DNA of 64,000 nucleotides, from positions 1 through 64,000 of the forward strand of contig CAWDOD010000003.1 in the NCBI GenBank assembly GCA_963803805.1. The letters are read 5' to 3'. Positions within the stretch are counted from its first letter, which is position 1. Each line of letters begins with the position of its first letter. Of this stretch, positions 1 through 64,000 are shown piece by piece. The DNA comes from an uncultured cyanobacterium (GTDB taxonomy: Bacteria > Cyanobacteriota > Cyanobacteriia > Cyanobacteriales > CAWCAG01). Position numbers and translations under genes: made by a program. Below the pieces are notes generated by a model. It saw only the letters and a list, made by a program, of their open reading frames with translations, was not told where the DNA came from and did not search any database.

Positions 1-2
1 AT

Positions 3-3000
3 GAATTTGGCTCCATTAGTGGCTCATTTAAGCTACCTAAAAATGGGCTGAATGGTAATTATACATTGGTGGCCGAAGAAGATTATGAGGAAAGCAGAAA
101 ATTCTATGACAAAGAGATAGATGACTTCCAATACAGTAGTGTATCCTTCTCGGTAGAGGAATACAAACGCCCCACCTTTGAAGTTGTTTTTGACCCGATA
201 ACGGCTAGCTACAGCCTGAACGACAGCATTGTGGCCAGCGGTTCTGCGACCGCTTTTAGTGGCGCCACTTTAAGCAATGCAAAGGTTAGCTATGCTGTAA
301 CACGCAAAACGCAATATCAGCCTTGGTACTATGGCGGCTACTCAAGGCCTAACTACAGCACGAAAACTCAAGAAATTGCTTCCGGTAGTACCACCACCAA
401 TGCGAGCGGTAAGTTTGTTATTCATTTCAAAGCCATTCCCGAGGCTGATTCAAGCCCTGCCAATCAGCCTGTTTTTGTATTTGAGGTAAAAGCTCAGGTG
501 ACCGACATCAATGGTGAAAGTAGGAGCAGCACAATTGAAATAAAGCTGGGCTACCATAGGTTGCAAGCATCTATTGAATTGCCCGAAAAGGTAAATCGCA
601 CGGAGAAGGAAATTGAAGTAAAACTCAAAATTACGAATCTGAATGACCAGCCTGTTAATGTTGCAGGGACTTTACGAATTGTTAAAGTGGAGGGTCCAGT
701 CAAGCTTCAGTTGGAAAGAAAATGGGCATTCCCTGATTTGCCCACCATCAGCGAGGCTGACTACGATAAATACTTCCCATATGAAAGCAGGAAGGCACCA
801 ACAGATTTTCAAGAATGGCCAATGGCGGATACCGTACTCACTAAAGATTTCAACACAAACCAAAAATCAGTAATCACTTTAGCACCCAAAAAGAGCTGGC
901 TTTTGGGTAAATATGTGGCAATTCTTTCTACTCAGGATAGTCTCGGGAATGCAGTTGAGGCCAGGAAATATTTTGATCTGTTTGATTCGAAAGCTAAGCA
1001 GCTGGCTATTCCGGAACTATTAATGATTGAAACTGATAAAAGCACTTATCAGATGGATGAAAAAGTAAAAGTGAGGATAGGCAGTAGCTCACCGGATATC
1101 AGCATTGCTTTGGACATTAACAGAAACAATGCAATTGTAGAAACGAGAATCATCCGGCTATCCGATGAAATTAAAACCGTAGAAATACCAGTTAAGAATA
1201 CGGACAAAGATGGTTTTGCCCTATTATACCAGTACGTGAATTTAAATCAGCAGGGACAGGGAACACTTAACTTGCAAATTGCGAAAGCACTGCCAAAACT
1301 TGAGGTGAATACCACCACTTTCCGCGACAAACTATTGCCCGGAGCAGAAGAAACCTGGAGCTTTCAAGTATTGGGCGAAAATAAAAAGGCTGCGGAAGCA
1401 GAAATGCTAGCTTCCATGTATGATGCCTCTTTGGATCAGTTCAAACCACATCAATGGTCGTTTACTCCTTTTACCGGCAATTCTTATAATGCATACAATA
1501 CTAGCAGACCACAGGGTTTCGATTTGCAGAATTTTTCAGTAAGAAACCTGAATAGGAATTATTACCGCTATCCTACCGTACAATACGATGATTTTAACTG
1601 GTTTGGCTTTAGCTTTAGCGGAAACAACTACTTAAATAGGCAATACCTGAGCCGCCTACGCTCAGTCTTTTTTACGCAAGATGATTTGACTATCACCAGC
1701 ACTCAAGATAAATCTAAACCGGCAGGTTTCATATACGGGCAGATTATGACCGAGAATGGAGAGCCGCTGCCGGGTGTAAATGTATTAGTGAAAGGCACAA
1801 AGTTTGGTGCTACTACAGATTTAGACGGATTCTATCGCATAGCTGCAAAAAAAGGTGAGGAATTATTGATCGCCTACATTGGCATGGAAAGCACCGAAAT
1901 AATGATTAAAGACCAGAATACGATTGATGTTGTTTTAAAGATGGACTTGAAACAGCTCTCTGAAGTAGTGGTGATAGGATATGGTGAGAGAAGGACAAGT
2001 AGCTATATGAAACTAGATGCTAATATATCTGAGGATACTCAAATAGAAAATATGGTTTTTCAAGAGCTTGCTGATGAAGAGCTACTAGACGTTCGCTTAC
2101 AAGGAGGAACTTCAGGTGTTGATATAGATTGGAAACCAAGTAATACTGCTGGTGATGGATGGAATTGGACTGACGATAACAAAATTATTATCAGAGGAAA
2201 TGGTTCCATATCTAGCGGCGACCAACCACTCTATATTGTAGACGGCAAAATAGCCACCAACCAAGAGTTAACAGCTGATCAAATTGCCTCCATGGAAATA
2301 CTTAAAGGTGCTGCGGCCACCGATCTATACGGAGCACGAGCGGCAAATGGAGTCATCATTATTACTACCAAAAAAGGGCAGGCTCAAATAGATAAGATGT
2401 TGTCACAAGTGCAAGCCAGAACGGACCTGCGAGAAACAGCTTTCTTCTACCCGCAGCTAAAAACAGATGCTGAAGGCAATGTTAGCTTTAGCTTTGACAC
2501 ACCCGAAGCCCTCACCCGCTGGAAAATGCAATTATTGGCACACAATAAAAGTTTGGCAGTCGGCTATAAAAGTTTGCAAACTGTTACGCAGAAAGAACTC
2601 ATGGTGAGCCCCAATGCACCACGCTTTTTAAGAAAAGGAGATGTATTGCAGCTATCGGCTAAAATTAGCAACCTGAGCACAGAAGCGTTGAATGGCACGG
2701 TAGCGCTGGTATTGACGGATGCCATCAGCGGGCAAGCAGTTGATGCAATTTTTAAGAACACGAACAGCCAACAGAATTTTAATGTAGGAGCCAGCAATAC
2801 CACAGAAGTGAGCTGGCAAATTGAAGTACCGGACGATTGTGAGGCCCTGCAGTATAAAGTGATTGCCACTACCGGCAACTTTAGCGATGGCGAGCAAAAC
2901 ATCATTCCTATTTTGCCAAGCAAAGATTTGGTGACCGAGAGCCTGCCTTTTACCATGAGAAATGCGGGTACCGAAATCTTCACTTTCGATCGACTCAAAA

Positions 3001-4775
3001 ACAATCAGTCGACCTCATTACAGCACCACCAGCTCACTTTTGAATTAACTACAAATCCTATCTGGTATGCCATAAAGGCTATGCCTTATTTAATGGAATA
3101 TCCGTTTGAATGCTCCGAGCAAACCTTCTCCCGCTACTTTGCCAACAGGTTAGGTTCGCATATTATAGCGCAGCATCCTACCATTAAAGCGGTTTTTGAG
3201 AAATGGCAAGCTGCCGGTAATTTCGAAAGCAAGCTGGAGCAGAATGCTGAACTAAAAAACATCCTCATACAGGAAACACCTTGGCTACGTGACGCACAGA
3301 GTGAAGCAGAACAGCAAAAAAGAATAGCGCTTTTATTCGATCTCGAAAAAATGGAGGAGCAATTTGAAGCCTCCCTTAGCAAACTAGCAGAAATGCAGTT
3401 AGATAATGGTGGCTTTCCTTGGTTTAGCGGCAGCGGCAGAGCCAATAGGTACATTACGCAATACATACTGATGGGCCTTGGGCAGCTACAGCAAATTGAT
3501 ACCGAAACATCAAGTATACAACTGCAGAAAATCATAAGCAATGGCACGCAGTACCTTGACCAGCAAATTGCGGAAGACTACCGTGATTTGTTAAAGGCGA
3601 GCAAGGCTGAGGATTCCAATATTGATTTGAGCAAGCAGCAGTTAAGTAATTTGCAAGTCCAATTACTCTACGCACGCAGCTTTTACCGAGAGGAAATACC
3701 TGCATCTGCACAAAAGGCGTATACCTATTACCACGATCAGGCTAAGACTTATTGGAAGCAATTTGATTTGAAACTGAGAGGCATGATTGCCCTAACGCTT
3801 TTCAGAAGCAATGAATCTGCCACAGCTTTCAAAATAATAGCTTCTTTGCGCGAAAAAAGCATTACCTCAGCAGAAATGGGTATGTACTGGAAAGCCAATA
3901 CAAGCGGCTATTACTGGACGCAGTCGCCCATTGAAACACAGGCCATGCTCATTGGCTTATTCAACGGGATAGGCGCTGAAATGCCAGATTTGAGCGCAGA
4001 ACATTTAGCCACAGATATAGAGAATATGAAAGTATGGTTACTGCGCAACAAACAAATCAATAAATGGCCTACCACCAAAGCCACTACACAGGCCATTTAT
4101 GCGCTTCTGCTCGATAATGGTGAGCAGCTAATACAGACTGATGAAGTCGCAGTGAAAATAGGCAGCCAAACCATCGAAACTGGCCAACAGTCGATAGGTG
4201 CCGGCTATCTTAAAGAATCTTGGGTCGGTGAAGTGATAGATGAAACCATGGCCAATATTCAGGTGACTAAGCAGCAGGATGGGCTGGCCTTCGGAGCAGT
4301 GTACTGGCAATATTTTGAGTCATTAGATAAAATCACGGGCAATTCATCGGGTCCTTTATCGCTCACGAAAAAAGTGTTTAAACTTAGCAGAGATGCCACG
4401 GGAGAAATATTGCAAGCTGTAACGGATACCACCAAGCTCCAGCTAGGTGACCACGTGCGGATCAGAATTGTGTTGCAGGCAGATAGGAAGATGGAATTTT
4501 TACACATGAAAGACCAGCGTGCAGCAGGCTTGGAGCCGGTAGCGGTAATTTCCGAATACAAATGGCAAGATGGGCTCGGCTATTACCAATCTACCAAAGA
4601 TGCCAGCACGAATTTCTTCTTTGATGAAGTACAGAAAGGCGTGTATGTATTTGAATATGATTTAGTGGTGAACAATGCCGGCACTTTTTTGAACGGGATA
4701 ACCACCATTGAAAGCATGTATGCGCCAGAATTCAAGAGCCATAGTGAGGGAATAAAATTGGAGCTGGTGAAGTAA
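3..4775 (+). CDS. Alpha-2-macroglobulin family protein with inserted carboxypeptidase-regulatory-like and TonB-plug-like domains (5' end outside window)
   Basis: Frame is open from position 3. EEYKRPTFEV, RETAFFYPQL, PEALTRW, YPFECSEQ and ESMYAPEF are bacterial A2M motifs; GEPLPGVNVLVKGT and LYGARAANGVIIITTK are Bacteroidota SusC-like segments. Confidence 0.88.
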   Translation, partial: EFGSISGSFKLPKNGLNGNYTLVAEEDYEESRKFYDKEIDDFQYSSVSFSVEEYKRPTFEVVFDPITASYSLNDSIVASGSATAFSGATLSNAKVSYAVTRKTQYQPWYYGGYSRPNYSTKTQEIASGSTTTNASGKFVIHFKAIPEADSSPANQPVFVFEVKAQVTDINGESRSSTIEIKLGYHRLQASIELPEKVNRTEKEIEVKLKITNLNDQPVNVAGTLRIVKVEGPVKLQLERKWAFPDLPTISEADYDKYFPYESRKAPTDFQEWPMADTVLTKDFNTNQKSVITLAPKKSWLLGKYVAILSTQDSLGNAVEARKYFDLFDSKAKQLAIPELLMIETDKSTYQMDEKVKVRIGSSSPDISIALDINRNNAIVETRIIRLSDEIKTVEIPVKNTDKDGFALLYQYVNLNQQGQGTLNLQIAKALPKLEVNTTTFRDKLLPGAEETWSFQVLGENKKAAEAEMLASMYDASLDQFKPHQWSFTPFTGNSYNAYNTSRPQGFDLQNFSVRNLNRNYYRYPTVQYDDFNWFGFSFSGNNYLNRQYLSRLRSVFFTQDDLTITSTQDKSKPAGFIYGQIMTENGEPLPGVNVLVKGTKFGATTDLDGFYRIAAKKGEELLIAYIGMESTEIMIKDQNTIDVVLKMDLKQLSEVVVIGYGERRTSSYMKLDANISEDTQIENMVFQELADEELLDVRLQGGTSGVDIDWKPSNTAGDGWNWTDDNKIIIRGNGSISSGDQPLYIVDGKIATNQELTADQIASMEILKGAAATDLYGARAANGVIIITTKKGQAQIDKMLSQVQARTDLRETAFFYPQLKTDAEGNVSFSFDTPEALTRWKMQLLAHNKSLAVGYKSLQTVTQKELMVSPNAPRFLRKGDVLQLSAKISNLSTEALNGTVALVLTDAISGQAVDAIFKNTNSQQNFNVGASNTTEVSWQIEVPDDCEALQYKVIATTGNFSDGEQNIIPILPSKDLVTESLPFTMRNAGTEIFTFDRLKNNQSTSLQHHQLTFELTTNPIWYAIKAMPYLMEYPFECSEQTFSRYFANRLGSHIIAQHPTIKAVFEKWQAAGNFESKLEQNAELKNILIQETPWLRDAQSEAEQQKRIALLFDLEKMEEQFEASLSKLAEMQLDNGGFPWFSGSGRANRYITQYILMGLGQLQQIDTETSSIQLQKIISNGTQYLDQQIAEDYRDLLKASKAEDSNIDLSKQQLSNLQVQLLYARSFYREEIPASAQKAYTYYHDQAKTYWKQFDLKLRGMIALTLFRSNESATAFKIIASLREKSITSAEMGMYWKANTSGYYWTQSPIETQAMLIGLFNGIGAEMPDLSAEHLATDIENMKVWLLRNKQINKWPTTKATTQAIYALLLDNGEQLIQTDEVAVKIGSQTIETGQQSIGAGYLKESWVGEVIDETMANIQVTKQQDGLAFGAVYWQYFESLDKITGNSSGPLSLTKKVFKLSRDATGEILQAVTDTTKLQLGDHVRIRIVLQADRKMEFLHMKDQRAAGLEPVAVISEYKWQDGLGYYQSTKDASTNFFFDEVQKGVYVFEYDLVVNNAGTFLNGITTIESMYAPEFKSHSEGIKLELVK

Positions 4776-4925
4776 GCCAAGCACTTCCGCAAATTATTTC
4801 TTATACTTTTATGATGATAGAGTAATTTTATAAGTAGGTGGGTCGTTAGCTACATATCAATTATCTAATTTCTCGTTGAACTTGACTCACCATGAAAAGC
4901 CCATTACTCATTAGCTCAATATTTT

Positions 4926-5417
4926 TTGTTCTTTTTCCTTTGCGCTACATCAGTAGCACAAGCGCAATGGAAGCTATCTACACAGTTAGGAGGAGCCAAT
5001 TTTCTGGGTGCAACCCTTAATGTAGGTTACGAATATAACTTAGCAAGTAAAATACCAAGTAGCTTAGAAGCACAAGTAGGCTATGGTTTCTTGCTTCCGT
5101 CCCATGGACCAAATACAATCATTAACACACAACTTAAATACAAATTAAAGCAGTATGGCTTGGGCTTGGAGGCGGCCTTCTTCCATAAAAAACCTTTTTA
5201 TAAAGAAGGTTTTGACCAATCCGATTTTCTTGACTTATTGCTCTATCCTAACTTCAGCTATACCCTGCCGGTATTAAAGTCATTTTTTATAAATTTTTCA
5301 GCCGGATGTTATTTAGCTTTTAGCAGGGAAAGCATTGACTATTTTACTGAAGGTAAATTGGTTTTTGAAGGCGATCCTATCCCCGGGGCAGGTCTTACCT
5401 TCGGCTATATATTTTAA
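4926..5417 (+). CDS. Hypothetical secreted/outer-membrane beta-strand protein
   Basis: Signal-peptide-like start and C-terminal GLTFGYIF. An upstream ATG at 4892 is out of frame by one base across a T-run, so the true start is uncertain. Confidence 0.55.
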   Translation: MFFFLCATSVAQAQWKLSTQLGGANFLGATLNVGYEYNLASKIPSSLEAQVGYGFLLPSHGPNTIINTQLKYKLKQYGLGLEAAFFHKKPFYKEGFDQSDFLDLLLYPNFSYTLPVLKSFFINFSAGCYLAFSRESIDYFTEGKLVFEGDPIPGAGLTFGYIF

Positions 5418-5549
5418 AGAAAGGGCTTTCATGTACAATTCTGCAAGCCATTACACATTTGAAATTTTGATTTTATCTTTTCGATTTACCTGAGTGCTTA
5501 ATTTCAGTTACTCTGAGCGTGACATTATTGCAGAACTGCAAACGGCCAC

Positions 5550-6962
5550 CTACTTGGCTTCAGTAGGATAAATAAAAACCGAAGTAGGCACGGCAGTTTC
5601 TTTAATTGCTTTGATGCCGCCAGCCACTTCTACGAAGTTGTGGTATCCTCTGGATTTTAAGATGGACGCACTAATCATGGAGCGGTAGCCACTTTGGCAA
5701 TGGATATGATAGGTTGTGTCTTGCTCGAGCTGAGCCATTTGCTCACTGATAAAATCAAGCGGCAAATTCTGAGCCTGCTCTACATGCTCTGCTTCAAACT
5801 CTGACGGTTTCCGCACATCTACCACCTTCAAATCTTTTTCATGATAGACTTTGGCAAAGTCTGTTGCAGGAATGGAAGTAACATTATCAGTCTGCTTGCC
5901 TGCTGCTTTCCAAGCTTCAAGTCCTCCATCCAAATATCCTAAGGTGTTGTCATACCCCACGCGCGATAAGCGGGTTACTACTTCCTCTTCTCTTCCGGCA
6001 TCCGCCACAAAAATAATCGGTTGCTGCAGGTCAGGAATCAAAGCGCCCACCCAGGGTGCAAAACCGCCATCGATGCCAATAAAAATAGCATTAGGAATAT
6101 GAGCTGCTGCGAAATCTTTTTGGTTGCGTGTATCTAGCACCAGTGCACCTTCATGATTGGCATAAGCCTCAAAAGCCTTTGGCGATAGTGCCACCTTACC
6201 GGTAGCTAAAACCTTTTCTAATCCTGCTGTATGAGCCGATTTATTCATGGCTACATTTGCGGCAAAGTATTGAGGAGGAGGAAGCAAACCATCCGTAAGT
6301 TCCTTTATAAACTCTTCTTTGCTCATGTCCGCCCGCAGCGCATAATTAGTTTTTTTCTGATTGCCGAGCAAATCGGTAGTCTCTTTGCTCATGTTTTTGC
6401 CACAAGCAGAACCTGCACCATGAGCCGGGTAAACTACTACATCATCGGGTAACGTCATTATTTTTGAGCGCAGGCTTTCGTACAACATTCCGGCTAAATC
6501 TTCCTGTGTAACATCACCCTTCTGTGCCAAATCAGGGCGGCCAACATCGCCAATAAAAAGTGTATCACCACTAAAAATAGCTTGTTCTTTCCCTGCTTCA
6601 TCTAACAATAAATAAGTGGTGCTTTCCATGGTGTGTCCCGGTGTATGCAAAGCTTTTATTGTAATTTTACCGATGGAAAAAGTTTCGCCATCTGATGCTA
6701 TATGACTAATAAATTCCGTTTTAGCGGTGGGACCATAAACAATGGTAGCGCCAGTTTTTTTGGCTAAGTCCACATGGCCGGAGACAAAATCGGCATGAAA
6801 ATGCGTTTCAAAAATGTATTTAATGGTGGCATTTCTCTTCTTAGCCCTATCCAAATAAGGCTTGCTCTCGCGTAAAGGGTCAATAATAACGGCTTCTCCC
6901 TCGCTTTCAACATAATAAGCCCCTTGTGCAAGGCAACCGGTGTATATTTGCTCTATATGCAT
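5550..6962 (-). CDS. MBL-fold metallo-hydrolase with tandem rhodanese domains (persulfide dioxygenase-like)
   Basis: THFHADFVSGH, HTPGHT and GDTLFIGDVGRPDL motifs; C-terminal rhodanese HCQSGYRS. Confidence 0.9.
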   Translation of the reverse strand: MHIEQIYTGCLAQGAYYVESEGEAVIIDPLRESKPYLDRAKKRNATIKYIFETHFHADFVSGHVDLAKKTGATIVYGPTAKTEFISHIASDGETFSIGKITIKALHTPGHTMESTTYLLLDEAGKEQAIFSGDTLFIGDVGRPDLAQKGDVTQEDLAGMLYESLRSKIMTLPDDVVVYPAHGAGSACGKNMSKETTDLLGNQKKTNYALRADMSKEEFIKELTDGLLPPPQYFAANVAMNKSAHTAGLEKVLATGKVALSPKAFEAYANHEGALVLDTRNQKDFAAAHIPNAIFIGIDGGFAPWVGALIPDLQQPIIFVADAGREEEVVTRLSRVGYDNTLGYLDGGLEAWKAAGKQTDNVTSIPATDFAKVYHEKDLKVVDVRKPSEFEAEHVEQAQNLPLDFISEQMAQLEQDTTYHIHCQSGYRSMISASILKSRGYHNFVEVAGGIKAIKETAVPTSVFIYPTEAK

Positions 6963-7045
6963 TGTTTTAAATTTATTTTTAACAAAGCTAAAAATCCCTG
7001 AAAAGTTTTGGCAGTAAAATACTAGAATTTACTAGGCAGTCAATT

Positions 7046-7570
7046 TTAAAAACGGATAAACTCGATAGCTTGCTCCGTTAACAATTCATTATACAGCGCA
7101 TCGGTTATTTCTTCTCCATCAAAATTAGCTTCAATATTGGCCAACTTAGGTTTTAGCGCCAGCACATGCATGCCCAAATAATTGAAAATATCCGTCATGT
7201 GGCTCAATGCCAAGCCACCGCCCTGCACCCCTGATGAAATCCCAACCAACGCGCACTTTTTGCCTTTAAAACTATTCGGGTATTCCAGCCCATCTATAAA
7301 TGCCTTTAGCACCCCGGGGAAAGAACCGTTGTATTCCGGTATTATAAATACGAACTTATCGGAAGCCGTAACTTGTTCCCTAAAAGGATTGAATTGCACA
7401 TTTTTACCCGAGTTTTCATACAAAGCCGTAGCAACAAAATCAGCCGGTAACTGTGCCAAATCAATAATAGCAACTTCTTGGCCTTCTGCCTTCAGAAGAT
7501 CGGCATAGAGAGAGGCTACTTGCGAGGAAACTGAATTTTTACGGTTGGTGCCGGCAATAATTGAGATCAT
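7046..7570 (-). CDS. NAD(P)H-dependent FMN reductase
   Basis: GTNRKNS and PEYNGSFPGVLKAFID flavodoxin-like motifs. Confidence 0.88.
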   Translation of the reverse strand: MISIIAGTNRKNSVSSQVASLYADLLKAEGQEVAIIDLAQLPADFVATALYENSGKNVQFNPFREQVTASDKFVFIIPEYNGSFPGVLKAFIDGLEYPNSFKGKKCALVGISSGVQGGGLALSHMTDIFNYLGMHVLALKPKLANIEANFDGEEITDALYNELLTEQAIEFIRF

Positions 7571-7638
7571 GCTTAGATTTTTTCTAAAACAAAAATAGGG
7601 ACTAATAGTCCCTATCTCATCATGTATTATAAATTTTA

Positions 7639-8229
7639 TTACTTGGTAGAAAGCAATAGGTCGATTTTAAAATCATCGTAAATCATTTTGTCTCCTAAAC
7701 CATCGAAAAATGAGCCTGAACCGTATCTGATATCCCATTTGGTTCTGTCTAGGTCAAATTTAGCCGTAGCATTTACTTTGCTACCCACCATACTTACCGC
7801 AGCCGGGAAAGTAATTTTATTGGTTTTACCTTTAATAGTTAAGTCTCCGGCAATAAAATGTGTGGCACCTTCTTGCTTACTCTCGTTTACGGAAGTGATT
7901 TTGAAAGTAGCTGTTGGATGCTTCTCCACACTAAAGAAATCATCGGAACGTAAATGACCCATCAATTTACCTTTAGTGTCTCCACTTAAATCCTGCACAT
8001 CAATGGTAGTCATGTCAATAACAAAATTGCCTCCCGTAATTTGATCGCCATCAACTTCCAGTCCGCCCGATTTAATTTTGACCACGCCATTGTGCTCACC
8101 GGTAACTTTTTCGCCAACCCATTCTATTTTGCTGGCATCCGTATCAATGGCTAGCTCCTTTTTTATTACTGTAAATGCTGAAAGCAATACTGCAATACTT
8201 AATCCGATTGTAAAAATTGATTTTCTCAT
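7639..8229 (-). CDS. YceI family lipid/polyisoprenoid-binding protein
   Basis: Likely start MRKSIF (ATG at 8229) with signal peptide; HLRSDDFF, GDLTIKG and DRTKWDI motifs. Confidence 0.88.
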   Translation of the reverse strand: MRKSIFTIGLSIAVLLSAFTVIKKELAIDTDASKIEWVGEKVTGEHNGVVKIKSGGLEVDGDQITGGNFVIDMTTIDVQDLSGDTKGKLMGHLRSDDFFSVEKHPTATFKITSVNESKQEGATHFIAGDLTIKGKTNKITFPAAVSMVGSKVNATAKFDLDRTKWDIRYGSGSFFDGLGDKMIYDDFKIDLLLSTK

Positions 8230-8370
8230 GTTTTTATATTTAATGTTTAAATTATATGTACCTACATCTAATTTTGATGTAAACTTAATTTTTGTTGTTA
8301 GGTTGCAAAAATTTACTAAAAGTTTTTGCACTCCTGTATAATACACTGAAATTGGTCTAAAGTTTAAAAT

Positions 8371-9192
8371 ATGCATATTAGTTTATCACAGATACAAGAA
8401 GCAGTAGCTTATATACAATCAGAAACAGCCTTTAAACCCGAAGTAGGCATCATACTAGGCACAGGCTTGGGCGCACTCGTGCATGATATTGAGGTAGAGG
8501 CCGCTATCAGTTATGATGACATACCTAACTTCCCTATCTCCACTGTGGAAACGCATTCAGGCAAATTAATATTTGGCACATTAAGCGGTAAAAATGTAGT
8601 GGCCATGCAAGGTCGCTTCCATTATTACGAGGGCTACAGCATGGAGCAGGTAATTATGCCGGTGCGTGTTATGAAACTCTTAGGCATTGAGAAGCTATTT
8701 ATTTCTAATGCGGCAGGCGGGCTGAATGAGTCTTTTCAAACCAGCGATTTGATGGTTGTTGAAGACCACATCGACTTATTCCCAGAAAATCCGCTAAGAG
8801 GGGAGAACATGGATATTTTTGGTGGCCGCTTCCCTGATATGTGGCAAGCTTATGACCACAAATTGATAGCTTTAGCAAAAACGGTGGCCAAAGAACAAGG
8901 AATTGATTTAAAGCAAGGAGTTTACGCAGGAGTTACCGGGCCTAATTTGGAAACCCCTGCGGAGTATCGTTACCTCTCAACCATTGGTGCCGATGCTGTT
9001 GGTATGAGTACCATTCCGGAGACCATTGCCGCACGCCATATGGGTATGCCTGTATTTGCCGTTTCGGTAATTACCGATTTATGCTATCCCGGCAAACTAA
9101 AGCAGGTATCCATCCCTGAAATAATTAGTGCTGCCATGCGCGCTGAGCCTAAAATGACGGCCATATTTAAAGGATTGTTGGTGAAAATGTAG
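8371..9192 (+). CDS. punA: Purine-nucleoside phosphorylase
   Basis: GIILGTGLG, MQGRFHYYEGY, GPNLETPAE and GADAVGMST motifs. Confidence 0.92.
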   Translation: MHISLSQIQEAVAYIQSETAFKPEVGIILGTGLGALVHDIEVEAAISYDDIPNFPISTVETHSGKLIFGTLSGKNVVAMQGRFHYYEGYSMEQVIMPVRVMKLLGIEKLFISNAAGGLNESFQTSDLMVVEDHIDLFPENPLRGENMDIFGGRFPDMWQAYDHKLIALAKTVAKEQGIDLKQGVYAGVTGPNLETPAEYRYLSTIGADAVGMSTIPETIAARHMGMPVFAVSVITDLCYPGKLKQVSIPEIISAAMRAEPKMTAIFKGLLVKM

Positions 9193-9500
9193 ATTTTTAC
9201 GTGATGAGTAAGAAATGGATGGTTTTAAAATATGCCGAATGAGGCCTGAAAGCAAATGGCTTAAGAATGGTGGTAAATCATTGTTAACATTTTTTATACT
9301 GTTAGTTCCTAATTTTTCCTCCCCACTTTCTTACACCTTTTTCTTGAATCTTATATGAATGTCGTTTAGATAAGACCTTAACTCCTTCTGTTGAGGAGAA
9401 GGATTAGAGATGAGGTCATGAATACAAGCTTAACTAAATGACATTGAATCTTATATTTAAAAAATCGATTCGTTAAGCTAATTTCCATCAGTTCAATATG

Positions 9501-9887
9501 TTATTTTAAAAACTCACTACCCATGTAATCTTGCCAACGTACTAAGGTAAATTTTGCGATTCCTTTCGGGTCGGTAAAGGCTAAAAAGCCATATTCGTAG
9601 CAAAATAAGTACACCTGCCCTTGCTTATTTTTCCAGTAGTGTGTAAAAAATAAGGGGTTAAAGCCATCGGTCATGAGCGCTTCTTTCCTAATAGTTGCTT
9701 TCCCCGCCTTGTTGTAGTTTTTAAGAATTCTGCGATTAATTTTTAACTGCTTATCTATATTTCTGTACAAGCTGCTTTCTTTCTGCTTATTGCGCTCATA
9801 GTGGTAGTTTGATTTACAATAGGCTGTGCAAAATTTCTTCCCCAGCCTACCTATTATTTCTTCCCCACAATTAGGACATGGCTTCAT
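9501..9887 (-). CDS. Zn-ribbon hypothetical protein, divergent from the recombinase
   Basis: CPNC...KKFCTAYC zinc ligands, NRRILK and YLFCYEYGF. Confidence 0.7.
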   Translation of the reverse strand: MKPCPNCGEEIIGRLGKKFCTAYCKSNYHYERNKQKESSLYRNIDKQLKINRRILKNYNKAGKATIRKEALMTDGFNPLFFTHYWKNKQGQVYLFCYEYGFLAFTDPKGIAKFTLVRWQDYMGSEFLK

Positions 9888-9987
9888 TAGTGTAGATTTT
9901 GACGTTTATTATACGTTTAAATCTACGTTTAATTTTGTCTATATCACAGATTATTTGGTTGTTTATTTCCTCATAATAAATTAACTA

Positions 9988-11121
9988 ATGGAAAAGCTAC
10001 AGAAAATGATCAGCCTACGGCATCTGGAGGTAAATGGCAAGCGGATGATCGGCCTCAAATTTTATCCTGATAAGGTGATACAGGCCTTGGTAAAAACGCT
10101 ACCCACACCCAAATGGCATAAGCAATATCAGATGGCCTACATTAGCAATAACAAGTTGAATTACGCACAATTGTTGAATACATTTAAAGGAGTGGCCTGG
10201 CTAGATATGCGCTACTTCAGCAAGAAAGGCTGGATGGGTTGTGATGACCCTAGTCTGGTGATTGAGGCATTCAAAAAACGAGAAGTAACGGCTGGCTATA
10301 TAAGATGCCCGGAAAGCTTTCTGGATGAGTTAGAACAACGGAAATATGCAGTTAATACGGTGAGGGTCTATGTAAATTGCTTTGAGAAATTTATCAATTT
10401 TTACCCAAAGACACCTACTGAACACTTAGCCGAAGCTGAAATAAAGGTATTTATACAGAATTTAATAAAAAACAAAGCAAGTGAATCCTACATCAACCAA
10501 CACATAAATGCGATAAAATTCTATTTTGAAATTGTACATAAAATGCCCAATAGGTTCTACGACTTTCCAAGACCACTTAAAGCTGAAAAACTACCGGAAG
10601 TTCTGAGCAAAAAAGAAGTATTGAAGATGATTGACATCACTTTCAACCTAAAACACCAGTGCATTATTAGCACGTTATATTCAGCCGGCCTGAGAAGGAG
10701 CGAGCTTATTGCGCTCAAGATTACAGATATAGATAGCCAGCGAATGATTATTAAGGTAAGAGGTGCAAAGGGAAATAAAGACCGACTCAGTTTATTAAGT
10801 GAACGCTTACTTTTAAAGCTCAGGCTATATTTTAGGAATTACAAGCCCCGGGTTTACTTATTTGAAGGCTTTCCGGGAGAAGTTTACAGCGCTACCAGTG
10901 TGAGCAATATTGTTAAAAAAGCTGCAAAAAAAGCGTGTATCCCTAAAAATGTTACTCCGCATACATTGCGACATTCTTTTGCCACGCATTTACTGGAGAG
11001 TGGAACGGATTTACGCTATATACAAACCCTACTCGGCCACAATAGTAGTAAAACCACAGAAATTTATACCCATGTGGCCACAAATGTTTTCAAAGAAATA
11101 AATAATCCGTTAGATTGCTAA
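9988..11121 (+). CDS. Tyrosine recombinase with N-terminal SAM-like domain; candidate cassette integrase
   Basis: Full catalytic set: YSAGLRRSE (R), KGNKDR (K), HTLRHSFATH (HxxR), LLGH and TTEIYTHV (Y). It lies immediately upstream of the cassette array. Confidence 0.92.
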   Translation: MEKLQKMISLRHLEVNGKRMIGLKFYPDKVIQALVKTLPTPKWHKQYQMAYISNNKLNYAQLLNTFKGVAWLDMRYFSKKGWMGCDDPSLVIEAFKKREVTAGYIRCPESFLDELEQRKYAVNTVRVYVNCFEKFINFYPKTPTEHLAEAEIKVFIQNLIKNKASESYINQHINAIKFYFEIVHKMPNRFYDFPRPLKAEKLPEVLSKKEVLKMIDITFNLKHQCIISTLYSAGLRRSELIALKITDIDSQRMIIKVRGAKGNKDRLSLLSERLLLKLRLYFRNYKPRVYLFEGFPGEVYSATSVSNIVKKAAKKACIPKNVTPHTLRHSFATHLLESGTDLRYIQTLLGHNSSKTTEIYTHVATNVFKEINNPLDC

Positions 11122-11124
11122 AGA

Positions 11125-11174
11125 TACAGCGGAACTATCAACCACCAGTGGTTGATAGTCGGTTGTTGTACACC
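11125..11174 (+). other. Candidate primary (attI-like) recombination site
   Basis: Just after the recombinase stop: TACAGC-gga-ACTATCAACCAC-ca-GTGGTTGATAGT-cggtt-GTTGTACACC. This is a perfect 12-bp inverted repeat followed 5 nt later by the first GTT core (11165). Confidence 0.6.
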
Positions 11175-11192
11175 ATTTAAGAAAACGCAGAA

Positions 11193-11804
11193 TTGAATCA
11201 AGAAATAAAAATATCACGTTCGGACTTAATCGCAAAATGCGACCAATATCTGAATGGAGAAATTATAGAAAAGGATTTTGAAAATTATGCGTGGAATCTA
11301 ATAACCGAAGAACATATTGATTGGGACGATGATGTAATATCTGACATCATTTATCAATGGGACAGTCCAGAAATTAACTTTCCGATTACGAAACAAAACA
11401 TAATACTTTGGAAACATCAATTGGAAACTGATGAGGATTTATTGGCGGATTACAATATGTGGAACGCACATATCGACCGACAGAAAAAGATTTGTGAAAA
11501 GTTTGGTTCTAAATGGAATCCAATCAATAAAAAACTGAAAATCGGAGTGGGTTCTGATTTGAATGCCGACCCAATTCACGCATTGAGGCATCCAAAGGAA
11601 AAAGGAACTACAGGTTGGTACATTTGGACAGGAGAATATTCGGAATCTGATGATTTTTTCCAGCCAATGTGTGCTGAACATTTGCTTCAAATCCGACCTG
11701 AATTAATCAAATATTTCGGACTTGATGTTGGTTATCGATTTTTAATTGATAAAAACGAATACGAAGATGTTTGGTATGACGTAAATCTAAAAAATGTGGA
11801 ATAA
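11193..11804 (+). CDS. Cassette 1: Imm33-like immunity-domain protein
   Basis: C-terminal HALRHP..GTTGWYIWTGEYS..DFFQPMCAEHL resembles Imm33-type domains (recognised by eye). Confidence 0.55.
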   Translation: MNQEIKISRSDLIAKCDQYLNGEIIEKDFENYAWNLITEEHIDWDDDVISDIIYQWDSPEINFPITKQNIILWKHQLETDEDLLADYNMWNAHIDRQKKICEKFGSKWNPINKKLKIGVGSDLNADPIHALRHPKEKGTTGWYIWTGEYSESDDFFQPMCAEHLLQIRPELIKYFGLDVGYRFLIDKNEYEDVWYDVNLKNVE

Positions 11805-11808
11805 AAAC

Positions 11809-11871
11809 GGTGTACAACAAAGGGTATAGTGCATGCCCTGCGGGACACGCACCATACCCAAACCGTTAGCG
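11809..11871 (+). repeat. attC-like site 1
   Basis: GGTGTACAAC-aaa-GGGTATAGTGCATG...CACGCACCATACCC-aaacc-GTT. Confidence 0.85.
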
Positions 11872-12207
11872 GCAATACCTTAGTAATAAAGAAATTGGTT
11901 CATTGAAAATCTTGAATTGTAGGATTGACCTGATATTTGGTTTTGTCCTCTCAACCGAAGTACAGTTGGACTTCTCTTGGATTATAAACATGGTTCCATT
12001 TATAACAATTATGAATATGAAAAAAGTAGCAAGAACTCTGGAAATGGTTAAAACATTAATAGTTTTATGTGCAATTGGGGCAGGAACACTTCTGGGGAAG
12101 TCCAAGTACTTCGGTTGCAAGAGAATATTCCAAGCTCAACTTTCCTACAGAAATTCAAGAGTAAGTGTCGGGGGAGAAATCCCCCCTTCCCCACCAAATA
12201 TAATCTC

Positions 12208-13104
12208 ATGAAAAAATCTCCAATTGATGTCTTATTTTACGAGCTATTTGGTTTCTATCCTAATAAGGCTGGGAGTGCTTACGAAATTTTAACCGCTGCT
12301 GCTATAAGAATAATTACTGGTGAAGAAGTGGAATTAGACCAGCGAGTTATGGGCAACTATAGTGATACAATTTATCAAGTGGACGGGGTAACGAAGAGCC
12401 AGTCACACGAATCGATGATTGAGGCTAAAGACTATACAATTCAGAATAAGAAAGTCGGACGAGGAGACATTCAAAAATTGCAGGGAGCATTGAGCGATTT
12501 GCGTTTTAAAGAAGGATTATTTACTTCGGCTACTGACTTTACAAAACCAGCAAAGAAATATGCTGAATCTTCCTTTCTCAATCCTAGTCAAAAACCAGTA
12601 CAATTATATCAGATAAGACCCTCTACCGAGGAAGATGAAAAAGGGCGAATCAAAAAATTTGAGATCACAATGGTTATGGTTCTTCCAAATTTTGAAAAAG
12701 CTAAGTACAAATATGCTTGGACAGAAGAGGCAGTTGAAAAATTCAAAAAGAATGGATTAGCAAACAAACAAATTTCAATTAAGGTCGAGACTCTTTACGA
12801 GGATAATGGAAGTTTTGCCACTAGTATTCAAGATTTCACACATGATAACCAACCAATATTGATGGATATTGATGAAGAATTAGCTAAAGGTTGTTGGATC
12901 TTTCGAGGGCTTTGTATTAAGCATGAAAACGAATATTATGGACTAAAGGGAATTGATTACGAAATCCCTTATTATCGCTTTTCAAGTACGTTTACAATAG
13001 AATCAGAAGGGAAGCCTAAAATATACGTGGCATCTGAAAATGGAGATGTAAACAAACTTATTACGGATAAACAGCTAAGAGAAATGATACGAATCAAAAA
13101 ATAA
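12208..13104 (+). CDS. Cassette 2: Mrr-like PD-(D/E)xK restriction endonuclease domain protein
   Basis: YE...QVDG...IEAKDY motif. Likely ATG at 12208 (MKKSPIDV), after a ~340 bp leader. Confidence 0.7.
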   Translation: MKKSPIDVLFYELFGFYPNKAGSAYEILTAAAIRIITGEEVELDQRVMGNYSDTIYQVDGVTKSQSHESMIEAKDYTIQNKKVGRGDIQKLQGALSDLRFKEGLFTSATDFTKPAKKYAESSFLNPSQKPVQLYQIRPSTEEDEKGRIKKFEITMVMVLPNFEKAKYKYAWTEEAVEKFKKNGLANKQISIKVETLYEDNGSFATSIQDFTHDNQPILMDIDEELAKGCWIFRGLCIKHENEYYGLKGIDYEIPYYRFSSTFTIESEGKPKIYVASENGDVNKLITDKQLREMIRIKK

Positions 13105-13106
13105 AA

Positions 13107-13303
13107 GCCGCTAACATTCTGTATGAAATCATGGCTGGTCAGTGGTATACGGAACTTTAGCTCTTTGTAGAAAGCCCGTCAATCCGCAGGATTGACTTAG
13201 TGTATTGAGAAAAATTAGCAAGCCAATCCTGCGGATTGCCTAGTTAGTAACTTGAAACTTTTGTACTTTTAAATCAGCCACGCTTCATACAGTGGCGTTG
13301 GGC
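13107..13303 (+). repeat. attC-like site 2 (family B, ~195 bp)
   Basis: GCCGCTAAC-att-CTGTATGAAATCATGGCTG...CAGCCACGCTTCATACAG-tggc-GTT. Confidence 0.85.
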
Positions 13304-13337
13304 ACAATTTAAACGAACGACAGTAACAATATAAAAT

Positions 13338-15863
13338 ATGGTTGACTTTAAGAAAAGATTGAACAAATCTGCAATCGACAAGAAAACAGACCCGATTGAA
13401 ATATATGATTCTTTAGATAGGAGAAGTATTGCAGGTCCTTTAAGACCAGCACAGAATAAAATTCTTAAGGAATGGTATAATTCTCAGTCAACCAAAAAAG
13501 ACTTAATTATTAAACTTCATACGGGAGAGGGAAAAACATTAATTGGTTTATTAATTCTTCAATCCAAAATTAACGCAGACCAAGGCCCTTGTTTATATGT
13601 TTGCCCTAATAAATATCTTGTTCAGCAAGCTAAAAAAGATGCCAAAAAGTTTGGTATAAGTTATTGCTCTATTGAACCTGATGGTTCAGTTCCAAATGAA
13701 TTTATAGACGGTAAAAAAATATTGATAACACACGTTCAAAAAGTATTTAACGGTAAAACTGTATTTGGCATTGGGAATGATTACATACCAGTAGAAAATA
13801 TAGTTTTGGACGATTCACACGCTTGTATTGATTCTATAAGAGATTCTTTCACGATTAACCTTGACAAAGACCACCAGATTTATAAAAAATTGAGGGAATT
13901 ATTCAAAGATAGTTTGTCAGACCAAGGTCAGGGAACATTTTTGGAAATTGAGAATGGAGACTATAACTCGTTTTTGCCAATACCATATTGGAGTTGGATA
14001 GATAAGTCTGAAGAATTACTAAGTATTCTTTCAGAGTATCGAGAGGAAACAGAGTTAGCTTTTGCTTGGCCATTTATTAAAGACAACATTAAAAACTGTC
14101 AAGCATTCATATCAGGACAGAATATTGAAATCACACCAATTCACATACCTATTGAAAAGTTTACATTCTTTGATAATGCTAAACAAAGAATTTTGATGTC
14201 TGCTACAACGCAGGACGATTCCTTTTTTATAAAGGGTTTGGGTTTTAATATTGATGCTGTAAAATCACCTTTAACCAATCCCGAACAGATTTGGTCAGGA
14301 GAAAAAATGTTATTGATTCCCTCTTTAATAGATGAAAAACTTGACCGCATCACAATTGTTAATGCATTAGCCTCACCTTCTGCAAAGAACTATGGAGTAG
14401 TATCATTAGTTTCCTCGTTTTCAAAATCTGAAATTTACCATTCACTTGGTGCAATTGTTCCTAAATCAGAACAGATTGGTCAAGTAGTTGACCATTTAAA
14501 AAAAGGGAATTACAAAGAGACTGTTGTCTTTGCAAATAGGTATGACGGTATTGATTTGCCTGATGAAACTTGTCGTATTCTCGTACTTGATGGTAAACCA
14601 TTCTTTTATTCATTATCTGATAGATATGAAGAAGCCAATCGTGTAAATAGTGATTCAATTAATATCAAAATCGCGCAAAAAATAGAACAAGGTTTAGGTA
14701 GAAGTGTAAGAGGTGAGAAAGACTACTGCATTATCTTCTTGATTGGTGCAGACCTTGTAAAATTCATAAAAAGTAGCAGAACAAATAAATATTTCTCATC
14801 TCAGACAAAAAAACAACTTGAAATAGGACTTGAAATTGCTGAAATGGCAGTTGAAGAACTCTCCGACAAGAATCAACCAATGGATGCAATGAAGTCTTTA
14901 ATGAAACAACTTTTACAAAGAGACGAAGGTTGGAAAGAATTCTACAAAGAAGAAATGAATAAAATAGTATCAGAACAAAATAACAGTTCTATATATGAAA
15001 CATTGGTATTAGAGCGTAAAGCAGCAGTTTCAAACTATTCCGGAGACTATGAAAAAGCTTGTGATTCAATCCAAAAAATAGTCGACAATTACTGCAATAA
15101 TGAAAGTGAGCGAGGTTGGTACTTACAATTATTGGCTAGATACAAATATTTAGACTCAAAAGTAGAGGCTAATTCATTACAAAAATCTGCTTTTTTAAAA
15201 AACCACGAATTACTTAAACCAAGTGAAGGAATAAATTATAAAAAATTAGAATATATAAATGAAAATAGAGTTCAGAGAATTTTAAGCTACATAAAAAACT
15301 TCCAAAGCTATCAAGAGCTTATGATAAGCATTGAAGGTGTTTTAAGTGACCTAGAATTTGGAACTTCATCAGAAAAATTTGAATCTGCTTTGAAAGAACT
15401 TGGTTTAATGCTTGGCTTTTTAAGTGAACGCCCTGATAAGGAGTTTAAAAAAGGTCCTGACAATTTATGGTGCGGTGTCAGCAATCAATATTTCATTTTT
15501 GAATGCAAAAGTGAAGTAAACATTGAAAGACAAGAGATTAACAAAAATGAAGCAGGACAAATGAATACACATTGTGCTTGGTTTGAAAGTCAATATGGAG
15601 AATCTCAAGTCAAAAGAATTTTAATCATACCAACTAAAAATCTTTCTTATCACGGAGATTTTGGACGTGATGTTGAAATTATGCGAAGAGGGACACTCAA
15701 AAGTTTGCGTACCAATGTCAAATCATTTTTTAAGGAGTTTAGTAAATACGAAATTCAGTCTTTAACTGATGAAAAAATACAGGAATTTATAAACGCACAC
15801 AAACTAGACATTGAATCATTAAAAACCTTATACTCAGAAAAATACTATAAGAAAACAAATTAA
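13338..15863 (+). CDS. Cassette 3: SF2 (DinG/XPD-like) helicase with C-terminal PD-(D/E)xK nuclease-like domain (Hna-like architecture)
   Basis: HTGEGKT Walker A, LDDSH, SAT and QGLGRSVR motifs; C-terminal GPDNLW...FECKS. Confidence 0.75.
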   Translation: MVDFKKRLNKSAIDKKTDPIEIYDSLDRRSIAGPLRPAQNKILKEWYNSQSTKKDLIIKLHTGEGKTLIGLLILQSKINADQGPCLYVCPNKYLVQQAKKDAKKFGISYCSIEPDGSVPNEFIDGKKILITHVQKVFNGKTVFGIGNDYIPVENIVLDDSHACIDSIRDSFTINLDKDHQIYKKLRELFKDSLSDQGQGTFLEIENGDYNSFLPIPYWSWIDKSEELLSILSEYREETELAFAWPFIKDNIKNCQAFISGQNIEITPIHIPIEKFTFFDNAKQRILMSATTQDDSFFIKGLGFNIDAVKSPLTNPEQIWSGEKMLLIPSLIDEKLDRITIVNALASPSAKNYGVVSLVSSFSKSEIYHSLGAIVPKSEQIGQVVDHLKKGNYKETVVFANRYDGIDLPDETCRILVLDGKPFFYSLSDRYEEANRVNSDSINIKIAQKIEQGLGRSVRGEKDYCIIFLIGADLVKFIKSSRTNKYFSSQTKKQLEIGLEIAEMAVEELSDKNQPMDAMKSLMKQLLQRDEGWKEFYKEEMNKIVSEQNNSSIYETLVLERKAAVSNYSGDYEKACDSIQKIVDNYCNNESERGWYLQLLARYKYLDSKVEANSLQKSAFLKNHELLKPSEGINYKKLEYINENRVQRILSYIKNFQSYQELMISIEGVLSDLEFGTSSEKFESALKELGLMLGFLSERPDKEFKKGPDNLWCGVSNQYFIFECKSEVNIERQEINKNEAGQMNTHCAWFESQYGESQVKRILIIPTKNLSYHGDFGRDVEIMRRGTLKSLRTNVKSFFKEFSKYEIQSLTDEKIQEFINAHKLDIESLKTLYSEKYYKKTN

Positions 15864-15867
15864 AAAC

Positions 15868-16001
15868 TGTGCCCAACAATGTATATAAAAAATAGTCGAA
15901 ATAGTAGTAAAATCAAGGCTTTTGACTCGTATCAAAGTTCGTGCTTAACCGAAAGTTTTGTGCTTCGAAATCGCCTACTTTTCATATACTAACCGTTAAG
16001 C
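15868..16001 (+). repeat. attC-like site 3 (family A, ~130 bp)
   Basis: TGTGCCCAAC-aat-GTATATAAAAAATAG...CTACTTTTCATATAC-taacc-GTT. Confidence 0.85.
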
Positions 16002-16240
16002 GGCAATAAGTAAGTGCTTCTCATCGGTGGATGGTGGTAGCGAGATTTATGCTGCGCTTCGCAATACAATTAGTCGAAGAAATTTGCCCGTAGAAGCTCT
16101 GCTGCTCCACCGCCAGCTACTGCCTCGCGTCATAAAGTGAGGACTGACGTTCTAAGCCGCCATCGCTATATTTGTGTTGGCCGATAAAGTAGTCTTTCTT
16201 ATGGGCGACAGTGAATGATTAATTAAATTAAGAGGACAAC

Positions 16241-16375
16241 TGCCGCTAACAAAAGCTATACACCAGCAGGCGGGGGAAGTGGTCAGCCGCACCCGCAGTG
16301 CCTTCTGCTACTCTTGCTGTTGGCCGATAGTTGCGGGGTGATACGCCTGCCGGTGCATAGCTAAATACGTTGTGT
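16241..16375 (+). repeat. attC-like site 4
   Basis: TGCCGCTAAC-aaa-AGCTATACACCAGCAGGCG...CGCCTGCCGGTGCATAGCT-aaatac-GTT. Confidence 0.85.
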
Positions 16376-16397
16376 GTAATGTCGACTTAACGATAAG

Positions 16398-17198
16398 ATG
16401 AAGAATTTAGAAAAATATAAAGAAGATTTAGAGAATCTGATTTCGGAAGGCGACAGCTTACATATGTCTATGCAATTTGAGTGTTATCCAAAAGAATTTG
16501 AGGAACAATTAAAGCCGAGGTTAAAAGAAAAGTATGCTGATTATGTGAAAAAACTAAAGCCGTTTAAGCAAGACTATCAAACTTGGTATTCAGAATCTTT
16601 AGTTTTACTAAGGCAGTTATTGCCAGATAGAGTTGCTGACTTCACTAAACTCTATGAAAAACCACGGACGAGAAAAGTTATTGAATATGGCAATTATGTC
16701 ATTGAAGACTATCTTCAAAACCTGACCGTTACAAGAGGTTATGAAACTAAAGTTAAACCTGAAGCTGCAATAAGTCAATTTGAACAGCAAATTGCAATAG
16801 TTAAATCAATTAAGAAAAGATTTGAAAGCAGATTATTTGATATAAAGCAATTGACACAAGCTGACATATTTGATTCGGAATTGGATGCAGCAAGAGAGTT
16901 AAACAAAAAAGGATTTGTGAGAGGAGCTGGAGCAATTGCTGGTGTTGTATTGGAAAAGCACCTCGCTCAAGTGTGTGAAAATCATAAAATAAAAATAACT
17001 AAAAAAAATTCTTCAATCTCTGATTACAATGATAAACTCAAGACGTCAGAAATAATTGAAACAAAAGATTGGAGAAGGATTCAACATCTTGGAGATATTA
17101 GAAATCTTTGTGACCACAACAAGGAAAAAGAACCAAAGGAAGAAGATGCAGTGGATTTAATAGATGGAGTGGAAAAATTAATAAAAACGGTCTACTAA
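16398..17198 (+). CDS. Cassette 5a: protein with C-terminal HEPN-like domain
   Basis: AGAIAGVVLEKHL helix and RNLCDH (Rx4H) motif. Confidence 0.6.
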   Translation: MKNLEKYKEDLENLISEGDSLHMSMQFECYPKEFEEQLKPRLKEKYADYVKKLKPFKQDYQTWYSESLVLLRQLLPDRVADFTKLYEKPRTRKVIEYGNYVIEDYLQNLTVTRGYETKVKPEAAISQFEQQIAIVKSIKKRFESRLFDIKQLTQADIFDSELDAARELNKKGFVRGAGAIAGVVLEKHLAQVCENHKIKITKKNSSISDYNDKLKTSEIIETKDWRRIQHLGDIRNLCDHNKEKEPKEEDAVDLIDGVEKLIKTVY

Positions 17199-17221
17199 AA
17201 ACACTACGAACAACAATAAGT

Positions 17222-17788
17222 GTGATCTTAATGCAATTAGAAATATCAAAAATAATAGCAGATTTCATTGAGAATCGAATTTCAGCAAAGGAATTTGAAT
17301 CATGGGTTTATTCAAACCAACATCTTGAGGATGAATTGGGAATGGAACTCTATACAGAATTGATTTCAATTAATTTCAAGGATAGTTCTGCTAGAATAGC
17401 GGTTAAAAAACTTCTCGATTCTGAAATTGATTACAGAACGCTACATCGAACTCAATTAATACAGTTAATTGAAGAAATCGAGTTCAAAAAAAAAGATTTG
17501 TTAGATGGAATTAGGGAATTATACGAATGGGCGGACAAGGGATATGCATTTTTAGGAAGAATTAATTCAGTCGGAAATTTTGGCGAGCAAGGAAAGTCTG
17601 TAATTCTTATTGTAGACAAGGATTTGTCAAATGAGGAAAAATGGAATGTAATTTTGAGAGATGATCCTCATCTCCTTACAGATCTCAAGACTATTCGTAT
17701 GAAAATCGAACAGAATGAAATTCTAATAACAGGTGAAATAGAAACAGTTAAGTTTTTAGGAAGACAATACAAATATTTAGAAAAATAA
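17222..17788 (+). CDS. Cassette 5b: hypothetical protein
   Basis: 188-aa ORF ending directly before ACACACAAC. Confidence 0.6.
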   Translation: MILMQLEISKIIADFIENRISAKEFESWVYSNQHLEDELGMELYTELISINFKDSSARIAVKKLLDSEIDYRTLHRTQLIQLIEEIEFKKKDLLDGIRELYEWADKGYAFLGRINSVGNFGEQGKSVILIVDKDLSNEEKWNVILRDDPHLLTDLKTIRMKIEQNEILITGEIETVKFLGRQYKYLEK

Positions 17789-17789
17789 A

Positions 17790-17858
17790 ACACACAACAC
17801 TGTATATGAAATCATGGCACCCTGCGGGATGCCACGCTTCATATACTTAACGTTAGCA
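17790..17858 (+). repeat. attC-like site 5 (short)
   Basis: ACACACAAC-act-GTATATGAAATCATGGCA-ccctgcggga-TGCCACGCTTCATATAC-ttaac-GTT. Confidence 0.85.
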
Positions 17859-18853
17859 ACAACTCCCCTTCCATTCAAAAAACTCACTTAATAATCAATC
17901 AGTCTGCCCCTATTGTTGTACCTAAAACTTTGGCTACGCTCGGACTCGCCTTATCGATAATGTAAGTAGCGGACTGATAGGCATTCGGCAAACCTCTTTC
18001 CGCACGGCTACCTGCTTAGTTACTTATGCGGACTACTCAGCAGGCTGTGGAGAAAGCATGGTCTGGAACTGAATTCACAGCAACTTTCCCTCCCACCGGG
18101 ACGAGTAGGTATCTGCCAGCAGTGTAGCCTAGCGTGGGGACGATTTGAGATGCAGTTGCTAACACAATGTAAAAACCATGCGCTTACCCACCTTGTGGAC
18201 AGTTTATCAGTCAATCCCGCAATTTTGGCGAGCAGCGCAAAATAGTAAAAGGCCACCAGCCACCATAAATGGATAGGGGCAATTGACAGTAATCATAAAA
18301 TTGCTAACTTAACCTGCAAAATATACCGTGGCGCAAGGTTTTTACACGCGCCCGTTAGCAACAACTCCCTTTCCATTCAAAAACTCGCTGAATAATCCAT
18401 CAGTCTGCCACTAATACTGTATCTAAAACTTTTGCTACGTTCGGACGCGCCTTACCGACAATGTAACTAGCGGACTGATAGGCATTCGGCAAACCTCACT
18501 CCGAACGGCTACCCAATTAGTTATCTATGCGGACTGCTCAGCAGGCTGTGGAGAAAGCATAGTGGAACTGAATTCACAGCAACTTTCGCTCTCACCGGGA
18601 CGAGTAAGTATCTGCCAGCAGTGTAGCCTAGCGTGGGGACAATATGAGATGCAGTTGCTAACACAATGTAAAAACCATGCGCTTACCCACCTTGTGGACA
18701 ATTTATCAGTCAATCCCGCAATTTTGGCGAGCAGCGCAAAACAGTAAAAAGTCACCAGCAGCTATAAATGGACAGGGGCAATCGGCAGTAGCCATAAAAT
18801 TGCGAACTTAACCTGCAAAATATACCGTGGCGCACGGATTTTTACACGCGCCC
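17852..18853 (+). repeat. Cassettes 6 and 7: tandem diverged ~500-bp ORF-less cassettes with att sites 6 (18155-18360) and 7 (18654-18860)
   Basis: Two copies (17852-18353 and 18354-18853), each GTTAGCAAC...GTTGCTAAC followed by TGTAAAAACCATGCGC...GCGCA..TTTTTACA-cgcgccc-GTT. Confidence 0.85.
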
Positions 18854-18887
18854 GTTAGGTGTCATTAAATAAAACTGTACTGCATAA

Positions 18888-19998
18888 ATGAAACAATTAA
18901 CATACATAAAAGCTAAACAGTTAATTTGGGAAGAAAAGGCTGAACCTCAAATAATTTTGAGTGACGATGCTCTAGTAAGGCCATTTATTGTAGCTAGATG
19001 TGATTTAGATGCTGCATTTCTTTTTAGAAATGCTTATAAATATGTTTCAGTAGGTAGACTATTTGGACAATTAGATAAAAAAATAGGTGAAATTGTGCGT
19101 CCAGACTTGTTTGTAGAGGACCCTTCCCCTTTTGGTCACGAATGTGTAGCTGAAATCGTTGAATTAGGAAAAGACATAAAAAATTTTAGGATTGGTCAAA
19201 AAGTTATTATTCCATTTCAAATATCTTGTGGCGTCTGTCCAATTTGTTCATCTGGATTGACAAGTCAATGTGAAAAAACAGGCAGTTTTAATATGTTTAG
19301 CGGTATAGGAAAACACGTTTCTAACGGAGGAACGATGTCCGAGATCTGAAAAATTCCTTTCGCTAATAAAATGCTATTCCTATTCCGGAGGGCCTGAATA
19401 TCGAAGGGTTGGGTAGCGCAAGCGACAATTTGCCAGATGCTTGGTCGAGAGTAGCACCATTTTTATTAAATAAACCCAATCAGGAAGTTCTCATAATTGG
19501 AGGAACGGCCAAAAGTGTTGGACTTTATGCATCTGGATTTGCTGTCAAGATGCACGCCAAACAAGTTGACGATATTGACACTTCAAAGGAAAGAATCGAT
19601 ATCGCTAGGAAAATTGGAGCAAATGTCATCCATAAGAATTTCCAAAGAGCATTCTGAAAGTTATGACTTAATAGTTAATGCTTCAAGCTTAACCAAGGCA
19701 ATTGATTATGGAATGAATCACTTAAAACCAGGAGGAATTTTATCTTCGGCAATGATATACTTAAATAAAGAAAATCAACATACCTTATTTTCAAATGTAT
19801 GCCAAGAATCTCACCTTAAAAACGGGACTGGCAAATCCAATGTCAGATATACCACAGATGTTAAACTTCATAAATGAAAATAAGATTCAGCCTGAAATAG
19901 TTACAACACATCTTAGTAATTGGGAAAATGCAGCAACCGACTTACTCAAGCAGACAACGAAAGTAATCATTAAGAGAAATCCTATTAAGAATGAATAA
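18888..19998 (+). pseudogene. Cassette 8: Zn-dependent alcohol dehydrogenase-like gene, fragmented into four ORFs
   Basis: GHEC and CGVCPIC...C motifs in the first fragment; reading continues in shifted frames to 19998. Confidence 0.75.
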
Positions 19999-19999
19999 C

Positions 20000-20133
20000 G
20001 ACACCTAACAATGTATATAAAAAATAGGCGAAACAGTAGTAAATCCAAAGATTTTAGCTCGTTTCTAACTTTTTGCTTAAATGAAAGTTTAGTGCTTCGA
20101 AATCGCCTACTTTTCATATACCAAACGTTAGCG
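20000..20133 (+). repeat. attC-like site 8 (family A)
   Basis: GACACCTAAC-aat-GTATATAAAAAATAGGCGA...TCGCCTACTTTTCATATAC-caaac-GTT. Confidence 0.85.
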
Positions 20134-21555
20134 GCAATACCTTAGTAATAAAGAAATTGGTTCATTGAAAATCTTGAATTGTAGGATTGACCTGATATTT
20201 GGTTTTGTCCTCTCAACCGAAGTACAGTTGGACTTCTCTTGGATTATAAACATGGTTCCATTTATAACAATTATGAATATGAAAAAAGTAGCAAGAACTC
20301 TGGAAATGGTTAAAACATTAATAGTTTTATGTGCAATTGGGCAGGAACACTTCTGGGGAAGTCCAAGTACTTCGGTTGCAAGAGAATATTCCAAGCTCAA
20401 CTTTCCTACAGAAATTCAAGAGTAAGTGTCGGGGGAGAAATCCCCCCTTCCCCACCAAATATAATCTCATGAAAAAATCTCCAATTGATGTCTTATTTTA
20501 CGAGCTATTTGGTTTCTATCCTAATAAGGCTGGGAGTGTTACGAAATTTTAACCGCTGCTGCTATAAGAATAATTACTGGTGAAGAAGTGGAATTAGACC
20601 AGCGAGTTATGGGCAACTATAGTGATACAATTTATCAAGTGGACGGGGTAACGAAGAGCCAGTCACACGAATCGATGATGAGGCTAAAGACGATACAATT
20701 CAGAATAAGAAAGTCGGACGAGGAGACATTCAAAAATTGCAGGGAGCATTGAGCGATTTGCGTTTTAAAGAAGGATTATTTACTTCGGCTACTGACTTTA
20801 CAAAACCAGCAAAGAAATATGCTGAATCTTCCTTTCTCAATCCTAGTCAAAAACCAGTACAATCATATCAGATAAGACCCTCTACCGAGGAAGATGAAAA
20901 AGGGCGAATCAAAAAATTTGAGATCACAACGGTTATGGTTCTTCCAAATTTTGAAAAAGCTAAGTACAAATATGCTTGGACAGAAGAGGCAGTTGAAAAA
21001 TTCAAAAAGAATGGATTAGCAAACAAACAAATTTCAATTAAGGTCGAGACTCTTTACGAGGATAATGGAAGTTTTGCCACGAGTATTCAAGATTTCACAC
21101 ATGATAACCAACCAATATTGATGGATATTGATGAAGAATTAGCTAAAGGTTGTTGGATCTTTCGAGGGCTTTGTATTAAGCATGAAAACGAATATTATGG
21201 ACTAAAGGGAATTGATTACGAAATCCCTTATTATCGCTTTTCAAGTACGTTTACAATAGAATCAGAAGGGAAGCCTAAAATATACGTGGCATCTGAAAAT
21301 GGAGATGTAAACAAACTTATTACGGATAAACAGCTAAGAGAAATGATACGAATCAAAAAATAAAAGCCGCTAACATTCTGTATGAAATCATGGCTGGTCA
21401 GTGGTATACGGAACTTTAGCTCTTTGTAGAAGCCCGTCAATCCGCAGGATTGACTTAGTGTATTGAGAAAAATTAGCAAGCCAATCCTGCGGATTGCCTA
21501 GTCAGTAACTCGAAACTTTTGTACTTTTAAATCAGCCACGCTTCATACAGTGGCG
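20127..21555 (+). pseudogene. Cassette 9: near-identical copy of cassette 2 (Mrr-like nuclease) with frameshifts, including att site 9 (21366-21561)
   Basis: Matches 11865-13297 from GTT to GTT; 1-nt deletions near 20538 and 20679 break the ORF. Confidence 0.9.
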
Positions 21556-21589
21556 TTGTAGTGCATTAAAAAAGAAACCTCAGTTAAGC

Positions 21590-22063
21590 TTGACAGATTC
21601 GAGACTACATATAGAAAAGTTAGAAGAGAACAGCGACATCCCTTATGATCTACTTGAATTAGCGGATCCATCGAGAATTCAGATAAATGAATATTTAAAA
21701 ACGGGAACTTGTTATTTGGCGAAAGTTGACTCTAGAGTGGTTGGAGTTTTGGTTCTTAACCAAATCGACTCTACAAGTATTGAAGTGAAAAACATAGCCG
21801 TTGACGCACGTGAACAAGGTAAAGGTTTTGGTAAGGCATTACTTAGATATTCGGAATTAGTAAGTCGAGAATTAGGATTTGATAAATTGATAATTGGGAC
21901 AGGAAATTCAAGTCTTGACCAACTTGCGCTTTATCAGAAAGTGGGCTTTGAGATGCTTGAAATTCAAAAAGACTATTTCATAAAGAATTACACCGAACCT
22001 ATTTTTGAGAACGGAATCCAGTGTAAGCATATGGTCATTTTAGAAAAGAATGTAAGAAAATAA
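21590..22063 (+). CDS. Cassette 10: GNAT acetyltransferase
   Basis: NIAV..EQGKGFGKALL and GTGNSSLDQLALYQKVGF motifs. Confidence 0.85.
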   Translation: MTDSRLHIEKLEENSDIPYDLLELADPSRIQINEYLKTGTCYLAKVDSRVVGVLVLNQIDSTSIEVKNIAVDAREQGKGFGKALLRYSELVSRELGFDKLIIGTGNSSLDQLALYQKVGFEMLEIQKDYFIKNYTEPIFENGIQCKHMVILEKNVRK

Positions 22064-22069
22064 AATAAC

Positions 22070-22201
22070 GCACTACAACAATCGCGAAGAAAACATGGGG
22101 CGACACAAACTGAAATCGAGCAATAATCTTCGCAGTTTAGTCCGTCACAGCTGGACAGACAAGAACTCTGAAATCCCACGTTTCTTAGCTTAGCGTTATA
22201 T
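22070..22201 (+). repeat. attC-like site 10 (family C variant)
   Basis: GCACTACAAC...AAGAAAACATGGG...CCCACGTTTCTT...GTT. Confidence 0.8.
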
Positions 22202-22230
22202 TGAATTAGGAATCACCTACCAAAGTCAAC

Positions 22231-23757
22231 TTGAACCTCGTAGAAAAACATTTCAGAAAAACAGAGAAACTTCTCAAGCTGATTGATAAGAACAGAATTT
22301 CGAACTGGCTTCTGAACGATGGCTACTTCCCAGAACAATATGTTTTACCTCCAACTTTTAGGGTTGACAAATTCAAGCTGAAGTCTAAACCCGAATTCAA
22401 GGATATTAATGATCTGCCAAGATTCGAGATAAACTCTATCTCCTATCCAAAATCATCTTTAACTTCTAGAGAGTTCGGTATTCAACACCCAAGAAACTAT
22501 CACGACATAGTATTTTGGCTGAATCAAGAATGGGAGTTTATTCTTAAACATCTCTTTCCTAAGAAACTCAAAATTTTCTCATACAGCATGCCAATTCCCG
22601 TTAACTCAAGATCAATTGGGAAACTAGGTAAGCTGCGTTCAGGAAGATTAATTTATGAGTGGATAACAATGACTGAAAAAGACCTTGTTGCTGAAGCGAG
22701 CAAGTATAAATTAATCGTCCGCTCGGATATTACGAACTTTTATAATTCAATATATACTCACAGTATTGGATGGGCGCTTCACGGACAAGAGAAAGCCTTC
22801 AAAGACAAGAAAAGTAGTTTACTAGGAAATAAGATTGATAAGTTGGTTCAATATGCCAACTATGGCCGAACTAATGGTTTACCAGTTGGATCAGCTTTAA
22901 GTAATTTAATCGCGGAACTGATACTCACCAAGGTAGATTTGAACGTATCAAAAAAACTAAAATCAGTTGACTTTCTAGCTACAAGATTTAAAGATGACTA
23001 TCGAATCCTATGCCATAATGATGATGATGCAAAACACATTCTCAAAGTGCTTGCAGATGAATTAAGAGAGTTCAATTTGCTAATTAATGAATCCAAAACA
23101 GCAATCCTCGAACTTCCTACTGGACTGTACAGACAGCACGATAGAGACTTCCATCCATTCTCTGTTAAGCGCAAGAAAAGTATAGGTTTTAAAACCTTTG
23201 AACTCACATTGCTCAAAGTTCTTGATATTCACCGTGAATATCCAGGAACCAGCATTATTGAAAAATACTTCAGCGAACTATTTGACAAGGACTATATACT
23301 CAAAATCAAATTCTCAAATCACACAGCATCAAAAAAGAAACAGATTTATAGTGCACTCAGTCTTCTCCTATTAACAAAACGAGAATCAGAAAAATCTATG
23401 AGCGCAATTCTTTCACTAATTGAGGTAATATACCTTGATAACCGATCAACATCTTTAAAAGAGCATCTGAAGGAACTTATCATGGCAGAAATTAAACTTG
23501 CTAATGAGAAGAAATCTGCATTTGACTTAGCTTGGCTAATCTTCTTCTCAAGGTATTTGTCATTGGGAATTAATGAGGTTTGGATAAGATGTAACGTTAA
23601 CTCAGAACTAAGAAAGAACTCATTTGTGGCTTCCATATTTTTAAGCAAACAGAAGATATTTACTGATTCGAAAGTGGATCTTTTTCAAAAACCCAAAGAC
23701 TGCAAAGACATATCACTTGCCAAAAGATTGGCAGTTTTCGAGCGAGACAAAACGTAA
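22231..23757 (+). CDS. Cassette 11: reverse transcriptase of Abi/UG (defence-associated) type
   Basis: DITNFYNSIYTHSIGWALHG, GLPVGSALS and catalytic RFKDDY; helical C-terminal extension. Confidence 0.82.
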   Translation: MNLVEKHFRKTEKLLKLIDKNRISNWLLNDGYFPEQYVLPPTFRVDKFKLKSKPEFKDINDLPRFEINSISYPKSSLTSREFGIQHPRNYHDIVFWLNQEWEFILKHLFPKKLKIFSYSMPIPVNSRSIGKLGKLRSGRLIYEWITMTEKDLVAEASKYKLIVRSDITNFYNSIYTHSIGWALHGQEKAFKDKKSSLLGNKIDKLVQYANYGRTNGLPVGSALSNLIAELILTKVDLNVSKKLKSVDFLATRFKDDYRILCHNDDDAKHILKVLADELREFNLLINESKTAILELPTGLYRQHDRDFHPFSVKRKKSIGFKTFELTLLKVLDIHREYPGTSIIEKYFSELFDKDYILKIKFSNHTASKKKQIYSALSLLLLTKRESEKSMSAILSLIEVIYLDNRSTSLKEHLKELIMAEIKLANEKKSAFDLAWLIFFSRYLSLGINEVWIRCNVNSELRKNSFVASIFLSKQKIFTDSKVDLFQKPKDCKDISLAKRLAVFERDKT

Positions 23758-23760
23758 AAC

Positions 23761-23880
23761 TCAATATAACAAACACTATCATCCATAAGCTTACAGAGCT
23801 ATTTGCAAAGGCTGGTGCTATAAGATACTTTTATAGAAATTTGAAAAGTCTAGCTTACGGATGATAGTTGGGCGTTGGCG
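23761..23880 (+). repeat. attC-like site 11
   Basis: TCAATATAAC-aaac-ACTATCATCCATAAGCT...AGCTTACGGATGATAGT-tgggc-GTT. Confidence 0.85.
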
Positions 23881-23908
23881 GTAATTTGAGAAAAACGAAA
23901 AAAACAAT

Positions 23909-24641
23909 ATGAATATTAAACGATTAGCATTCGGACTTCTGACAATTGGACTTATAAGTTGCAATTCGACACCGAAAGAAAAGAACACAAAAGAAACAGA
24001 AACCTATCCCGACATTAAAATTGTAGGTGCAATGAAAAACGTGATGTGGAAAGGCGAATTAGGAAGTAGCATTGATCTTGACACTATTTCGGAGAAAAAT
24101 GGACTTTATGGACTTGGACCTGTAAGTTTCTTGACAGGCGAATTGCTGATTAATAACGGAAAGAGTTATGTGTCAAAAGTTACTTCTGATTCAACAATGA
24201 AAGTTGAAAAAACCTTTAATACATCAGCACCATTCTTTGTTTATGGAAACGTAACTGAATGGAACGAAATAGATTTGCCTTCTAACGTTAAAACAATTCA
24301 AGATTTAGAAAAATTCATTGTCGACAAAACAACTGAATTCAAAAGACCTTTCACCTTTAAAATAATTGGACAGGTTTCAAGTGCGATTATCCATATTCAG
24401 AATTTACCCGAAGGAACAAAAGTGTCATCGCCAGATGAAGCACATCAAGGTCTAGACAAATTACAATATTGGAAAAGAAGATGCTGAAATAATCGGATTT
24501 TTCTCGACCGAACACAAAGGAGTTTTTACACATCACGACTCATTTTTGCATCTGCACTTGATAACAAAAGACGAAAGCAAAATGGGACATTTAGACGAAT
24601 TAGAAATCGGAAAAATGAAACGATATCTACCGAAAAAATAA
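23909..24641 (+). pseudogene. Cassette 12: alpha-acetolactate decarboxylase-like lipoprotein, frameshifted near 24450
   Basis: LYGLGP..LTGE motif; the shifted frame continues IGFFSTEHKGVFTHHDSFLHLHLI. Confidence 0.7.
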
Positions 24642-24646
24642 AAAAA

Positions 24647-24778
24647 TACCGCCAACAATGTATATAAAAAATAGGCAAAACAGTAGTAAATTCAAGGCTT
24701 TTGGCTCGTCAAACTTTGTGCTTAACCGAAAGTTTAGTACTTCGAAATTGCCTACTTTTCATATACTAAAAGTTATAA
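24647..24778 (+). repeat. attC-like site 12 (family A)
   Basis: TACCGCCAAC...family A stem...GTT. Confidence 0.85.
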
Positions 24779-24792
24779 GCAATGATAACTGC

Positions 24793-25215
24793 ATGAAGAA
24801 AATATTAATAATAGCCGCTGTAGTGATAATTGGTGTGATTCTTTATCTGAATTACCTAGTTAAGGAACACGACTTAAGGCCATTACATAAATATGAAGAC
24901 ATTCAAATACCTGTAGGTCTTGATTGTTCTTCTGTCCGATTAGGGAATTTTGAAACTGAGAAATCATATATTGAAAGAACAGAAAGCAAACAAATTCAAA
25001 CGAACAAAGCAACCGGTGACAAGAAGGAATTTTACATGGATTGGAAAAGCAATTGTGAATATGTTCTGACATCAGTAAATGATGAATCTGAAGTGATAAG
25101 AATTAAAATTACTGCAGTTAACCCTGACAACTATGGCTGCTATGTGATTTCTGATAAATATGCGGACAATTACCCAAATTTTTTATCAATTACGCGTGTT
25201 AAAAAAAGCTTATAA
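24793..25215 (+). CDS. Cassette 13: hypothetical membrane-anchored protein
   Basis: MKKILIIAAVV start; the TAA stop lies inside GCTTATAAC. Confidence 0.65.
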   Translation: MKKILIIAAVVIIGVILYLNYLVKEHDLRPLHKYEDIQIPVGLDCSSVRLGNFETEKSYIERTESKQIQTNKATGDKKEFYMDWKSNCEYVLTSVNDESEVIRIKITAVNPDNYGCYVISDKYADNYPNFLSITRVKKSL

Positions 25216-25404
25216 CATTCTGTATGAAATCATGGCTGGTCAGTGCTAGACGCGACTTTGGTGCTTCGTGGCTAGCCCGTCAATCCGCAGGATTGACTTA
25301 CTGTGTTGAAATAATTTAGCAAGCCAATCCTGCGGATTGACTCGGTGGTAAACCGAAACTTTTGTACTTTTAAATCAGCCACGATTCATACAGTGGCGTT
25401 ACCT
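25208..25404 (+). repeat. attC-like site 13 (family B)
   Basis: GCTTATAAC-att-CTGTATGAAATCATGGCTG...CAGCCACGATTCATACAG-tggc-GTT. Confidence 0.85.
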
Positions 25405-25431
25405 TTCATAAAAGAGCAAATTACAGAGCAC

Positions 25432-25956
25432 ATGAAAATAATCCTTTTTACCATCATCTTCTTTGTCTCACTTTCAATTAACGGACAAGGCTTTCATGAT
25501 CGTCATCCAGAACTATCAAAGTTTGCTAAAAATATTGATGACCAATTAGAATCATACAAATCAGTTATACTTGAAAACGAGGCGTTTCTTGATAATATGA
25601 CGGACGGAGGAGGAATTCTAAAAGGCTATTTTTCAGGGGACAAAATCGTTAAAATTGAACTTTGGGCTGGAGTTTCGAACGGCAAACATGAATTTGACTA
25701 CTATTTTAAAGAATCTGAACTGTTCTATATAGTAGAGTCATTCAAGCGATATTCTTATGACGTGAACTCTGACACGTGGGACTACTCTAAACTGGTACAG
25801 TCATTCCAAGGAGACTACCTTTTCTTACCTACTTTTGACTACGAAACACTAGGACACAATAGATTCGAAAATGATGAGTTTGACCCCGAAGAGACATTGG
25901 CTGAGGAAGTAGAAGAGTATGTTAAACTTCTGAACGAGAAAAGAAACGAAAGGTAA
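25432..25956 (+). CDS. Cassette 14: secreted hypothetical protein
   Basis: Signal peptide MKIILFTIIFF; stop lies inside GAAAGGTAAC. Confidence 0.65.
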   Translation: MKIILFTIIFFVSLSINGQGFHDRHPELSKFAKNIDDQLESYKSVILENEAFLDNMTDGGGILKGYFSGDKIVKIELWAGVSNGKHEFDYYFKESELFYIVESFKRYSYDVNSDTWDYSKLVQSFQGDYLFLPTFDYETLGHNRFENDEFDPEETLAEEVEEYVKLLNEKRNER

Positions 25957-26144
25957 CATTCTGTATAAATCATGGCTGTTAGTAGGTTATTGTTCCTTTA
26001 GCTCTTTGTAGAAAGCCCGGCAATTTGCAGGATTGACTTATTGGTGAATATTAATTTAATAAGCCAATCCTGCGGATTGCCTCGGTAGTTCACTGAAATT
26101 TTTATACTTTTAATCAGCCACGAATTTATACAGTGGCGTTAGCT
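25948..26144 (+). repeat. attC-like site 14 (family B)
   Basis: GAAAGGTAAC-att-CTGTATAAATCATGGCTG...CAGCCACGAATTTATACAG-tggc-GTT. Confidence 0.85.
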
Positions 26145-26166
26145 GTTATTAAATAATGAGAAGATT

Positions 26167-27006
26167 ATGATTGACCCTGTAACTGGATTGACAATTTTAG
26201 GAGGAGCCTTCGGGGGAGCAAAAGTTCTTGAAAAAATATTAGGCCCTACCTCTGAATATATTGGTGACCAAATAAAGGAATGGACAAAAAAGAAAGTTGA
26301 AAATACTTCCAATATTTTCAAAAATGCAGAGAAAAAACTTGGTGATAAGATTAAGAATGATGGCCAGGTTCCTCCAAAGGTTCTAAAAGGAATATTAGAA
26401 GATGGTGCCTGGTGCGAAGAAGATCTGCAGGTAGAATATTTTGGAGGCGCTCTTGCTTCTTCCAGATCAGGTGTATCCAGAGATGATAGAGGTGCTTATT
26501 TTGTGTCCTTAATTGCAAGATTAACTACGTATCAATTAAGAACTCACTATCTATTTTATCATTTAATAAAGAAGCACTTTGATGGTCAAGATATAAACAT
26601 CAATGATGGTAATAATTGGAGAAACCTTGAAATTTTCCTGCCTTTCGAAACATTTTACCACGCTATGGATTTTACGGAAGATGAAGCCAACGATTGGTCG
26701 AACATCCTTTCCCATGCGGTTTGGGGATTGAACAAAGAAGAACTTTTGACTGGTTTTAGCTGGGGGCCAAAAGATCATGTCCAGAAGAAATTCAAACTTG
26801 CGGACACGGATGGAATAATCTTTCAACCTACAAAATCTGGTGTAGAATTATTTATGTGGGCATACGGTCATGGACAAGATTCAGTAAACAACTTCTTTAG
26901 TTCTGAACTCATATTCCCTAACGATCAAGCAATCAAAATTGGCAGCTCTGTTTCGACAAAAGAGGAAAAAGAAATGGAGCAAGAAAAAAAGAAAAACAAC
27001 AGCTAA
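26167..27006 (+). CDS. Cassette 15: hypothetical protein, possibly Abi-alpha-like
   Basis: VPPKVLKGILEDG..EEDLQVEYFGGALASS pattern; family guess is tentative. Confidence 0.5.
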   Translation: MIDPVTGLTILGGAFGGAKVLEKILGPTSEYIGDQIKEWTKKKVENTSNIFKNAEKKLGDKIKNDGQVPPKVLKGILEDGAWCEEDLQVEYFGGALASSRSGVSRDDRGAYFVSLIARLTTYQLRTHYLFYHLIKKHFDGQDININDGNNWRNLEIFLPFETFYHAMDFTEDEANDWSNILSHAVWGLNKEELLTGFSWGPKDHVQKKFKLADTDGIIFQPTKSGVELFMWAYGHGQDSVNNFFSSELIFPNDQAIKIGSSVSTKEEKEMEQEKKKNNS

Positions 27007-27052
27007 CAAAACCTAAACTGCATTAAAACGCAGTTTAGCCAAACCGTTGTGC
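26998..27052 (+). repeat. attC-like site 15 (minimal, 55 bp)
   Basis: AACAGCTAAC-aaaac-CTAAACTGC-attaaaac-GCAGTTTAG-ccaaacc-GTT. Confidence 0.85.
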
Positions 27053-27076
27053 GTCATTTAAAAATGAAACTTTGAA

Positions 27077-27700
27077 ATGCAAATTAAACCTGAAGAATTA
27101 GATAATAATGGGTACGTCCTAATAGACAGTTTAGGACATAAGGAACTTATTCCATTTGTGAGAACATACTTAAAAAAGCGGACAAAAATTTCATCATTTT
27201 ACACAGTCTCTAATATAATTATAGTTGTTGCAATAATATTTTGTTTTTGGCAAAATTATGGAATTGGTGATTTTAGTTTGGGTAGTGGAATTACATATTT
27301 TACTTATGGAATGGCTATTGCATTTGGACTGATACCATTACACGAATTTATCCACGTTTTAGCTTATAAATCTCAAGGTGCTGAAAAAACATCCTATGGG
27401 GCGAATTTAAAAAAATTTCATTTTATGGCAATTGCTGATAAGTTTGTTGCCAACAAAAAAGAATTTCAAGTTGTTGCCCTTGCACCATTTATAGTCATAT
27501 CTATTATTTTGGGAATTCTTCTATTTTTTGTTTCAAATCTATGGGATTTTACAATTCTAGGAATATTGCTCACTCATACGGCTTTTTCTTCAGGAGATTT
27601 TGGTTTATTAAGCTACTTTGAATTTAACAATGACAGAGAAATTATAACCTACGATGATAAAGAAAATAACATTTCATATTTTTATGGAAAGATTAAGTAA
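27077..27700 (+). CDS. Cassette 16: DUF3267-like membrane zinc metallopeptidase
   Basis: LHEFIH (HExxH), ALAPF and SSGDF motifs; transmembrane segments. Confidence 0.75.
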   Translation: MQIKPEELDNNGYVLIDSLGHKELIPFVRTYLKKRTKISSFYTVSNIIIVVAIIFCFWQNYGIGDFSLGSGITYFTYGMAIAFGLIPLHEFIHVLAYKSQGAEKTSYGANLKKFHFMAIADKFVANKKEFQVVALAPFIVISIILGILLFFVSNLWDFTILGILLTHTAFSSGDFGLLSYFEFNNDREIITYDDKENNISYFYGKIK

Positions 27701-27709
27701 AAAAAACGA

Positions 27710-27842
27710 ACGCACAACAATGTATATAAAAAATAGGCGAAACAGTACTAGATTCAAGGCTTTTGGCTCGCCTCAAAGTTGGTACTTAACCGAAAGTTTG
27801 GTACTTCGAAATCGCCTACTTTTCATATACTCAACGTTGTAT
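27710..27842 (+). repeat. attC-like site 16 (family A)
   Basis: ACGCACAAC...family A stem...GTT. Confidence 0.85.
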
Positions 27843-27895
27843 GTAATTAAACCTTACCGTACAAAGACAGTCTAAGAAGTAAAATCGTTGTTCTT

Positions 27896-28924
27896 ATGAA
27901 AAGTAATTTAATATTGTTTTTACCAATCATACTATTCTGCATCTCCTGCGGAAAAGATTCCGTCACCCCAATAAATGAAGAAATAAGCACTGCCAGTACT
28001 TTTTCAGGAATAATTTGTTTGGTTACTAATGCACAAGCAGATCCCGCATTTACTTTTGACATGCCTTATATTGATGGGGTTAAACTTCGTCTTGGATGGA
28101 GAAATATTGAGCAATCTAATAATGTTTATGATTGGTCTTTAATAGATAGCTATGTTGAGGAAGCAAGAACAAGAGATAAGGATTTAAGTATTAGTATTGC
28201 AGGTGGGTCAGCTTCGCCTCAATGGTTAATTGCCATGCTTGAACCAAGTGAGTATGTTATTGCCAGAGGTAACATCGTTCCAAATCTTTGGAATGAAACT
28301 TATGTAACGGAGTATATTCAGTTTATAGAAGCTTTTGGTGCAAGGTATGTCAATGAAAAATATGTTTCTCACATCACAGTATCAGGAATAGGATACACAA
28401 ATGAACCCGTTATTCCGCCACCTTTTGGATTGGAAGTGCTTGAAGAATGGTCTATATCAAGTAATCGTATAATTGATGCTTACATTGCTAACTTTCCAGC
28501 AAAGGCTATTTCCATACCTGTTCATACTCAAATATCTACAGAAGACACTTGGGATTTTTTCAAAGAGCACGTGCTAAACCCTACTTACCTTAAATCAGAA
28601 AATATTGGTTTAGAATATCATGGTCTTGATGCAACAGCTTCATCCATTGAAGGAACGATAGCCGACAACTATTATCAGGAAATAAAGGATATTGCCGAAT
28701 TTAGAACAACGGGCTATCAATTTGTATGTTCGACTATTGGGAACAGTGTGTGTGATCCAGCCTGGGTAAATGGTTCATCTCAAAATACGGATAATCTATT
28801 ACAAAGAACATTAGAAGCTGGCGTGATAAACGGAGCAGATTTTATAGAAGTATATGCTAATGATGCTTCAGATCCTACAAATCTTGAACTTTTTAAAAGT
28901 ATTTCAACCCTATTGAAGGAATGA
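27896..28924 (+). CDS. Cassette 17: lipoprotein with glycoside-hydrolase-like TIM barrel
   Basis: Lipobox ISC; RLGWRNIE...YDWSLID and SPQWL resemble beta-galactosidase-like GH-A proteins. Confidence 0.55.
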   Translation: MKSNLILFLPIILFCISCGKDSVTPINEEISTASTFSGIICLVTNAQADPAFTFDMPYIDGVKLRLGWRNIEQSNNVYDWSLIDSYVEEARTRDKDLSISIAGGSASPQWLIAMLEPSEYVIARGNIVPNLWNETYVTEYIQFIEAFGARYVNEKYVSHITVSGIGYTNEPVIPPPFGLEVLEEWSISSNRIIDAYIANFPAKAISIPVHTQISTEDTWDFFKEHVLNPTYLKSENIGLEYHGLDATASSIEGTIADNYYQEIKDIAEFRTTGYQFVCSTIGNSVCDPAWVNGSSQNTDNLLQRTLEAGVINGADFIEVYANDASDPTNLELFKSISTLLKE

Positions 28925-28928
28925 AAAC

Positions 28929-29062
28929 TACATACAACAAAGTATATAAAAAATAGGCGAAATAGTAGTGAAATCAATACTTTTGGCTCGTTTCAAACTT
29001 TATGTTTTACCGAAAGTTTAGTTCTTCCTAACTGCCTACTTTTCATATACTAAACGTTGTAG
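28929..29062 (+). repeat. attC-like site 17 (family A)
   Basis: TACATACAAC...family A stem...GTT. Confidence 0.85.
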
Positions 29063-29084
29063 TGCATTAAAATACCTTGTTTAC

Positions 29085-29363
29085 ATGAAATCTGAGATTG
29101 AATCAATTCTTACAAAGTATCGAGGGAAATTATCAATTTGCTCATGTACTAAAAATGAATTGACTAATCTGTTAGAATTCGACCATCATGTTGTGAAAAT
29201 TAATGGTGAGAAGGGTGTACTAATTACATATCATTTAATAGGTACAAAAATGGAATGCGATTTTTATGAAGTAATAGTTGTTCATGAATACGTCATTAGT
29301 CATCCTTCGGTACCCGACCATGTCAATCAAATTATAGATAAAATGGATTGGGAAAGAAAATGA
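29085..29363 (+). CDS. Cassette 18: small hypothetical protein
   Basis: 92-aa ORF filling the cassette between GTTGTAGTGC and GCACTACAAC. Confidence 0.6.
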   Translation: MKSEIESILTKYRGKLSICSCTKNELTNLLEFDHHVVKINGEKGVLITYHLIGTKMECDFYEVIVVHEYVISHPSVPDHVNQIIDKMDWERK

Positions 29364-29367
29364 AACC

Positions 29368-29500
29368 GCACTACAACAACACATATAGCTTATGGCGGGT
29401 GAACAGCTACCAGCAAGGGTTTCGCTCCGTAGCCAGCCTTGGTTTCAATGGACAGGAAAGTGCGTCGAAAGCGCCACAAGCCATATGCAAACCGTTAGCG
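29368..29500 (+). repeat. attC-like site 18
   Basis: GCACTACAAC-aaca-CATATAGCTTATGGCG...CGCCACAAGCCATATG-caaacc-GTT. Confidence 0.85.
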
Positions 29501-29672
29501 CCAATAACGCTTATCTCTCTTTCACAGTAGCAATAAAGCTCGCATAAATTAGAGATTACTTCGTAAAAAATAATCCAATCGCAATTTAACAATCTCGTAG
29601 AGTAGAATTCATTCAGGAATTATTCTTTTGAGATACGAAAAAGTATCAATACAAAAATAAAACACATCTTAT

Positions 29673-29720
29673 ATGACAGGGTTGTCATTTATTTCATTAC
29701 ATTTGTGACAGGGTTGTCAT
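29673..29720 (+). promoter_or_regulatory. Tandem TetR-type operators flanking a Bacteroidota -7 promoter element
   Basis: ATGACAGGGTTGTCAT (29673-29688), TACATTTG (29698-29705, matches TAnnTTTG) and TGACAGGGTTGTCAT (29706-29720). Confidence 0.75.
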
Positions 29721-29733
29721 TAATGTAATAAAT

Positions 29734-30387
29734 ATGCCAAGTAAAACATTTTTAAATCTGCCAAAAGACAAACGAGAATCCTTTATTCAAATTTCTTTGA
29801 AAGAGTTCTCTGATAATAATTTCGAAACGGCAAGTGTAAATAGAATCATAAAAGAACTTGATATTTCACGTGGAAGCGTGTATCAATACTTCACAGATAA
29901 ACTAGATCTTTGGCTGTATTTAAAAGAATATGCTGAAAAAACTAAAATGGAGAATGTTCAATCTGTTAACAGAGAAGACTTCGACACCTTTTGGGATTAT
30001 TTTCGCGAATTATATATCAAAGGAGCTGATTTTGACCTTTTAAACCCTCTTTGCAGCAAATTTCTTTATAAAATATATTATAAAGAAACCAGTAAAGAAG
30101 TAGATAAATACAGTAACAATTGGAAGGTTCAAGCAGACGAACAATTTCGACAATGGGTTCAATTTGAGCAGTCAAATGGAAGTTTCAATAAAGACATATC
30201 ACTTGATATGATCGTCCATTTTATGGTTACAATTAGCACAAGTTTAGTGGAGTTATTGCAAAACAAATTCTTAGTTGATTTTGATCAGAACTTAGAAAAT
30301 AACAAGAGTTTGTTATCAGATAATATTTTAGCTTATTCCAAAGCCGTTGACGAAATTATCTCTCTCCTTTCAAAAGCATTAAAATAA
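29734..30387 (+). CDS. Cassette 19: TetR family regulator
   Basis: N-terminal HTH ASVNRIIKELDISRGSVYQYF. Confidence 0.88.
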   Translation: MPSKTFLNLPKDKRESFIQISLKEFSDNNFETASVNRIIKELDISRGSVYQYFTDKLDLWLYLKEYAEKTKMENVQSVNREDFDTFWDYFRELYIKGADFDLLNPLCSKFLYKIYYKETSKEVDKYSNNWKVQADEQFRQWVQFEQSNGSFNKDISLDMIVHFMVTISTSLVELLQNKFLVDFDQNLENNKSLLSDNILAYSKAVDEIISLLSKALK

Positions 30388-30392
30388 AGAAA

Positions 30393-31238
30393 ATGATACA
30401 CGTAAATGATTTAAAATTCTGTTACACCCCAGAAGGAACAGAAACAATAAAGGGAATTACCTTTACGATAGGAAAAGGACAAATATTTGGACTTTTAGGA
30501 CCTAGTGGTTCTGGAAAATCGACCACACAAAAAATTTTATACAAACTTCTTTCAGGATATGAAGGAAGTGCAAAAATTAAAAATAAAGAAGTTTCTGAAT
30601 GGGGAAAAGAGCTATACGAACAAATTGGTGTCGGGTTTGAATTGCCAAACCACTATTTGAAATTATCTGCCATAGAAAACCTGAAGTTTTTCCAATCATT
30701 TTATGGAAAAAATCATGATCCAATGGAACTGCTCAAAATGGTTGGGCTGGAGAAGGATGCTGACAAAAAGGTGAGTGAATTTTCTAAAGGAATGAAAATG
30801 CGATTAAATTTTGTAAGAGCTTTCGCTCACGATCCGGAAGTCCTTTTTTTAGATGAGCCCACTTCTGGACTAGACCCGACTAATAGCAGAATCATTAAAG
30901 ACATTATTTTAAGTTTAAAAAAGGAAGGCAAAACAATTTTAATTACAACCCACCACATGGAAGACGCAGAAGAACTTTGCGATCAAGTTGCCTTTCTGGC
31001 AGATGGTGAAATTAAAACCTTAGATTCTCCTCAAAACTTGAAATTAGAACACGGAAAAAATACAGTAGAAGTATTAATGCAAGCGAATGCTGAGCCAGTT
31101 ACATTTGATTTAAAAACATTGAAAGATAATAGTGAGTTCTTAGATTTAATAAAGACTGGAGAGATAAAAACAATTCATTCAAAAGAGGCAAATCTAAACG
31201 ATATTTTCATTGAAGTAACGGGTCAAAAATTAAAGTAA
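30393..31238 (+). CDS. Cassette 19: ABC exporter ATP-binding protein
   Basis: GPSGSGKST, FSKGMK and LDEPTSGLDP motifs. Confidence 0.9.
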   Translation: MIHVNDLKFCYTPEGTETIKGITFTIGKGQIFGLLGPSGSGKSTTQKILYKLLSGYEGSAKIKNKEVSEWGKELYEQIGVGFELPNHYLKLSAIENLKFFQSFYGKNHDPMELLKMVGLEKDADKKVSEFSKGMKMRLNFVRAFAHDPEVLFLDEPTSGLDPTNSRIIKDIILSLKKEGKTILITTHHMEDAEELCDQVAFLADGEIKTLDSPQNLKLEHGKNTVEVLMQANAEPVTFDLKTLKDNSEFLDLIKTGEIKTIHSKEANLNDIFIEVTGQKLK

Positions 31239-31930
31239 TGAAACAGCTATTGAGATTAATTAAACACGATTTTCTAATCCTAAATCGAAACCGCATAATC
31301 ACTTTATCGCTTCTTGTTTCGGCACTTTACATTGGAGCGTTTCTGGCATTATCTGGCTTTGATCAAATCGAAAAGTTACTTATTCTAGTCATTTATAACG
31401 ACCCTGCGCTATTGGGAGTTTTATTCACTGGAGTTTTAGTCCTTTTTGAGAAGAACGAGAACACACTCCAAGCTATTTCGGTTAGTCCAATCAAGGTCTC
31501 AAACTATATCTTATCAAAGTCTATTGCATTAACCGTTGTTGCATTACTATGCAGTTACTTAATGGCATTTTCGGGGCATGGCTTTCATTTTAATTACCTC
31601 CATTTTGGCTTGGGAGTTGCATTAAGCACCATGACTTTTTCTTTTATCGGATTTTCTATCGTTGCTACACAAGACACATTCAATAAATATATGATTGTAG
31701 CCGTTGGAGTTATAGTGCTATTTTTGCTCCCCTTTATAGGTTTTTTTAACCTAACTTCTGATGCACTATTTTGGATTTTCCCCACTCAACCTGGCATAAA
31801 AATACTGTCAGCTTCTTTTGGACAGTTAGACACTTTGGAAATTATAATCTCTTATGCATTAGCAATAATATGGTGCACTCTATTTTATAAACTTGCAGTA
31901 AAAAGAATCACTCAAAAACTAAAATCATAA
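31238..31930 (+). CDS. Cassette 19: ABC-2 type permease (fluoroquinolone-exporter-like)
   Basis: Six TM segments and EKNENTLQAISVSP; translationally coupled to the ATPase. Confidence 0.8.
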   Translation: MKQLLRLIKHDFLILNRNRIITLSLLVSALYIGAFLALSGFDQIEKLLILVIYNDPALLGVLFTGVLVLFEKNENTLQAISVSPIKVSNYILSKSIALTVVALLCSYLMAFSGHGFHFNYLHFGLGVALSTMTFSFIGFSIVATQDTFNKYMIVAVGVIVLFLLPFIGFFNLTSDALFWIFPTQPGIKILSASFGQLDTLEIIISYALAIIWCTLFYKLAVKRITQKLKS

Positions 31931-32646
31931 TGAAAAAACTAGCGAAACTCATAGAAAGTGATTTAAAACTAATTTACAGAGATAAAACATTATCGAGCTT
32001 TTTAATATTACCAATAATCTTAATTTTTGTATTCAAATTTCTCACCCCCTTACTCATTGAAAAAATTCCAATACTTGAAGATTACCGAACTTTGATAGCC
32101 ATGTTTGCCAGTATTCAAACAGCCATAATGTTTGGTTTTGTTACCTCTTTCCTCATATTAGATGAAAAGGATGAAAATGTGATGCAAGTGATTCGTGTAT
32201 TGCCCATATCCAGTTCGTATTTTATTCTATACAGATTATTGTTTGCGACTGTTTTCTCTTCAACTGCAGCATTTTTCATGATTACCTATACTGGAATTGC
32301 TAATCCGGGAATATTTAATGCACTATTACTTTCAATACTTTATGGTTTAACGGCACCCACAATTTCATTAATCATTGCGACTTATGCTAAAAACAAAGTA
32401 GAAGGAATGGCCTATTTTAAAGGTGTTGACTTATTATTAATGTTACCGCTAGCCAGCTTTTTTGTAGGGTCTAGCATCTCTCTTGTCTTTTCAATATTAC
32501 CAACGTATTGGACATTTAAGTTCTATGATCATTCATTTAATGGAGAACCCTCACTCAATTATTTTATTATTGGTGCGCTCTTTTTTATCTCTCTTATTTC
32601 AATACTAATTATTCAATTTAAAAAGCGAGTTTTTGGTCGGTCGTGA
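31930..32646 (+). CDS. Cassette 19: second ABC-2 type permease
   Basis: DEKDENVMQVIRVLP and AKNKVEGMA motifs. Confidence 0.8.
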   Translation: MKKLAKLIESDLKLIYRDKTLSSFLILPIILIFVFKFLTPLLIEKIPILEDYRTLIAMFASIQTAIMFGFVTSFLILDEKDENVMQVIRVLPISSSYFILYRLLFATVFSSTAAFFMITYTGIANPGIFNALLLSILYGLTAPTISLIIATYAKNKVEGMAYFKGVDLLLMLPLASFFVGSSISLVFSILPTYWTFKFYDHSFNGEPSLNYFIIGALFFISLISILIIQFKKRVFGRS

Positions 32647-32677
32647 TTCTCATAATAATTTATTGGTTATTAAAACA

Positions 32678-32750
32678 GGCGCTAACAACGTGTAAATTTC
32701 ATAGCTGTTTCGTACCTTACAGCAACGTAAATTTACACTAAACGTTGTGG
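32678..32750 (+). repeat. attC-like site 19
   Basis: GGCGCTAAC-aac-GTGTAAATTT...AAATTTACAC-taaac-GTT. Confidence 0.85.
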
Positions 32751-33350
32751 CTAATACGAAACAAAATCATCGTATACCTTAAGTCCCTTTTGACTCAAAT
32801 AATTTTTTAATAACTGATTAACAGTTTTACAATATTCTGTTTTATTGTACTGAGAGGTAGGCAACAATTGGAAATAGGATGAACGAATACTGCCGCTCAA
32901 AAACATAAGATACATGAAGTCATCCTCAATAAGTGAATCAATTAAAAACCCTTCAGCATAAAGTTTTTTTAACAGTTTCAGCCAAATCTGCTTTCTCTCG
33001 TCTTGTGACATGACCATTTTTGAGTAAACCCTCGGAAAATTTCGTTTAATCTCGACAAAATCTACTGTAAAAAATAGGTACTTGAGGCTAATATCATAAC
33101 TCATTAGAGGTAATGTCAAAAAGTATGTTAGTAAATTTTCATAAGCTGCAGGCGACTGTAAATCGGTTAATTCAACATTCATTTCTTTATAGATTTCCAA
33201 CACTAAATCTTCCTTAGTAGGATAATGGTAGGTTAAATTACCATAGCTTCTTTTCAACTCCTTACCAACATCACGAAGGCTTACATTGGTGACTCCGCTT
33301 TGATTGAAAAGTATTCTACTTTTCTCTTTTATCATTTTTTTTGTACTCAT
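32751..33350 (-). CDS. Cassette 20: TetR family regulator (antisense to the array)
   Basis: VSLRDVGKELKRSYGNLTYHY HTH; the stop codon overlaps the GTTGTGGCTA core. Confidence 0.85.
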   Translation of the reverse strand: MSTKKMIKEKSRILFNQSGVTNVSLRDVGKELKRSYGNLTYHYPTKEDLVLEIYKEMNVELTDLQSPAAYENLLTYFLTLPLMSYDISLKYLFFTVDFVEIKRNFPRVYSKMVMSQDERKQIWLKLLKKLYAEGFLIDSLIEDDFMYLMFLSGSIRSSYFQLLPTSQYNKTEYCKTVNQLLKNYLSQKGLKVYDDFVSY

Positions 33351-33386
33351 ATTGCAAATTTAGTCCAAATGACCTAAATTTGCAAT
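33351..33386. promoter_or_regulatory. Divergent promoter/operator palindrome
   Basis: ATTGCAAATTTAG-10 nt-CTAAATTTGCAAT; each arm contains TAAATTTG (Bacteroidota -7 element) on opposite strands. Confidence 0.7.
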
Positions 33387-33405
33387 TAAATTATAATTCA
33401 ATTGA

Positions 33406-34269
33406 ATGAAAAGCATATATAAAACACCCAAGGATAAGGAAAGTGTACTTGCACTTTACGATCAAAAATTGAAAAGCCTTAATTTTCCTTTTATAGAAAA
33501 AGATGTTGAAACAGCTTTCGGTAGGACAAGAGTGCTAATCTCAGGTAATGAGAAGGGTAAAAAAATTGTACTTTTTCATGGAATACATGCTGGCTCGCCA
33601 CTTAGCCTTGAAAGCATCAAGAATCTGCAGAAATTCTATGAAATTTATGCGATAGATACGATTGGTCAGGCCACGAAAAGTGCAGAAACTACCATTAATA
33701 TAAAAGATAATTCTTTTGCGCTATGGGCAGATGAAGTTTTAATCAAGTTGTCGATTGCACAGGCAGATTTTATAGGTGTCTCTTATGGTTCTTATATCCT
33801 TCAAAAATTAATTACACATCGACCGCAAAAAGTTGGAAAATGCATTTTTATAGTTCCAAGTGGTTTAGCCAACGGGGAACTATGGACATCTTTTAAAAAC
33901 CTTTCATTACCATTAATAAGATTTCAAATCACTAAGAAGGATGAAGACTTGAGAAAATTTGTTCGTCACTTTATACCAAATGATGATGATTATATGTTCG
34001 CTTTTCAACGAGCCATTTTAACAGGGCTTCACATGGACTATAGAAGACCTCAAATTCTACAAAAAAAAGATGTTGAACATTTTACTAACCCTGTATATAT
34101 TATAGCTGCAGATGATGATATATTCTTCCCTGCAGACAAATCAATTGCAAGAGCTAAAAAAGTGTTTAATAATTTGAAAGAAGTACATCTTTTAAAAAAC
34201 TGTAAACATATGCCTGATAAATCTCATTTTATAGAAATTGAGGATAAATTAAAAAAATGGATAAATTAA
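33406..34269 (+). CDS. Cassette 20: alpha/beta hydrolase
   Basis: GVSYG nucleophile elbow, plus HG and CKH motifs. Confidence 0.85.
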   Translation: MKSIYKTPKDKESVLALYDQKLKSLNFPFIEKDVETAFGRTRVLISGNEKGKKIVLFHGIHAGSPLSLESIKNLQKFYEIYAIDTIGQATKSAETTINIKDNSFALWADEVLIKLSIAQADFIGVSYGSYILQKLITHRPQKVGKCIFIVPSGLANGELWTSFKNLSLPLIRFQITKKDEDLRKFVRHFIPNDDDYMFAFQRAILTGLHMDYRRPQILQKKDVEHFTNPVYIIAADDDIFFPADKSIARAKKVFNNLKEVHLLKNCKHMPDKSHFIEIEDKLKKWIN

Positions 34270-34279
34270 GAAGTATAAA

Positions 34280-34798
34280 ATGATTCTAGAAACCAAACGC
34301 TTAAAAATTATTCAGTGTGATGTAGAGATTTTAGAAGAAGCTGTAAAAGGCAATTCCAATATTGCTACTAAATTGGATGTGAAAGTGCCAGTGAATTGGA
34401 CAGAATTTGGCAAAGAAGCCTTAGAATATGTGATTAATAAGTTGGATGAGGATCCCTCTGAAAGAGGATGGTGGACGTATTTACCAATACACAAATCTGA
34501 AAACAAATTAATAGGAAGTGGAGGATATAAAGGCAAGCCAACACAAGGAGATGAAATAGAAATTGGCTACGAAATTGCTCCAGAATATAGAAATCAAGGC
34601 TTTGCCACAGAATTCACTATAGCATTAATTGAAAATGCTTTTAAAGATAACTGCGTAAAGCTAATCTCTGCGCATACGCTAGGAGAATTTAATCCATCTA
34701 CAAAAGTGTTAATGAAATGTGGATTTGAAAAAGTTGCCGAACTAAATGATCCAGATGAAGGAACCATTTGGAAATGGGAGTTAAAAAAAATACATTAA
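34280..34798 (+). CDS. Cassette 20: RimJ/RimL-type GNAT acetyltransferase
   Basis: EIGYEIAPEYRNQGFATE motif. Confidence 0.85.
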   Translation: MILETKRLKIIQCDVEILEEAVKGNSNIATKLDVKVPVNWTEFGKEALEYVINKLDEDPSERGWWTYLPIHKSENKLIGSGGYKGKPTQGDEIEIGYEIAPEYRNQGFATEFTIALIENAFKDNCVKLISAHTLGEFNPSTKVLMKCGFEKVAELNDPDEGTIWKWELKKIH

Positions 34799-34801
34799 AT
34801 T

Positions 34802-34969
34802 ATGAACACTAAATCCAATTATTTTTTACTTGCAGGGCTTATATTAATTTTCTTTCTCGTAGTTCAATATACAGATATCTATGGGAATTCTACTTGGTTT
34901 AAAGCGTTTTTATTAATATTAGTTATCTCACTTATTGGAGGTGGGATATCACATAAGCCAAAAAGTTGA
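34802..34969 (+). CDS. Cassette 20: small two-TM protein (55 aa)
   Basis: MNTKSNYFLLAGLILIFFLVVQ...FKAFLLILVISLIGGG; fills the operon gap and is absent from the supplied ORF track. Confidence 0.5.
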   Translation: MNTKSNYFLLAGLILIFFLVVQYTDIYGNSTWFKAFLLILVISLIGGGISHKPKS

Positions 34970-34993
34970 AATGAATTCTAAAATGAAGAACTT

Positions 34994-35521
34994 GTGATAA
35001 AAACAAAAAGAACCTTAATAAGACCTATCAATCAAGAAGACGCAAACGCAGTTTTTAATTATAGATCTGATTCTAAAACAAACCAATTTCAGGGTTGGAT
35101 TCCAAAGACTTTAGAAGATGTAAACGAAATTATACTTAAAAACCCTGCTGAGTTTAATGTTCCTGAAACTTGGTTTCAACTTGTAATTATTGAAACTAAT
35201 TCTGATAAAATAATTGGAGATATTGGCATTCACTTTTCTGATGAAAGAAATTTACAATGTGAAATTGGATGTACTTTGAATAAAGCGTATCAAAAAAAGG
35301 GATTTGCGTCAGAAACACTTCAAGCTGTGATAGATCATTTGTTCACAAAATTAGAGAAGCATAGGATTTTCGCTTCATTAGATCCTAAAAATGAAAATTC
35401 TGTTAACCTATTAGAAAGGCTTGGATTTAGAAAGGAAGCACACTTCAAACAAAGTTTGTGGTTTAGAGGAAAATGGGTTGATGATATGGTATTTGCCATA
35501 TTAAAAATCGAATGGAAATAA
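34994..35521 (+). CDS. Cassette 20: RimJ/RimL-type GNAT acetyltransferase
   Basis: IIGDIG, YQKKGFASE and LLERLGFRKEAHF motifs. Confidence 0.85.
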   Translation: MIKTKRTLIRPINQEDANAVFNYRSDSKTNQFQGWIPKTLEDVNEIILKNPAEFNVPETWFQLVIIETNSDKIIGDIGIHFSDERNLQCEIGCTLNKAYQKKGFASETLQAVIDHLFTKLEKHRIFASLDPKNENSVNLLERLGFRKEAHFKQSLWFRGKWVDDMVFAILKIEWK

Positions 35522-35528
35522 AAAGTAC

Positions 35529-35661
35529 TAGCCACAACATTGGCTAAGAAAACATAGGGCAGTAATTACTTTCAGAAAGGTTAGTTCATTTAGCAAGCTT
35601 TAGTTTCGGTGGATAAATAATCACTCCGAAAGCCCAACGTTTCTTAGCCTAAAGGTTGGCA
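35529..35661 (+). repeat. attC-like site 20 (family C)
   Basis: TAGCCACAAC-att-GGCTAAGAAAACATAGGGC...GCCCAACGTTTCTTAGCC-taaag-GTT. Confidence 0.85.
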
Positions 35662-35667
35662 ATAATT

Positions 35668-36924
35668 ATGAAGAAAATGACGAATAAAGTATTCTACCTT
35701 ACAATTTTCATATTGAGTTTTCTTTCTTGCAAAACAGAAATGAAACCTAAAACTGAGATTCTTGAAAGCGAAAAAGCTGAAAAAATTGATATTCTCGCAA
35801 ACCGCTATCTTGATTTAGGTCGTTTCAGTGGAGTTGTTTTGGTAACCAAAGGCGATACAATTCTTTACGAAAATAGTTTTGGTTTAGCGGATTATGAAAA
35901 CAATAGATCCTTTTCTAATAAAACCACTTTTAAAATTGGGGAAATTTCCGAAATAGTTACTGCGAATATTGTTAAAGAAATGGCTAAAAAGGAGAAATTC
36001 AAATTAACAGACAAAATTTCGAATTACATTCCAGAATTCAAATCAGACTTCACAATTAATGATTTGCTAAATCATAAAACTAATTTACCAAGCTTGCAAA
36101 CTATTCAAGAACAAAATCCAGAGCTGGAATATTCAACTATCGATTATGCGAACTTAGCACTTCAATCATCTGAAAAAACTAAACGAAGTGATTTAAACTA
36201 TAATATTTTGGGATTGCTGATAGAAAAAATAAGCGGTAAAACCTTTCAAGAAAATATAGAAAATTATAGCAAGGAATTGAGTTTAGAAAACACATATTTT
36301 CAAAAAACTGATTCATCCTTGGCAGTTGGCTATCTATATCATAACCATCAAGGCAATGGACTTGAATTACAAAAAGCACCTGTTTCTAATGATGATATTA
36401 CATTTAGTAGCAAAGGAATAAAATCAACAGCAAATGATTTGGCAAAAATCATAAGTTCAAATTTCTCGGATAAATTAGAAATTGATGGCTATTATGACGG
36501 TTTTAGTTATTCGGTAGTTAATAATTCACAGACCCAAATTGCAATTGTTGTTCTATCAAATCGCAGACATCCAGTTGCAAAGGAAATTTCAAATAGTATT
36601 GAATCGATACTTGAAAATAAAGAATACTCACTTCCTTTGGCAAGAGAACAAATTGGCATTGACAAAAATTTGTTAAAGGATTATTCGGGATTCTATTCTC
36701 TAAACGAAAATATGAATTTAGAAGTCATCAATGAAAATGATAGTCTATTTGTAATGATGGGGCCAAATAAAATACATTTATTGCCTCAATCGGAAAACCA
36801 ATTTTATATGAAACAAACAGATGGGGCTATGCGGTTTTTGAGAGATACAGATAATAAGGTAAAGGAAGTTGAATTATTAGATGGATTTTTAGAAGGCAAT
36901 AAAATTAAACGCGTGGAAAAATAA
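35668..36924 (+). CDS. Cassette 21: serine hydrolase (beta-lactamase-like) lipoprotein, probably non-catalytic
   Basis: FSGVVLV, DLLNHKT and YNILGLLIEK motifs; SxxK appears replaced by GEISE. Confidence 0.7.
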   Translation: MKKMTNKVFYLTIFILSFLSCKTEMKPKTEILESEKAEKIDILANRYLDLGRFSGVVLVTKGDTILYENSFGLADYENNRSFSNKTTFKIGEISEIVTANIVKEMAKKEKFKLTDKISNYIPEFKSDFTINDLLNHKTNLPSLQTIQEQNPELEYSTIDYANLALQSSEKTKRSDLNYNILGLLIEKISGKTFQENIENYSKELSLENTYFQKTDSSLAVGYLYHNHQGNGLELQKAPVSNDDITFSSKGIKSTANDLAKIISSNFSDKLEIDGYYDGFSYSVVNNSQTQIAIVVLSNRRHPVAKEISNSIESILENKEYSLPLAREQIGIDKNLLKDYSGFYSLNENMNLEVINENDSLFVMMGPNKIHLLPQSENQFYMKQTDGAMRFLRDTDNKVKEVELLDGFLEGNKIKRVEK

Positions 36925-36925
36925 C

Positions 36926-37059
36926 TATTGCCAACAACGGCTATAAGCAATTGGGGTTTAGGTGCTTAACCTAAAATTAAAATATAAAACAAAGGTCTGT
37001 GCTAAACTGAAAAGTAAGAGCAAAAAATCCCCAACTGCTCATAGCCACGACCGTTAGCG
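36926..37059 (+). repeat. attC-like site 21
   Basis: TATTGCCAAC-aac-GGCTATAAGCAATTGGGG...CCCCAACTGCTCATAGCC-acgacc-GTT. Confidence 0.85.
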
Positions 37060-37086
37060 GTCAGCTAAAAAACATTACGGTAAACA

Positions 37087-38077
37087 ATGAAAGTAGAAGA
37101 CATAAAATCATTTGACGGACAACATTGCGAGACAACAGCGACAGGAACATTGTTGCGACAACTCGACATTGAACTTTCCGAACCAATGCTTTTTGGTTTA
37201 GGTGAAGGACTTGGGTTCATCTTTTGGAATATGAAGACAATGGACTTTCCATTTATTGGTGGACGAGTAAAAACCGACCTTGTAACACAAAATATCGCAA
37301 GAAATCTGAACCTTGAATTGACCGTTAAGGAAACTTCATCAGTAAAAAAGGCTTGGGACAGCGTAAAAAAACTAATTAACAATGGAAAAGTAGTCGGTTT
37401 AAAATTGGACTGTTACCATTTGCAATATTTTTCTCGACCATTTCATTTTGCAGGACATTATGTTGCAATTTACAACTATGACAACGAAAATGCTTTTTTG
37501 GTGGACACCAAACAGCAAGGCGGACAAGTAAAAACAAGTTTGAAAAGTTTGGAGTTGGCAAGAGCAGAAAAAGGACCAATGTCCTCTAAAAATTTGTTTT
37601 ACACAATTAACAAGACTGACAAAGACTTTGCCCTGAAAGAAGCGATTATTACAGCAATAAGAAATAACGCAACTGATTATTTAAATCCACCAATTACAAA
37701 TATTGGTTATAAAGGGATTTTAAAAACAAGCAAAGAAATAATCAAGTGGTTTAATACCAGTAAAGACATTGAAAACGAATTTAGCGCTTCTGCAATGATT
37801 ATGGAAAAAGCAGGAACAGGCGGAGCGCTATAGAAACTTGTACAGAGACTTTTTAAAAGAAAGTTGCGACTTGCTTAAACTTGACGAACTAAAATCAGGA
37901 CACAAAGCATTTATTGAAATTGCTACACTTTGGACTACAGTTGCAGAACTCTTTGAGAAGGTGAGTAAAACGAATGACTTTAAGTATGTTCAACAAGCAG
38001 CAGACATTTTAAAAACAATATCTGACAAAGAAAAAAAGGCAATGGAAATGTTGAGTAAAATAAAGCCGAACCGCTAA
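37087..38077 (+). pseudogene. Cassette 22: BtrH-N/DUF4872-like protein, frameshifted near 37831
   Basis: GQHCETTATG, LSEPMLFGLGEGLGF and HFAGHYV motifs; continuation ORF 37838-38077. Confidence 0.7.
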
Positions 38078-38201
38078 CAATGTGTATAAAAATAGGCGAA
38101 ACAGTAATAAATTCAAGGCTTATGGCTCGTATCAAAGTTTGTGCTTCACCGAAAGTTTAGTGCTTCAAAATCGCCTACTTTTCATATATTAAACGTTGTG
38201 G
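38070..38201 (+). repeat. attC-like site 22 (family A)
   Basis: ACCGCTAAC...TCGCCTACTTTTCATATAT-taaac-GTT. Confidence 0.85.
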
Positions 38202-38240
38202 CTAATACAAAACAGACATTCAACTAAAGAGACAGACTTT

Positions 38241-38786
38241 ATGAAAAAGATAATTTATTATGTAGCGAGTTCATTAGATGGATATATCGCAGGAGAAAAT
38301 GACGATATAAGCAAGTTTATTTTGCAGGGCAAAGGAGTTGAAAAATATCAATCCGATCTTGCAAACTTCGGAACAGTTATTATGGGGCGAAAAACTTATG
38401 AATTTGGTTTTCAATATGGACTTGAACCAGGACAACCTGCCTACCCGAATATGGAACATCACATTTTTTCCAATTCACTAAAAATCGATAACCTATCTGA
38501 ATCTGTGAAAATTGAAAAACTTAGCATTGAAAAAGTGAATAATATCCGACAAAATGCTAAGACAGACATTTATTTATGTGGTGGCGGCCAGTTAGCAGGT
38601 TGGCTATTAGAGAACGGACTGATTGACCAATTAAAACTTAAATTAAACCCAATAGTACTCGGAAAAGGAACGAAATTATTTGGTTTTTCAACTGCAAATG
38701 AAAATTGGGAACTAACTGAGACAGAATCCTTTTCAGATGGACTTCTAATATTGACTTACGACAAGAAAAAAATAAATAGTTACTAG
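38241..38786 (+). CDS. Cassette 23: dihydrofolate reductase/RibD C-terminal domain protein
   Basis: ASSLDGYIA, MGRKTYE, CGGGQLA and PIVLGKG motifs. Confidence 0.85.
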   Translation: MKKIIYYVASSLDGYIAGENDDISKFILQGKGVEKYQSDLANFGTVIMGRKTYEFGFQYGLEPGQPAYPNMEHHIFSNSLKIDNLSESVKIEKLSIEKVNNIRQNAKTDIYLCGGGQLAGWLLENGLIDQLKLKLNPIVLGKGTKLFGFSTANENWELTETESFSDGLLILTYDKKKINSY

Positions 38787-38916
38787 CCACAACAATGGCT
38801 AAGAAAACATAGGGCAGATAAGGCTTTCAGAAAGGTTCGTGCACTTAACAAACTTCAGTTTCGGTGGACAGTAAAATCGCTTCGAAAGCCCTACGTTCCT
38901 TAGCCAAGCGTTAGCG
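38784..38916 (+). repeat. attC-like site 23 (family C)
   Basis: TAGCCACAAC-aat-GGCTAAGAAAACATAGGGC...GCCCTACGTTCCTTAGCC-aagc-GTT. Confidence 0.85.
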
Positions 38917-38930
38917 GCAATGATATTACC

Positions 38931-40021
38931 ATGAATAAAGCCAATTTTCTACTACTAATAATTGCAATTCTTTTTGGCCATACGTCAAAAGCACAGGAGA
39001 GATATTTAAAATTGGATTCCCTTCTAACCACTCGATATCAAAATCAAGAATTTTCAGGTGTTGTGATTGTTGCTGAAGGAGATGAAATTACCTATGCAAA
39101 TGCACTTGGATATGCAGATTATGAACAAAGAATTCCATTGAACCTTTCTACCCAGTTTGATCTATCATCCGGATCAAAACTTTTCACAGCCGTTGCAATA
39201 GCTCAACTGGTCGAACAAAATAAATTATCTTTTCATACAAAAGTCTCGGAATTTTTCCCGAACTATCTTTTGCTTCCAAGGTGGATGTACATCAGTTAAT
39301 GACCCATTCTTCTGGACTGGGAAACTTTCAAACGGTCAAAGGCTTCAGTTATCAAAATATTAATTCATGTATTGACGCCTTGCCATTTATAAAAGACGAA
39401 CTATTACTCTACGAACCAGGCGACAGTGCATATTATGCTACTTCCAACCTGCTGGTACTGGGGGCAATGGTTGAAAAAATCTCAGGACTTCCTTTTCCAG
39501 AATATGTCAAGAAAAACATCTCGGAAAAACTCGGTCTTGACAGAACAACCTTTGATACATACTTCTACATTCAGGATTATGCAGGACGCGATGGGCGATT
39601 TGCTAAGGGATATATTAAAAATGAAGAGGGGCAAATAGTCGAAAAGAACAGATACGAAAATGAAAGGACTCACTTAACTCTATCAGCCGGTGGAATGTGG
39701 GCGAGTGCCGCAGATTTGTTCAAATTTGACAGAGCTATCTTTTCAGGTAACTTATTTAATAAAGAACTCCTTAAACCGATGACTGCCCATCATGTTTTTA
39801 CCGGATGGGAAGGCACTTATTTCGGCTATGTTTTTAATATCATCAATGTGAAGACGCACAAGGAGGGTGTTGGTCATGCAGGAAATAGTTCGGGGCATCA
39901 CAGCTTTAACTTTCACTATGAAAACAAGGATACAACACTAATTATTTTGACCAACTATGGATTCATTGACATTTTTGAATTAGCACATAGCCAAATTGAA
40001 CCCATACTATTTGACGAATAA
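38931..40021 (+). pseudogene. Cassette 24: serine hydrolase (beta-lactamase/PBP-like), split by a frameshift near 39280
   Basis: SGSK (SxxK) in the first ORF; LMTHSSG and GHAG in the second. Confidence 0.75.
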
Positions 40022-40022
40022 A

Positions 40023-40141
40023 GCCGCTAACAAACGATATAGCATATGCCTCTATGAAGTTACTTGAAACTGTTCTGCAAAACCGCTAGATTGTAGATGT
40101 TAAAATAGTTCAGAGGCACATACCATATCTGGTCATTAGAG
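40023..40141 (+). repeat. attC-like site 24 (ATT instead of GTT core)
   Basis: GCCGCTAAC-aaac-GATATAGCATATGCCTCT...AGAGGCACATACCATATC-tggtc-ATT. Confidence 0.78.
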
Positions 40142-40149
40142 CCAATACC

Positions 40150-40719
40150 ATGATTCGATATTTTCTACTAATTATCATAATGTCTGCATGCTCTCCTACT
40201 AACGAGGATTGTTTAGAAAAACTGAACAGCGAGCTTGGCTCTAAGTATTCTGAGCCTCTTGACGAGTTGACCCATGAATTCGAACGTATTGTGATGAAAT
40301 CAGACGGTTCAAGTTTCCCAGATAAATGTAGGAATTTCCTAAAACCTCTTGCATCTGGGAAGGATCAAGAATTCTTCTCAAAAATTGTCAAGAGAGAAGA
40401 GCTTGTGAACGCTGTTAGTGGATTGGACACTATGATTTTCAAGTATGAATACTATAAAACGGATAGCCTCTCAACTAAGAAATATATTTCGAACAAATGG
40501 AACGGTAACTTTATCAAAGCGCTATCAACCTTAACGGAATGTGACGAATTGATTTCCGGATATGTAGAAACTATAGTGGAAACTGGGGGAATAGGACCTG
40601 TTCTAGTGGCGAATGGAGCAATTGTTAATTACAGTGATGAAGAATTCAACAACCCAATTGTCAAGCGAATACTGGCAGTGGAAGTTCTTCTACCTTACTT
40701 GACATATTCTCCTGACTAA
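40150..40719 (+). CDS. Cassette 25: hypothetical lipoprotein
   Basis: Lipobox MSAC. Confidence 0.65.
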   Translation: MIRYFLLIIIMSACSPTNEDCLEKLNSELGSKYSEPLDELTHEFERIVMKSDGSSFPDKCRNFLKPLASGKDQEFFSKIVKREELVNAVSGLDTMIFKYEYYKTDSLSTKKYISNKWNGNFIKALSTLTECDELISGYVETIVETGGIGPVLVANGAIVNYSDEEFNNPIVKRILAVEVLLPYLTYSPD

Positions 40720-40723
40720 AAAA

Positions 40724-40939
40724 GGCTCTAACATTACCTAAAAATGCATTTGCTTACTGCTTCTAGCAAGTTGAGCATATAATTCTCCACAAAGCCAATC
40801 ACTTATCTTCCTTTAAAAAGAGGGTTGTCGAAGTGCTTCTCTCCTTTTACTGCTTTGCAATTGTAGTTACGGTTTGGCTTTGCTACTTTAGTACTTCGTC
40901 AGCGAATTGCGGCAAACGCATTTTAGCCGGGCGTTGTAG
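40724..40939 (+). repeat. attC-like site 25 (~215 bp)
   Basis: GGCTCTAAC...CTAAAAATGCATTTGC...GCAAACGCATTTTAG-ccgggc-GTT. Confidence 0.82.
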
Positions 40940-41012
40940 CACATTTCTGAAAACTGCTTCATTTGAAATTTTGTAACTTGGAACCAACTAACAACCAACC
41001 GACTACATCAAT

Positions 41013-42008
41013 ATGAAACGATTTATTAGCTCAAAACCAATAATTAGCTATCTACTAATCGCATATTTAATCACATTCTCATTCTGGTTTGCACCAAATA
41101 TATTTGAAGTAACTACAGACATTAGATTTGGACTTTTTACTATTGGAGGATGTGGACCTTTAATTGCAGCATATCTGGTTATGCTCATTCAATCTGAAAG
41201 GAAAATTGAAATACCATCTTTGAAAATCTTCTTTCTCTTCTTCTTTCTCTCATTATTTTCTATCACTGCCCTAATGTACTCTATAGATTTAGGAAATATA
41301 AATGAAGAAGGCTTCACACCAAGATTACAGAATGTTAGTATCCTAGGTTGGCTACTAGTATTATTGTTTTGTTTTATTACCGGACTTAACGCTAGTAATG
41401 CAGCAAACACAAAATTAAAAGAGAATTATCTGAAAACATTCTTGTTTGAAAATCAAAAATTAAAATGGTACGCTATTGCCCTTTTAATATTCCCTACACT
41501 TTCAATGCTTGGGTATTTTCTCGGGGATTTTCTTGGATTCAAGTTGACTGATTTTTTTATAAAATATGAACCTTTTTGGCTGTTGACATTTCTGGGTACT
41601 TTCCTATACTTTGGCGGAAACGAGGAATTTGGATGGAGAGGATTTATGCAAAAGGAACTACAAAAGAAATACAGTCCATTAATTAGTGCTTTACTTATAA
41701 GTGTAGCTTGGAACTTTTGGCATCTACCAATGCATTATAATGGAATTTATTCAACAGGCGGGATTGCAGACCTTCTTCCAAGATTTTTATTGATAGTACC
41801 TCATACTATAATGCTAACTTGGTTATTCAATAAGTCAAAATATTCATTACTTGCCGTAGTTCTTTTACATACAATGCATAATAGTTTCACCAGTATATTT
41901 GGTGGAGCAAGAGAAAGTCTATTCATTCTTCAAATGCTATTTTGTGTCATTGTAATAATAAAAGAAAAAATGTGGAAAAAAATAGACTACAGTAAGGTAA
42001 TTGATTAA
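41013..42008 (+). CDS. Cassette 26: CPBP (CAAX/Abi) family intramembrane metalloprotease
   Basis: EEFGWRG, WHLP and HTMHN motifs. Confidence 0.88.
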   Translation: MKRFISSKPIISYLLIAYLITFSFWFAPNIFEVTTDIRFGLFTIGGCGPLIAAYLVMLIQSERKIEIPSLKIFFLFFFLSLFSITALMYSIDLGNINEEGFTPRLQNVSILGWLLVLLFCFITGLNASNAANTKLKENYLKTFLFENQKLKWYAIALLIFPTLSMLGYFLGDFLGFKLTDFFIKYEPFWLLTFLGTFLYFGGNEEFGWRGFMQKELQKKYSPLISALLISVAWNFWHLPMHYNGIYSTGGIADLLPRFLLIVPHTIMLTWLFNKSKYSLLAVVLLHTMHNSFTSIFGGARESLFILQMLFCVIVIIKEKMWKKIDYSKVID

Positions 42009-42016
42009 TAAAAAAC

Positions 42017-42151
42017 GTGCTACAACAATGTATAACCGCAATTACGGCGGATTCGACTGCGTCCGAATCCACTCGGAATTGCTAAGCCAGTGTTCAACCG
42101 AAAAAACAGTAACTTTAAACCCGTAACTGACGGTTATACCAACCGTTGGGC
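42017..42151 (+). repeat. attC-like site 26
   Basis: GTGCTACAAC-aat-GTATAACCGCAATTACGG...CCGTAACTGACGGTTATAC-caacc-GTT. Confidence 0.85.
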
Positions 42152-42229
42152 ACAATTAAAACCGACTTCCGATTAAACCTTTTCAATTTTTGTGCATCTA
42201 ATTCTATATTGAACTTATAAACAGAAAAA

Positions 42230-44215
42230 ATGAAAAAAGTGTACCTCACAATTATAACCACTTTCTTAACGCTTGGAATTACTGCTCAAACTATTCAACA
42301 ACTCATAGATTCGGCAGCAACCTTTCCGCCTATGCCAAGGGGCACAGCAGATATGATTCCATTTGTTCAGGGCTTTCCAACTTTCGCTTCAGGAGCACCT
42401 TTCAACGATTTGGATTTTACACTTCTTGACACAGACTATATGGATGGCGAGAATAGTGGTGGAGATGTTTTTATGCCTGTTGACCCTTCAGACCAATTCC
42501 CAGGAGCCGATAAAGTAAAATATATCCGTTGCATTTTAAACACGGATTTAAATCAAGCCTATGGTAGTGCAGATATTGATAGAGTAATTCTTGGAACTCA
42601 CGAAATTAGCGTACCCTTTTTTTTACGTGGCGCTGACGGCATCGACAACGATTATGCTGTTATTCAGCACCTCGATTTTGAAGCGGGATATATTCAGCTT
42701 AAAGGTTCTGCCAATGACTACGATTTGGTATATTGTACTTTAGCTGATGGCTGCCAAACAGAAGGGTGGTATTTATTTTATACTGCCAATAACAGTATAG
42801 ACCTTATTGCATTCATCTATCCTTGCTGGGATATTGAACCTTCTGTAAGTGGTAATCCACCAAATAATCCCAACCCTATTTGTAACTCAGATAGTACCTT
42901 GAGCTTAACTAATCCTACTCATTTCAAATACGCCCAGCCCATTAACACGAATATCACTTTGACAAATGGGATTGCTCAATTTGGAAGCAATGGAAAAGAA
43001 GTCATTGGTGGAATGACAGTCGATAGCCAGGGCAATACATATTTATTTGGACTTACAGACGGCAACTTAGATGGGAATACTGATGCTGACAATGAAATCT
43101 TTGTCATCAAACTTGACATTAACGGAAACCGACAATGGGTGACAGAACTTCCAATGGCAGAAGGAACAATTTTGAAAGACGGAATTACAGACAATCAATT
43201 TTTGTATGTCTGTGGACGGACTTTGGGAAATTTGCCAGGCTTTACGAATGCAGGAAGATGGGACGGCATTATTTTAAAACTTGACCTCTCAAACGGACAA
43301 ATTATAGCGTCAGACCAATGGGGAAATGCAGGAATTGACGGTTATGGAAACATAGAACAAGACGATAACGGAAATATTTTTGTTTCAGCGCAAGGCTCGC
43401 CCGTTGGACAAGGCGGAACAGATGATGTGTATTTGGTTGCCAAACACAGCAAATCTGACCTATCCAACATTTGGCGTGAATTGAATGCACCGAACGCCAC
43501 AGGTTTTATTGCCTCTGCCGAAGCGTGGGGCGGTCTTACTTATGTTCCAAACCAAACCCCAGGTGATGGTAGGCTCATTGCTGGTGGTTGGTATTTTTCG
43601 AATTTAGGAGCTAATGCATTCGTTTCCGTATATGAAAATCTTAACTCTGCCAATCCTACTCGACCACATTCCGAAATAATCAATACACAAGGAATAAGAG
43701 CCGATTGGGTATTAGATAATGCGGTAGACAGTCAAGGAAATATATATGTAGCAGGTTTTACTACAGGCAATTTAGGTTCAACACCACTTGGCGAAGGAGA
43801 TGCCTATATTATCAAGTATTCCCCTCAACTGACAAATCCTGTTTATCTGCAATTTGGAACCAACAAATCAGACCTAATTAGGAAGTTGATTATTCAAAAT
43901 GACACACTCTACACTGTCGGCTACACTTATGGAAACTATATTGGGAATAATGCCGACCCAAATCTACTTTCAGGAGATGTATTTATTCAAAAGTTAGATG
44001 CTAACTTGAACCTTTTAAACGGAATTCAATTCGGAACACCACACGAAGACCGTGGCTTTGGTTATTTAAGAGATACGAATCTATGGATTGGCGGAATGAC
44101 CGAAGGCTATATGTCAGGAAACAATCTTGGTTCTTTTGACGGGTTTCTTGCTGCGGTAAATACGACAGACCTTTCATTGAATAACCGATTGAATAAGAAA
44201 ATTATAAAAGAATAA
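42230..44215 (+). CDS. Cassette 27: secreted beta-propeller (SBBP-repeat-like) protein
   Basis: Signal peptide; repeated VDSQGNxYxxGxTxGNL units. Confidence 0.75.
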   Translation: MKKVYLTIITTFLTLGITAQTIQQLIDSAATFPPMPRGTADMIPFVQGFPTFASGAPFNDLDFTLLDTDYMDGENSGGDVFMPVDPSDQFPGADKVKYIRCILNTDLNQAYGSADIDRVILGTHEISVPFFLRGADGIDNDYAVIQHLDFEAGYIQLKGSANDYDLVYCTLADGCQTEGWYLFYTANNSIDLIAFIYPCWDIEPSVSGNPPNNPNPICNSDSTLSLTNPTHFKYAQPINTNITLTNGIAQFGSNGKEVIGGMTVDSQGNTYLFGLTDGNLDGNTDADNEIFVIKLDINGNRQWVTELPMAEGTILKDGITDNQFLYVCGRTLGNLPGFTNAGRWDGIILKLDLSNGQIIASDQWGNAGIDGYGNIEQDDNGNIFVSAQGSPVGQGGTDDVYLVAKHSKSDLSNIWRELNAPNATGFIASAEAWGGLTYVPNQTPGDGRLIAGGWYFSNLGANAFVSVYENLNSANPTRPHSEIINTQGIRADWVLDNAVDSQGNIYVAGFTTGNLGSTPLGEGDAYIIKYSPQLTNPVYLQFGTNKSDLIRKLIIQNDTLYTVGYTYGNYIGNNADPNLLSGDVFIQKLDANLNLLNGIQFGTPHEDRGFGYLRDTNLWIGGMTEGYMSGNNLGSFDGFLAAVNTTDLSLNNRLNKKIIKE

Positions 44216-44529
44216 CTGTGCCCAACAACTAAGCATTCGTGTGGTCGGTACGACCCAACATAGCCTGTCCCGCAATTCGGGAAATGCAGTGTTGAGCGAA
44301 TCAGTAGCTTGCTAGAAGTGCTGCACCCTTATGGGTAAACCGAAATGATTGAGTTTAATGTCAGGGCTTAAAAGTGTTTACTTTTAAGCTGGAAGGAGTA
44401 GTCAAATCAAGTATTTTAAGGCTTTATCATATGACTTTTAATATTTTCATTGATTGAGGAGCTATTTTTTCCTCATTTTAGCACATTTTGAGCGTAGTTT
44501 TTCCATTACGCCCATTGCCGTTTCATTTT

Positions 44530-45669
44530 TTAGTGTCCTTTTAGTTTATTGAGCCAATGAAGAGGTGGTCCCCTTTGATCAAAGACTGCCACGGTTTGAA
44601 GTTTTCCTTTTTTGCAGGTTGGGCAGATGCCCAAGCAGGTAGCGATTGATTCAGCAATAATAATTTCAAGCTTACCTATTTGGCTCTCTATTATCGCCTT
44701 ACATGCTTTTTTACGGCTGCCCGATAAAATACCAAAATGCCTGATTCGAGTAACACCTTTTGGCAGGATATGCATGGCAAACCTTCTGATAAATTCCTTT
44801 GTCTTTAAAGTCACCACATGCTTTTTGCCACCTCTCCTGTACTCTTTGGCAGAGAAGCTGACCCCGTCCTTGTCCACATCGATCAGCCGGTGGTTGCTGA
44901 TGGCCACTTTATGGGTATACCTGCCTAGCCCCGATAGCTATCGGGGCCACTACTTGAGTAGGTCCATAAAATTGTTGCTTGCAATAGATCACCCAGTTCT
45001 TTTTAAACAACAGTTGGCCCTCCTGCTTGGTCAGCAGTTCTTCTTTTCTTAATGCGGCCACCATCTTTGCTCTAAATACTTTGCTCATGGCCTTTACAGG
45101 GAAAAGATATTTGCCCTTTCCCTTACCCTCTTTCCATTTTCCCGATCGGGTCAATCCCCCTGAAGGAATGATACAGTGAAGATGTGGGTGCAGGCTCAGG
45201 TTCTGCCCCCATGTATGGAGCACGGCAATCATGCCGTTGTGGGCGCCCATCAACTTGGGGTTAGCCGCAAAATCCTTTACCACTTGCCAAGCTGTTTTGA
45301 ACAATAGCGCATATAGCAATCCAGGCTGTTCCAAGGCCAAACCATTGAGGGTATCGGGCAGGGAAAACACCGTATGAAAATAGGAGGTGTTGAGTAAATC
45401 CTTTTCCCTTTCCTGCACCCACTTTTGCTGTAGGTGCCCTTGATCCCGATAGCTATCGGGAGGCAGTGCCTGTTGCGGCAGCTATTGTAGCTGAGGTGCA
45501 ATTTATTGCATTTAGGATTATCACAGCGATCAAGGTGACCTCCCATGGCAGACGTCCTGCATTTTGCCAATGCATACAGCGTCCTGCGCTTCCAGCTATT
45601 GCCGATAAGACTTGGCAGTTCATGTAGCTGTTGTTGCAGGATTTGCTGTACTTCAAAAGTGGGCTTCAT
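44530..45669 (-). pseudogene. IS91-family (Y2) transposase, broken into three frames
   Basis: CRT..MGGH, YNSCRNRHC, HTWGQNLSLHPHLH (HUH) and FIRRFAMHILPKG motifs. Confidence 0.85.
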
Positions 45670-46526
45670 GACCGGTAGAGTTTCTCTAAAGGAGAAAAAG
45701 GCAGTTGCCTGCCCACCCTTGCCACATGCAGGTAGCCCAAGGTGGTCTGGATGTCACCATGCCCGAGCAGATCTTTGAGGGTGATGATATCGGTGCCCAT
45801 TTCCAGCAGATGGGTGGCGTAGCTGTGACGAAGGGTATGGGCTGTGATTTGCTTCTTGATACCTGAGCGTTGCCTGGCTTCACGCATCACCCATTGCACT
45901 CCTCTGGTGGAAAGCCCGGTATATCCTCCTTCTTCATCGGATTGCCCGTTGAAAAGAAATTCAACAGGTTTTTCCGCTTCAAGATAGGTTTCAACGCCAC
46001 GGATCAGTAAGTCACAAAGCGGAACATAGCGGTCTTTCTTTCCTTTTCCCTCCCTCACATGGAGCTGTTTCCTGATTAAATCAAGATCAACAATTTTAAG
46101 CTTGCACAACTCGAAGTTCCTCAGCCCACAGCCATAGAGCAACGCCATCATTAATCGGTGCTTCAGTAGTTTTGGAGTCTTTAAAAGTAAGCGTACTTCT
46201 TGCTGACTTAATACAACGGGTAGTGCCTTCTGCCTTCCAATGGAGGGTAATATCACCCTGCTTTCTGTGCGGTCAAATATCCTGTAGAGGTAGCGAAGTC
46301 CGTAAACGGTGTGCTTGAAGAAGCTATCAGAAGGCGTCTTCCTTTTGGACTTTAACATGTGCAGATAATCCAGGATTTGCTCGTCATCCAGTTCCAGCAA
46401 ATCACATTGCAAGTGCAGACCCATATGTGCCAAACACCTCCCATAATTAGTGAGTGTGCTCTGGCTTTTGCCGGCAATATCAATACTTCTTCTTAGCCTT
46501 TTGTACTGTAGGCCGAAGCCTGGCAC
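45666..46526 (-). CDS. Tyrosine recombinase of the IS91-associated type
   Basis: YGCGLRNFE, KGKKDR, HTLRHSYATH, LLGH and TTLGYLH motifs. The natural ATG (46569) is out of frame across an A8 run. Confidence 0.88.
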   Translation of the reverse strand: MPGFGLQYKRLRRSIDIAGKSQSTLTNYGRCLAHMGLHLQCDLLELDDEQILDYLHMLKSKRKTPSDSFFKHTVYGLRYLYRIFDRTESRVILPSIGRQKALPVVLSQQEVRLLLKTPKLLKHRLMMALLYGCGLRNFELCKLKIVDLDLIRKQLHVREGKGKKDRYVPLCDLLIRGVETYLEAEKPVEFLFNGQSDEEGGYTGLSTRGVQWVMREARQRSGIKKQITAHTLRHSYATHLLEMGTDIITLKDLLGHGDIQTTLGYLHVARVGRQLPFSPLEKLYRS

Positions 46527-46655
46527 AGCTTGACAGGCTTTTTCAATTAGGGTATTACTTTTTTTTCATAACTTATAATTTAATGAATGAATACTCAACC
46601 TAAGTTACGGAAGTCTGAACAAATTGTCAGGCTTCCGCCCTTAGGCGGATTCGTT

Positions 46656-46782
46656 CAACAATGTATATAAAAAATAGGCGATTTAGTAATAAATTCAAGG
46701 TTTTTGCTCATATCAAACTTTGTGTTTAACCGAGAGTTCAGTGATTCGATATCGCCTACTTTTCATATACTAAACGTTAGCG
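46656..46782 (+). repeat. Right part of attC-like site 27 (family A)
   Basis: CAAC-aat-GTATATAAAAAATAGGCGA...TCGCCTACTTTTCATATAC-taaac-GTT. Confidence 0.85.
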
Positions 46783-46833
46783 GTAATGCAAAAAACACTC
46801 TACAAGAAAACAAAAATTCTAAAATAGAAAGAA

Positions 46834-47322
46834 ATGACAGAGTTAGAAGACAAATTTGAAATTTACGAATTGGCGTATAAGTTTGCTGATGCGGCCAATC
46901 GAAAAGACGGAAAAATGTTTCAATCCCTTTGGGCAGACGAAGGTGCTGAATGGATTATTGGAAAACCCATAAATAAAGAATTTAAAGGAAAAGAAAATAT
47001 GGGTGGGTATGTAACGCAAATGCTCGGGCTTTGGGAATTTTTTGTGCAGATGGTTACTGGCGGAGTTGTAATACTAAAAGGAAATGAGGCATATGCACGT
47101 TTTTATGTTCAAGAAATTGCAAATGGAAAGAATGAAACAGGGAACCATAACCTGAGTATGTACGAGGACGAATTGATAAAAAATGATGGTCTTTGGTACT
47201 TTAAAAAAAGAACATATCATACCATATTTCAATCAACGGAAAGACAAAAGGGAGAAGTTATACAAGTTCCAGATTTACCAGAATGGAGTAAAGAAAAATC
47301 GTTGAACACTAGAGCACAATAG
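46834..47322 (+). CDS. Cassette 28: SnoaL/NTF2-like protein
   Basis: IYELAYKFADAAN...YEDELIK..GLWYFKKR pattern. Confidence 0.75.
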   Translation: MTELEDKFEIYELAYKFADAANRKDGKMFQSLWADEGAEWIIGKPINKEFKGKENMGGYVTQMLGLWEFFVQMVTGGVVILKGNEAYARFYVQEIANGKNETGNHNLSMYEDELIKNDGLWYFKKRTYHTIFQSTERQKGEVIQVPDLPEWSKEKSLNTRAQ

Positions 47323-47348
47323 TCAATATAAACAAAAATTCTAAAAAT

Positions 47349-48068
47349 ATGAAAAAAGTTATTCATAAAGCAGAAACGAGAGGACACGCAAATCACGGCT
47401 GGTTAGACAGTTATCACACTTTTAGTTTTGCAAATTATCACAATCTTGAGCGAATGAATTTTGGTGTTTTAAGAGTTTTAAATGACGACACCGTATCTGG
47501 AGGAATGGGATTTGGGAAACATCCACATAGAGATATGGAAATAATAAGCATACCGCTTGAAGGAACTCTAAAACACGAAGATAGTATGGGTACGAAAAGT
47601 ATCATTGAAAGCGGTGATGTTCAAGTAATGAGTGCTGGTACAGGAGTAACACACAGCGAAAAAAATGCAAGTCAAACTGAAACCGTAAAATTTCTACAAA
47701 TATGGATTATTCCGAAAAAGTTGGGATTGGAACCACGCTATGGTGAAATCAACTTATCTGATGGTGCAAAACCCAACGATTTTCAACAGATAGTTTCACC
47801 CAATAAAGACGATGCCGGAACTTGGATTAATCAAGATGCTTGGCTCAACCTTGCTAATTTCGACAAAGGAACCACCAAAGAGTATTGTATTCAAAAGAAC
47901 ACAAATGGCATCTATGTTTTCATAATTGAGGGTAAGGCAAAAATAAATAATCAATTATTGGAAAAGCGTGACGGTTTAGGCATTTCAGAAACACAATCTT
48001 TCAAAGTTGAGGCGATAGAAAATTCACAGATACTTTTAATTGAAGTACCTATGGAATTGCCCGAATAA
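47349..48068 (+). CDS. Cassette 28: pirin family protein
   Basis: HGWLDSYHTFSF, HPHRDMEI and MSAGTGVTHSE motifs. Confidence 0.9.
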   Translation: MKKVIHKAETRGHANHGWLDSYHTFSFANYHNLERMNFGVLRVLNDDTVSGGMGFGKHPHRDMEIISIPLEGTLKHEDSMGTKSIIESGDVQVMSAGTGVTHSEKNASQTETVKFLQIWIIPKKLGLEPRYGEINLSDGAKPNDFQQIVSPNKDDAGTWINQDAWLNLANFDKGTTKEYCIQKNTNGIYVFIIEGKAKINNQLLEKRDGLGISETQSFKVEAIENSQILLIEVPMELPE

Positions 48069-48077
48069 ATTAAAATT

Positions 48078-49006
48078 ATGAAAAACTCAAGTAAACTAAA
48101 AACACTCCTCTACAAAGGAAACGAAAAAAGCAAATTGACCTTGCATCTGTTTTTGCAGATTATCGGCAAGATACGAATGAATAAAACCGAACGTAAAAAC
48201 CATTGGTGGTATATCACAGAATATATCGATACTAAAGGGATTTCATCGGGTGCTATTCCATACGATAACGGAAATAATACCTTCAAAATTACCATTAACG
48301 TTTTACAACACCTTTAGAAGTCGAAAACTCAAAAGGCGGTTTCAATTCTTTTGAATTATCATCAAGCTTGACCGTTGCAGAATTCTTCAAAAAAATATCC
48401 AATATTTTGAAAGAGCAAAACATCCCTTTTACAATTTTTGACAAACCGTTTGACTTAAGTATTGATAGCAAATTTGGACAGATTAATGATTTACATCATT
48501 ATGATAAAGACTATGTTTTTGAGCTTTGGAAAGCCTTGCTTTGGGTAGATACTGTATTTAAAGAATTTAGTGGCAGGTTTTACGGTAAAACCTGTCCAGT
48601 TCATTTATATTGGCACTCAATGGATTTAACGGTAACACGATTTTCTGGCAAAAAAGCACCACCAATGCCAAACGATGCAAGAATTTCCGATAAGGATGCC
48701 TATTCGCACGAGGTCATCAGTTTTGGTTTTTGGCCAGGCGATGAAAATGTACAGGAACCAGCCTTTTATTCTTACACATATCCTTCACCAAAAGGTATAG
48801 ACAAAGAGATTATTTTACCCCAACAAGCTAAGTGGGTCGAAGTCAACAACAGCCCGATGGCGATATTGAAATATAATGATTTAGTGAATGAAAAGAACCC
48901 ACGGAAATCATTGTTGGAATTTTTACAAACCACTTATCATGCAGGTGCTAAATTAGCAAAGTGGGATATAAAAGGTTTTGAAGTTCCAGACTTAAATAAA
49001 TTATAA
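48078..49006 (+). pseudogene. Cassette 28: DUF5996-like protein, frameshifted near 48312
   Basis: TLHLFLQIIGK...NHWW in the first ORF; PVHLYWHSMDL, AYSHEVISFGFWPG and FYSYTYPSP in the second. Confidence 0.7.
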
Positions 49007-49018
49007 GAAGAAACAATT

Positions 49019-49083
49019 ATGGTTAAAATTGACATCGAAAATAACGGTAAGAAAGGTCGTTTTGCAATTTACGAAGATGATAT
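49019..49083 (+). pseudogene. Truncated start of a YjdJ-like small GNAT at the sequence junction
   Basis: MVKIDIENNGKKGRFAIYEDD resembles the N-terminus of small Bacteroidota GNATs; similarity appears to end here. Confidence 0.45.
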
Positions 49084-49270
49084 AGAAACTGCTCAAAAAA
49101 GAAAACTTCAGAGTTCAAAACTCAGAGTTACTACAATAGCATTGAGTATAGGTACGGCATATAGAGGGAACTGCTATAAGCAAAAAATCAGGGTTATGTA
49201 TCTAAATCTTATATTTTCAAAACCAAGATGCTAGTACCGCCGTAAACATAAATAGTACGGGGTCAAAAGA

Positions 49271-49843
49271 ATGAGCACCAGTATGACAAAAGCACTGTTA
49301 ATATTAGGCGAACTTAATAACGATGATTTAGACTGGATAATTCAAAAAAGTAGAAAAGAAACTATCTTAGCTGGAGATACTTTAATCTACGAAGGACAAA
49401 AAATCAATGCTCTCTACATAGTTTTGAGCGGTACTTTCAGCGTTATTATCCAATCTTTAGGTAATCGGGAACTAGCTAAAATATCTAGTGGAGAGGTAGT
49501 AGGAGAAATTTCTTTTGTGGATATTCGTCCTCCTGTTGCTACTGTTAAAGCATTAGAAGATTCTACAATACTTGCTATTCCCAGATTACAATTAACCACT
49601 AAACTCGAACAAGATACAGGTTTTGCTTCACGATTTTTTCATGGTATTTCCCTTTGTTTAGCAAATCGGATGCGAGGAACAGTCAGACGTTTGGGTTATG
49701 GTATTGAACTAGAAAGGACTCAAGAAGAAAAGCAATCTTTTGCAGGGAAAGACGAACTTAATCCTAGAGCATTAGAACATTCTGAACTAGCTCAAACTCG
49801 ATTCAATTGGCTTAAACATATGTCCCATGAGTCTAAGGTTTAA
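49271..49843 (+). CDS. Cyclic nucleotide-binding domain protein (cyanobacterial type)
   Basis: LYIVLSG and GEVVGEISFVDIRPPVATV motifs. Confidence 0.85.
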   Translation: MSTSMTKALLILGELNNDDLDWIIQKSRKETILAGDTLIYEGQKINALYIVLSGTFSVIIQSLGNRELAKISSGEVVGEISFVDIRPPVATVKALEDSTILAIPRLQLTTKLEQDTGFASRFFHGISLCLANRMRGTVRRLGYGIELERTQEEKQSFAGKDELNPRALEHSELAQTRFNWLKHMSHESKV

Positions 49844-49918
49844 ATTATGAATTAGAAGAGGAGGAAATTTTCTCGCGATGAGTAATTGCTTCCTCGAAAC
49901 AAGAAATTATAAATATTA

Positions 49919-51223
49919 CTAATTTCTTATTTCGCCATAGAGTTTTTTCTTACTAAAAGAAGCTTGAGATATACCTAATAAAGCAGTTAATACAATCCAG
50001 ACAAAAGTATTAGCTCGAAAATCAAATAAACTGACATCAAATAAGTTAAATAAAACGCAGCTACTAAAAGCAACTAAATAAGTAAAAATAATTAATCTGT
50101 CTTGAGGTGGAAGATGATTATTAGAGTATGTTGTGAGTAAAAAAGTTGCTCTAGCCATAATCCAGCCAACTAGAGTACAGAACAAAATAGTAACAGGAAA
50201 ACCAGCCTCTGCTGCCAACATCAAAAAGAAATTATGGGGATGTCCCAACCAATATTGAGTTTGGGCTTCATAAAGAGGGGTAAAGTTACGCAGCCCCCAA
50301 CCACTCCAAGGGCGTTTTAGGGCTAAATCCCAAGCAAATTGCCATTGAGTTGCCCTCAAGGTGGGTAGGGGACGATTTGTAATAACTTGATCTGACAGTC
50401 TTCCCCAGATATAAAATGGGACAATTTGACGCAAAAACTTCTGTCCCCAAATGGGAACCCAAGAAGCCCAAGCTACTATAGTAGCGGCGGTTGTTGTTGC
50501 CAAAACTAACCAACGCCAACCCAGATATACAGCAAAAGCCAAAAAACTAATTCCCGCAATGCCCCAAGCGTTACGAGAATGGGTCAGAATAATGGCGATT
50601 CCATTGAAAATGAGTACAATAGTTAGAAACCCCAACTGTTTCCCTTGCCTTCTTTTGTACCAAACCTGAAAGGCTTCTACCCACAAACCCAAGTTGAGGT
50701 TGAAAACAATCAAAAGATAAATAGCTAGGATATTGGCGTACATAAATACAGAAGCCATTCTCCCGGTTGGATTGCCTTTAGTGGCTAACGTCCAACCTAC
50801 TATAGCTGAGAATTGTTCTGGGGTAGACCAACCGAAGAATAACTGTCCTAAACCTAAAATCCCGACGGGCAAAGAGGGAATCACCATCAACCAAGCCAAA
50901 CGACGCAACCGGTCTGGGGTTTTAATCAAAGTACTACAGGCAGCTAACAATAGGAAATAGGGAATTATATTAGCTAAACCGAGGAAAGCTTCTAGGGGTT
51001 GGTTAGCTAAGCAACAGCTAACTATTAATCCTAAAGTTAGGACAATGAGTCCCCAATTGAGACGACTGTATTTAATTTGGGGAAAATTATGCCATAAGCT
51101 ACCTAGCAAACTAATCCCAATGGCCACAACTCCTACAACAGGAATTAAAGGGAAGATTAGTACCCCTAGTTGCAGCGATCGCCAAAGCCACTCATACCAT
51201 TTTTTTTTAGTCATGGTTAACAA
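49919..51223 (-). CDS. O-antigen ligase family membrane protein
   Basis: THSRNAW, RPWSGWG and HPHN motifs; multiple TM segments. Confidence 0.82.
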   Translation of the reverse strand: MLTMTKKKWYEWLWRSLQLGVLIFPLIPVVGVVAIGISLLGSLWHNFPQIKYSRLNWGLIVLTLGLIVSCCLANQPLEAFLGLANIIPYFLLLAACSTLIKTPDRLRRLAWLMVIPSLPVGILGLGQLFFGWSTPEQFSAIVGWTLATKGNPTGRMASVFMYANILAIYLLIVFNLNLGLWVEAFQVWYKRRQGKQLGFLTIVLIFNGIAIILTHSRNAWGIAGISFLAFAVYLGWRWLVLATTTAATIVAWASWVPIWGQKFLRQIVPFYIWGRLSDQVITNRPLPTLRATQWQFAWDLALKRPWSGWGLRNFTPLYEAQTQYWLGHPHNFFLMLAAEAGFPVTILFCTLVGWIMARATFLLTTYSNNHLPPQDRLIIFTYLVAFSSCVLFNLFDVSLFDFRANTFVWIVLTALLGISQASFSKKKLYGEIRN

Positions 51224-51269
51224 AGAAAGCGGAGTAATTAGCAGTTAGCCACTAGCAGTTAGCCATTCC

Positions 51270-52691
51270 CTACCTTTTCAACCAATCTTTCCCTAACTGA
51301 ATTGTCACATCAGAACGTAGAGATCCTGTACTTTCCACCCGGATCTCCCCTATATCCAAATCAGCCTTAACCACCGCGGCCCCAGCATTATCACCGTTTT
51401 GAGCAATAATACGAGTCACTTTTAAAGGTTCCGGCCAATCTTTATCAATATAAACATCGTTATAACCTAATTCTTGTAGTTCTTCTACTAGTCTTCTTAC
51501 CGCCCTGGAACTACCAGTAGAATCCTGAATTGCTACAGTAATATTGGCAGGATCTGTAGTATTTTCTTTTTCGTTTTCTTCCTCATCCCTGTCCCTATCA
51601 CGATCAAAATATTGAGTCGCTAAATCTCTAATCTCATTTTCGTGGGGAATCCAGTAACTAACTCCCTCTCTCCCTGTACCATTAAACTCTCCTGGTAACA
51701 TCATCATTTGTACCTTGGAACGGTCTGTTTGGGAAGCAAAACCTGTTAAAGCTACTAATTCTTCTACACTCAAATTAGTATCAATGTGAGACTTAATTAC
51801 CTCAATAATCTTTGGGACTCTAACTATTACCCCAGGATTAAGACTTTGTTCTACAATTGCCCGCATTAAGGTTTGTTGCCTTTGTACCCTACCGATATCT
51901 CCATATTCATCGTAGCGGAAGCGGAGAAACTGCATCGCTTCTTCCCCATCCAAATGCTGTTTCCCTTTTTTTAGGTTAATGTAGAGGTGTTGACTATCAT
52001 CTTGATACTTCATATCCTTGGGGACATAAACTGTCACTCCTCCCAAGGCATCAATCAGCTTTTCTACCCCTTGAACGTTGACCCTGATATAGCGGTCAAT
52101 CTCGACTCCTCCAACTAGTTCGCTAATAGCTTTTGCGGCTAAAGCTGGGCCACCATGATAATTCGCTTCATTAATTTTCGTCGTGCCATGATCTTCAATA
52201 TAAGCGCGAGTATCACGGGGAATTGATAAGACAGTGAGGTTTTCTTCCTTGGGGTCAAACCTCAACAAAAGCATGGTATCCGATAGCCCATCAAAAGAAT
52301 TAACTAAAGCGTGGTAGCCTTCTTTTTCTTCTGGAGGTTCATCTAAATCTGAGGTTAGCACTTTAGTACCCAGCAGCAAGATATTAACTGGCCGCGTCAA
52401 CTCCGGCAAGCGCAAACTCTTGCGAGAAATAGAGCCGCCTTTGCCAAAAATAGCCTCTTCCTCCGGAGTTAATTCAGTTTGTAGCAAAGGGGTAGCATTA
52501 ATCGAAACAGCCAAAATTGCTCCAGCAGTCGCTGAAAGCATGGCAACTCCTGTTAAACCAAGCCAAATCCACAACCAACGGGCTTTAGGAGGTTGCTTTC
52601 TTTTCACATAGTGAGTTGTTTTCTTGGCACGGGCGCTTCTCGGCGCTTTACCCGAAATCTTATTTGCTGGCACTGGCTTCCTCACACACAA
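51270..52691 (-). CDS. LCP (LytR-CpsA-Psr) family protein with LytR_C domain
   Basis: SDTMLL, SIPRDT, KINEA and LRFRYDEYGDIGRVQRQQ motifs. Confidence 0.9.
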   Translation of the reverse strand: MCVRKPVPANKISGKAPRSARAKKTTHYVKRKQPPKARWLWIWLGLTGVAMLSATAGAILAVSINATPLLQTELTPEEEAIFGKGGSISRKSLRLPELTRPVNILLLGTKVLTSDLDEPPEEKEGYHALVNSFDGLSDTMLLLRFDPKEENLTVLSIPRDTRAYIEDHGTTKINEANYHGGPALAAKAISELVGGVEIDRYIRVNVQGVEKLIDALGGVTVYVPKDMKYQDDSQHLYINLKKGKQHLDGEEAMQFLRFRYDEYGDIGRVQRQQTLMRAIVEQSLNPGVIVRVPKIIEVIKSHIDTNLSVEELVALTGFASQTDRSKVQMMMLPGEFNGTGREGVSYWIPHENEIRDLATQYFDRDRDRDEEENEKENTTDPANITVAIQDSTGSSRAVRRLVEELQELGYNDVYIDKDWPEPLKVTRIIAQNGDNAGAAVVKADLDIGEIRVESTGSLRSDVTIQLGKDWLKR

Positions 52692-52736
52692 AAATAAAGT
52701 TTGAAGGCGGTTGAGTCGTTAGGGGCAAAAGCATCC

Positions 52737-53117
52737 CTATGATGATAAATATTTACGGACAAAACCCTCAGCAATCCTACTAAAAAGAGGAAGGCGAGGA
52801 GATTTACGCTTCCACAGACGCACCATCAAACCCAGACATACCAAAAAGTAACCAGAGGTTAACATACTATTGATAAATAATAAACGCATTGTGGCAAATT
52901 CTGTCGTTTGGGCTGACCCTATCCATAACAAAGAGTAAGCAATGAGCCAACTTAAGGCTAAGGTTACAGATAAGCGACTAACTTTTTTTTGCTCCTTGCT
53001 TCCCTTGCTACTGTACAGTGTCCACAAAGAAGGTAGAAGACCTAGCACAGGGACTAAATAAATAAAGAGTTGTAATTGCTTGAGATTTTCTTCTTGAAAA
53101 GGGTCTTTATCTGCCAT
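52737..53117 (-). CDS. Hypothetical membrane protein
   Basis: 126-aa ORF with three hydrophobic segments. Confidence 0.65.
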   Translation of the reverse strand: MADKDPFQEENLKQLQLFIYLVPVLGLLPSLWTLYSSKGSKEQKKVSRLSVTLALSWLIAYSLLWIGSAQTTEFATMRLLFINSMLTSGYFLVCLGLMVRLWKRKSPRLPLFSRIAEGFVRKYLSS

Positions 53118-53210
53118 AGTTGATCAAAGGTCAAAGGCTGGCTAACCAAAGTCTAGCAACTAAGGGGCAAAATCGTCTCTATCCAGTTCAAATTTCCCTG
53201 ATCTGCCATT

Positions 53211-53819
53211 ATGGAATCTCCATTAGTCCCCTCTCTTACTGCTCTAATTTTAGCTGGAGGGAAAAGTTCTCGTTTGGGTCAAGATAAAGCTCTTCTCCTT
53301 GTAGATAATGAACCAATGTTGCACTGCATTTGTCAGGTTGCTAAGGGATGTAGTCATCAAGTTTATGTGGTTACTTCTCGGCCAGAAAAATACCAAGAAA
53401 TTGTTCCAGAAGATTGTGATTTTATTCAAGAAAAATCTCCCGATGGCCCTTTGGTTGCCTTTGGACAAGCTTTGCCCCAAGTAAAGACGGATTGGGTGTT
53501 GGTACTTGCCTGTGATCTCCCTAAATTAACAGCAACAATATTAAATAAATGGGCTACCAATTTAACTAGTATCTCCTCAGAAATAATTGCCTTTCTCCCG
53601 CGATATAACAAGGGTTGGCAACCTTTAAGCGGTTTTTATCGTTCTAGCTGTTTGCCTGGGCTACAAGCTTATTTACAAGCAGGTGGGAGGTCTTTTCAAG
53701 GTTGGTTGGAGCAGCATCCTGTTCAAGAAATACCTGTTGAGGATAGTGAAGTTTTATTCAACTGCAACACTCCCGAAGATTTAGCCAACTTAAGGAAGGG
53801 GCAATGTCTCGAACTCTAG
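53211..53819 (+). CDS. mobA: Molybdenum cofactor guanylyltransferase
   Basis: [20 protein letters not shown] and FNCNTPEDL motifs. Confidence 0.9.
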
Positions 53820-54910
53820 TAGTTAAAATTGGTACATCTAGCCTAACTCATCCAGACACAGGACAATTAGCCCTAGCTACCATCGGTTCATTAGTAGAAA
53901 CCCTAAGTCATTTGCGCTCAGCAGGGGACCGCCTTATCCTAGTTTCTTCCGGGGCAGTGGGGGTTGGTTGCACCCGTCTCGGACTAAAAGAAAGACCAAA
54001 AACAATGGCTGTTAAGCAAGCTGTAGCTGCCGTAGGACAAGGAAGGCTAATGCGAGTATACGATGATTTGTTCACCACCTTGCAACAACCCATTGCTCAA
54101 GTTCTACTCACTCGCCGCGATTTTATAGATAGAAGTTGTTATGTTAATGCTCGCAATACTTTTCAAGAATTGCTGCAATTAGGGGTGATTCCCATTGTTA
54201 ATGAAAACGATACAGTCGCTGTAGAAGAGCTTAAATTTGGCGATAACGACACCCTCTCAGCATTGGTTGCTAGCTTAGTAGAAGCAGATTGGCTCTTTCT
54301 TCTAACTGATGTTGACGGACTTTACGCTGCTGATCCCCGTCAATTTCCTCAAGCCCTTCCTATTAGCTTAGTTAGTGCAGAAGAATTAGCTCAGTTAAAA
54401 GTAGAGGTGGGTTCTAGCGGCTCCCAATGGGGAACTGGAGGGATGGTAACTAAATTAGCAGCAGCCCGCATTGCTACTGGTACAGGAGTAAGAACAGTAA
54501 TTACTAAAGGTTCTCGCCCTCACCAAATTGCTCAAATTTTGCAAGGTAACCTCATCGGCACTCAATTTGAGCCTCAACCCCGTAATGAAAAAGCTCGTAA
54601 GCGCTGGATTGCCCATGGTTTAGTACCTGTAGGCAAACTTTACCTCGACTCAGGAGCGGTAAAAGCTATTTGCCAAGGTGGGAAGTCTTTACTAGCCCCA
54701 GGAGTCACCCAAGTAGAAGGGGATTTCCAAGCTTCCGAGGCAGTACAGTTAATTAACGGGCAAAATCAAGAAATTGCCAGAGGCATTGTTAATTATAGTA
54801 GTGCAGAAATTAAACTTATTAAAGGACATCGTTCCGAAGAAATCCCCGAAATTCTGGGTTATGTAGGAGCAGAAACCGTAATTCACCGCGATAATCTGGT
54901 GGTAGGTTAA
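53804..54910 (+). CDS. proB: Glutamate 5-kinase
   Basis: [35 protein letters not shown] and a PUA domain. Confidence 0.95.
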
Positions 54911-55068
54911 AAGATTTAGTTAGGGAGATTTAGTTAGGGAGATTGAGAAATTAAGGAGCAAATGTTAGTAGGAACAATAACTATCAAGGTGGTTAACAAC
55001 AGAAACACAGTCATCAATAATAAAAACAATCTTTTCTCTCTTTTTACCCTAACCTCACCTTCAACTAA

Positions 55069-56017
55069 TTAAAATCCTCTTAAAGTTTCTGGCGGTGCAA
55101 CATTGGTTTCCGGTTCAGGGGTAGTATTGCTATACCTTGAAGAAGAAGATATAGATTCTTCTGAAGTGGTGGAAATATCTGGTTCTACAGAAACATTAGA
55201 AGCTCCTTGGTTGCCCATCCAAGCTAAACCTCCTAAAGAACCCGCCACCATAGCAGTGTAGCCGATATAAAGGTGAGCTAATTTAATATCCATTCCCGAA
55301 CCAGACTTAGAGCAGTTCCAAGAAGGAAGAACGGAATCCTCTTTTGGTTCTGGTAAAGAGGAAACAAGCTTAACTCCATTTAAACCTAAAGCATTACCAA
55401 GGCGGCGCACAAAACCCCGAACATAAATATCCTCTGCTGGGTTATGAGCTATCCCTGCTTCAATTGCTTCAATTTGATGGATAGGAACTAAGGTTTGGTT
55501 GTTTAGCTGTCTAATAGAAATAGACTGGGCTTGGCGAGTTTCTTTTAAAAGATGACCGACTTTGCGGAACTGTTGCTCTCTGTTTTGTATTTCTTCTTGT
55601 CTTGCCAATTTCTTTACTTTGGTATGTTTTTTCGGTAAAGGTATGGTTGCGCCAATCAGGCCTTTCTAAGCGTTTAGTTGACGCATTTGATTCCTCTGAA
55701 AAGGATGGTTCAGAAGGAAATAAAGATACCGGCGCTTCAGGAATTTGGCTAGGAGAAGTTTCTTGAGCCAAAGTTTGACTCTGGGCCGCGACTTGCTTGA
55801 TAGTCAGCTTAATTGCCTCTCGCCCTACCGTTTGAACCACGGTTTCGGCTAGTTGGCTATTTTTACCAAATAGAGGTTTTAACTTAGCTATCGCTTGGCG
55901 ACAAACTTCACTTTCTAGCAGTTGGGATTCTATTTTGTTCAGGATTGAGAGCAATCCTGTCTCAGGGATGGCTATTTTTGATGTTTGGTTCATTTTGACA
56001 AAAGACGATGAGTACAA
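55069..56017 (-). CDS. RodZ-like HTH protein, apparently frameshifted (ORFs 55511-56017 and 55069-55608)
   Basis: HTH with IEAIEAG...YVRGFVRRLGNALGL followed by a TM helix. Confidence 0.6.
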
Positions 56018-56211
56018 ATCCCATAGCTTTCTGTTGTTAACACCAGCTTAGGTGTGTCCGATACTCTTTCCTGGGATAGGGGAAACATTCCGGATCGATA
56101 GACTAGAGATTAGCTTTTTTTACTGGCATTTCCTGGTTATTACTTAATTTACTTCAACAAAAATGCGCCTTGCATCAGTAAAAGCAAAGCGCATCCAGTA
56201 TTTATAAGTAA

Positions 56212-56606
56212 TGGAGCCGAGCAGAGTCGAACTGCTGTCCAAATTGGCTATTGACTTTCTATTCGTTCACAGGCTTAGCCCTTTTAACCCTTAAGGCGGG
56301 GATCGACCTTTATCCCGGACGATAGGATTCTCTAGTAAGTTCTTAGGTTTTTACTTGACCAGAGGCAGAGTAAAAACAGCATCCGTTGGGGTTATATCCG
56401 CAGCCCTTAACGGAGTCAGACTACAGATGCTCGGACCTATAAGAGGTTTTTTTTAGGCAACAGCAACAGCAGTTGTCTTACGAGCAAAAGGAACGATGTT
56501 GTTCGCATTTACATTGTTTTTGAATCTTGTATTTACGAGAGGAGATTCACTCTCGACCTGAATCACAGATAAGTTTTCACCAACTTGTCGAAACCGTGAC
56601 GGCCCC
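56212..56606 (-). ncRNA. ssrA: tmRNA
   Basis: 5' GGGGCCGTCACGGTTTCGAC and 3' GTTCGACTCTGCTCGGCTCCA. The tag frame 56506-56453 encodes ANNIVPFARKTTAVAVA*, a cyanobacterial-type tag. Confidence 0.95.
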
Positions 56607-56752
56607 TTGGGTAGGTTGTGCTTACTAGTATAACAAGATTATTTGTTAGTGAACTTTGTTCCCGACTCCAAAATTAGCAAATGTTTCAACACAAAACCTA
56701 TAATTGAAACTCAGTAGTAAAATAGAACTCAGAATTTAAACAATCCGGTGTT

Positions 56753-57622
56753 GTGGAGGGAAAAACGTTGGATGAACTCAGACCCGCGCTGGAATTAGGC
56801 ACTGAAGAAGAATTACAACAGCTTACCCATATTCTTTTCTGTCGTAAATTTAATCCCCTCGATTATTTCCAGAGCGTAGATCCTTTAGATGTCCAGAGCA
56901 AGGATAGAGAAATTTGGTTAGACAGCCTAGAACAGCGATTTCGCTACTTAGCTGCTGACGGCTTGACTGTTTTGCGAGGGCAAGCCCAAGAAGTCAGTTA
57001 TAGACAAATACTTATTCAAGTTTGTCGTTACCTAAAAATTCCCTATTCTGAACAATTATCTACTACAGATATTGAAGCAGAAATATTTTTACATTTAGTG
57101 GGTAAAGCTTGGCAAAAATTACCACCACAGGAGAAGCGTTGTTTAACAGCTAAGGTACAGAAATCCTTAGCTCAGTCTAAGTTCCCTGAACCTCTACCTA
57201 TACAATTGCAACATAACCCCATTAATATTTTCCTCAAAGGTAGTAGTGTTGTCGCTGTTAGTTCAGTGCTTAAACCTTTGATACTACAGCAAATCGCCCG
57301 CCAGTTTGCCATCCATTTTGCTAGTTATCAAGTGGCTAGGAACGCTATGATTAAAGGCGGTGCGGCTGCGACTGCTCAGTTTCAGAGCCATCTAGCGATG
57401 CAAGCAGCAAGGAGAGGTATGGCTATAACCACAGCCCGCCACGCAGCAATGAGAGGAGTTTTTGCCATGGTAGGGCCTTTGTTATGGGGCTGTTTTATGG
57501 CTGATTTAGGCTGGCGGGCGATCGCCACTAATTATGGGCGGATTATTCCGACTATTTTCGCCTTAGCACAAATACGTTTGATTCGCGGCGCTGCTTGGGA
57601 AACAGTAGATGTGCTTTGCTGA
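56753..57622 (+). CDS. YaaW-like cyanobacterial protein
   Basis: DELRPALEL, RFRYLAADG and ATNYGRIIPTIFALAQIR motifs. Confidence 0.7.
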   Translation: MEGKTLDELRPALELGTEEELQQLTHILFCRKFNPLDYFQSVDPLDVQSKDREIWLDSLEQRFRYLAADGLTVLRGQAQEVSYRQILIQVCRYLKIPYSEQLSTTDIEAEIFLHLVGKAWQKLPPQEKRCLTAKVQKSLAQSKFPEPLPIQLQHNPINIFLKGSSVVAVSSVLKPLILQQIARQFAIHFASYQVARNAMIKGGAAATAQFQSHLAMQAARRGMAITTARHAAMRGVFAMVGPLLWGCFMADLGWRAIATNYGRIIPTIFALAQIRLIRGAAWETVDVLC

Positions 57623-57714
57623 TCAATGATGCTTAAAGGCAACGGTAAAGCCGTACAGTTATCAGTTATTATCTGTTTCTACGGCGACTGGCAATAGTTA
57701 TCGGCTTTTTAATA

Positions 57715-58539
57715 ATGACTTCTTCAGCTTCGTTTCCTAACTTAAACCAACAGATTCTCACTTCTCAAAATGGTCTACCGACGATGTACGATCTTCCGAG
57801 TGAAAATCCAGAGGAACCCGGTTTGCCTGACGAATTTCATTTCTTCCAACCCCTACTACTTTATTTAACCTTTCTCCCCACCACTTGGGCTAAAGATTCA
57901 ATCTACAGTGCCACAGATATGAATCTTTACTACGATCTTCAGCATACTCAATGGTACAAACGCCCTGACTGGTTTGGGGTTGTGGGTGTGTCGAGATTGT
58001 ATAAAGGGGAAGATATGCGCTTAAGTTATGTAACTTGGCAAGAGGAAGCTAACCCCTTGGTGGTAGTAGAATTGTTATCTCCTGGTACAGAAGCTGAAGA
58101 TTTAGGAGAAACGACTAGTAAACGAGGGGAACCACCCACAAAATGGGAAGTATACGAACAGATATTACAAGTTCCTTACTACATCGTCTTTAGCCGTTAT
58201 ACAAACCAAATTAAAGCCTTTCAACTTAGGGAAGGAAAATACCAGGAAGTTGACTTAAACCAAGGGCGTTTAGTTGTACCAGAGTTGGGTTTAAGTTTGG
58301 GTACTTGGCGAGGAGAATTTAGGGGCATAGAAAGGTTATGGCTACGCTGGTTGACCTGGGAAGGAGAGTTGATTCCTGTACCCACAGAAGAGATAATTGA
58401 GGCTCAACAAGAGGCGATCGAGGCGCGACAGGAAGCTTTTGAAGCTAAACAGAGAGCCTTTGAAGCCCAATTAAAAGCAGAACAATTCGCTGCTAAATTA
58501 AGGGAGTTGGGAATAGATCCTGATAAGCTGAATTTATAA
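57715..58539 (+). CDS. Uma2 family endonuclease
   Basis: LPTMYDLPSE, PDWFGV and VVELLSPGT motifs; C-terminal AAKLRELGIDP. Confidence 0.9.
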   Translation: MTSSASFPNLNQQILTSQNGLPTMYDLPSENPEEPGLPDEFHFFQPLLLYLTFLPTTWAKDSIYSATDMNLYYDLQHTQWYKRPDWFGVVGVSRLYKGEDMRLSYVTWQEEANPLVVVELLSPGTEAEDLGETTSKRGEPPTKWEVYEQILQVPYYIVFSRYTNQIKAFQLREGKYQEVDLNQGRLVVPELGLSLGTWRGEFRGIERLWLRWLTWEGELIPVPTEEIIEAQQEAIEARQEAFEAKQRAFEAQLKAEQFAAKLRELGIDPDKLNL

Positions 58540-58575
58540 GTACAAGAGTATTCCTGGCAGGTTAGTATTATTCCT

Positions 58576-60279
58576 ATGATTAATTCCGATCAACCCCTTG
58601 GTTCAGTAATTCAAGGTTCCCTTAGCCAGGGCTTAGAAATACGCTTGCACCCAGATGTATTGGTAGAAGATATGCGGGTGGGTAAATTCCTGGTTGTACA
58701 GGGGATGCGATCGAGGTTTTTTTGTCTCCTTACCGATGTTACTTTAGGAACTGCCAGTCAAAGGATCATGGCAAATCCTCCCAGTCCCCAAGATGACTTT
58801 TTGCGGGAAGTTTTAGCAGGTAGTGGAACCTATGGCATGGTGAATCTTTCGCCGATGTTGATGTTTACTCCCACCACAGGCAATTCTCAAGCAACACCAA
58901 TAGATACCTCTCTAGCTTCCTTTCAAGCCCAAACCAGCAGCGAAATAGAATTACTACCAGTTAAAACTATCCCCAGCCATTTTAGTCAAGTTTATGAAGC
59001 TAGTGAAGGGGACTTTCGGGCTGTTTTTGGTTGGGAAGATGACCCTACCAGGAAAAACTTCTCCATTGGCAAACCTTTAGACATGGATGTGCCAGTTTGT
59101 TTAGATTTAGACCGTTTTATTGAGCGTAGTAACGGAGTTTTTGGTAAATCTGGTACGGGTAAATCCTTCCTCACTCGCCTGTTAATTTCCGGCATCATTC
59201 GCAAGCAAGCAGCAGTTAATTTGATGTTTGATATGCACTCGGAATATGGTTGGGAGGCCGTTAGTGAAGGGAAGCAATTTAGTACTGTTAAGGGGTTGCG
59301 ACAGCTTTTTCCAGGACAGGTAGAAATTTATACCTTAGACCCGGAAGCTACCAAAAGGCGAGGAGTGAGAGATGCTCAAGAACTTTATCTTGGTTACGAT
59401 CAAATTGAACTTGAAGATCTACGATTAGTTAGTCGTGAGCTAAGTTTATCCGATGCTAGTATCGACAATGCGAATATTCTCCTGGCAGAATATGGTAAAC
59501 ATTGGATTATTAGCCTCTTGAATATGACCAATGAGGATATTGAGATGTTTTGTGAGGAAAAGCAAGGACATAAAGGTTCGATCATGGCACTGCAACGTAA
59601 GTTGATGCGCCTCGATAGTTTGAAGTATCTGCGTTCGAGTTGTCCTCGTAATTACATTGATCAAATCCTGCAATCCCTTGATGCTGGGAAGCACGTTGTG
59701 GTTGAGTTTGGTTCCCAATCCAATCTGCTTTCTTATATGTTAGTCACCAATATGATGACTAGGCGCATTCATTACAATTACGTTAGGAAAGCAGACAAAT
59801 TTCTCCAAAGCAAGAATCCTCAAGATCGTCCTCGCCCTTTAGTAATTACCATTGAAGAAGCCCATCGTTTCCTCGATTCAGCGATTGTTAACCAAACTAT
59901 CTTTGGTACTATTGCTAGGGAAATGCGTAAATATTTTGTCACCCTGTTAATTGTAGATCAGCGTCCTTCTGGTATTGATAATGAGGTGATGTCCCAAGTA
60001 GGTACTCGCATCACCTGTTTGCTTAATGATGATAAAGACATTGATGCTATCTTCACAGGAGTTTCCGGGGCTAGTAGTTTGCGTTCTGTGTTAGCTAAAC
60101 TTGATTCTAAGCAACAGGCTTTAGTATTGGGTCATGCTGTCCCCATGCCAGTTGTGGTACGCACCCGTCCTTATGACCAAACTTTTTACGCTGAAATTGG
60201 TGATACAGATTGGGGAGAAATGCCGGATGAGGAAGTTTTTGCAGCCGCTGAAATAGGTAAGGCAGATTTAGGATTTTAG
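58576..60279 (+). CDS. HerA/DUF87-like ATPase
   Basis: GKSGTGKS, FDMHSEY, IEEAHRF, IAREMRK and DQRPS motifs. Confidence 0.85.
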   Translation: MINSDQPLGSVIQGSLSQGLEIRLHPDVLVEDMRVGKFLVVQGMRSRFFCLLTDVTLGTASQRIMANPPSPQDDFLREVLAGSGTYGMVNLSPMLMFTPTTGNSQATPIDTSLASFQAQTSSEIELLPVKTIPSHFSQVYEASEGDFRAVFGWEDDPTRKNFSIGKPLDMDVPVCLDLDRFIERSNGVFGKSGTGKSFLTRLLISGIIRKQAAVNLMFDMHSEYGWEAVSEGKQFSTVKGLRQLFPGQVEIYTLDPEATKRRGVRDAQELYLGYDQIELEDLRLVSRELSLSDASIDNANILLAEYGKHWIISLLNMTNEDIEMFCEEKQGHKGSIMALQRKLMRLDSLKYLRSSCPRNYIDQILQSLDAGKHVVVEFGSQSNLLSYMLVTNMMTRRIHYNYVRKADKFLQSKNPQDRPRPLVITIEEAHRFLDSAIVNQTIFGTIAREMRKYFVTLLIVDQRPSGIDNEVMSQVGTRITCLLNDDKDIDAIFTGVSGASSLRSVLAKLDSKQQALVLGHAVPMPVVVRTRPYDQTFYAEIGDTDWGEMPDEEVFAAAEIGKADLGF

Positions 60280-60390
60280 TTATTAGACATCTCCACCCTA
60301 TTTTTCTCTTTTAACTATTCAAGTTAATTAATCTACCACCAATGAAAAAGTTTGACTTTCTAGGAAGTTAGTGTTAGATTGCTATGACAC

Positions 60391-60443
60391 AAAAAAAGGA
60401 GAGCCACTTACGTAACTCTCCCAGTCATCAGGGTGCATCTACT
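60391..60443 (-). ncRNA. Candidate small RNA with intrinsic terminator
   Basis: Minus strand: TATTAT -10 box, then AGTAGATGCACCCTGATGACTG-GGAGAG-loop-CTCTCC-T7. Confidence 0.45.
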
Positions 60444-60558
60444 AAAATACATAATATCATAGGGGGAGAGGTATGTCACCCCCTATGTGCATTTTTAACT
60501 AAGTTTTTTAGGAAGAAAAAGAAAGTAATAGTTCTAAGGCTGCGTAAATTCTAGTAGT

Positions 60559-61380
60559 TCAGAGATTTTTACTTGTAGAACTTTCGTGCCATTCCCCTAA
60601 TAAAAAATCTGATAATTTGGTCAAAATCACAAAAATGAGAATACCAAGGGTGGCAATCATCACCAAAGCAGCAAACATACGAGGAATTTGTAAGTTATAG
60701 CTAGCGATTAAGATTTGGTAGGCAATTCCTGAATTTGCCCCCCCAGTCCCCGCTACAAATTCCGCGACTACCGCCCCAATTAAAGCTAAACTACCGCTAA
60801 TCCTTAATCCTGATAGGAAATAGGGTAAAGCACTTGGTAAGCGTAGATAGAACATAGTTTGCCAGGGAGAGGCTTTATAGAGACGGAAGAGATCCTTGAG
60901 GTTAGGATCAAGACTATTTAAGCCAAAGGTAGTGTTAGAGATGATGGGAAATAGGGCGACAATCCAGGCACAGAGAACTAATGCACCGAAAGTATTATTC
61001 TTAAACCAAATAACAATTAAAGGGGCGATCGCAGCGATGGGTGTGGTTTGTAAGACGATGGCATAGGGATAAAGGCTTTTTTCAATCCATTTGCTTTGAG
61101 CCATCAAAATTGCTAGGACTAATCCTGATATAGTTGCAATGAGGAAAGCGGCGACGGTAATTTTTAAGGTGATTAATAAGGCAGGAAAAAGGAGCGAGAA
61201 ATCCTCGATTAAAGTTTTAGCAATTAAGGAAGGAGTTGGTAAAAGATAAGCTGGGGTATGGGTGAGGCGTACTGCTATTTCCCAAACCAGTAAGACGAAA
61301 ATTCCCACGGCAAGAGGGGCAAGGGTATCGATGGATAATAAACTCTTTTGTTGCAGCTTGGTTTTCTGTTTCATAATCAA
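60559..61380 (-). CDS. ABC transporter permease (NitT/TauT family)
   Basis: LLPTPS and LRLPSALPYFLSGLR...AVVAEF motifs. Confidence 0.88.
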   Translation of the reverse strand: MIMKQKTKLQQKSLLSIDTLAPLAVGIFVLLVWEIAVRLTHTPAYLLPTPSLIAKTLIEDFSLLFPALLITLKITVAAFLIATISGLVLAILMAQSKWIEKSLYPYAIVLQTTPIAAIAPLIVIWFKNNTFGALVLCAWIVALFPIISNTTFGLNSLDPNLKDLFRLYKASPWQTMFYLRLPSALPYFLSGLRISGSLALIGAVVAEFVAGTGGANSGIAYQILIASYNLQIPRMFAALVMIATLGILIFVILTKLSDFLLGEWHESSTSKNL

Positions 61381-61389
61381 CGATCAATT

Positions 61390-62181
61390 TTACATAAAGG
61401 TCATGGCTTTTGATAATTGCTGAGCAACTTGACGATAATATTTGCTATATAGAGGAGAAGAACGAAACTTTTCTGTACGTGGGTATGGTTCTGGGATGGG
61501 AACCTCAGCTACTACTCTACCTGGATTAGCACCCATCACAACAACTCGATGGGAGAGGTATACTGCTTCATAAATGTTGTGAGTCACAAAAACTACTGTC
61601 CAATGTTTTTGCTTCCATAAAGCAAGTAAGTCATCATTGAGTTGGTTACGGGTGATGTCATCTAAAGCCCCGAATGGCTCATCCATAAGCAACACTTGAG
61701 GATTAGTAACTAATGCCCTAGCAATGGAAACACGCATTTTCATGCCACCAGAGAGTTGCCGGGGATAGGAATCAGAAAAACTTGCTAAGTTTACTAAATC
61801 CAGGACTTCTTTAATAGTTTCCTCAGCTTTTCTTTTTGATTTGCCGGCAAGTTTTAGAGGTAAATAAATATTGTCTTTAACATTAGCCCAAGGCATCAAA
61901 GCTGGTTCTTGAAAAACGAAGGCAATATCTTTTTCTAAGCTGGGATTGTGCCATTGTATGTTTCCTGAACTTAAGCTACTCAATCCGGCTATGAGTCGCA
62001 ATACAGTACTTTTACCACATCCAGAGGGGCCAACTAAACTGACAAATTCTGATTCAGCAACCCGAAGGCTAAAATCTCTTAAGGCGATAGTACCATTGTC
62101 AAAAGTTTTATTAATATGGCTAAGGTTAATAGCCTGTTTGAGATGATTGCTCATACTTAAATAATGGGGAGTAGTAATCAA
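61390..62181 (-). CDS. ABC transporter ATP-binding protein (NitT/TauT family)
   Basis: GPSGCGKST, LSGGMKMR and MDEPFGALD motifs. Confidence 0.9.
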   Translation of the reverse strand: MITTPHYLSMSNHLKQAINLSHINKTFDNGTIALRDFSLRVAESEFVSLVGPSGCGKSTVLRLIAGLSSLSSGNIQWHNPSLEKDIAFVFQEPALMPWANVKDNIYLPLKLAGKSKRKAEETIKEVLDLVNLASFSDSYPRQLSGGMKMRVSIARALVTNPQVLLMDEPFGALDDITRNQLNDDLLALWKQKHWTVVFVTHNIYEAVYLSHRVVVMGANPGRVVAEVPIPEPYPRTEKFRSSPLYSKYYRQVAQQLSKAMTFM

Positions 62182-62264
62182 AATATAGCGGTTCCCAAGC
62201 TGCTGAGATTTGTTTCAATTAGCCATTAGCCATTAACTATTAGCAAAAACCTGATTACTTCTTA

Positions 62265-63833
62265 CTAAATCTGCCTCCCCAGACATTGCCCCACAGCAGT
62301 TAAAGCAGAATAACTTACTCCTGCTGTTCCTTCACCAGGATGGGTAGAGTCTCCTACTAACCAAAGGTTATTAATGGGAGTGCGATTGGCAAAACCGAAA
62401 GGGCCAAAGGTAGAAACTCGTTGCCCAATTCCTCCGACGTAGCCTTGTTCGCGGACAGTAAAATTAGCAAAGGTGCGGGGTGTGGCAGCTTCGGTATGGA
62501 TAATGGTTTCAGGAGTGAGGTGAAAATATTCTCCTAAATGGGCGATCGCCTCTTTTGTAAACTGTTGTTTTAGCTGTTCGTATTCTTCCTGGCTTCCTTG
62601 CCACCAAGGAGAAGTTTCTACAAAGGAAGAAGCAATAATGGTTGCTTGACCTTTAGGGGCCCTACCATCCCCTGGTTTGCTGACAGAAACGAATAAGGAG
62701 TTGTTCTCGCCAATGGAATCATCATAGTTGTAGAGGAATTGGAGGTGGGGAGGGCAGTGAGGGGGAATTGCTTGGCTATCTACTCCTAAATAAACGACAA
62801 AAGCCCCAGAAGGGTTTGGTAGTTTCTGAACACGCTTTTGATAATTTTTCATGCCTAGTAGGGAGGTAGGGTTTTGTAAGGCTTTAGACAGAGGAGGTTT
62901 AGACTGTTGTTGCGGTAGTAACTTAACTAGGTTGTGAACCGTTACATTAGCAAAAATATCATCAGCGACTTCGGTATGTACTTTCCCAGTTTTTTGGTTG
63001 CGTACTTTAACTCCAATCACTCTTCCTGCTTCGGTACAAATTTCTTCTACACTATGGCGCATCAATAATTTACCGCCATATTTTTCTAACCCCGTTACCA
63101 AGCGATCGCTTAATACTTGCATACTGCCTTGGAGGTGAAATAAACCTTGGGGTTCTTGAGAAACTCCTAGTGCTGTAGCAGCGTAGAGTAAGGCCGTTTC
63201 TTCGGCGTTAACTTGAGAATATAGTTTAAGTTGTAAGTCTAAAAAGGTTCGCAAACGCTTATCTTCAGCGATGCCGTACAACCGTAGGGCATCCCCTACC
63301 GTCATGAAGGTAAAAGGAAAGGTAATTAGAGTATCAGGGCGTAAGGCAGATAGTAGTTTCCCTAAATCCCATAAATTGCGCGGTGGTAAGACAGGTTCAC
63401 GGGCTTGAAATTTCCAACTCGCTTTAAAAAGCTTCCCCAACAATTGCCAAAAAGGTTCGCTTCCAGGGAACTGTTTTTGCCTTTCTTTTACCCATTTTTG
63501 AGGATCACGCCAAACGTTAATGGGTTCTTTTTCTCCAGGTAAAAACACAGCACAAGCTGGATCGCAAGGGGTAGCTGCGGGGATATCTATTTCTAAATAA
63601 TCAAAGATTTTTTTATGAATGCCCCCAGATTCTAAACCAGCTACCTGGGTTGCCCCCACATCGAAGGTAAATCCTCGTCTTTTGAAAGTGGAAGCACAAC
63701 CTCCAGGGACTAATGCTTGGTCAAAGATTAATACTTCGCAACCTTGACAGGCTAATAATGCCCCGGCTGTTAAGCCGCCAATGCCTGCACCAATAACTAT
63801 TACTCGCCTGGTTTTTCTGAGGCTACTTGCCAT
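62265..63833 (-). CDS. crtD: Carotenoid C-3',4' desaturase (CrtD-like)
   Basis: GAGIGG FAD motif, FDVGATQVAGLE and GDSTHPGEGTAGVSYSA. Confidence 0.8.
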   Translation of the reverse strand: MASSLRKTRRVIVIGAGIGGLTAGALLACQGCEVLIFDQALVPGGCASTFKRRGFTFDVGATQVAGLESGGIHKKIFDYLEIDIPAATPCDPACAVFLPGEKEPINVWRDPQKWVKERQKQFPGSEPFWQLLGKLFKASWKFQAREPVLPPRNLWDLGKLLSALRPDTLITFPFTFMTVGDALRLYGIAEDKRLRTFLDLQLKLYSQVNAEETALLYAATALGVSQEPQGLFHLQGSMQVLSDRLVTGLEKYGGKLLMRHSVEEICTEAGRVIGVKVRNQKTGKVHTEVADDIFANVTVHNLVKLLPQQQSKPPLSKALQNPTSLLGMKNYQKRVQKLPNPSGAFVVYLGVDSQAIPPHCPPHLQFLYNYDDSIGENNSLFVSVSKPGDGRAPKGQATIIASSFVETSPWWQGSQEEYEQLKQQFTKEAIAHLGEYFHLTPETIIHTEAATPRTFANFTVREQGYVGGIGQRVSTFGPFGFANRTPINNLWLVGDSTHPGEGTAGVSYSALTAVGQCLGRQI

Positions 63834-64000
63834 GGTTGGGTTGAAGGTAAAGATTAAGAAACATTAATCTATTGTAAACTTTTGTTGTGAAAAATTGCCA
63901 ATCCCTAACGCAAAGTTGTTATGTTTGTTTTGTATTCAAGTTCTTGCTTCGATGGTTTGGATACAAAATAAAAAGTTTTTATTTGCTCAATATTTCACCA

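Follow-up and report, generated by a model that had tools for sequence, protein, structure and literature searches.

A cassette with an Mrr-like restriction gene lies twice, at positions 2 and 9, in a chromosomal array of 27 cassettes from a marine Bacteroidota bacterium, and probably became duplicated through copy-and-paste movement of an integron-type unit by an Xer-like tyrosine recombinase that lacks the I2 insertion of integron integrases (IntI). The array thereby points to an integron-like system that appears to move cassettes though its enzyme is not a classical integron integrase. Copy-and-paste is favoured because the identity between the two copies spans the cassette from its left G to its right GTTG within unrelated flanks, and because two further cassettes (6 and 7) show a second duplication with the same GTT ends. 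Features of the window (the whole stretch of 64,000 nt that was analysed) are collected in Table 1.

Table 1. Positions in the window of the recombinase, its array and the duplicated cassette
Feature	Position	Strand	Basis or remark
Tyrosine recombinase, 377 aa	9988..11121	+	Pfam Phage_integrase, Phage_int_SAM_4
attI-like entry site	11134..11167	+	12-bp hairpin 11134-11145 / 11148-11159, spacer CGGTT, crossover G 11165
Whole cassette array, 27 att sites	11165..46776	+	Chain script; first G to last G
Cassette 1, Imm33-like protein, left neighbour of copy A	11166..11865	+	Pfam Imm33-like 5.8e-41
Copy A of cassette	11865..13297	+	Array position 2, left G to right G
Long imperfect hairpin in cassette 5' leader, both copies	11895..12165		Inverted repeat and DNA fold
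Intact Mrr-like (type IV restriction endonuclease-like) gene, 298 aa, copy A	12208..13104	+	Pfam Mrr_cat, PADLOC
Cassette's own att site, copy A	13113-13297 (with boxes 13107..13305)	+	187 nt
Cassettes 6 and 7, ORF-less tandem duplication	17853..18854	+	Ends at GTT
att site 8, left neighbour of copy B	20007..20127	+	123 nt, D1 repeat family
Copy B of cassette	20127..21555	+	Array position 9; four one-base deletions and six substitutions against copy A
Broken gene, copy B	20469..21363	+	Frameshifts at codons 24 and 71
att site of copy B	21372-21555 (with boxes 21366..21563)	+	186 nt

Results

The two copies and their boundaries

Copy A (1433 nt) and copy B (1429 nt) differ at 10 places and are 99.3% identical, according to an alignment with 100-nt flanks (11765-13397 against 20027-21655) and a global alignment of the cores alone. 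The sequence-only reading, which had called the two stretches near-identical, was right in its description and in its coordinates, and a 1.4-kb match at 99% identity is far beyond chance. Across the whole genome (11 contigs, 5.3 Mb) there are two full copies plus two partial matches that comprise the att site alone. Mapping the boundaries by alignment, as had been proposed, leaves homology beyond the GTT points of one letter on the left, a single C outside the G (ACCATACCCAAACC|GTT in copy A against TTCATATACCAAAC|GTT in copy B), and of GTTG on the right, past which the copies diverge (GTTGGGCAC vs GTTGTAGTG); the flanks are unrelated in sequence. Both boundaries map to the G|TT of R' boxes, as the earlier reading had it, and the same is seen for the left end in a third context (see below). 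Two of its other claims stand as well: the repeat is one cassette with its own att site, the downstream site lying inside the repeat in both copies, and the upstream att sites 1 and 8 are unrelated, differing in sequence and in size (52 vs 123 nt).

All four one-base deletions sit in the distal copy B (at copy-A coordinates 12077, 12278, 12419 and 13171), and the six substitutions are at 12433, 12605, 12671, 12822, 13245 and 13253. At each of these six, the + strand of copy A has T where that of copy B has C or G. An intact proximal and a damaged distal copy had been claimed, and this is what the genes look like. The copy-A protein has an Mrr_cat domain that passes the Pfam cut-off (39.3 bits vs 21), a weak match to PADLOC mREase_IV (5.8e-06) and the residues D59...E72-A73-K74, of which we take E72-A73-K74 (with D59) to be the putative catalytic motif. 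Two frameshifts interrupt the distal gene, the second of them (codon 71) immediately before this putative catalytic motif, and the gene also carries Y76D, L133S and M155T together with one synonymous substitution; its sole remaining open frame is a C-terminal one of 208 aa (20737-21363). Distant homologues of the Mrr-like protein (40-55% identity) occur in 15 of the 20 metagenome loci examined, mostly outside a cassette context (0-3 chain links), and no outgroup for the two copies was gained among them.

The gene is preceded by a leader of 340 nt, whose long hairpin is built on an exact 12-nt inverted repeat (11952-11963 / 12106-12117) and folds as DNA with -37.6 kcal/mol (z -4.8). Rfam gave no match to this hairpin or elsewhere in 9000-48000 (E up to 0.1), and we rejected it as a relic att site, given AAC/GTT flanks that do not fit the chain described below. 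At the other end of the cassette, the cassette start (GTTAGCGGC) recurs in reverse complement as the R'' box of the copy-A att site (GCCGCTAAC), the R' box of that site is the right boundary given above, and its bottom strand folds with -34.8 kcal/mol (z -4.8). The att site of copy B has the same fold energy with one deletion and two substitutions.

The cassette in other samples

When Logan contigs of four runs were aligned to 9500-24000 of the window, two algae-metagenome runs (X1, X4) turned out to hold the same cassette over 11865-13112 at 98.6% identity, X1 in one 3369-nt contig with 17 differences and 0 gaps over this span, X4 in two shorter contigs covering the same span. In X1 record 1 and X4 record 9 the match begins exactly at 11865, with unlike sequence before it, and these contigs provide a third context for the left end of the cassette. 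There being no gaps, and none of the 14 listed differences (of 17) falling on a position at which copies A and B differ, we therefore regard copy B as the changed one. On the right, the match between the metagenome contigs and the window ends at 13112, three letters short of the AAC in R'', and the att site is not shared beyond this point. The metagenome version has a short AAC...GTT hairpin upstream that resembles the entry-site hairpin; judged by this layout, the cassette may be in first position there, with a different or disrupted att site. A plasmid collection yielded two short weak matches only and a phage collection no match.

The cassette array

The array was traced with a script that pairs AAC...GTT with paired inner boxes and tests the nine letters at each GTT as the reverse complement of the next R''. 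It returns an unbroken chain of 27 att sites: over 26 consecutive junctions, the nine letters that open each cassette (GTTnnnnnn) are the reverse complement of that cassette's own R'' box, the exceptions being cassette 4, with a 1-nt indel, and att site 24, with G->A. Such a chain of complementarity between cassette start and R'' is what defines the geometry of integron cassettes. Nearly all genes of the 27 cassettes lie on the + strand. GC content drops from 41-44% in the flanks (outward of about 8 kb and 50 kb) to 31-37% through most of the array, in which two intergenic repeat families, D1 (7 copies) and D2 (4 copies), recur. Copies A and B are 8.3 kb apart, with six unrelated cassettes between them. 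Among these, cassettes 6 and 7 share about 91% mean column identity (over an aligned stretch that includes short flanks), each has an att site of 196 nt, and together they are a second, older duplication.

Some junctions deserve mention in their own right. att site 1 (11816-11865, 52 nt, with the AAC of R'' at 11816 and the G of R' at 11865) folds more stably on its bottom strand (-16.5 kcal/mol) than on its top strand (-12.9). att site 24 (40029-40145) ends in ATTAGAGCC in place of GTT..., the next R'' (GGCTCTAAC) still fits, and this junction, with its crossover G changed to A, may be frozen. An IS91-like element (44228-46650, GC 46%) sits inside att site 27, between R'' (GTGCCCAAC, 44219-44227) and the remainder of the site, and encodes a 286-aa tyrosine recombinase of its own beside pieces of a Y2 transposase and an IS91 zinc-binding domain. 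This second recombinase (45666-46526) was rejected as part of the platform, as it belongs to the IS91-like insertion. Beyond the last att site, the stretch 46777-49083 has genes of low GC (SnoaL-like, pirin, DUF5996), and no further att site was detected there. A genome of the same genus matches the right flank from about 49083 onward, with no array beside it, and the left flank (5500-9950) was not found in that genome.

Cargo of the other cassettes

The array is rich in phage-defence cargo. Besides the Mrr-like gene, cassette 3 (13338-15863) encodes a protein that matches PDC-S28, a candidate defence helicase in PADLOC, over its full length (1097 bits), and cassette 11 (22231-23757) encodes a UG14-type defence reverse transcriptase (RT_UG14, 657 bits); further cargo includes GNAT acetyltransferases, TetR/ABC sets and beta-lactamase-fold proteins. 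Cassettes with the beta-lactamase fold (PF00144) lie at 35656-36924 and 38931-40021, and the gene of the second is split (frames of 122 and 246 aa). Cargo rich in phage defence is reported for Vibrio chromosomal integrons, and the present array is a parallel. Cassette 8 (18855-20127), which adjoins copy B, holds a decayed gene for a zinc-type alcohol dehydrogenase: relative to a near-identical, low-depth relative (run X5), three one-base indels rejoin its pieces in one frame, with one in-frame stop left, and cassette 8 is therefore decayed, too.

Folding of the att sites

Each att site is built of an R box, a spacer that stays unpaired and a long L stem; in an alignment of 12 of them, AAC and GTT are invariant and the L boxes pair. 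Among the 26 sites that were mapped and folded, the bottom strand is the more stable in 20, by 1.5 kcal/mol on average, and minimum-energy folds contain 77 G.T pairs on the bottom strand against 27 on the top; both counts come from sites that fall in repeat families and are not independent. In nine att sites whose stems otherwise differ, A stands opposite G at positions 7 and 12 of a continuous stem, so that the bottom strand has G.T wobbles there and the top strand A.C mismatches. D2-type sites carry a small asymmetric internal loop. Classical attC sites have extrahelical bases where these stems have the two G.T wobbles. Together, the bottom-strand bias of the folds and the G.T wobbles argue that a single folded (bottom) strand may be the recombination substrate, as it is in integrons.

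The recombinase

The only recombinase at the array head is encoded on the same strand as the cassettes and has an extra N-terminal domain (about aa 1-105) ahead of its core-binding and catalytic domains. The sequence-only reading had drawn its parallel from known integrons, yet the platform is not a classical one: the protein scores 196.1 bits against NCBIfam TIGR02249 (IntI), below the cut-off of 265, and does so in two stretches that skip profile positions 179-239. Aligned to VchIntIA (2a3v), its residues 280-302 (23 residues) face residues 179-244 of the chain (66), so that about 43 residues including I2 are missing. The spacing from KG.K.R to H.LRH is 64 in six close homologues (L007-L011, L024; a table of relatives that leaves out the window's own recombinase) as compared with 106 in two true IntIs. 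The archaeal XerA model (XerA_Arch) gives 212.9 bits at a cut-off of 220, and Foldseek ranks IntI 2a3v level with XerA 5hxy (E ~1e-16) for the AlphaFold model of the recombinase (pLDDT 82). A quick tree of 64 rows, with a narrow IntI sample and an uncertain root, separates the recombinase family (17 rows) and IntI (12 rows) into clades with 99% support each. From these comparisons, the recombinase is Xer-like with an extra N-terminal domain and not an IntI. No protein of the genome exceeds the IntI cut-off of 265 bits, which is why we favour this recombinase as the enzyme that would cut the att sites.

The N-terminal domain (first ~105 residues) has a conserved beta-beta-alpha-beta-beta-alpha-beta order. 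Pfam has no family that matches it at E values as high as 10, Foldseek against the PDB gave nothing below E 0.1, and the protein atlas returned only unnamed Bacteroidota clusters (0.84-0.86). VIA-align gave middling scores, with best Z values of 6.2 for the N-terminal part of T4 UvsW, 6.1/5.9 for XPB and 4.0 for SMARCAL1 HARP, and a likeness of the modelled domain to UvsW, XPB or HARP may serve as a lead only.

Relatives of the recombinase and the entry site

Full-length relatives (53-76% identity) are numerous yet patchy in Bacteroidota, the best named ones being from Marivirga (60-72% identity). The recombinase was found in none of a set of 40 relatives (E up to 1e-40), and a profile of the N-terminal domain hits four of the 401 genomes in a phylum sample, the own genome included. 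We collected loci with more than 50% identity to the recombinase and at least 4 kb of downstream sequence (n=5). Four of the five carry chains of 3-6 att sites downstream of the homologue: L007, L008 (Winogradskyella ursingii), L009 (Flavobacteriaceae S0862) and L024 (Aequorivita sinensis), that is, three flavobacterial isolate genomes and one Bacteroidota MAG share the array type. The fifth, L011, is a close homologue with no detectable array in 10 kb downstream. Judged by four of five loci, recombinase and array seem to go together.

The first cassette begins 44-71 nt past the recombinase stop codon in L008, L009 and L024 and about 0.9 kb past it in L007. In the window, the crossover (G|TTGTACACC) is 44 nt past the stop codon, and the layout of this region (hairpin, four or five letters, then GTT) is common to the window and L008, L009 and L024. 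Across five sequences, a 7-pair helix in the entry region is 97% paired, and five of its seven pairs are changed on both sides.

Discussion

How the cassette may have been copied

The duplication most likely arose by copy-and-paste inside this genome, through an excision that would have been replicative. The recombinase most likely acts on the bottom strand of a folded att site and cuts it between G and TT; the cassette would leave as a circle and be inserted either at the entry site behind the recombinase stop codon or at a different att site. Copy B, at position 9, would be the older one, from an early entry, and cassettes 8 to 3 (in this order) would have been added ahead of it since. Copy A would then stem from an excision of the older copy on one sister chromosome, followed by insertion at the array head; cassette 1 would have arrived after copy A, and the distal copy would then have decayed, with two frameshifts in its gene, three residues exchanged and one silent substitution. 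Bottom-strand attC recombination with replicative resolution has reportedly been described for integrons. The sequence-only reading had seen in the repeat the mobile unit, its crossover point and reinsertion near the entry site; the unit and the crossover point stand, and the last part is less well borne out, the intact copy being at position 2 and not at the entry site.

We count several observations against copy-and-paste. The intact copy occupies position 2 instead of 1; the 10 differences all lie on one copy, and the six substitutions all run from T to C or G; the cassette version in the metagenome seems to be without this att site past 13112; and the close homologue L011 appears to have no array within 10 kb downstream. 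A rival reading has copies A and B as two alleles captured independently, at different times, from a circulating pool of cassettes. The cassette does circulate, as its 98.6% identity in another context on the algae-metagenome contigs suggests, and two copies that differ by 0.7%, with the intact one nearer the entry site, are compatible with separate arrivals. Against this, A and B match each other at 99.3% and the metagenome version at 98.6%; they have an att site in common that is missing from that version past 13112; and all differences that can be polarised are on copy B, as expected from a recent ancestor identical to A. To our minds, independent capture is unlikely.

Ordinary segmental duplication, be it through homologous or illegitimate recombination or replication slippage, would require the GTT ends to have arisen by chance. 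Repeated att sites (seven D1 and four D2 copies) could promote unequal crossing over, but att sites 1 and 8, the left flanks here, offer no homology for a crossover, six unrelated cassettes separate the copies, and both ends fall exactly on the crossover point of all 26 other junctions, which renders such an event exceedingly improbable. An artefact, either one cassette placed twice by the assembler or sequencing errors posing as copy-B deletions, strikes us as very improbable, too. It is true that the two-copy arrangement is assembly-based, with no sequencing run in our search holding at least half of the sampled words (best share 0.34), that two of the four deletions are in runs of three or four identical bases (GGGG, AAA) and a third in a TT pair, and that the neighbouring cassette 8 also shows its three one-base indels against a close relative. 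Yet a false duplicate would be identical, and here there are 10 differences, six of them substitutions, and distinct, unique flanks on both sides; moreover, long frames in the window are intact (1569, 841, 661 and 508 aa), implying a low rate of indel errors. Copy-and-paste of the cassette by the I2-less recombinase, weighed with the observations counted against it, is the reading we hold to be probable.

Comparison with known systems

Cassette duplication alone is textbook integron behaviour, and the value of the present case is in where it is found: a cassette cleanly copied between two G|TT points, with the sole recombinase next to the array being without I2. Duplicated cassettes are mentioned for the V. 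cholerae array in the available text of a preprint (bioRxiv 10.1101/2024.07.02.601686), and IntI1-driven duplication of a cassette into first position is described in that of another report (PMC8618304). As in classical integrons (the V. cholerae chromosomal one, or class 1 under selection), the copied unit is the gene with its own att site, ends at the G|TT of R' and has one copy nearer the entry site, and the att sites resemble classical attC in being imperfect palindromes with R''(..AAC)/L''...L'/R'(GTT..) boxes. The core-binding and catalytic domains are alike in IntI (TIGR02249, 2a3v) and the window recombinase. Unlike IntI, the latter lacks the IntI-specific insertion (I2) and has an extra N-terminal domain; unlike classical integrons, in which intI is divergent and attI lies upstream of its start, it is co-oriented with the cassettes and has a hairpin entry site just past its stop codon; and unlike classical attC, many att stems have two G.T wobbles at fixed positions. 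Co-orientation is known from some IntI groups, as far as the available text goes (bioRxiv 10.1101/2022.02.06.479319). Held against the classical integron, the platform agrees in attC form and G|TT ends and differs in the IntI insertion, the IntI cut-off and the orientation of intI.

The text available of two further sources gives integrons as nearly absent from Bacteroidetes (PMC9024848) and attributes single-strand hairpin recombination to the I2 helix of IntI, an innovation said there to allow it (PMC7790495). We consider it possible, and put it forward tentatively, that the recombinase and its relatives form a separate integron-like lineage that recombines folded single-stranded att sites without I2, the N-terminal domain, with a fold possibly like that of UvsW, XPB or HARP, and the G.T wobbles at fixed stem positions taking the place of I2 and extrahelical bases. 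If true, the two duplications would be natural proof that an I2-less lineage is active and shares the G|TT crossover.

Among published systems, the closest appears to be rAID-1, the recombinase-associated acquired interbacterial defence clusters of Bacteroidales (Ross et al. 2019; bioRxiv 10.1101/471110), to go by the text available of it. No description of the platform outside Bacteroidales was found in the open literature, subscription journals and supplements being outside this search, and the platform seems to be a variant of an integron-like kind that is poorly described in print. According to that text, rAID-1 shares with the window array co-directional downstream genes of lower GC, repetitive intergenic sequences and a conserved motif region directly past the recombinase stop codon, and the Imm33-like protein of the first cassette adds to the likeness. 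Its criteria are a 5' XerD-like recombinase more than 44% identical to BF9343_RS08045 and at least two co-directional genes downstream (bioRxiv 10.1101/471110), and Bacteroidales relatives among our loci are 42-49% identical to the window recombinase. The two differ in host, rAID-1 being described from Bacteroidales and the window's recombinase having its nearest named relatives in Marivirga, and in cargo, which the text gives as T6SS immunity genes for rAID-1 and which here is mostly phage defence and miscellaneous genes with one Imm33-like cassette. In the text available, the rAID-1 paper defines no crossover point or mobile unit; for the present platform, the duplication fixes both and gives a pair of substrates and junctions for a recombination assay.

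Follow-up and report, generated by a model that had tools for sequence, protein, structure and literature searches.

How did a two-gene element come to lie, antisense, exactly at a core box of an attC-like site in a cassette array, and which of its enzymes would have put it there? The question is raised by a 64,000-nucleotide stretch of an uncultured cyanobacterial assembly (contig CAWDOD010000003.1 of GCA_963803805.1; hereafter ‘the window’), in which an initial annotation had described an antisense, more GC-rich insert splitting one such site. That insert is a 2,433-bp element (44224-46656, genes on the minus strand), probably a decayed two-gene insertion sequence of the IS91 family that homes to the attC R'' box and in which a tyrosine recombinase is coupled to a Y2 HUH transposase. 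Over its first 49 kb the window resembles Bacteroidota DNA; at 49082/49083 this part joins a cyanobacterial contig, possibly through misassembly.

The element and its host site

Exact bounds were set by comparison with relatives, namely the copies at loci L004 and L005, those of Saccharicrinis, and a head-to-tail tandem junction at L009; read in its own sense, the element runs from GAACGAATCC to GCTTAGTTGTT, with a GC content of 0.457 against 0.352 for the cassette array (11800-44223). On its left it leaves a stub of the interrupted attC-like site, the end of the R'' box reading ...TGTGCCC (44217-44223, plus strand), which aligns with an intact family member at 15858; on its right stands the remainder, AACAATGTATAT...AAACGTTAGCGG (46657-46787, plus strand), recognized by nhmmer match and alignment. 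Stub and remainder together make up one site of a ~141-nt repeat family. Against a profile built from six intact members of this family, the right-hand part matches positions 18-154 (E = 2.4e-34), in an alignment that begins at 46652, five bases within the element; removing the element in silico restores a normal site, as had been claimed, matching positions 5-154 (E = 1.1e-38) at 120.6 bits, compared with 142-154 bits for intact members. The CAACAA noted at both junctions is indeed present (44223-44228 and 46656-46661), but it is not a duplicated core of recombinase type, since the repeats differ in relatives (see below); AACAA at 44224-44228 is the element’s own end. Two hairpins reported near the ends, GGTCG-GTA-CGACC (44243-44255) and CCGCC-CTTA-GGCGG (46635-46648), are real and conserved in relatives, the one at the right end with compensatory changes.

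The element is present as a single copy in its own genome, and DNA searches of 100 relatives yielded no real copy, two of these genomes giving weak partial matches of 81-109 nt at 72-73% identity. Neither of the nearest genomes, G001 and G002, has a match to the upstream cassette (42230-44228). Among public sequencing runs, the best share of words from the stretch was 0.17; contigs from four runs, which do not contain the stretch itself, hold related elements only, and none joins across the element; neither an empty-site allele nor a circle came to light in these comparisons. No Rfam family came near threshold in 43500-47500.

Gene content

Pfam and NCBIfam bear out the proposed content of a tyrosine recombinase and an IS91-type Y2 transposase; both genes of the suggested pair can be identified, but the transposase is not intact and lies in three pieces. 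The recombinase ORF (45666-46526, minus strand; 286 aa from a GTG) matches Pfam Phage_integrase (1e-33). The transposase gene, tnpA, carries Zn_Tnp_IS91 and Y2_Tnp domains, with Pfam values of 4.9e-12, 6.1e-24 and 1.4e-18 on its fragments, all on the minus strand: fragment 1 (45277-45669; Zn_Tnp_IS91), whose start overlaps the recombinase stop (ATGA); fragment 2 (44909-45418; HUH region), which covers positions 1-108 of the Y2_Tnp profile and scores 186.9 bits with NCBIfam transpos_IS91 (NF033538; cut-off 125); and fragment 3 (44530-44907), the C-terminal part (Y2_Tnp positions 118-181). Fragment 2 also gives a sub-threshold match to MobA_MobL (16.9 bits, cut-off 26.7). Intact transposases are encoded by the relatives L004 (371 aa, its start likewise overlapping the recombinase gene by ATGA) and L007 (374 aa).

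The coding signal of the recombinase, seen as synonymous-type differences among the window copy, L004 and L005, extends upstream of the GTG to a run of eight A residues. An ATG (46567-46569) precedes this A8 run (46559-46566; the whole 46559-46569, minus strand), and the recombinase ORF is +1 relative to it. In 10 of 11 elements the A8 run shifts the recombinase out of frame, and this conserved run suggests a slippage control, or switch, on the recombinase.

Decay of the window copy

Two 18-nt palindromes replace a zinc motif and a tyrosine motif of the transposase. One, CCCCGATAGCTATCGGGG (44929-44946), takes the place of ~5 nt (in L004, the codons E-Y-L ahead of GRYTHK; net +13 nt), and the other, TCCCGATAGCTATCGGGA (45444-45461), of ~7-8 nt (P-K-C of HCPKC in L004; net +11 nt); 11 nt are missing at the position of the latter in a related metagenome contig (X1, record 4). 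Within the right-end structure, three-way alignment reveals a 21-nt hairpin mini-insert (44262-44282, net +20 nt) that is missing in L004 and L005, and the loose ends of metagenome contigs diverge beside it, at 44261. A comparable 20-nt insert lies in tnpA of L005, and comparable sequence adjoins the palindrome in L122. The palindromes and the 21-nt insert have wrecked both the transposase gene and the right-end structure, and, with its transposase gene in three pieces, the copy cannot move by its own transposase: it is immobile, a fossil. Its value is that of one more independent insertion and of a record of three strikes by hairpin mini-inserts.

Two sources for the palindrome were considered. 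A small dispersed repeat of cyanobacteria was rejected, as none of 400 other genomes of the host’s order carries it; a REP moved by a RAYT-type Y1 enzyme was likewise rejected, as none of seven Y1 loci (in G401, G402 and G404) has the palindrome within 1.5 kb. Neither its 16-mer nor its 14-mer was found in the literature searched.

Insertion sites of related elements

A tabulation of homologues’ insertion sites had been set beforehand as the test that random insertion would decide against att targeting. The family does not insert at random, and the proposal of an att-targeting parasite is therefore supported: at some 15 of 21 sites the target is an attC hairpin, always cut at one R'' position and in a single orientation. 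Written in the element’s own sense, with carets at its boundaries, the ends follow the rule flank-(T)GTT^GAAC...TTAGTT(G/A)TT^RRRY-flank, the attC top strand reading RYYY^AAC. In the close and Saccharicrinis lineages (Bacteroidota), TGTT precedes 23 of 24 left ends, the 24th being a head-to-tail tandem junction; right flanks start with a purine in 19 of 20 cases, and the element is always antisense to the cassettes.

A ranking of all GTT positions by constrained fold energy did not discriminate the insertion site, because these loci are full of other attC hairpins, and a complementary-arm test was used in its place. An attC-type complementary arm, at 113-131 or 176-183 nt, lies above the 95th percentile of 200 shuffles at 13 of the 21 sites, and two further sites are attC by constrained fold (L015) or by profile (L027). 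Canonical RYYYAAC...GTTRRRY folds were observed at insertion sites, and the flanks of L027 and L018 match the window’s own attC profile, both truncated at position 18 (E = 4.3e-20 and 0.0025, respectively).

At the six remaining sites (L008, L013, L017, L019, L021 and L024) there is no clear attC partner. These would fit insertion of the ordinary IS91 type, at a short tetranucleotide that attC contains by coincidence, as would a requirement of IS91-family elements for a tetranucleotide only, described in passages of one account (PMC13181058). Yet GTT occurs every ~64 nt and attC sites are a very small share of any genome, while 15 of 21 insertions, all oriented alike, fall at the one GTT^RRRY by which an attC hairpin is closed; we regard coincidence as barely credible.

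Further lineages extend the pattern in part. The end rule also holds for a copy on an Arenibacter algicola plasmid (pSMS7) and for two on plasmids of Myroides. In Planctomycetota, the left junction of four copies is YGTT^GAAC, and the three that share a right end finish in ...GGTT^RRRY; their insertion sites lie in heptamer repeats, not in evident attC. The (G/A)TTGAAC left junction is missing in 12 of 36 recombinase-transposase loci, mainly in Clostridium. In Saccharicrinis, at least 17 near-identical copies occupy different sites in three genomes, with six loci within ~56 kb of one chromosome. These distributions bear on the possibility that the element is a passive gene cassette, captured once by the array’s own recombinase (9988-11121) and devoid of targeting ability. 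In favour of this, the element carries an attC-like site at its 3' end, and it lies within another such site beside a recombinase-bearing array. The insertion is, however, antisense, and its position is R'', whereas cassettes join at the R' cross-over point; this, the multiplicity of the Saccharicrinis copies, and the finding of others on plasmids and of Planctomycetota copies that lie in no evident array make passive capture very improbable.

The flanking ‘repeats’ are themselves unequal (TGTTG/TGTTA in L004 and L005, TGTT/TATT in 17 Saccharicrinis copies), and at the L009 tandem junction TGTT belongs to the target, not to the element. Comparison of the junctions thus shows that the element makes no target-site duplication.

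Structure of the ends

The left end, upstream of the genes (46586-46656, minus strand), comprises GAACGAATCC and the 46635-46648 hairpin, and reads ...hairpin-ATTCGTTC^ on the other strand; the antisense strand of this gene-upstream end thus finishes in a hairpin followed by GTTC^. In an alignment of nine left ends, A1, A2, C3, A5, A6, C8 and C9 are invariant. The right end, downstream of tnpA (44224-44305, minus strand), comprises a terminal TTAGTTGTT, the 44243-44255 hairpin, inner stems and an internal GCTCAAC box; in the consensus fold of nine right ends, compensatory changes on both sides preserve 10 of the 14 predicted pairs. Left and right end are not inverted repeats of one another; when joined, they can be folded into an attC-like imperfect hairpin with co-varying stems. 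Folds of the circle junction have z scores of -2.4 to -7.3 in seven of eight elements, and the natural head-to-tail tandem junction at L009, which reads ...TTAGTTATT^GAAC..., has a z score of -2.06. In the circular form, the predicted 3' hairpin site, downstream of the genes, has RYYYAAC...GTTRRRY boxes and bulged bases.

Proposed mechanism

In IS801 and IS1294, terIS lies upstream of tnpA and has the cleavage site GTTC, while IS91 makes no target duplication and has a bottom-strand single-stranded circle as its functional intermediate, according to passages in PMC13181058. By analogy, we lean somewhat towards a route in which a single-stranded circle made by the transposase would be pasted at an attC hairpin, with the recombinase as an accessory. 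As in IS91, the strand antisense to the genes would be peeled off by the transposase as a single-stranded circle; the end upstream of the genes (hairpin and GTTC^) would act like terIS of IS801 and IS1294; and the transposase would cut the ter-ori junction hairpin, with GTTC^AAC at the base of its stem. A resident attC top strand, when single-stranded, would present the same picture (RYYY^AAC at the stem base), and we propose that the element is pasted there because of this resemblance. The recombinase might then serve, for example, in tandem resolution, or help in target capture or excision. Two observations fit this IS91-like route poorly or turn it around. The 5' target tetranucleotide on the antisense strand is only loosely RYYY, not GTTC, which speaks against it. 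On the sense strand, TGTT stands 5' of the gene-upstream end and the other end closes with an identical or nearly identical tetranucleotide, T(G/A)TT; by the IS91 logic that the target is the ter tetranucleotide, the gene-upstream end would be the origin, the reverse of IS91.

A less likely alternative, which the initial annotation had raised as a possibility, is that the element’s own IntI/Xer-like recombinase integrates it, the HUH transposase merely supplying a single-stranded or replicated circle. The joined ends would then be an attC-like site, with an R''-like GTTCAAC and an R'-like G^TTGAAC, and one strand would be exchanged with a GTTRRRY-type core, the other strand of the resident attC R'' box; the element would in effect be a self-mobilizing gene cassette inserted backwards. 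The GTT^GAAC junction, which fits the core consensus GTTRRRY, favours this alternative together with the IntI/Xer-like enzyme; an internal GTTCAAC box pairs with it across the junction, and the position of the cross-over is ambiguous over (G/A)^T^T^, so that G^TT is allowed. The order is also cassette-like, with genes first and a hairpin site at the 3' end, and the recombinase gene is kept and coupled to tnpA in every lineage examined. The enzyme itself argues both ways: it scores 166.9 bits with the integron-integrase model TIGR02249 and is 37% identical over 205 residues, with no large gap, to the array’s own recombinase, yet its score is below the 265-bit cut-off (as is that of the array’s recombinase, at 196.1 bits), its match is split in two, with the middle of the profile left out, and the IntI-specific additional domain is missing. 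Moreover, the Saccharicrinis junction is ATTGAAC, not GTT, and junction letters never mix (in Saccharicrinis the left is always TGTT and the right TATT), which a single-point cut, with no need of an overlap region, explains. Head-to-tail tandems and the lack of duplication are, in the passages of PMC13181058 that treat them, classic rolling-circle features.

Between this alternative and the IS91-like route stands a ‘mirror-image cassette’, which we hold to be doubtful: a single-stranded circle made by the HUH enzyme, whose attC-mimic junction would be recombined, by the IntI-like recombinase or by the HUH enzyme, with the fold of the attC top strand. The top strand is the one that integron integrases do not use. 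If true, such a cassette would bring together, within a single element, rolling-circle transposition and the single-strand recombination of integrons, and the recombinase ORF of two-gene IS91 members, so far unexplained, would gain a function. Several such members, with an upstream integrase ORF, are in ISfinder.

Comparison with known systems

To our knowledge, only two kinds of attC-homing mobile element are known, the IS1111-attC group and the group IIC-attC introns, and we found no description of IS91-type attC targeting in the literature searched. The element would be a third kind of attC-site parasite, combining an IS91-type transposase, an IntI-like recombinase and a cassette-like hairpin end. 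If real, this third kind may account for the extra recombinase gene in many ‘IS91 family’ annotations, would be a marker for locating integron-like arrays in Bacteroidota, and, given the Myroides plasmid copies (recombinase 46% identical) located between aadS resistance cassettes, would bear on the reshuffling of resistance cassettes in plasmids and ICEs of Flavobacteriia. The same gene pair, in the same order, is found in ISWz1 of Weeksellaceae (‘tyrosine-type recombinase/integrase’ and ‘IS91 family transposase’), which is multicopy in ICE resistance regions and whose copies are treated as recombination or mobilization modules, with no target rule stated in the relevant passages (PMC11322121, PMC10973501).

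The IS1111-attC group and group IIC-attC introns arrive at the same outcome, site- and orientation-specific insertion into attC, as described in PMC11187229 and PMC3001079, but with unrelated machinery (a DEDD transposase and guide RNA in the former, a ribozyme and reverse transcriptase in the latter). The element has no DEDD (IS110/IS1111) transposase, its only matches above threshold being Phage_integrase, Zn_Tnp_IS91 and Y2_Tnp, and neither a group II ribozyme (Rfam, 43500-47500) nor a reverse-transcriptase domain was found.

With the IS91 family (IS91, IS801, IS1294, IS1294b) the element shares a Y2 HUH transposase with an N-terminal zinc domain, the lack of target duplication and of terminal inverted repeats, subterminal palindromes at either end, a palindrome and GTTC (antisense strand) at the close of the gene-upstream end, an upstream ORF that overlaps the start of tnpA by its stop codon, and tandem copies; like members of that family, it has a short specific target at one end and a like tetranucleotide at the cleavage site of the other. 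It differs in that its upstream ORF encodes a tyrosine recombinase instead of Orf121, its target is RYYY^AAC at the base of an attC hairpin instead of a free GTTC or CTTG tetranucleotide, and its joined ends fold into an attC-like hairpin. With integron gene cassettes and attC it shares a 3' hairpin site with RYYYAAC...GTTRRRY and an IntI/Xer-like recombinase; in contrast to such cassettes, it is ~2.4 kb long with two enzymes of its own, its recombinase is without the IntI-specific domain, and it lies backwards, at R'', rather than being bounded at the R' cross-over (G^TTRRRY).

Results and Discussion

A two-gene element splits an attC-like site

The window contains seven copies of a ~141-nt repeat (family D1) with RYYYAAC on the left, GTT on the right and strong internal complementarity, which are the boxes of the classical attC consensus. 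With a site profile built from the six intact members, the match to the seventh (46652-46787, E 2.4e-34) begins only at profile position 18; the stub ...ACTGTGCCC at 44217-44223 agrees with how the member at 15858 begins. When the two parts are joined in silico, the profile is matched over nearly its full length (positions 5-154, 120.6 bits, E 1.1e-38; 142-154 bits for intact members), so removing the insert restores a normal site, as the initial annotation had claimed.

The insert (2,433 bp, 44224-46656, genes on the minus strand) has a GC content of 0.457 vs. 0.352 in the surrounding array (11800-44223). In its own sense it comprises a structured left end, an ATG followed by a run of eight A (A8), a tyrosine recombinase gene, an IS91-type transposase gene whose start overlaps the recombinase stop as ATGA, and a non-coding right end of ~300 nt; no Rfam family comes near threshold anywhere on it. 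The recombinase (286 aa from a GTG; Pfam Phage_integrase 1e-33, Phage_int_SAM_4 6.8e-06) is 37% identical to that of the array. The transposase gene (NCBIfam transpos_IS91, 186.9 bits, cut-off 125) is split into three pieces, matching Zn_Tnp_IS91, Y2_Tnp profile positions 1-108 and Y2_Tnp positions 118-181. The element is present once in its own genome, and among 100 relatives there is no real DNA copy, two genomes having weak partial matches only (81-109 nt, 72-73% identity).

The recombinase heading the array scores below the integron-integrase cut-off (196.1 vs. 265 bits, the match falling in two stretches), and the array is therefore integron-like rather than a classical integron. This gene (9988-11121, plus strand, 377 aa) is oriented as the cassettes are and carries a ~100-residue N-terminal extension. 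One 1.45-kb array stretch, cassette and site together, occurs in duplicate at 99% identity (11854-13300 and 20118-21558).

Relatives of the element

With the element's recombinase as query and one genome per species, 275 stretches were confirmed and 79 distinct loci retained; an IS91-type transposase lies directly downstream in 36, is absent in 34, and has no room in nine. The nearest relatives, L004 and L005, belong to Bacteroidota MAGs (one labelled Marivirga), with 90% protein identity and, over ~2.45 kb, 79% and 77% DNA identity, respectively. Three genomes of a Saccharicrinis lineage (58% protein identity) together carry at least 17 copies, with six loci in identical orientation inside ~56 kb of one chromosome. 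Flanks in a Clostridium lineage are of another kind. On Myroides odoratimimus plasmid p63039 (L232), two recombinase–transposase units alternate with aadS cassettes and are adjoined by two beta-lactamase genes, cassettes and beta-lactamase genes being antisense to the units, as in the window's array.

Insertion follows one rule

TGTT precedes 23 of the 24 left ends in the window group and Saccharicrinis, and a purine comes first in 19/20 right flanks. The remaining left end is where two head-to-tail copies meet in L009 (...TTAGTTATT|GAAC...), the element terminus being TTAGTTGTT in the window group and TTAGTTATT in Saccharicrinis. The apparent left and right repeats differ in relatives (TGTTG/TGTTA in L004 and L005; TGTT/TATT in all Saccharicrinis copies), so there is no target duplication; the left TGTT belongs to the target and the right T(G/A)TT to the element. 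CAACAA does occur at both junctions, as first reported; AACAA at 44224-44228 is part of the element itself. One Arenibacter and two Myroides plasmid copies follow the same rule, and four Planctomycetota copies have YGTT|GAAC on the left, three of them sharing a right end ...GGTT|RRRY. In a Planctomycetota MAG (L041, L042), copies of a distant relative of the element keep the YGTT|GAAC junction; they lie in tandem heptamer repeats (ATTAGCC; CTAAGAG) with no evident attC.

At 21 sites, we searched 450 nt upstream for the complement of the 34 nt adjoining the insertion point. A complementary arm exceeded the 95th percentile of 200 shuffles at 13, the partner arm lying 113-131 nt away at most sites or 176-183 nt away (L007, L014, L020, L025). 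L015 only equals this percentile and folds as a canonical RYYYAAC...GTTRRRY hairpin (-26.2 kcal/mol); L027 falls below it, yet its flank matches the window's attC profile (E 4.3e-20), truncated at position 18 just like the interrupted site in the window. A match with the same truncation comes from the flank of L018 (E 0.0025). A clear partner arm was not found at six of the 21 sites (L008, L013, L017, L019, L021, L024). About 15 of the 21 insertions thus share one nucleotide position within an attC-type hairpin, and the element invariably runs antisense to the cassettes. Insertion among the homologues is therefore not random with respect to att sites; the original observation is confirmed, and its interpretation as an att-targeting parasite is supported. 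Described as for an attC site, the cut falls in the R'' box, as RYYY|AAC on the top strand or, equivalently, GTT|RRRY on the bottom strand; because element and target have these letters in common, the cross-over may slide by up to two or three bases.

End structures and mechanism

Both short hairpins described near the element's ends are present, and one, GGTCG-GTA-CGACC, forms the tip of a conserved right-end structure. When nine right ends, drawn from five lineages, are folded as a consensus, 10/14 pairs are maintained by changes in both partners. About 55-60 nt from the right end, the internal box GG(A/T)TTC.GT(T)CAAC is the complement of a stretch made up of the element's three final bases and the ten that open its left end (GTT|GAAC(G/T)AA(A/T)CC); within this pairing, a single compensatory A-T/T-A exchange distinguishes the window group from Saccharicrinis. 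Circle junctions built in silico form one long imperfect hairpin (z -2.4 to -7.3 in 7/8 elements; Planctomycetota, -0.35), and for the junction that occurs naturally in the L009 tandem, z is -2.06. This hairpin resembles attC: an RYYYAAC-like box (GTTCAAC) and a GTTRRRY-like box (GTT|GAAC) stand at its base, and one of its arms has bulged bases.

For IS91, IS801 and IS1294, target duplication is described as absent and oriIS as adjoined by a target tetranucleotide; terIS is placed upstream of tnpA, a subterminal palindrome lying beside its cleavage site (GTTC in IS801 and IS1294), and a bottom-strand single-stranded circle is the only form reported to integrate (PMC13181058). The gene-upstream end of our element is like terIS, its antisense strand reading hairpin-ATTCGTTC|. 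The HUH transposase would cut RYYY|AAC at the hairpin foot, in the element's own junction and in single-stranded attC top strands alike, a reading that we prefer and consider somewhat probable. In sense orientation, the invariant TGTT together with the terminal T(G/A)TT better fits a target tetranucleotide equal to that of ter, and the geometry of IS91 would then be inverted. Strand exchange at a GTTRRRY-type core by the element's IntI/Xer-like recombinase is a less likely rival; this recombinase scores 166.9 bits on TIGR02249, below the 265-bit cut-off, and the extra domain is absent.

A putative throttle on the recombinase

The ATG and A8 run (46559-46569, minus strand) recur at the same place in L004, L005, L006, L021, L231 (Arenibacter), L232, L007, L014 and L016. 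Of the 11 elements checked, 10 have the long recombinase ORF in a different frame from that ATG, the offset being 1 in seven (window, L004, L005, L021, L006, the Arenibacter copy, L016) and 2 in the other three (the Myroides copy, L007, L014); no A run is present in the Planctomycetota element. This out-of-frame arrangement is kept across lineages down to 46% protein identity, and two Saccharicrinis variants retain A8 while needing opposite shifts. Upstream of the GTG, differences between window, L004 and L005 are of synonymous kind, so the coding region extends to the A8 run. We infer that transcriptional or ribosomal slippage at A8, a candidate for programmed slippage, may act as a conserved throttle on the recombinase.

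Decay of the window copy

Compared with the intact L004 transposase (371 aa) and with L005, the window copy has two palindromic replacements: TCCCGATAGCTATCGGGA (45444-45461) in place of ~7-8 nt, the P-K-C codons of ...NRHCPKCQG... (net +11 nt), and CCCCGATAGCTATCGGGG (44929-44946) in place of ~5 nt within the E-Y-L codons right before GRYTHK (net +13 nt). These are presumably the zinc-binding and catalytic-tyrosine motifs of IS91 transposases. A related metagenome contig spanning 45207-46448 lacks 11 nt exactly at the first palindrome, and a 21-nt hairpin insert (44262-44282) disrupts the right-end structure. The copy is dead, a fossil.

The 18-nt palindrome, (T/C)CCCGATAGCTATCGGG(A/G), has only two occurrences in the 5.3-Mb genome, each within this transposase gene, and is found in none of 400 other genomes of the host's order. 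At least 127 metagenome stretches contain its 16-nt core, whose flanks are strongly biased among the matches listed (a preceding T in 66/84, a following A in 69/84). In five Bacteroidota genomes carrying IS relatives, exact plus one-mismatch counts are 11+5 (G402), 1+1 (G401), 1+0 (G404), 0+2 (G405) and none (G403); the palindrome is mostly intergenic at ten loci inspected (G401, G402, G404, G405) and within a longer repeat in G401 and G402. A second hairpin mini-insert of ~20 nt (TCCCGA....CGGGACAGGYT) occupies the right end of the window copy (44262-44282) and, in opposite orientation, L005 tnpA, and is absent from the other close copies; a similar sequence adjoins the palindrome in metagenome contig L122. 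Of seven loci checked, none has a Y1 (RAYT-like) gene 1.5 kb or less from such a hairpin.

Origin of the first 49 kb

The genome is cyanobacterial (four Photo_RC matches, one on this contig, C3), and from 49083 onward the window is syntenic with, and 92-94% identical to, the sister genome G001. Positions 3000-11200 have no match there; the MBL-rhodanese gene (5550-6962) is 75% and 73% identical to proteins of the L005 and L004 MAGs (G001: 31%, partial), and the array recombinase shares 61% and 60% identity with proteins from the same two MAGs. Positions 1-49082 (array, array recombinase and neighbouring metabolic genes) are Bacteroidota-like and the rest is cyanobacterial. An ORF is interrupted by the break at 49082/49083, and C3:49083-49966 is identical to the final 884 nt of contig C9. 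Either a very recent island makes up the first 49 kb, or the contig is chimeric, with array and element from a Bacteroidota companion. Similarly, contig C11 has an end that matches a position inside C2.

Comparison with known systems

Two-gene IS91 members are already known in annotation and literature; several are presumably listed in ISfinder. One such member, ISWz1, is described as multicopy in ICE resistance regions (PMC11322121, PMC10973501). A full-text literature search, covering main texts outside subscription journals, found no paper with an attC target rule for IS91-type elements. Targeting of attC is itself known for IS1111-attC elements and group IIC-attC introns (PMC11187229, PMC3001079).
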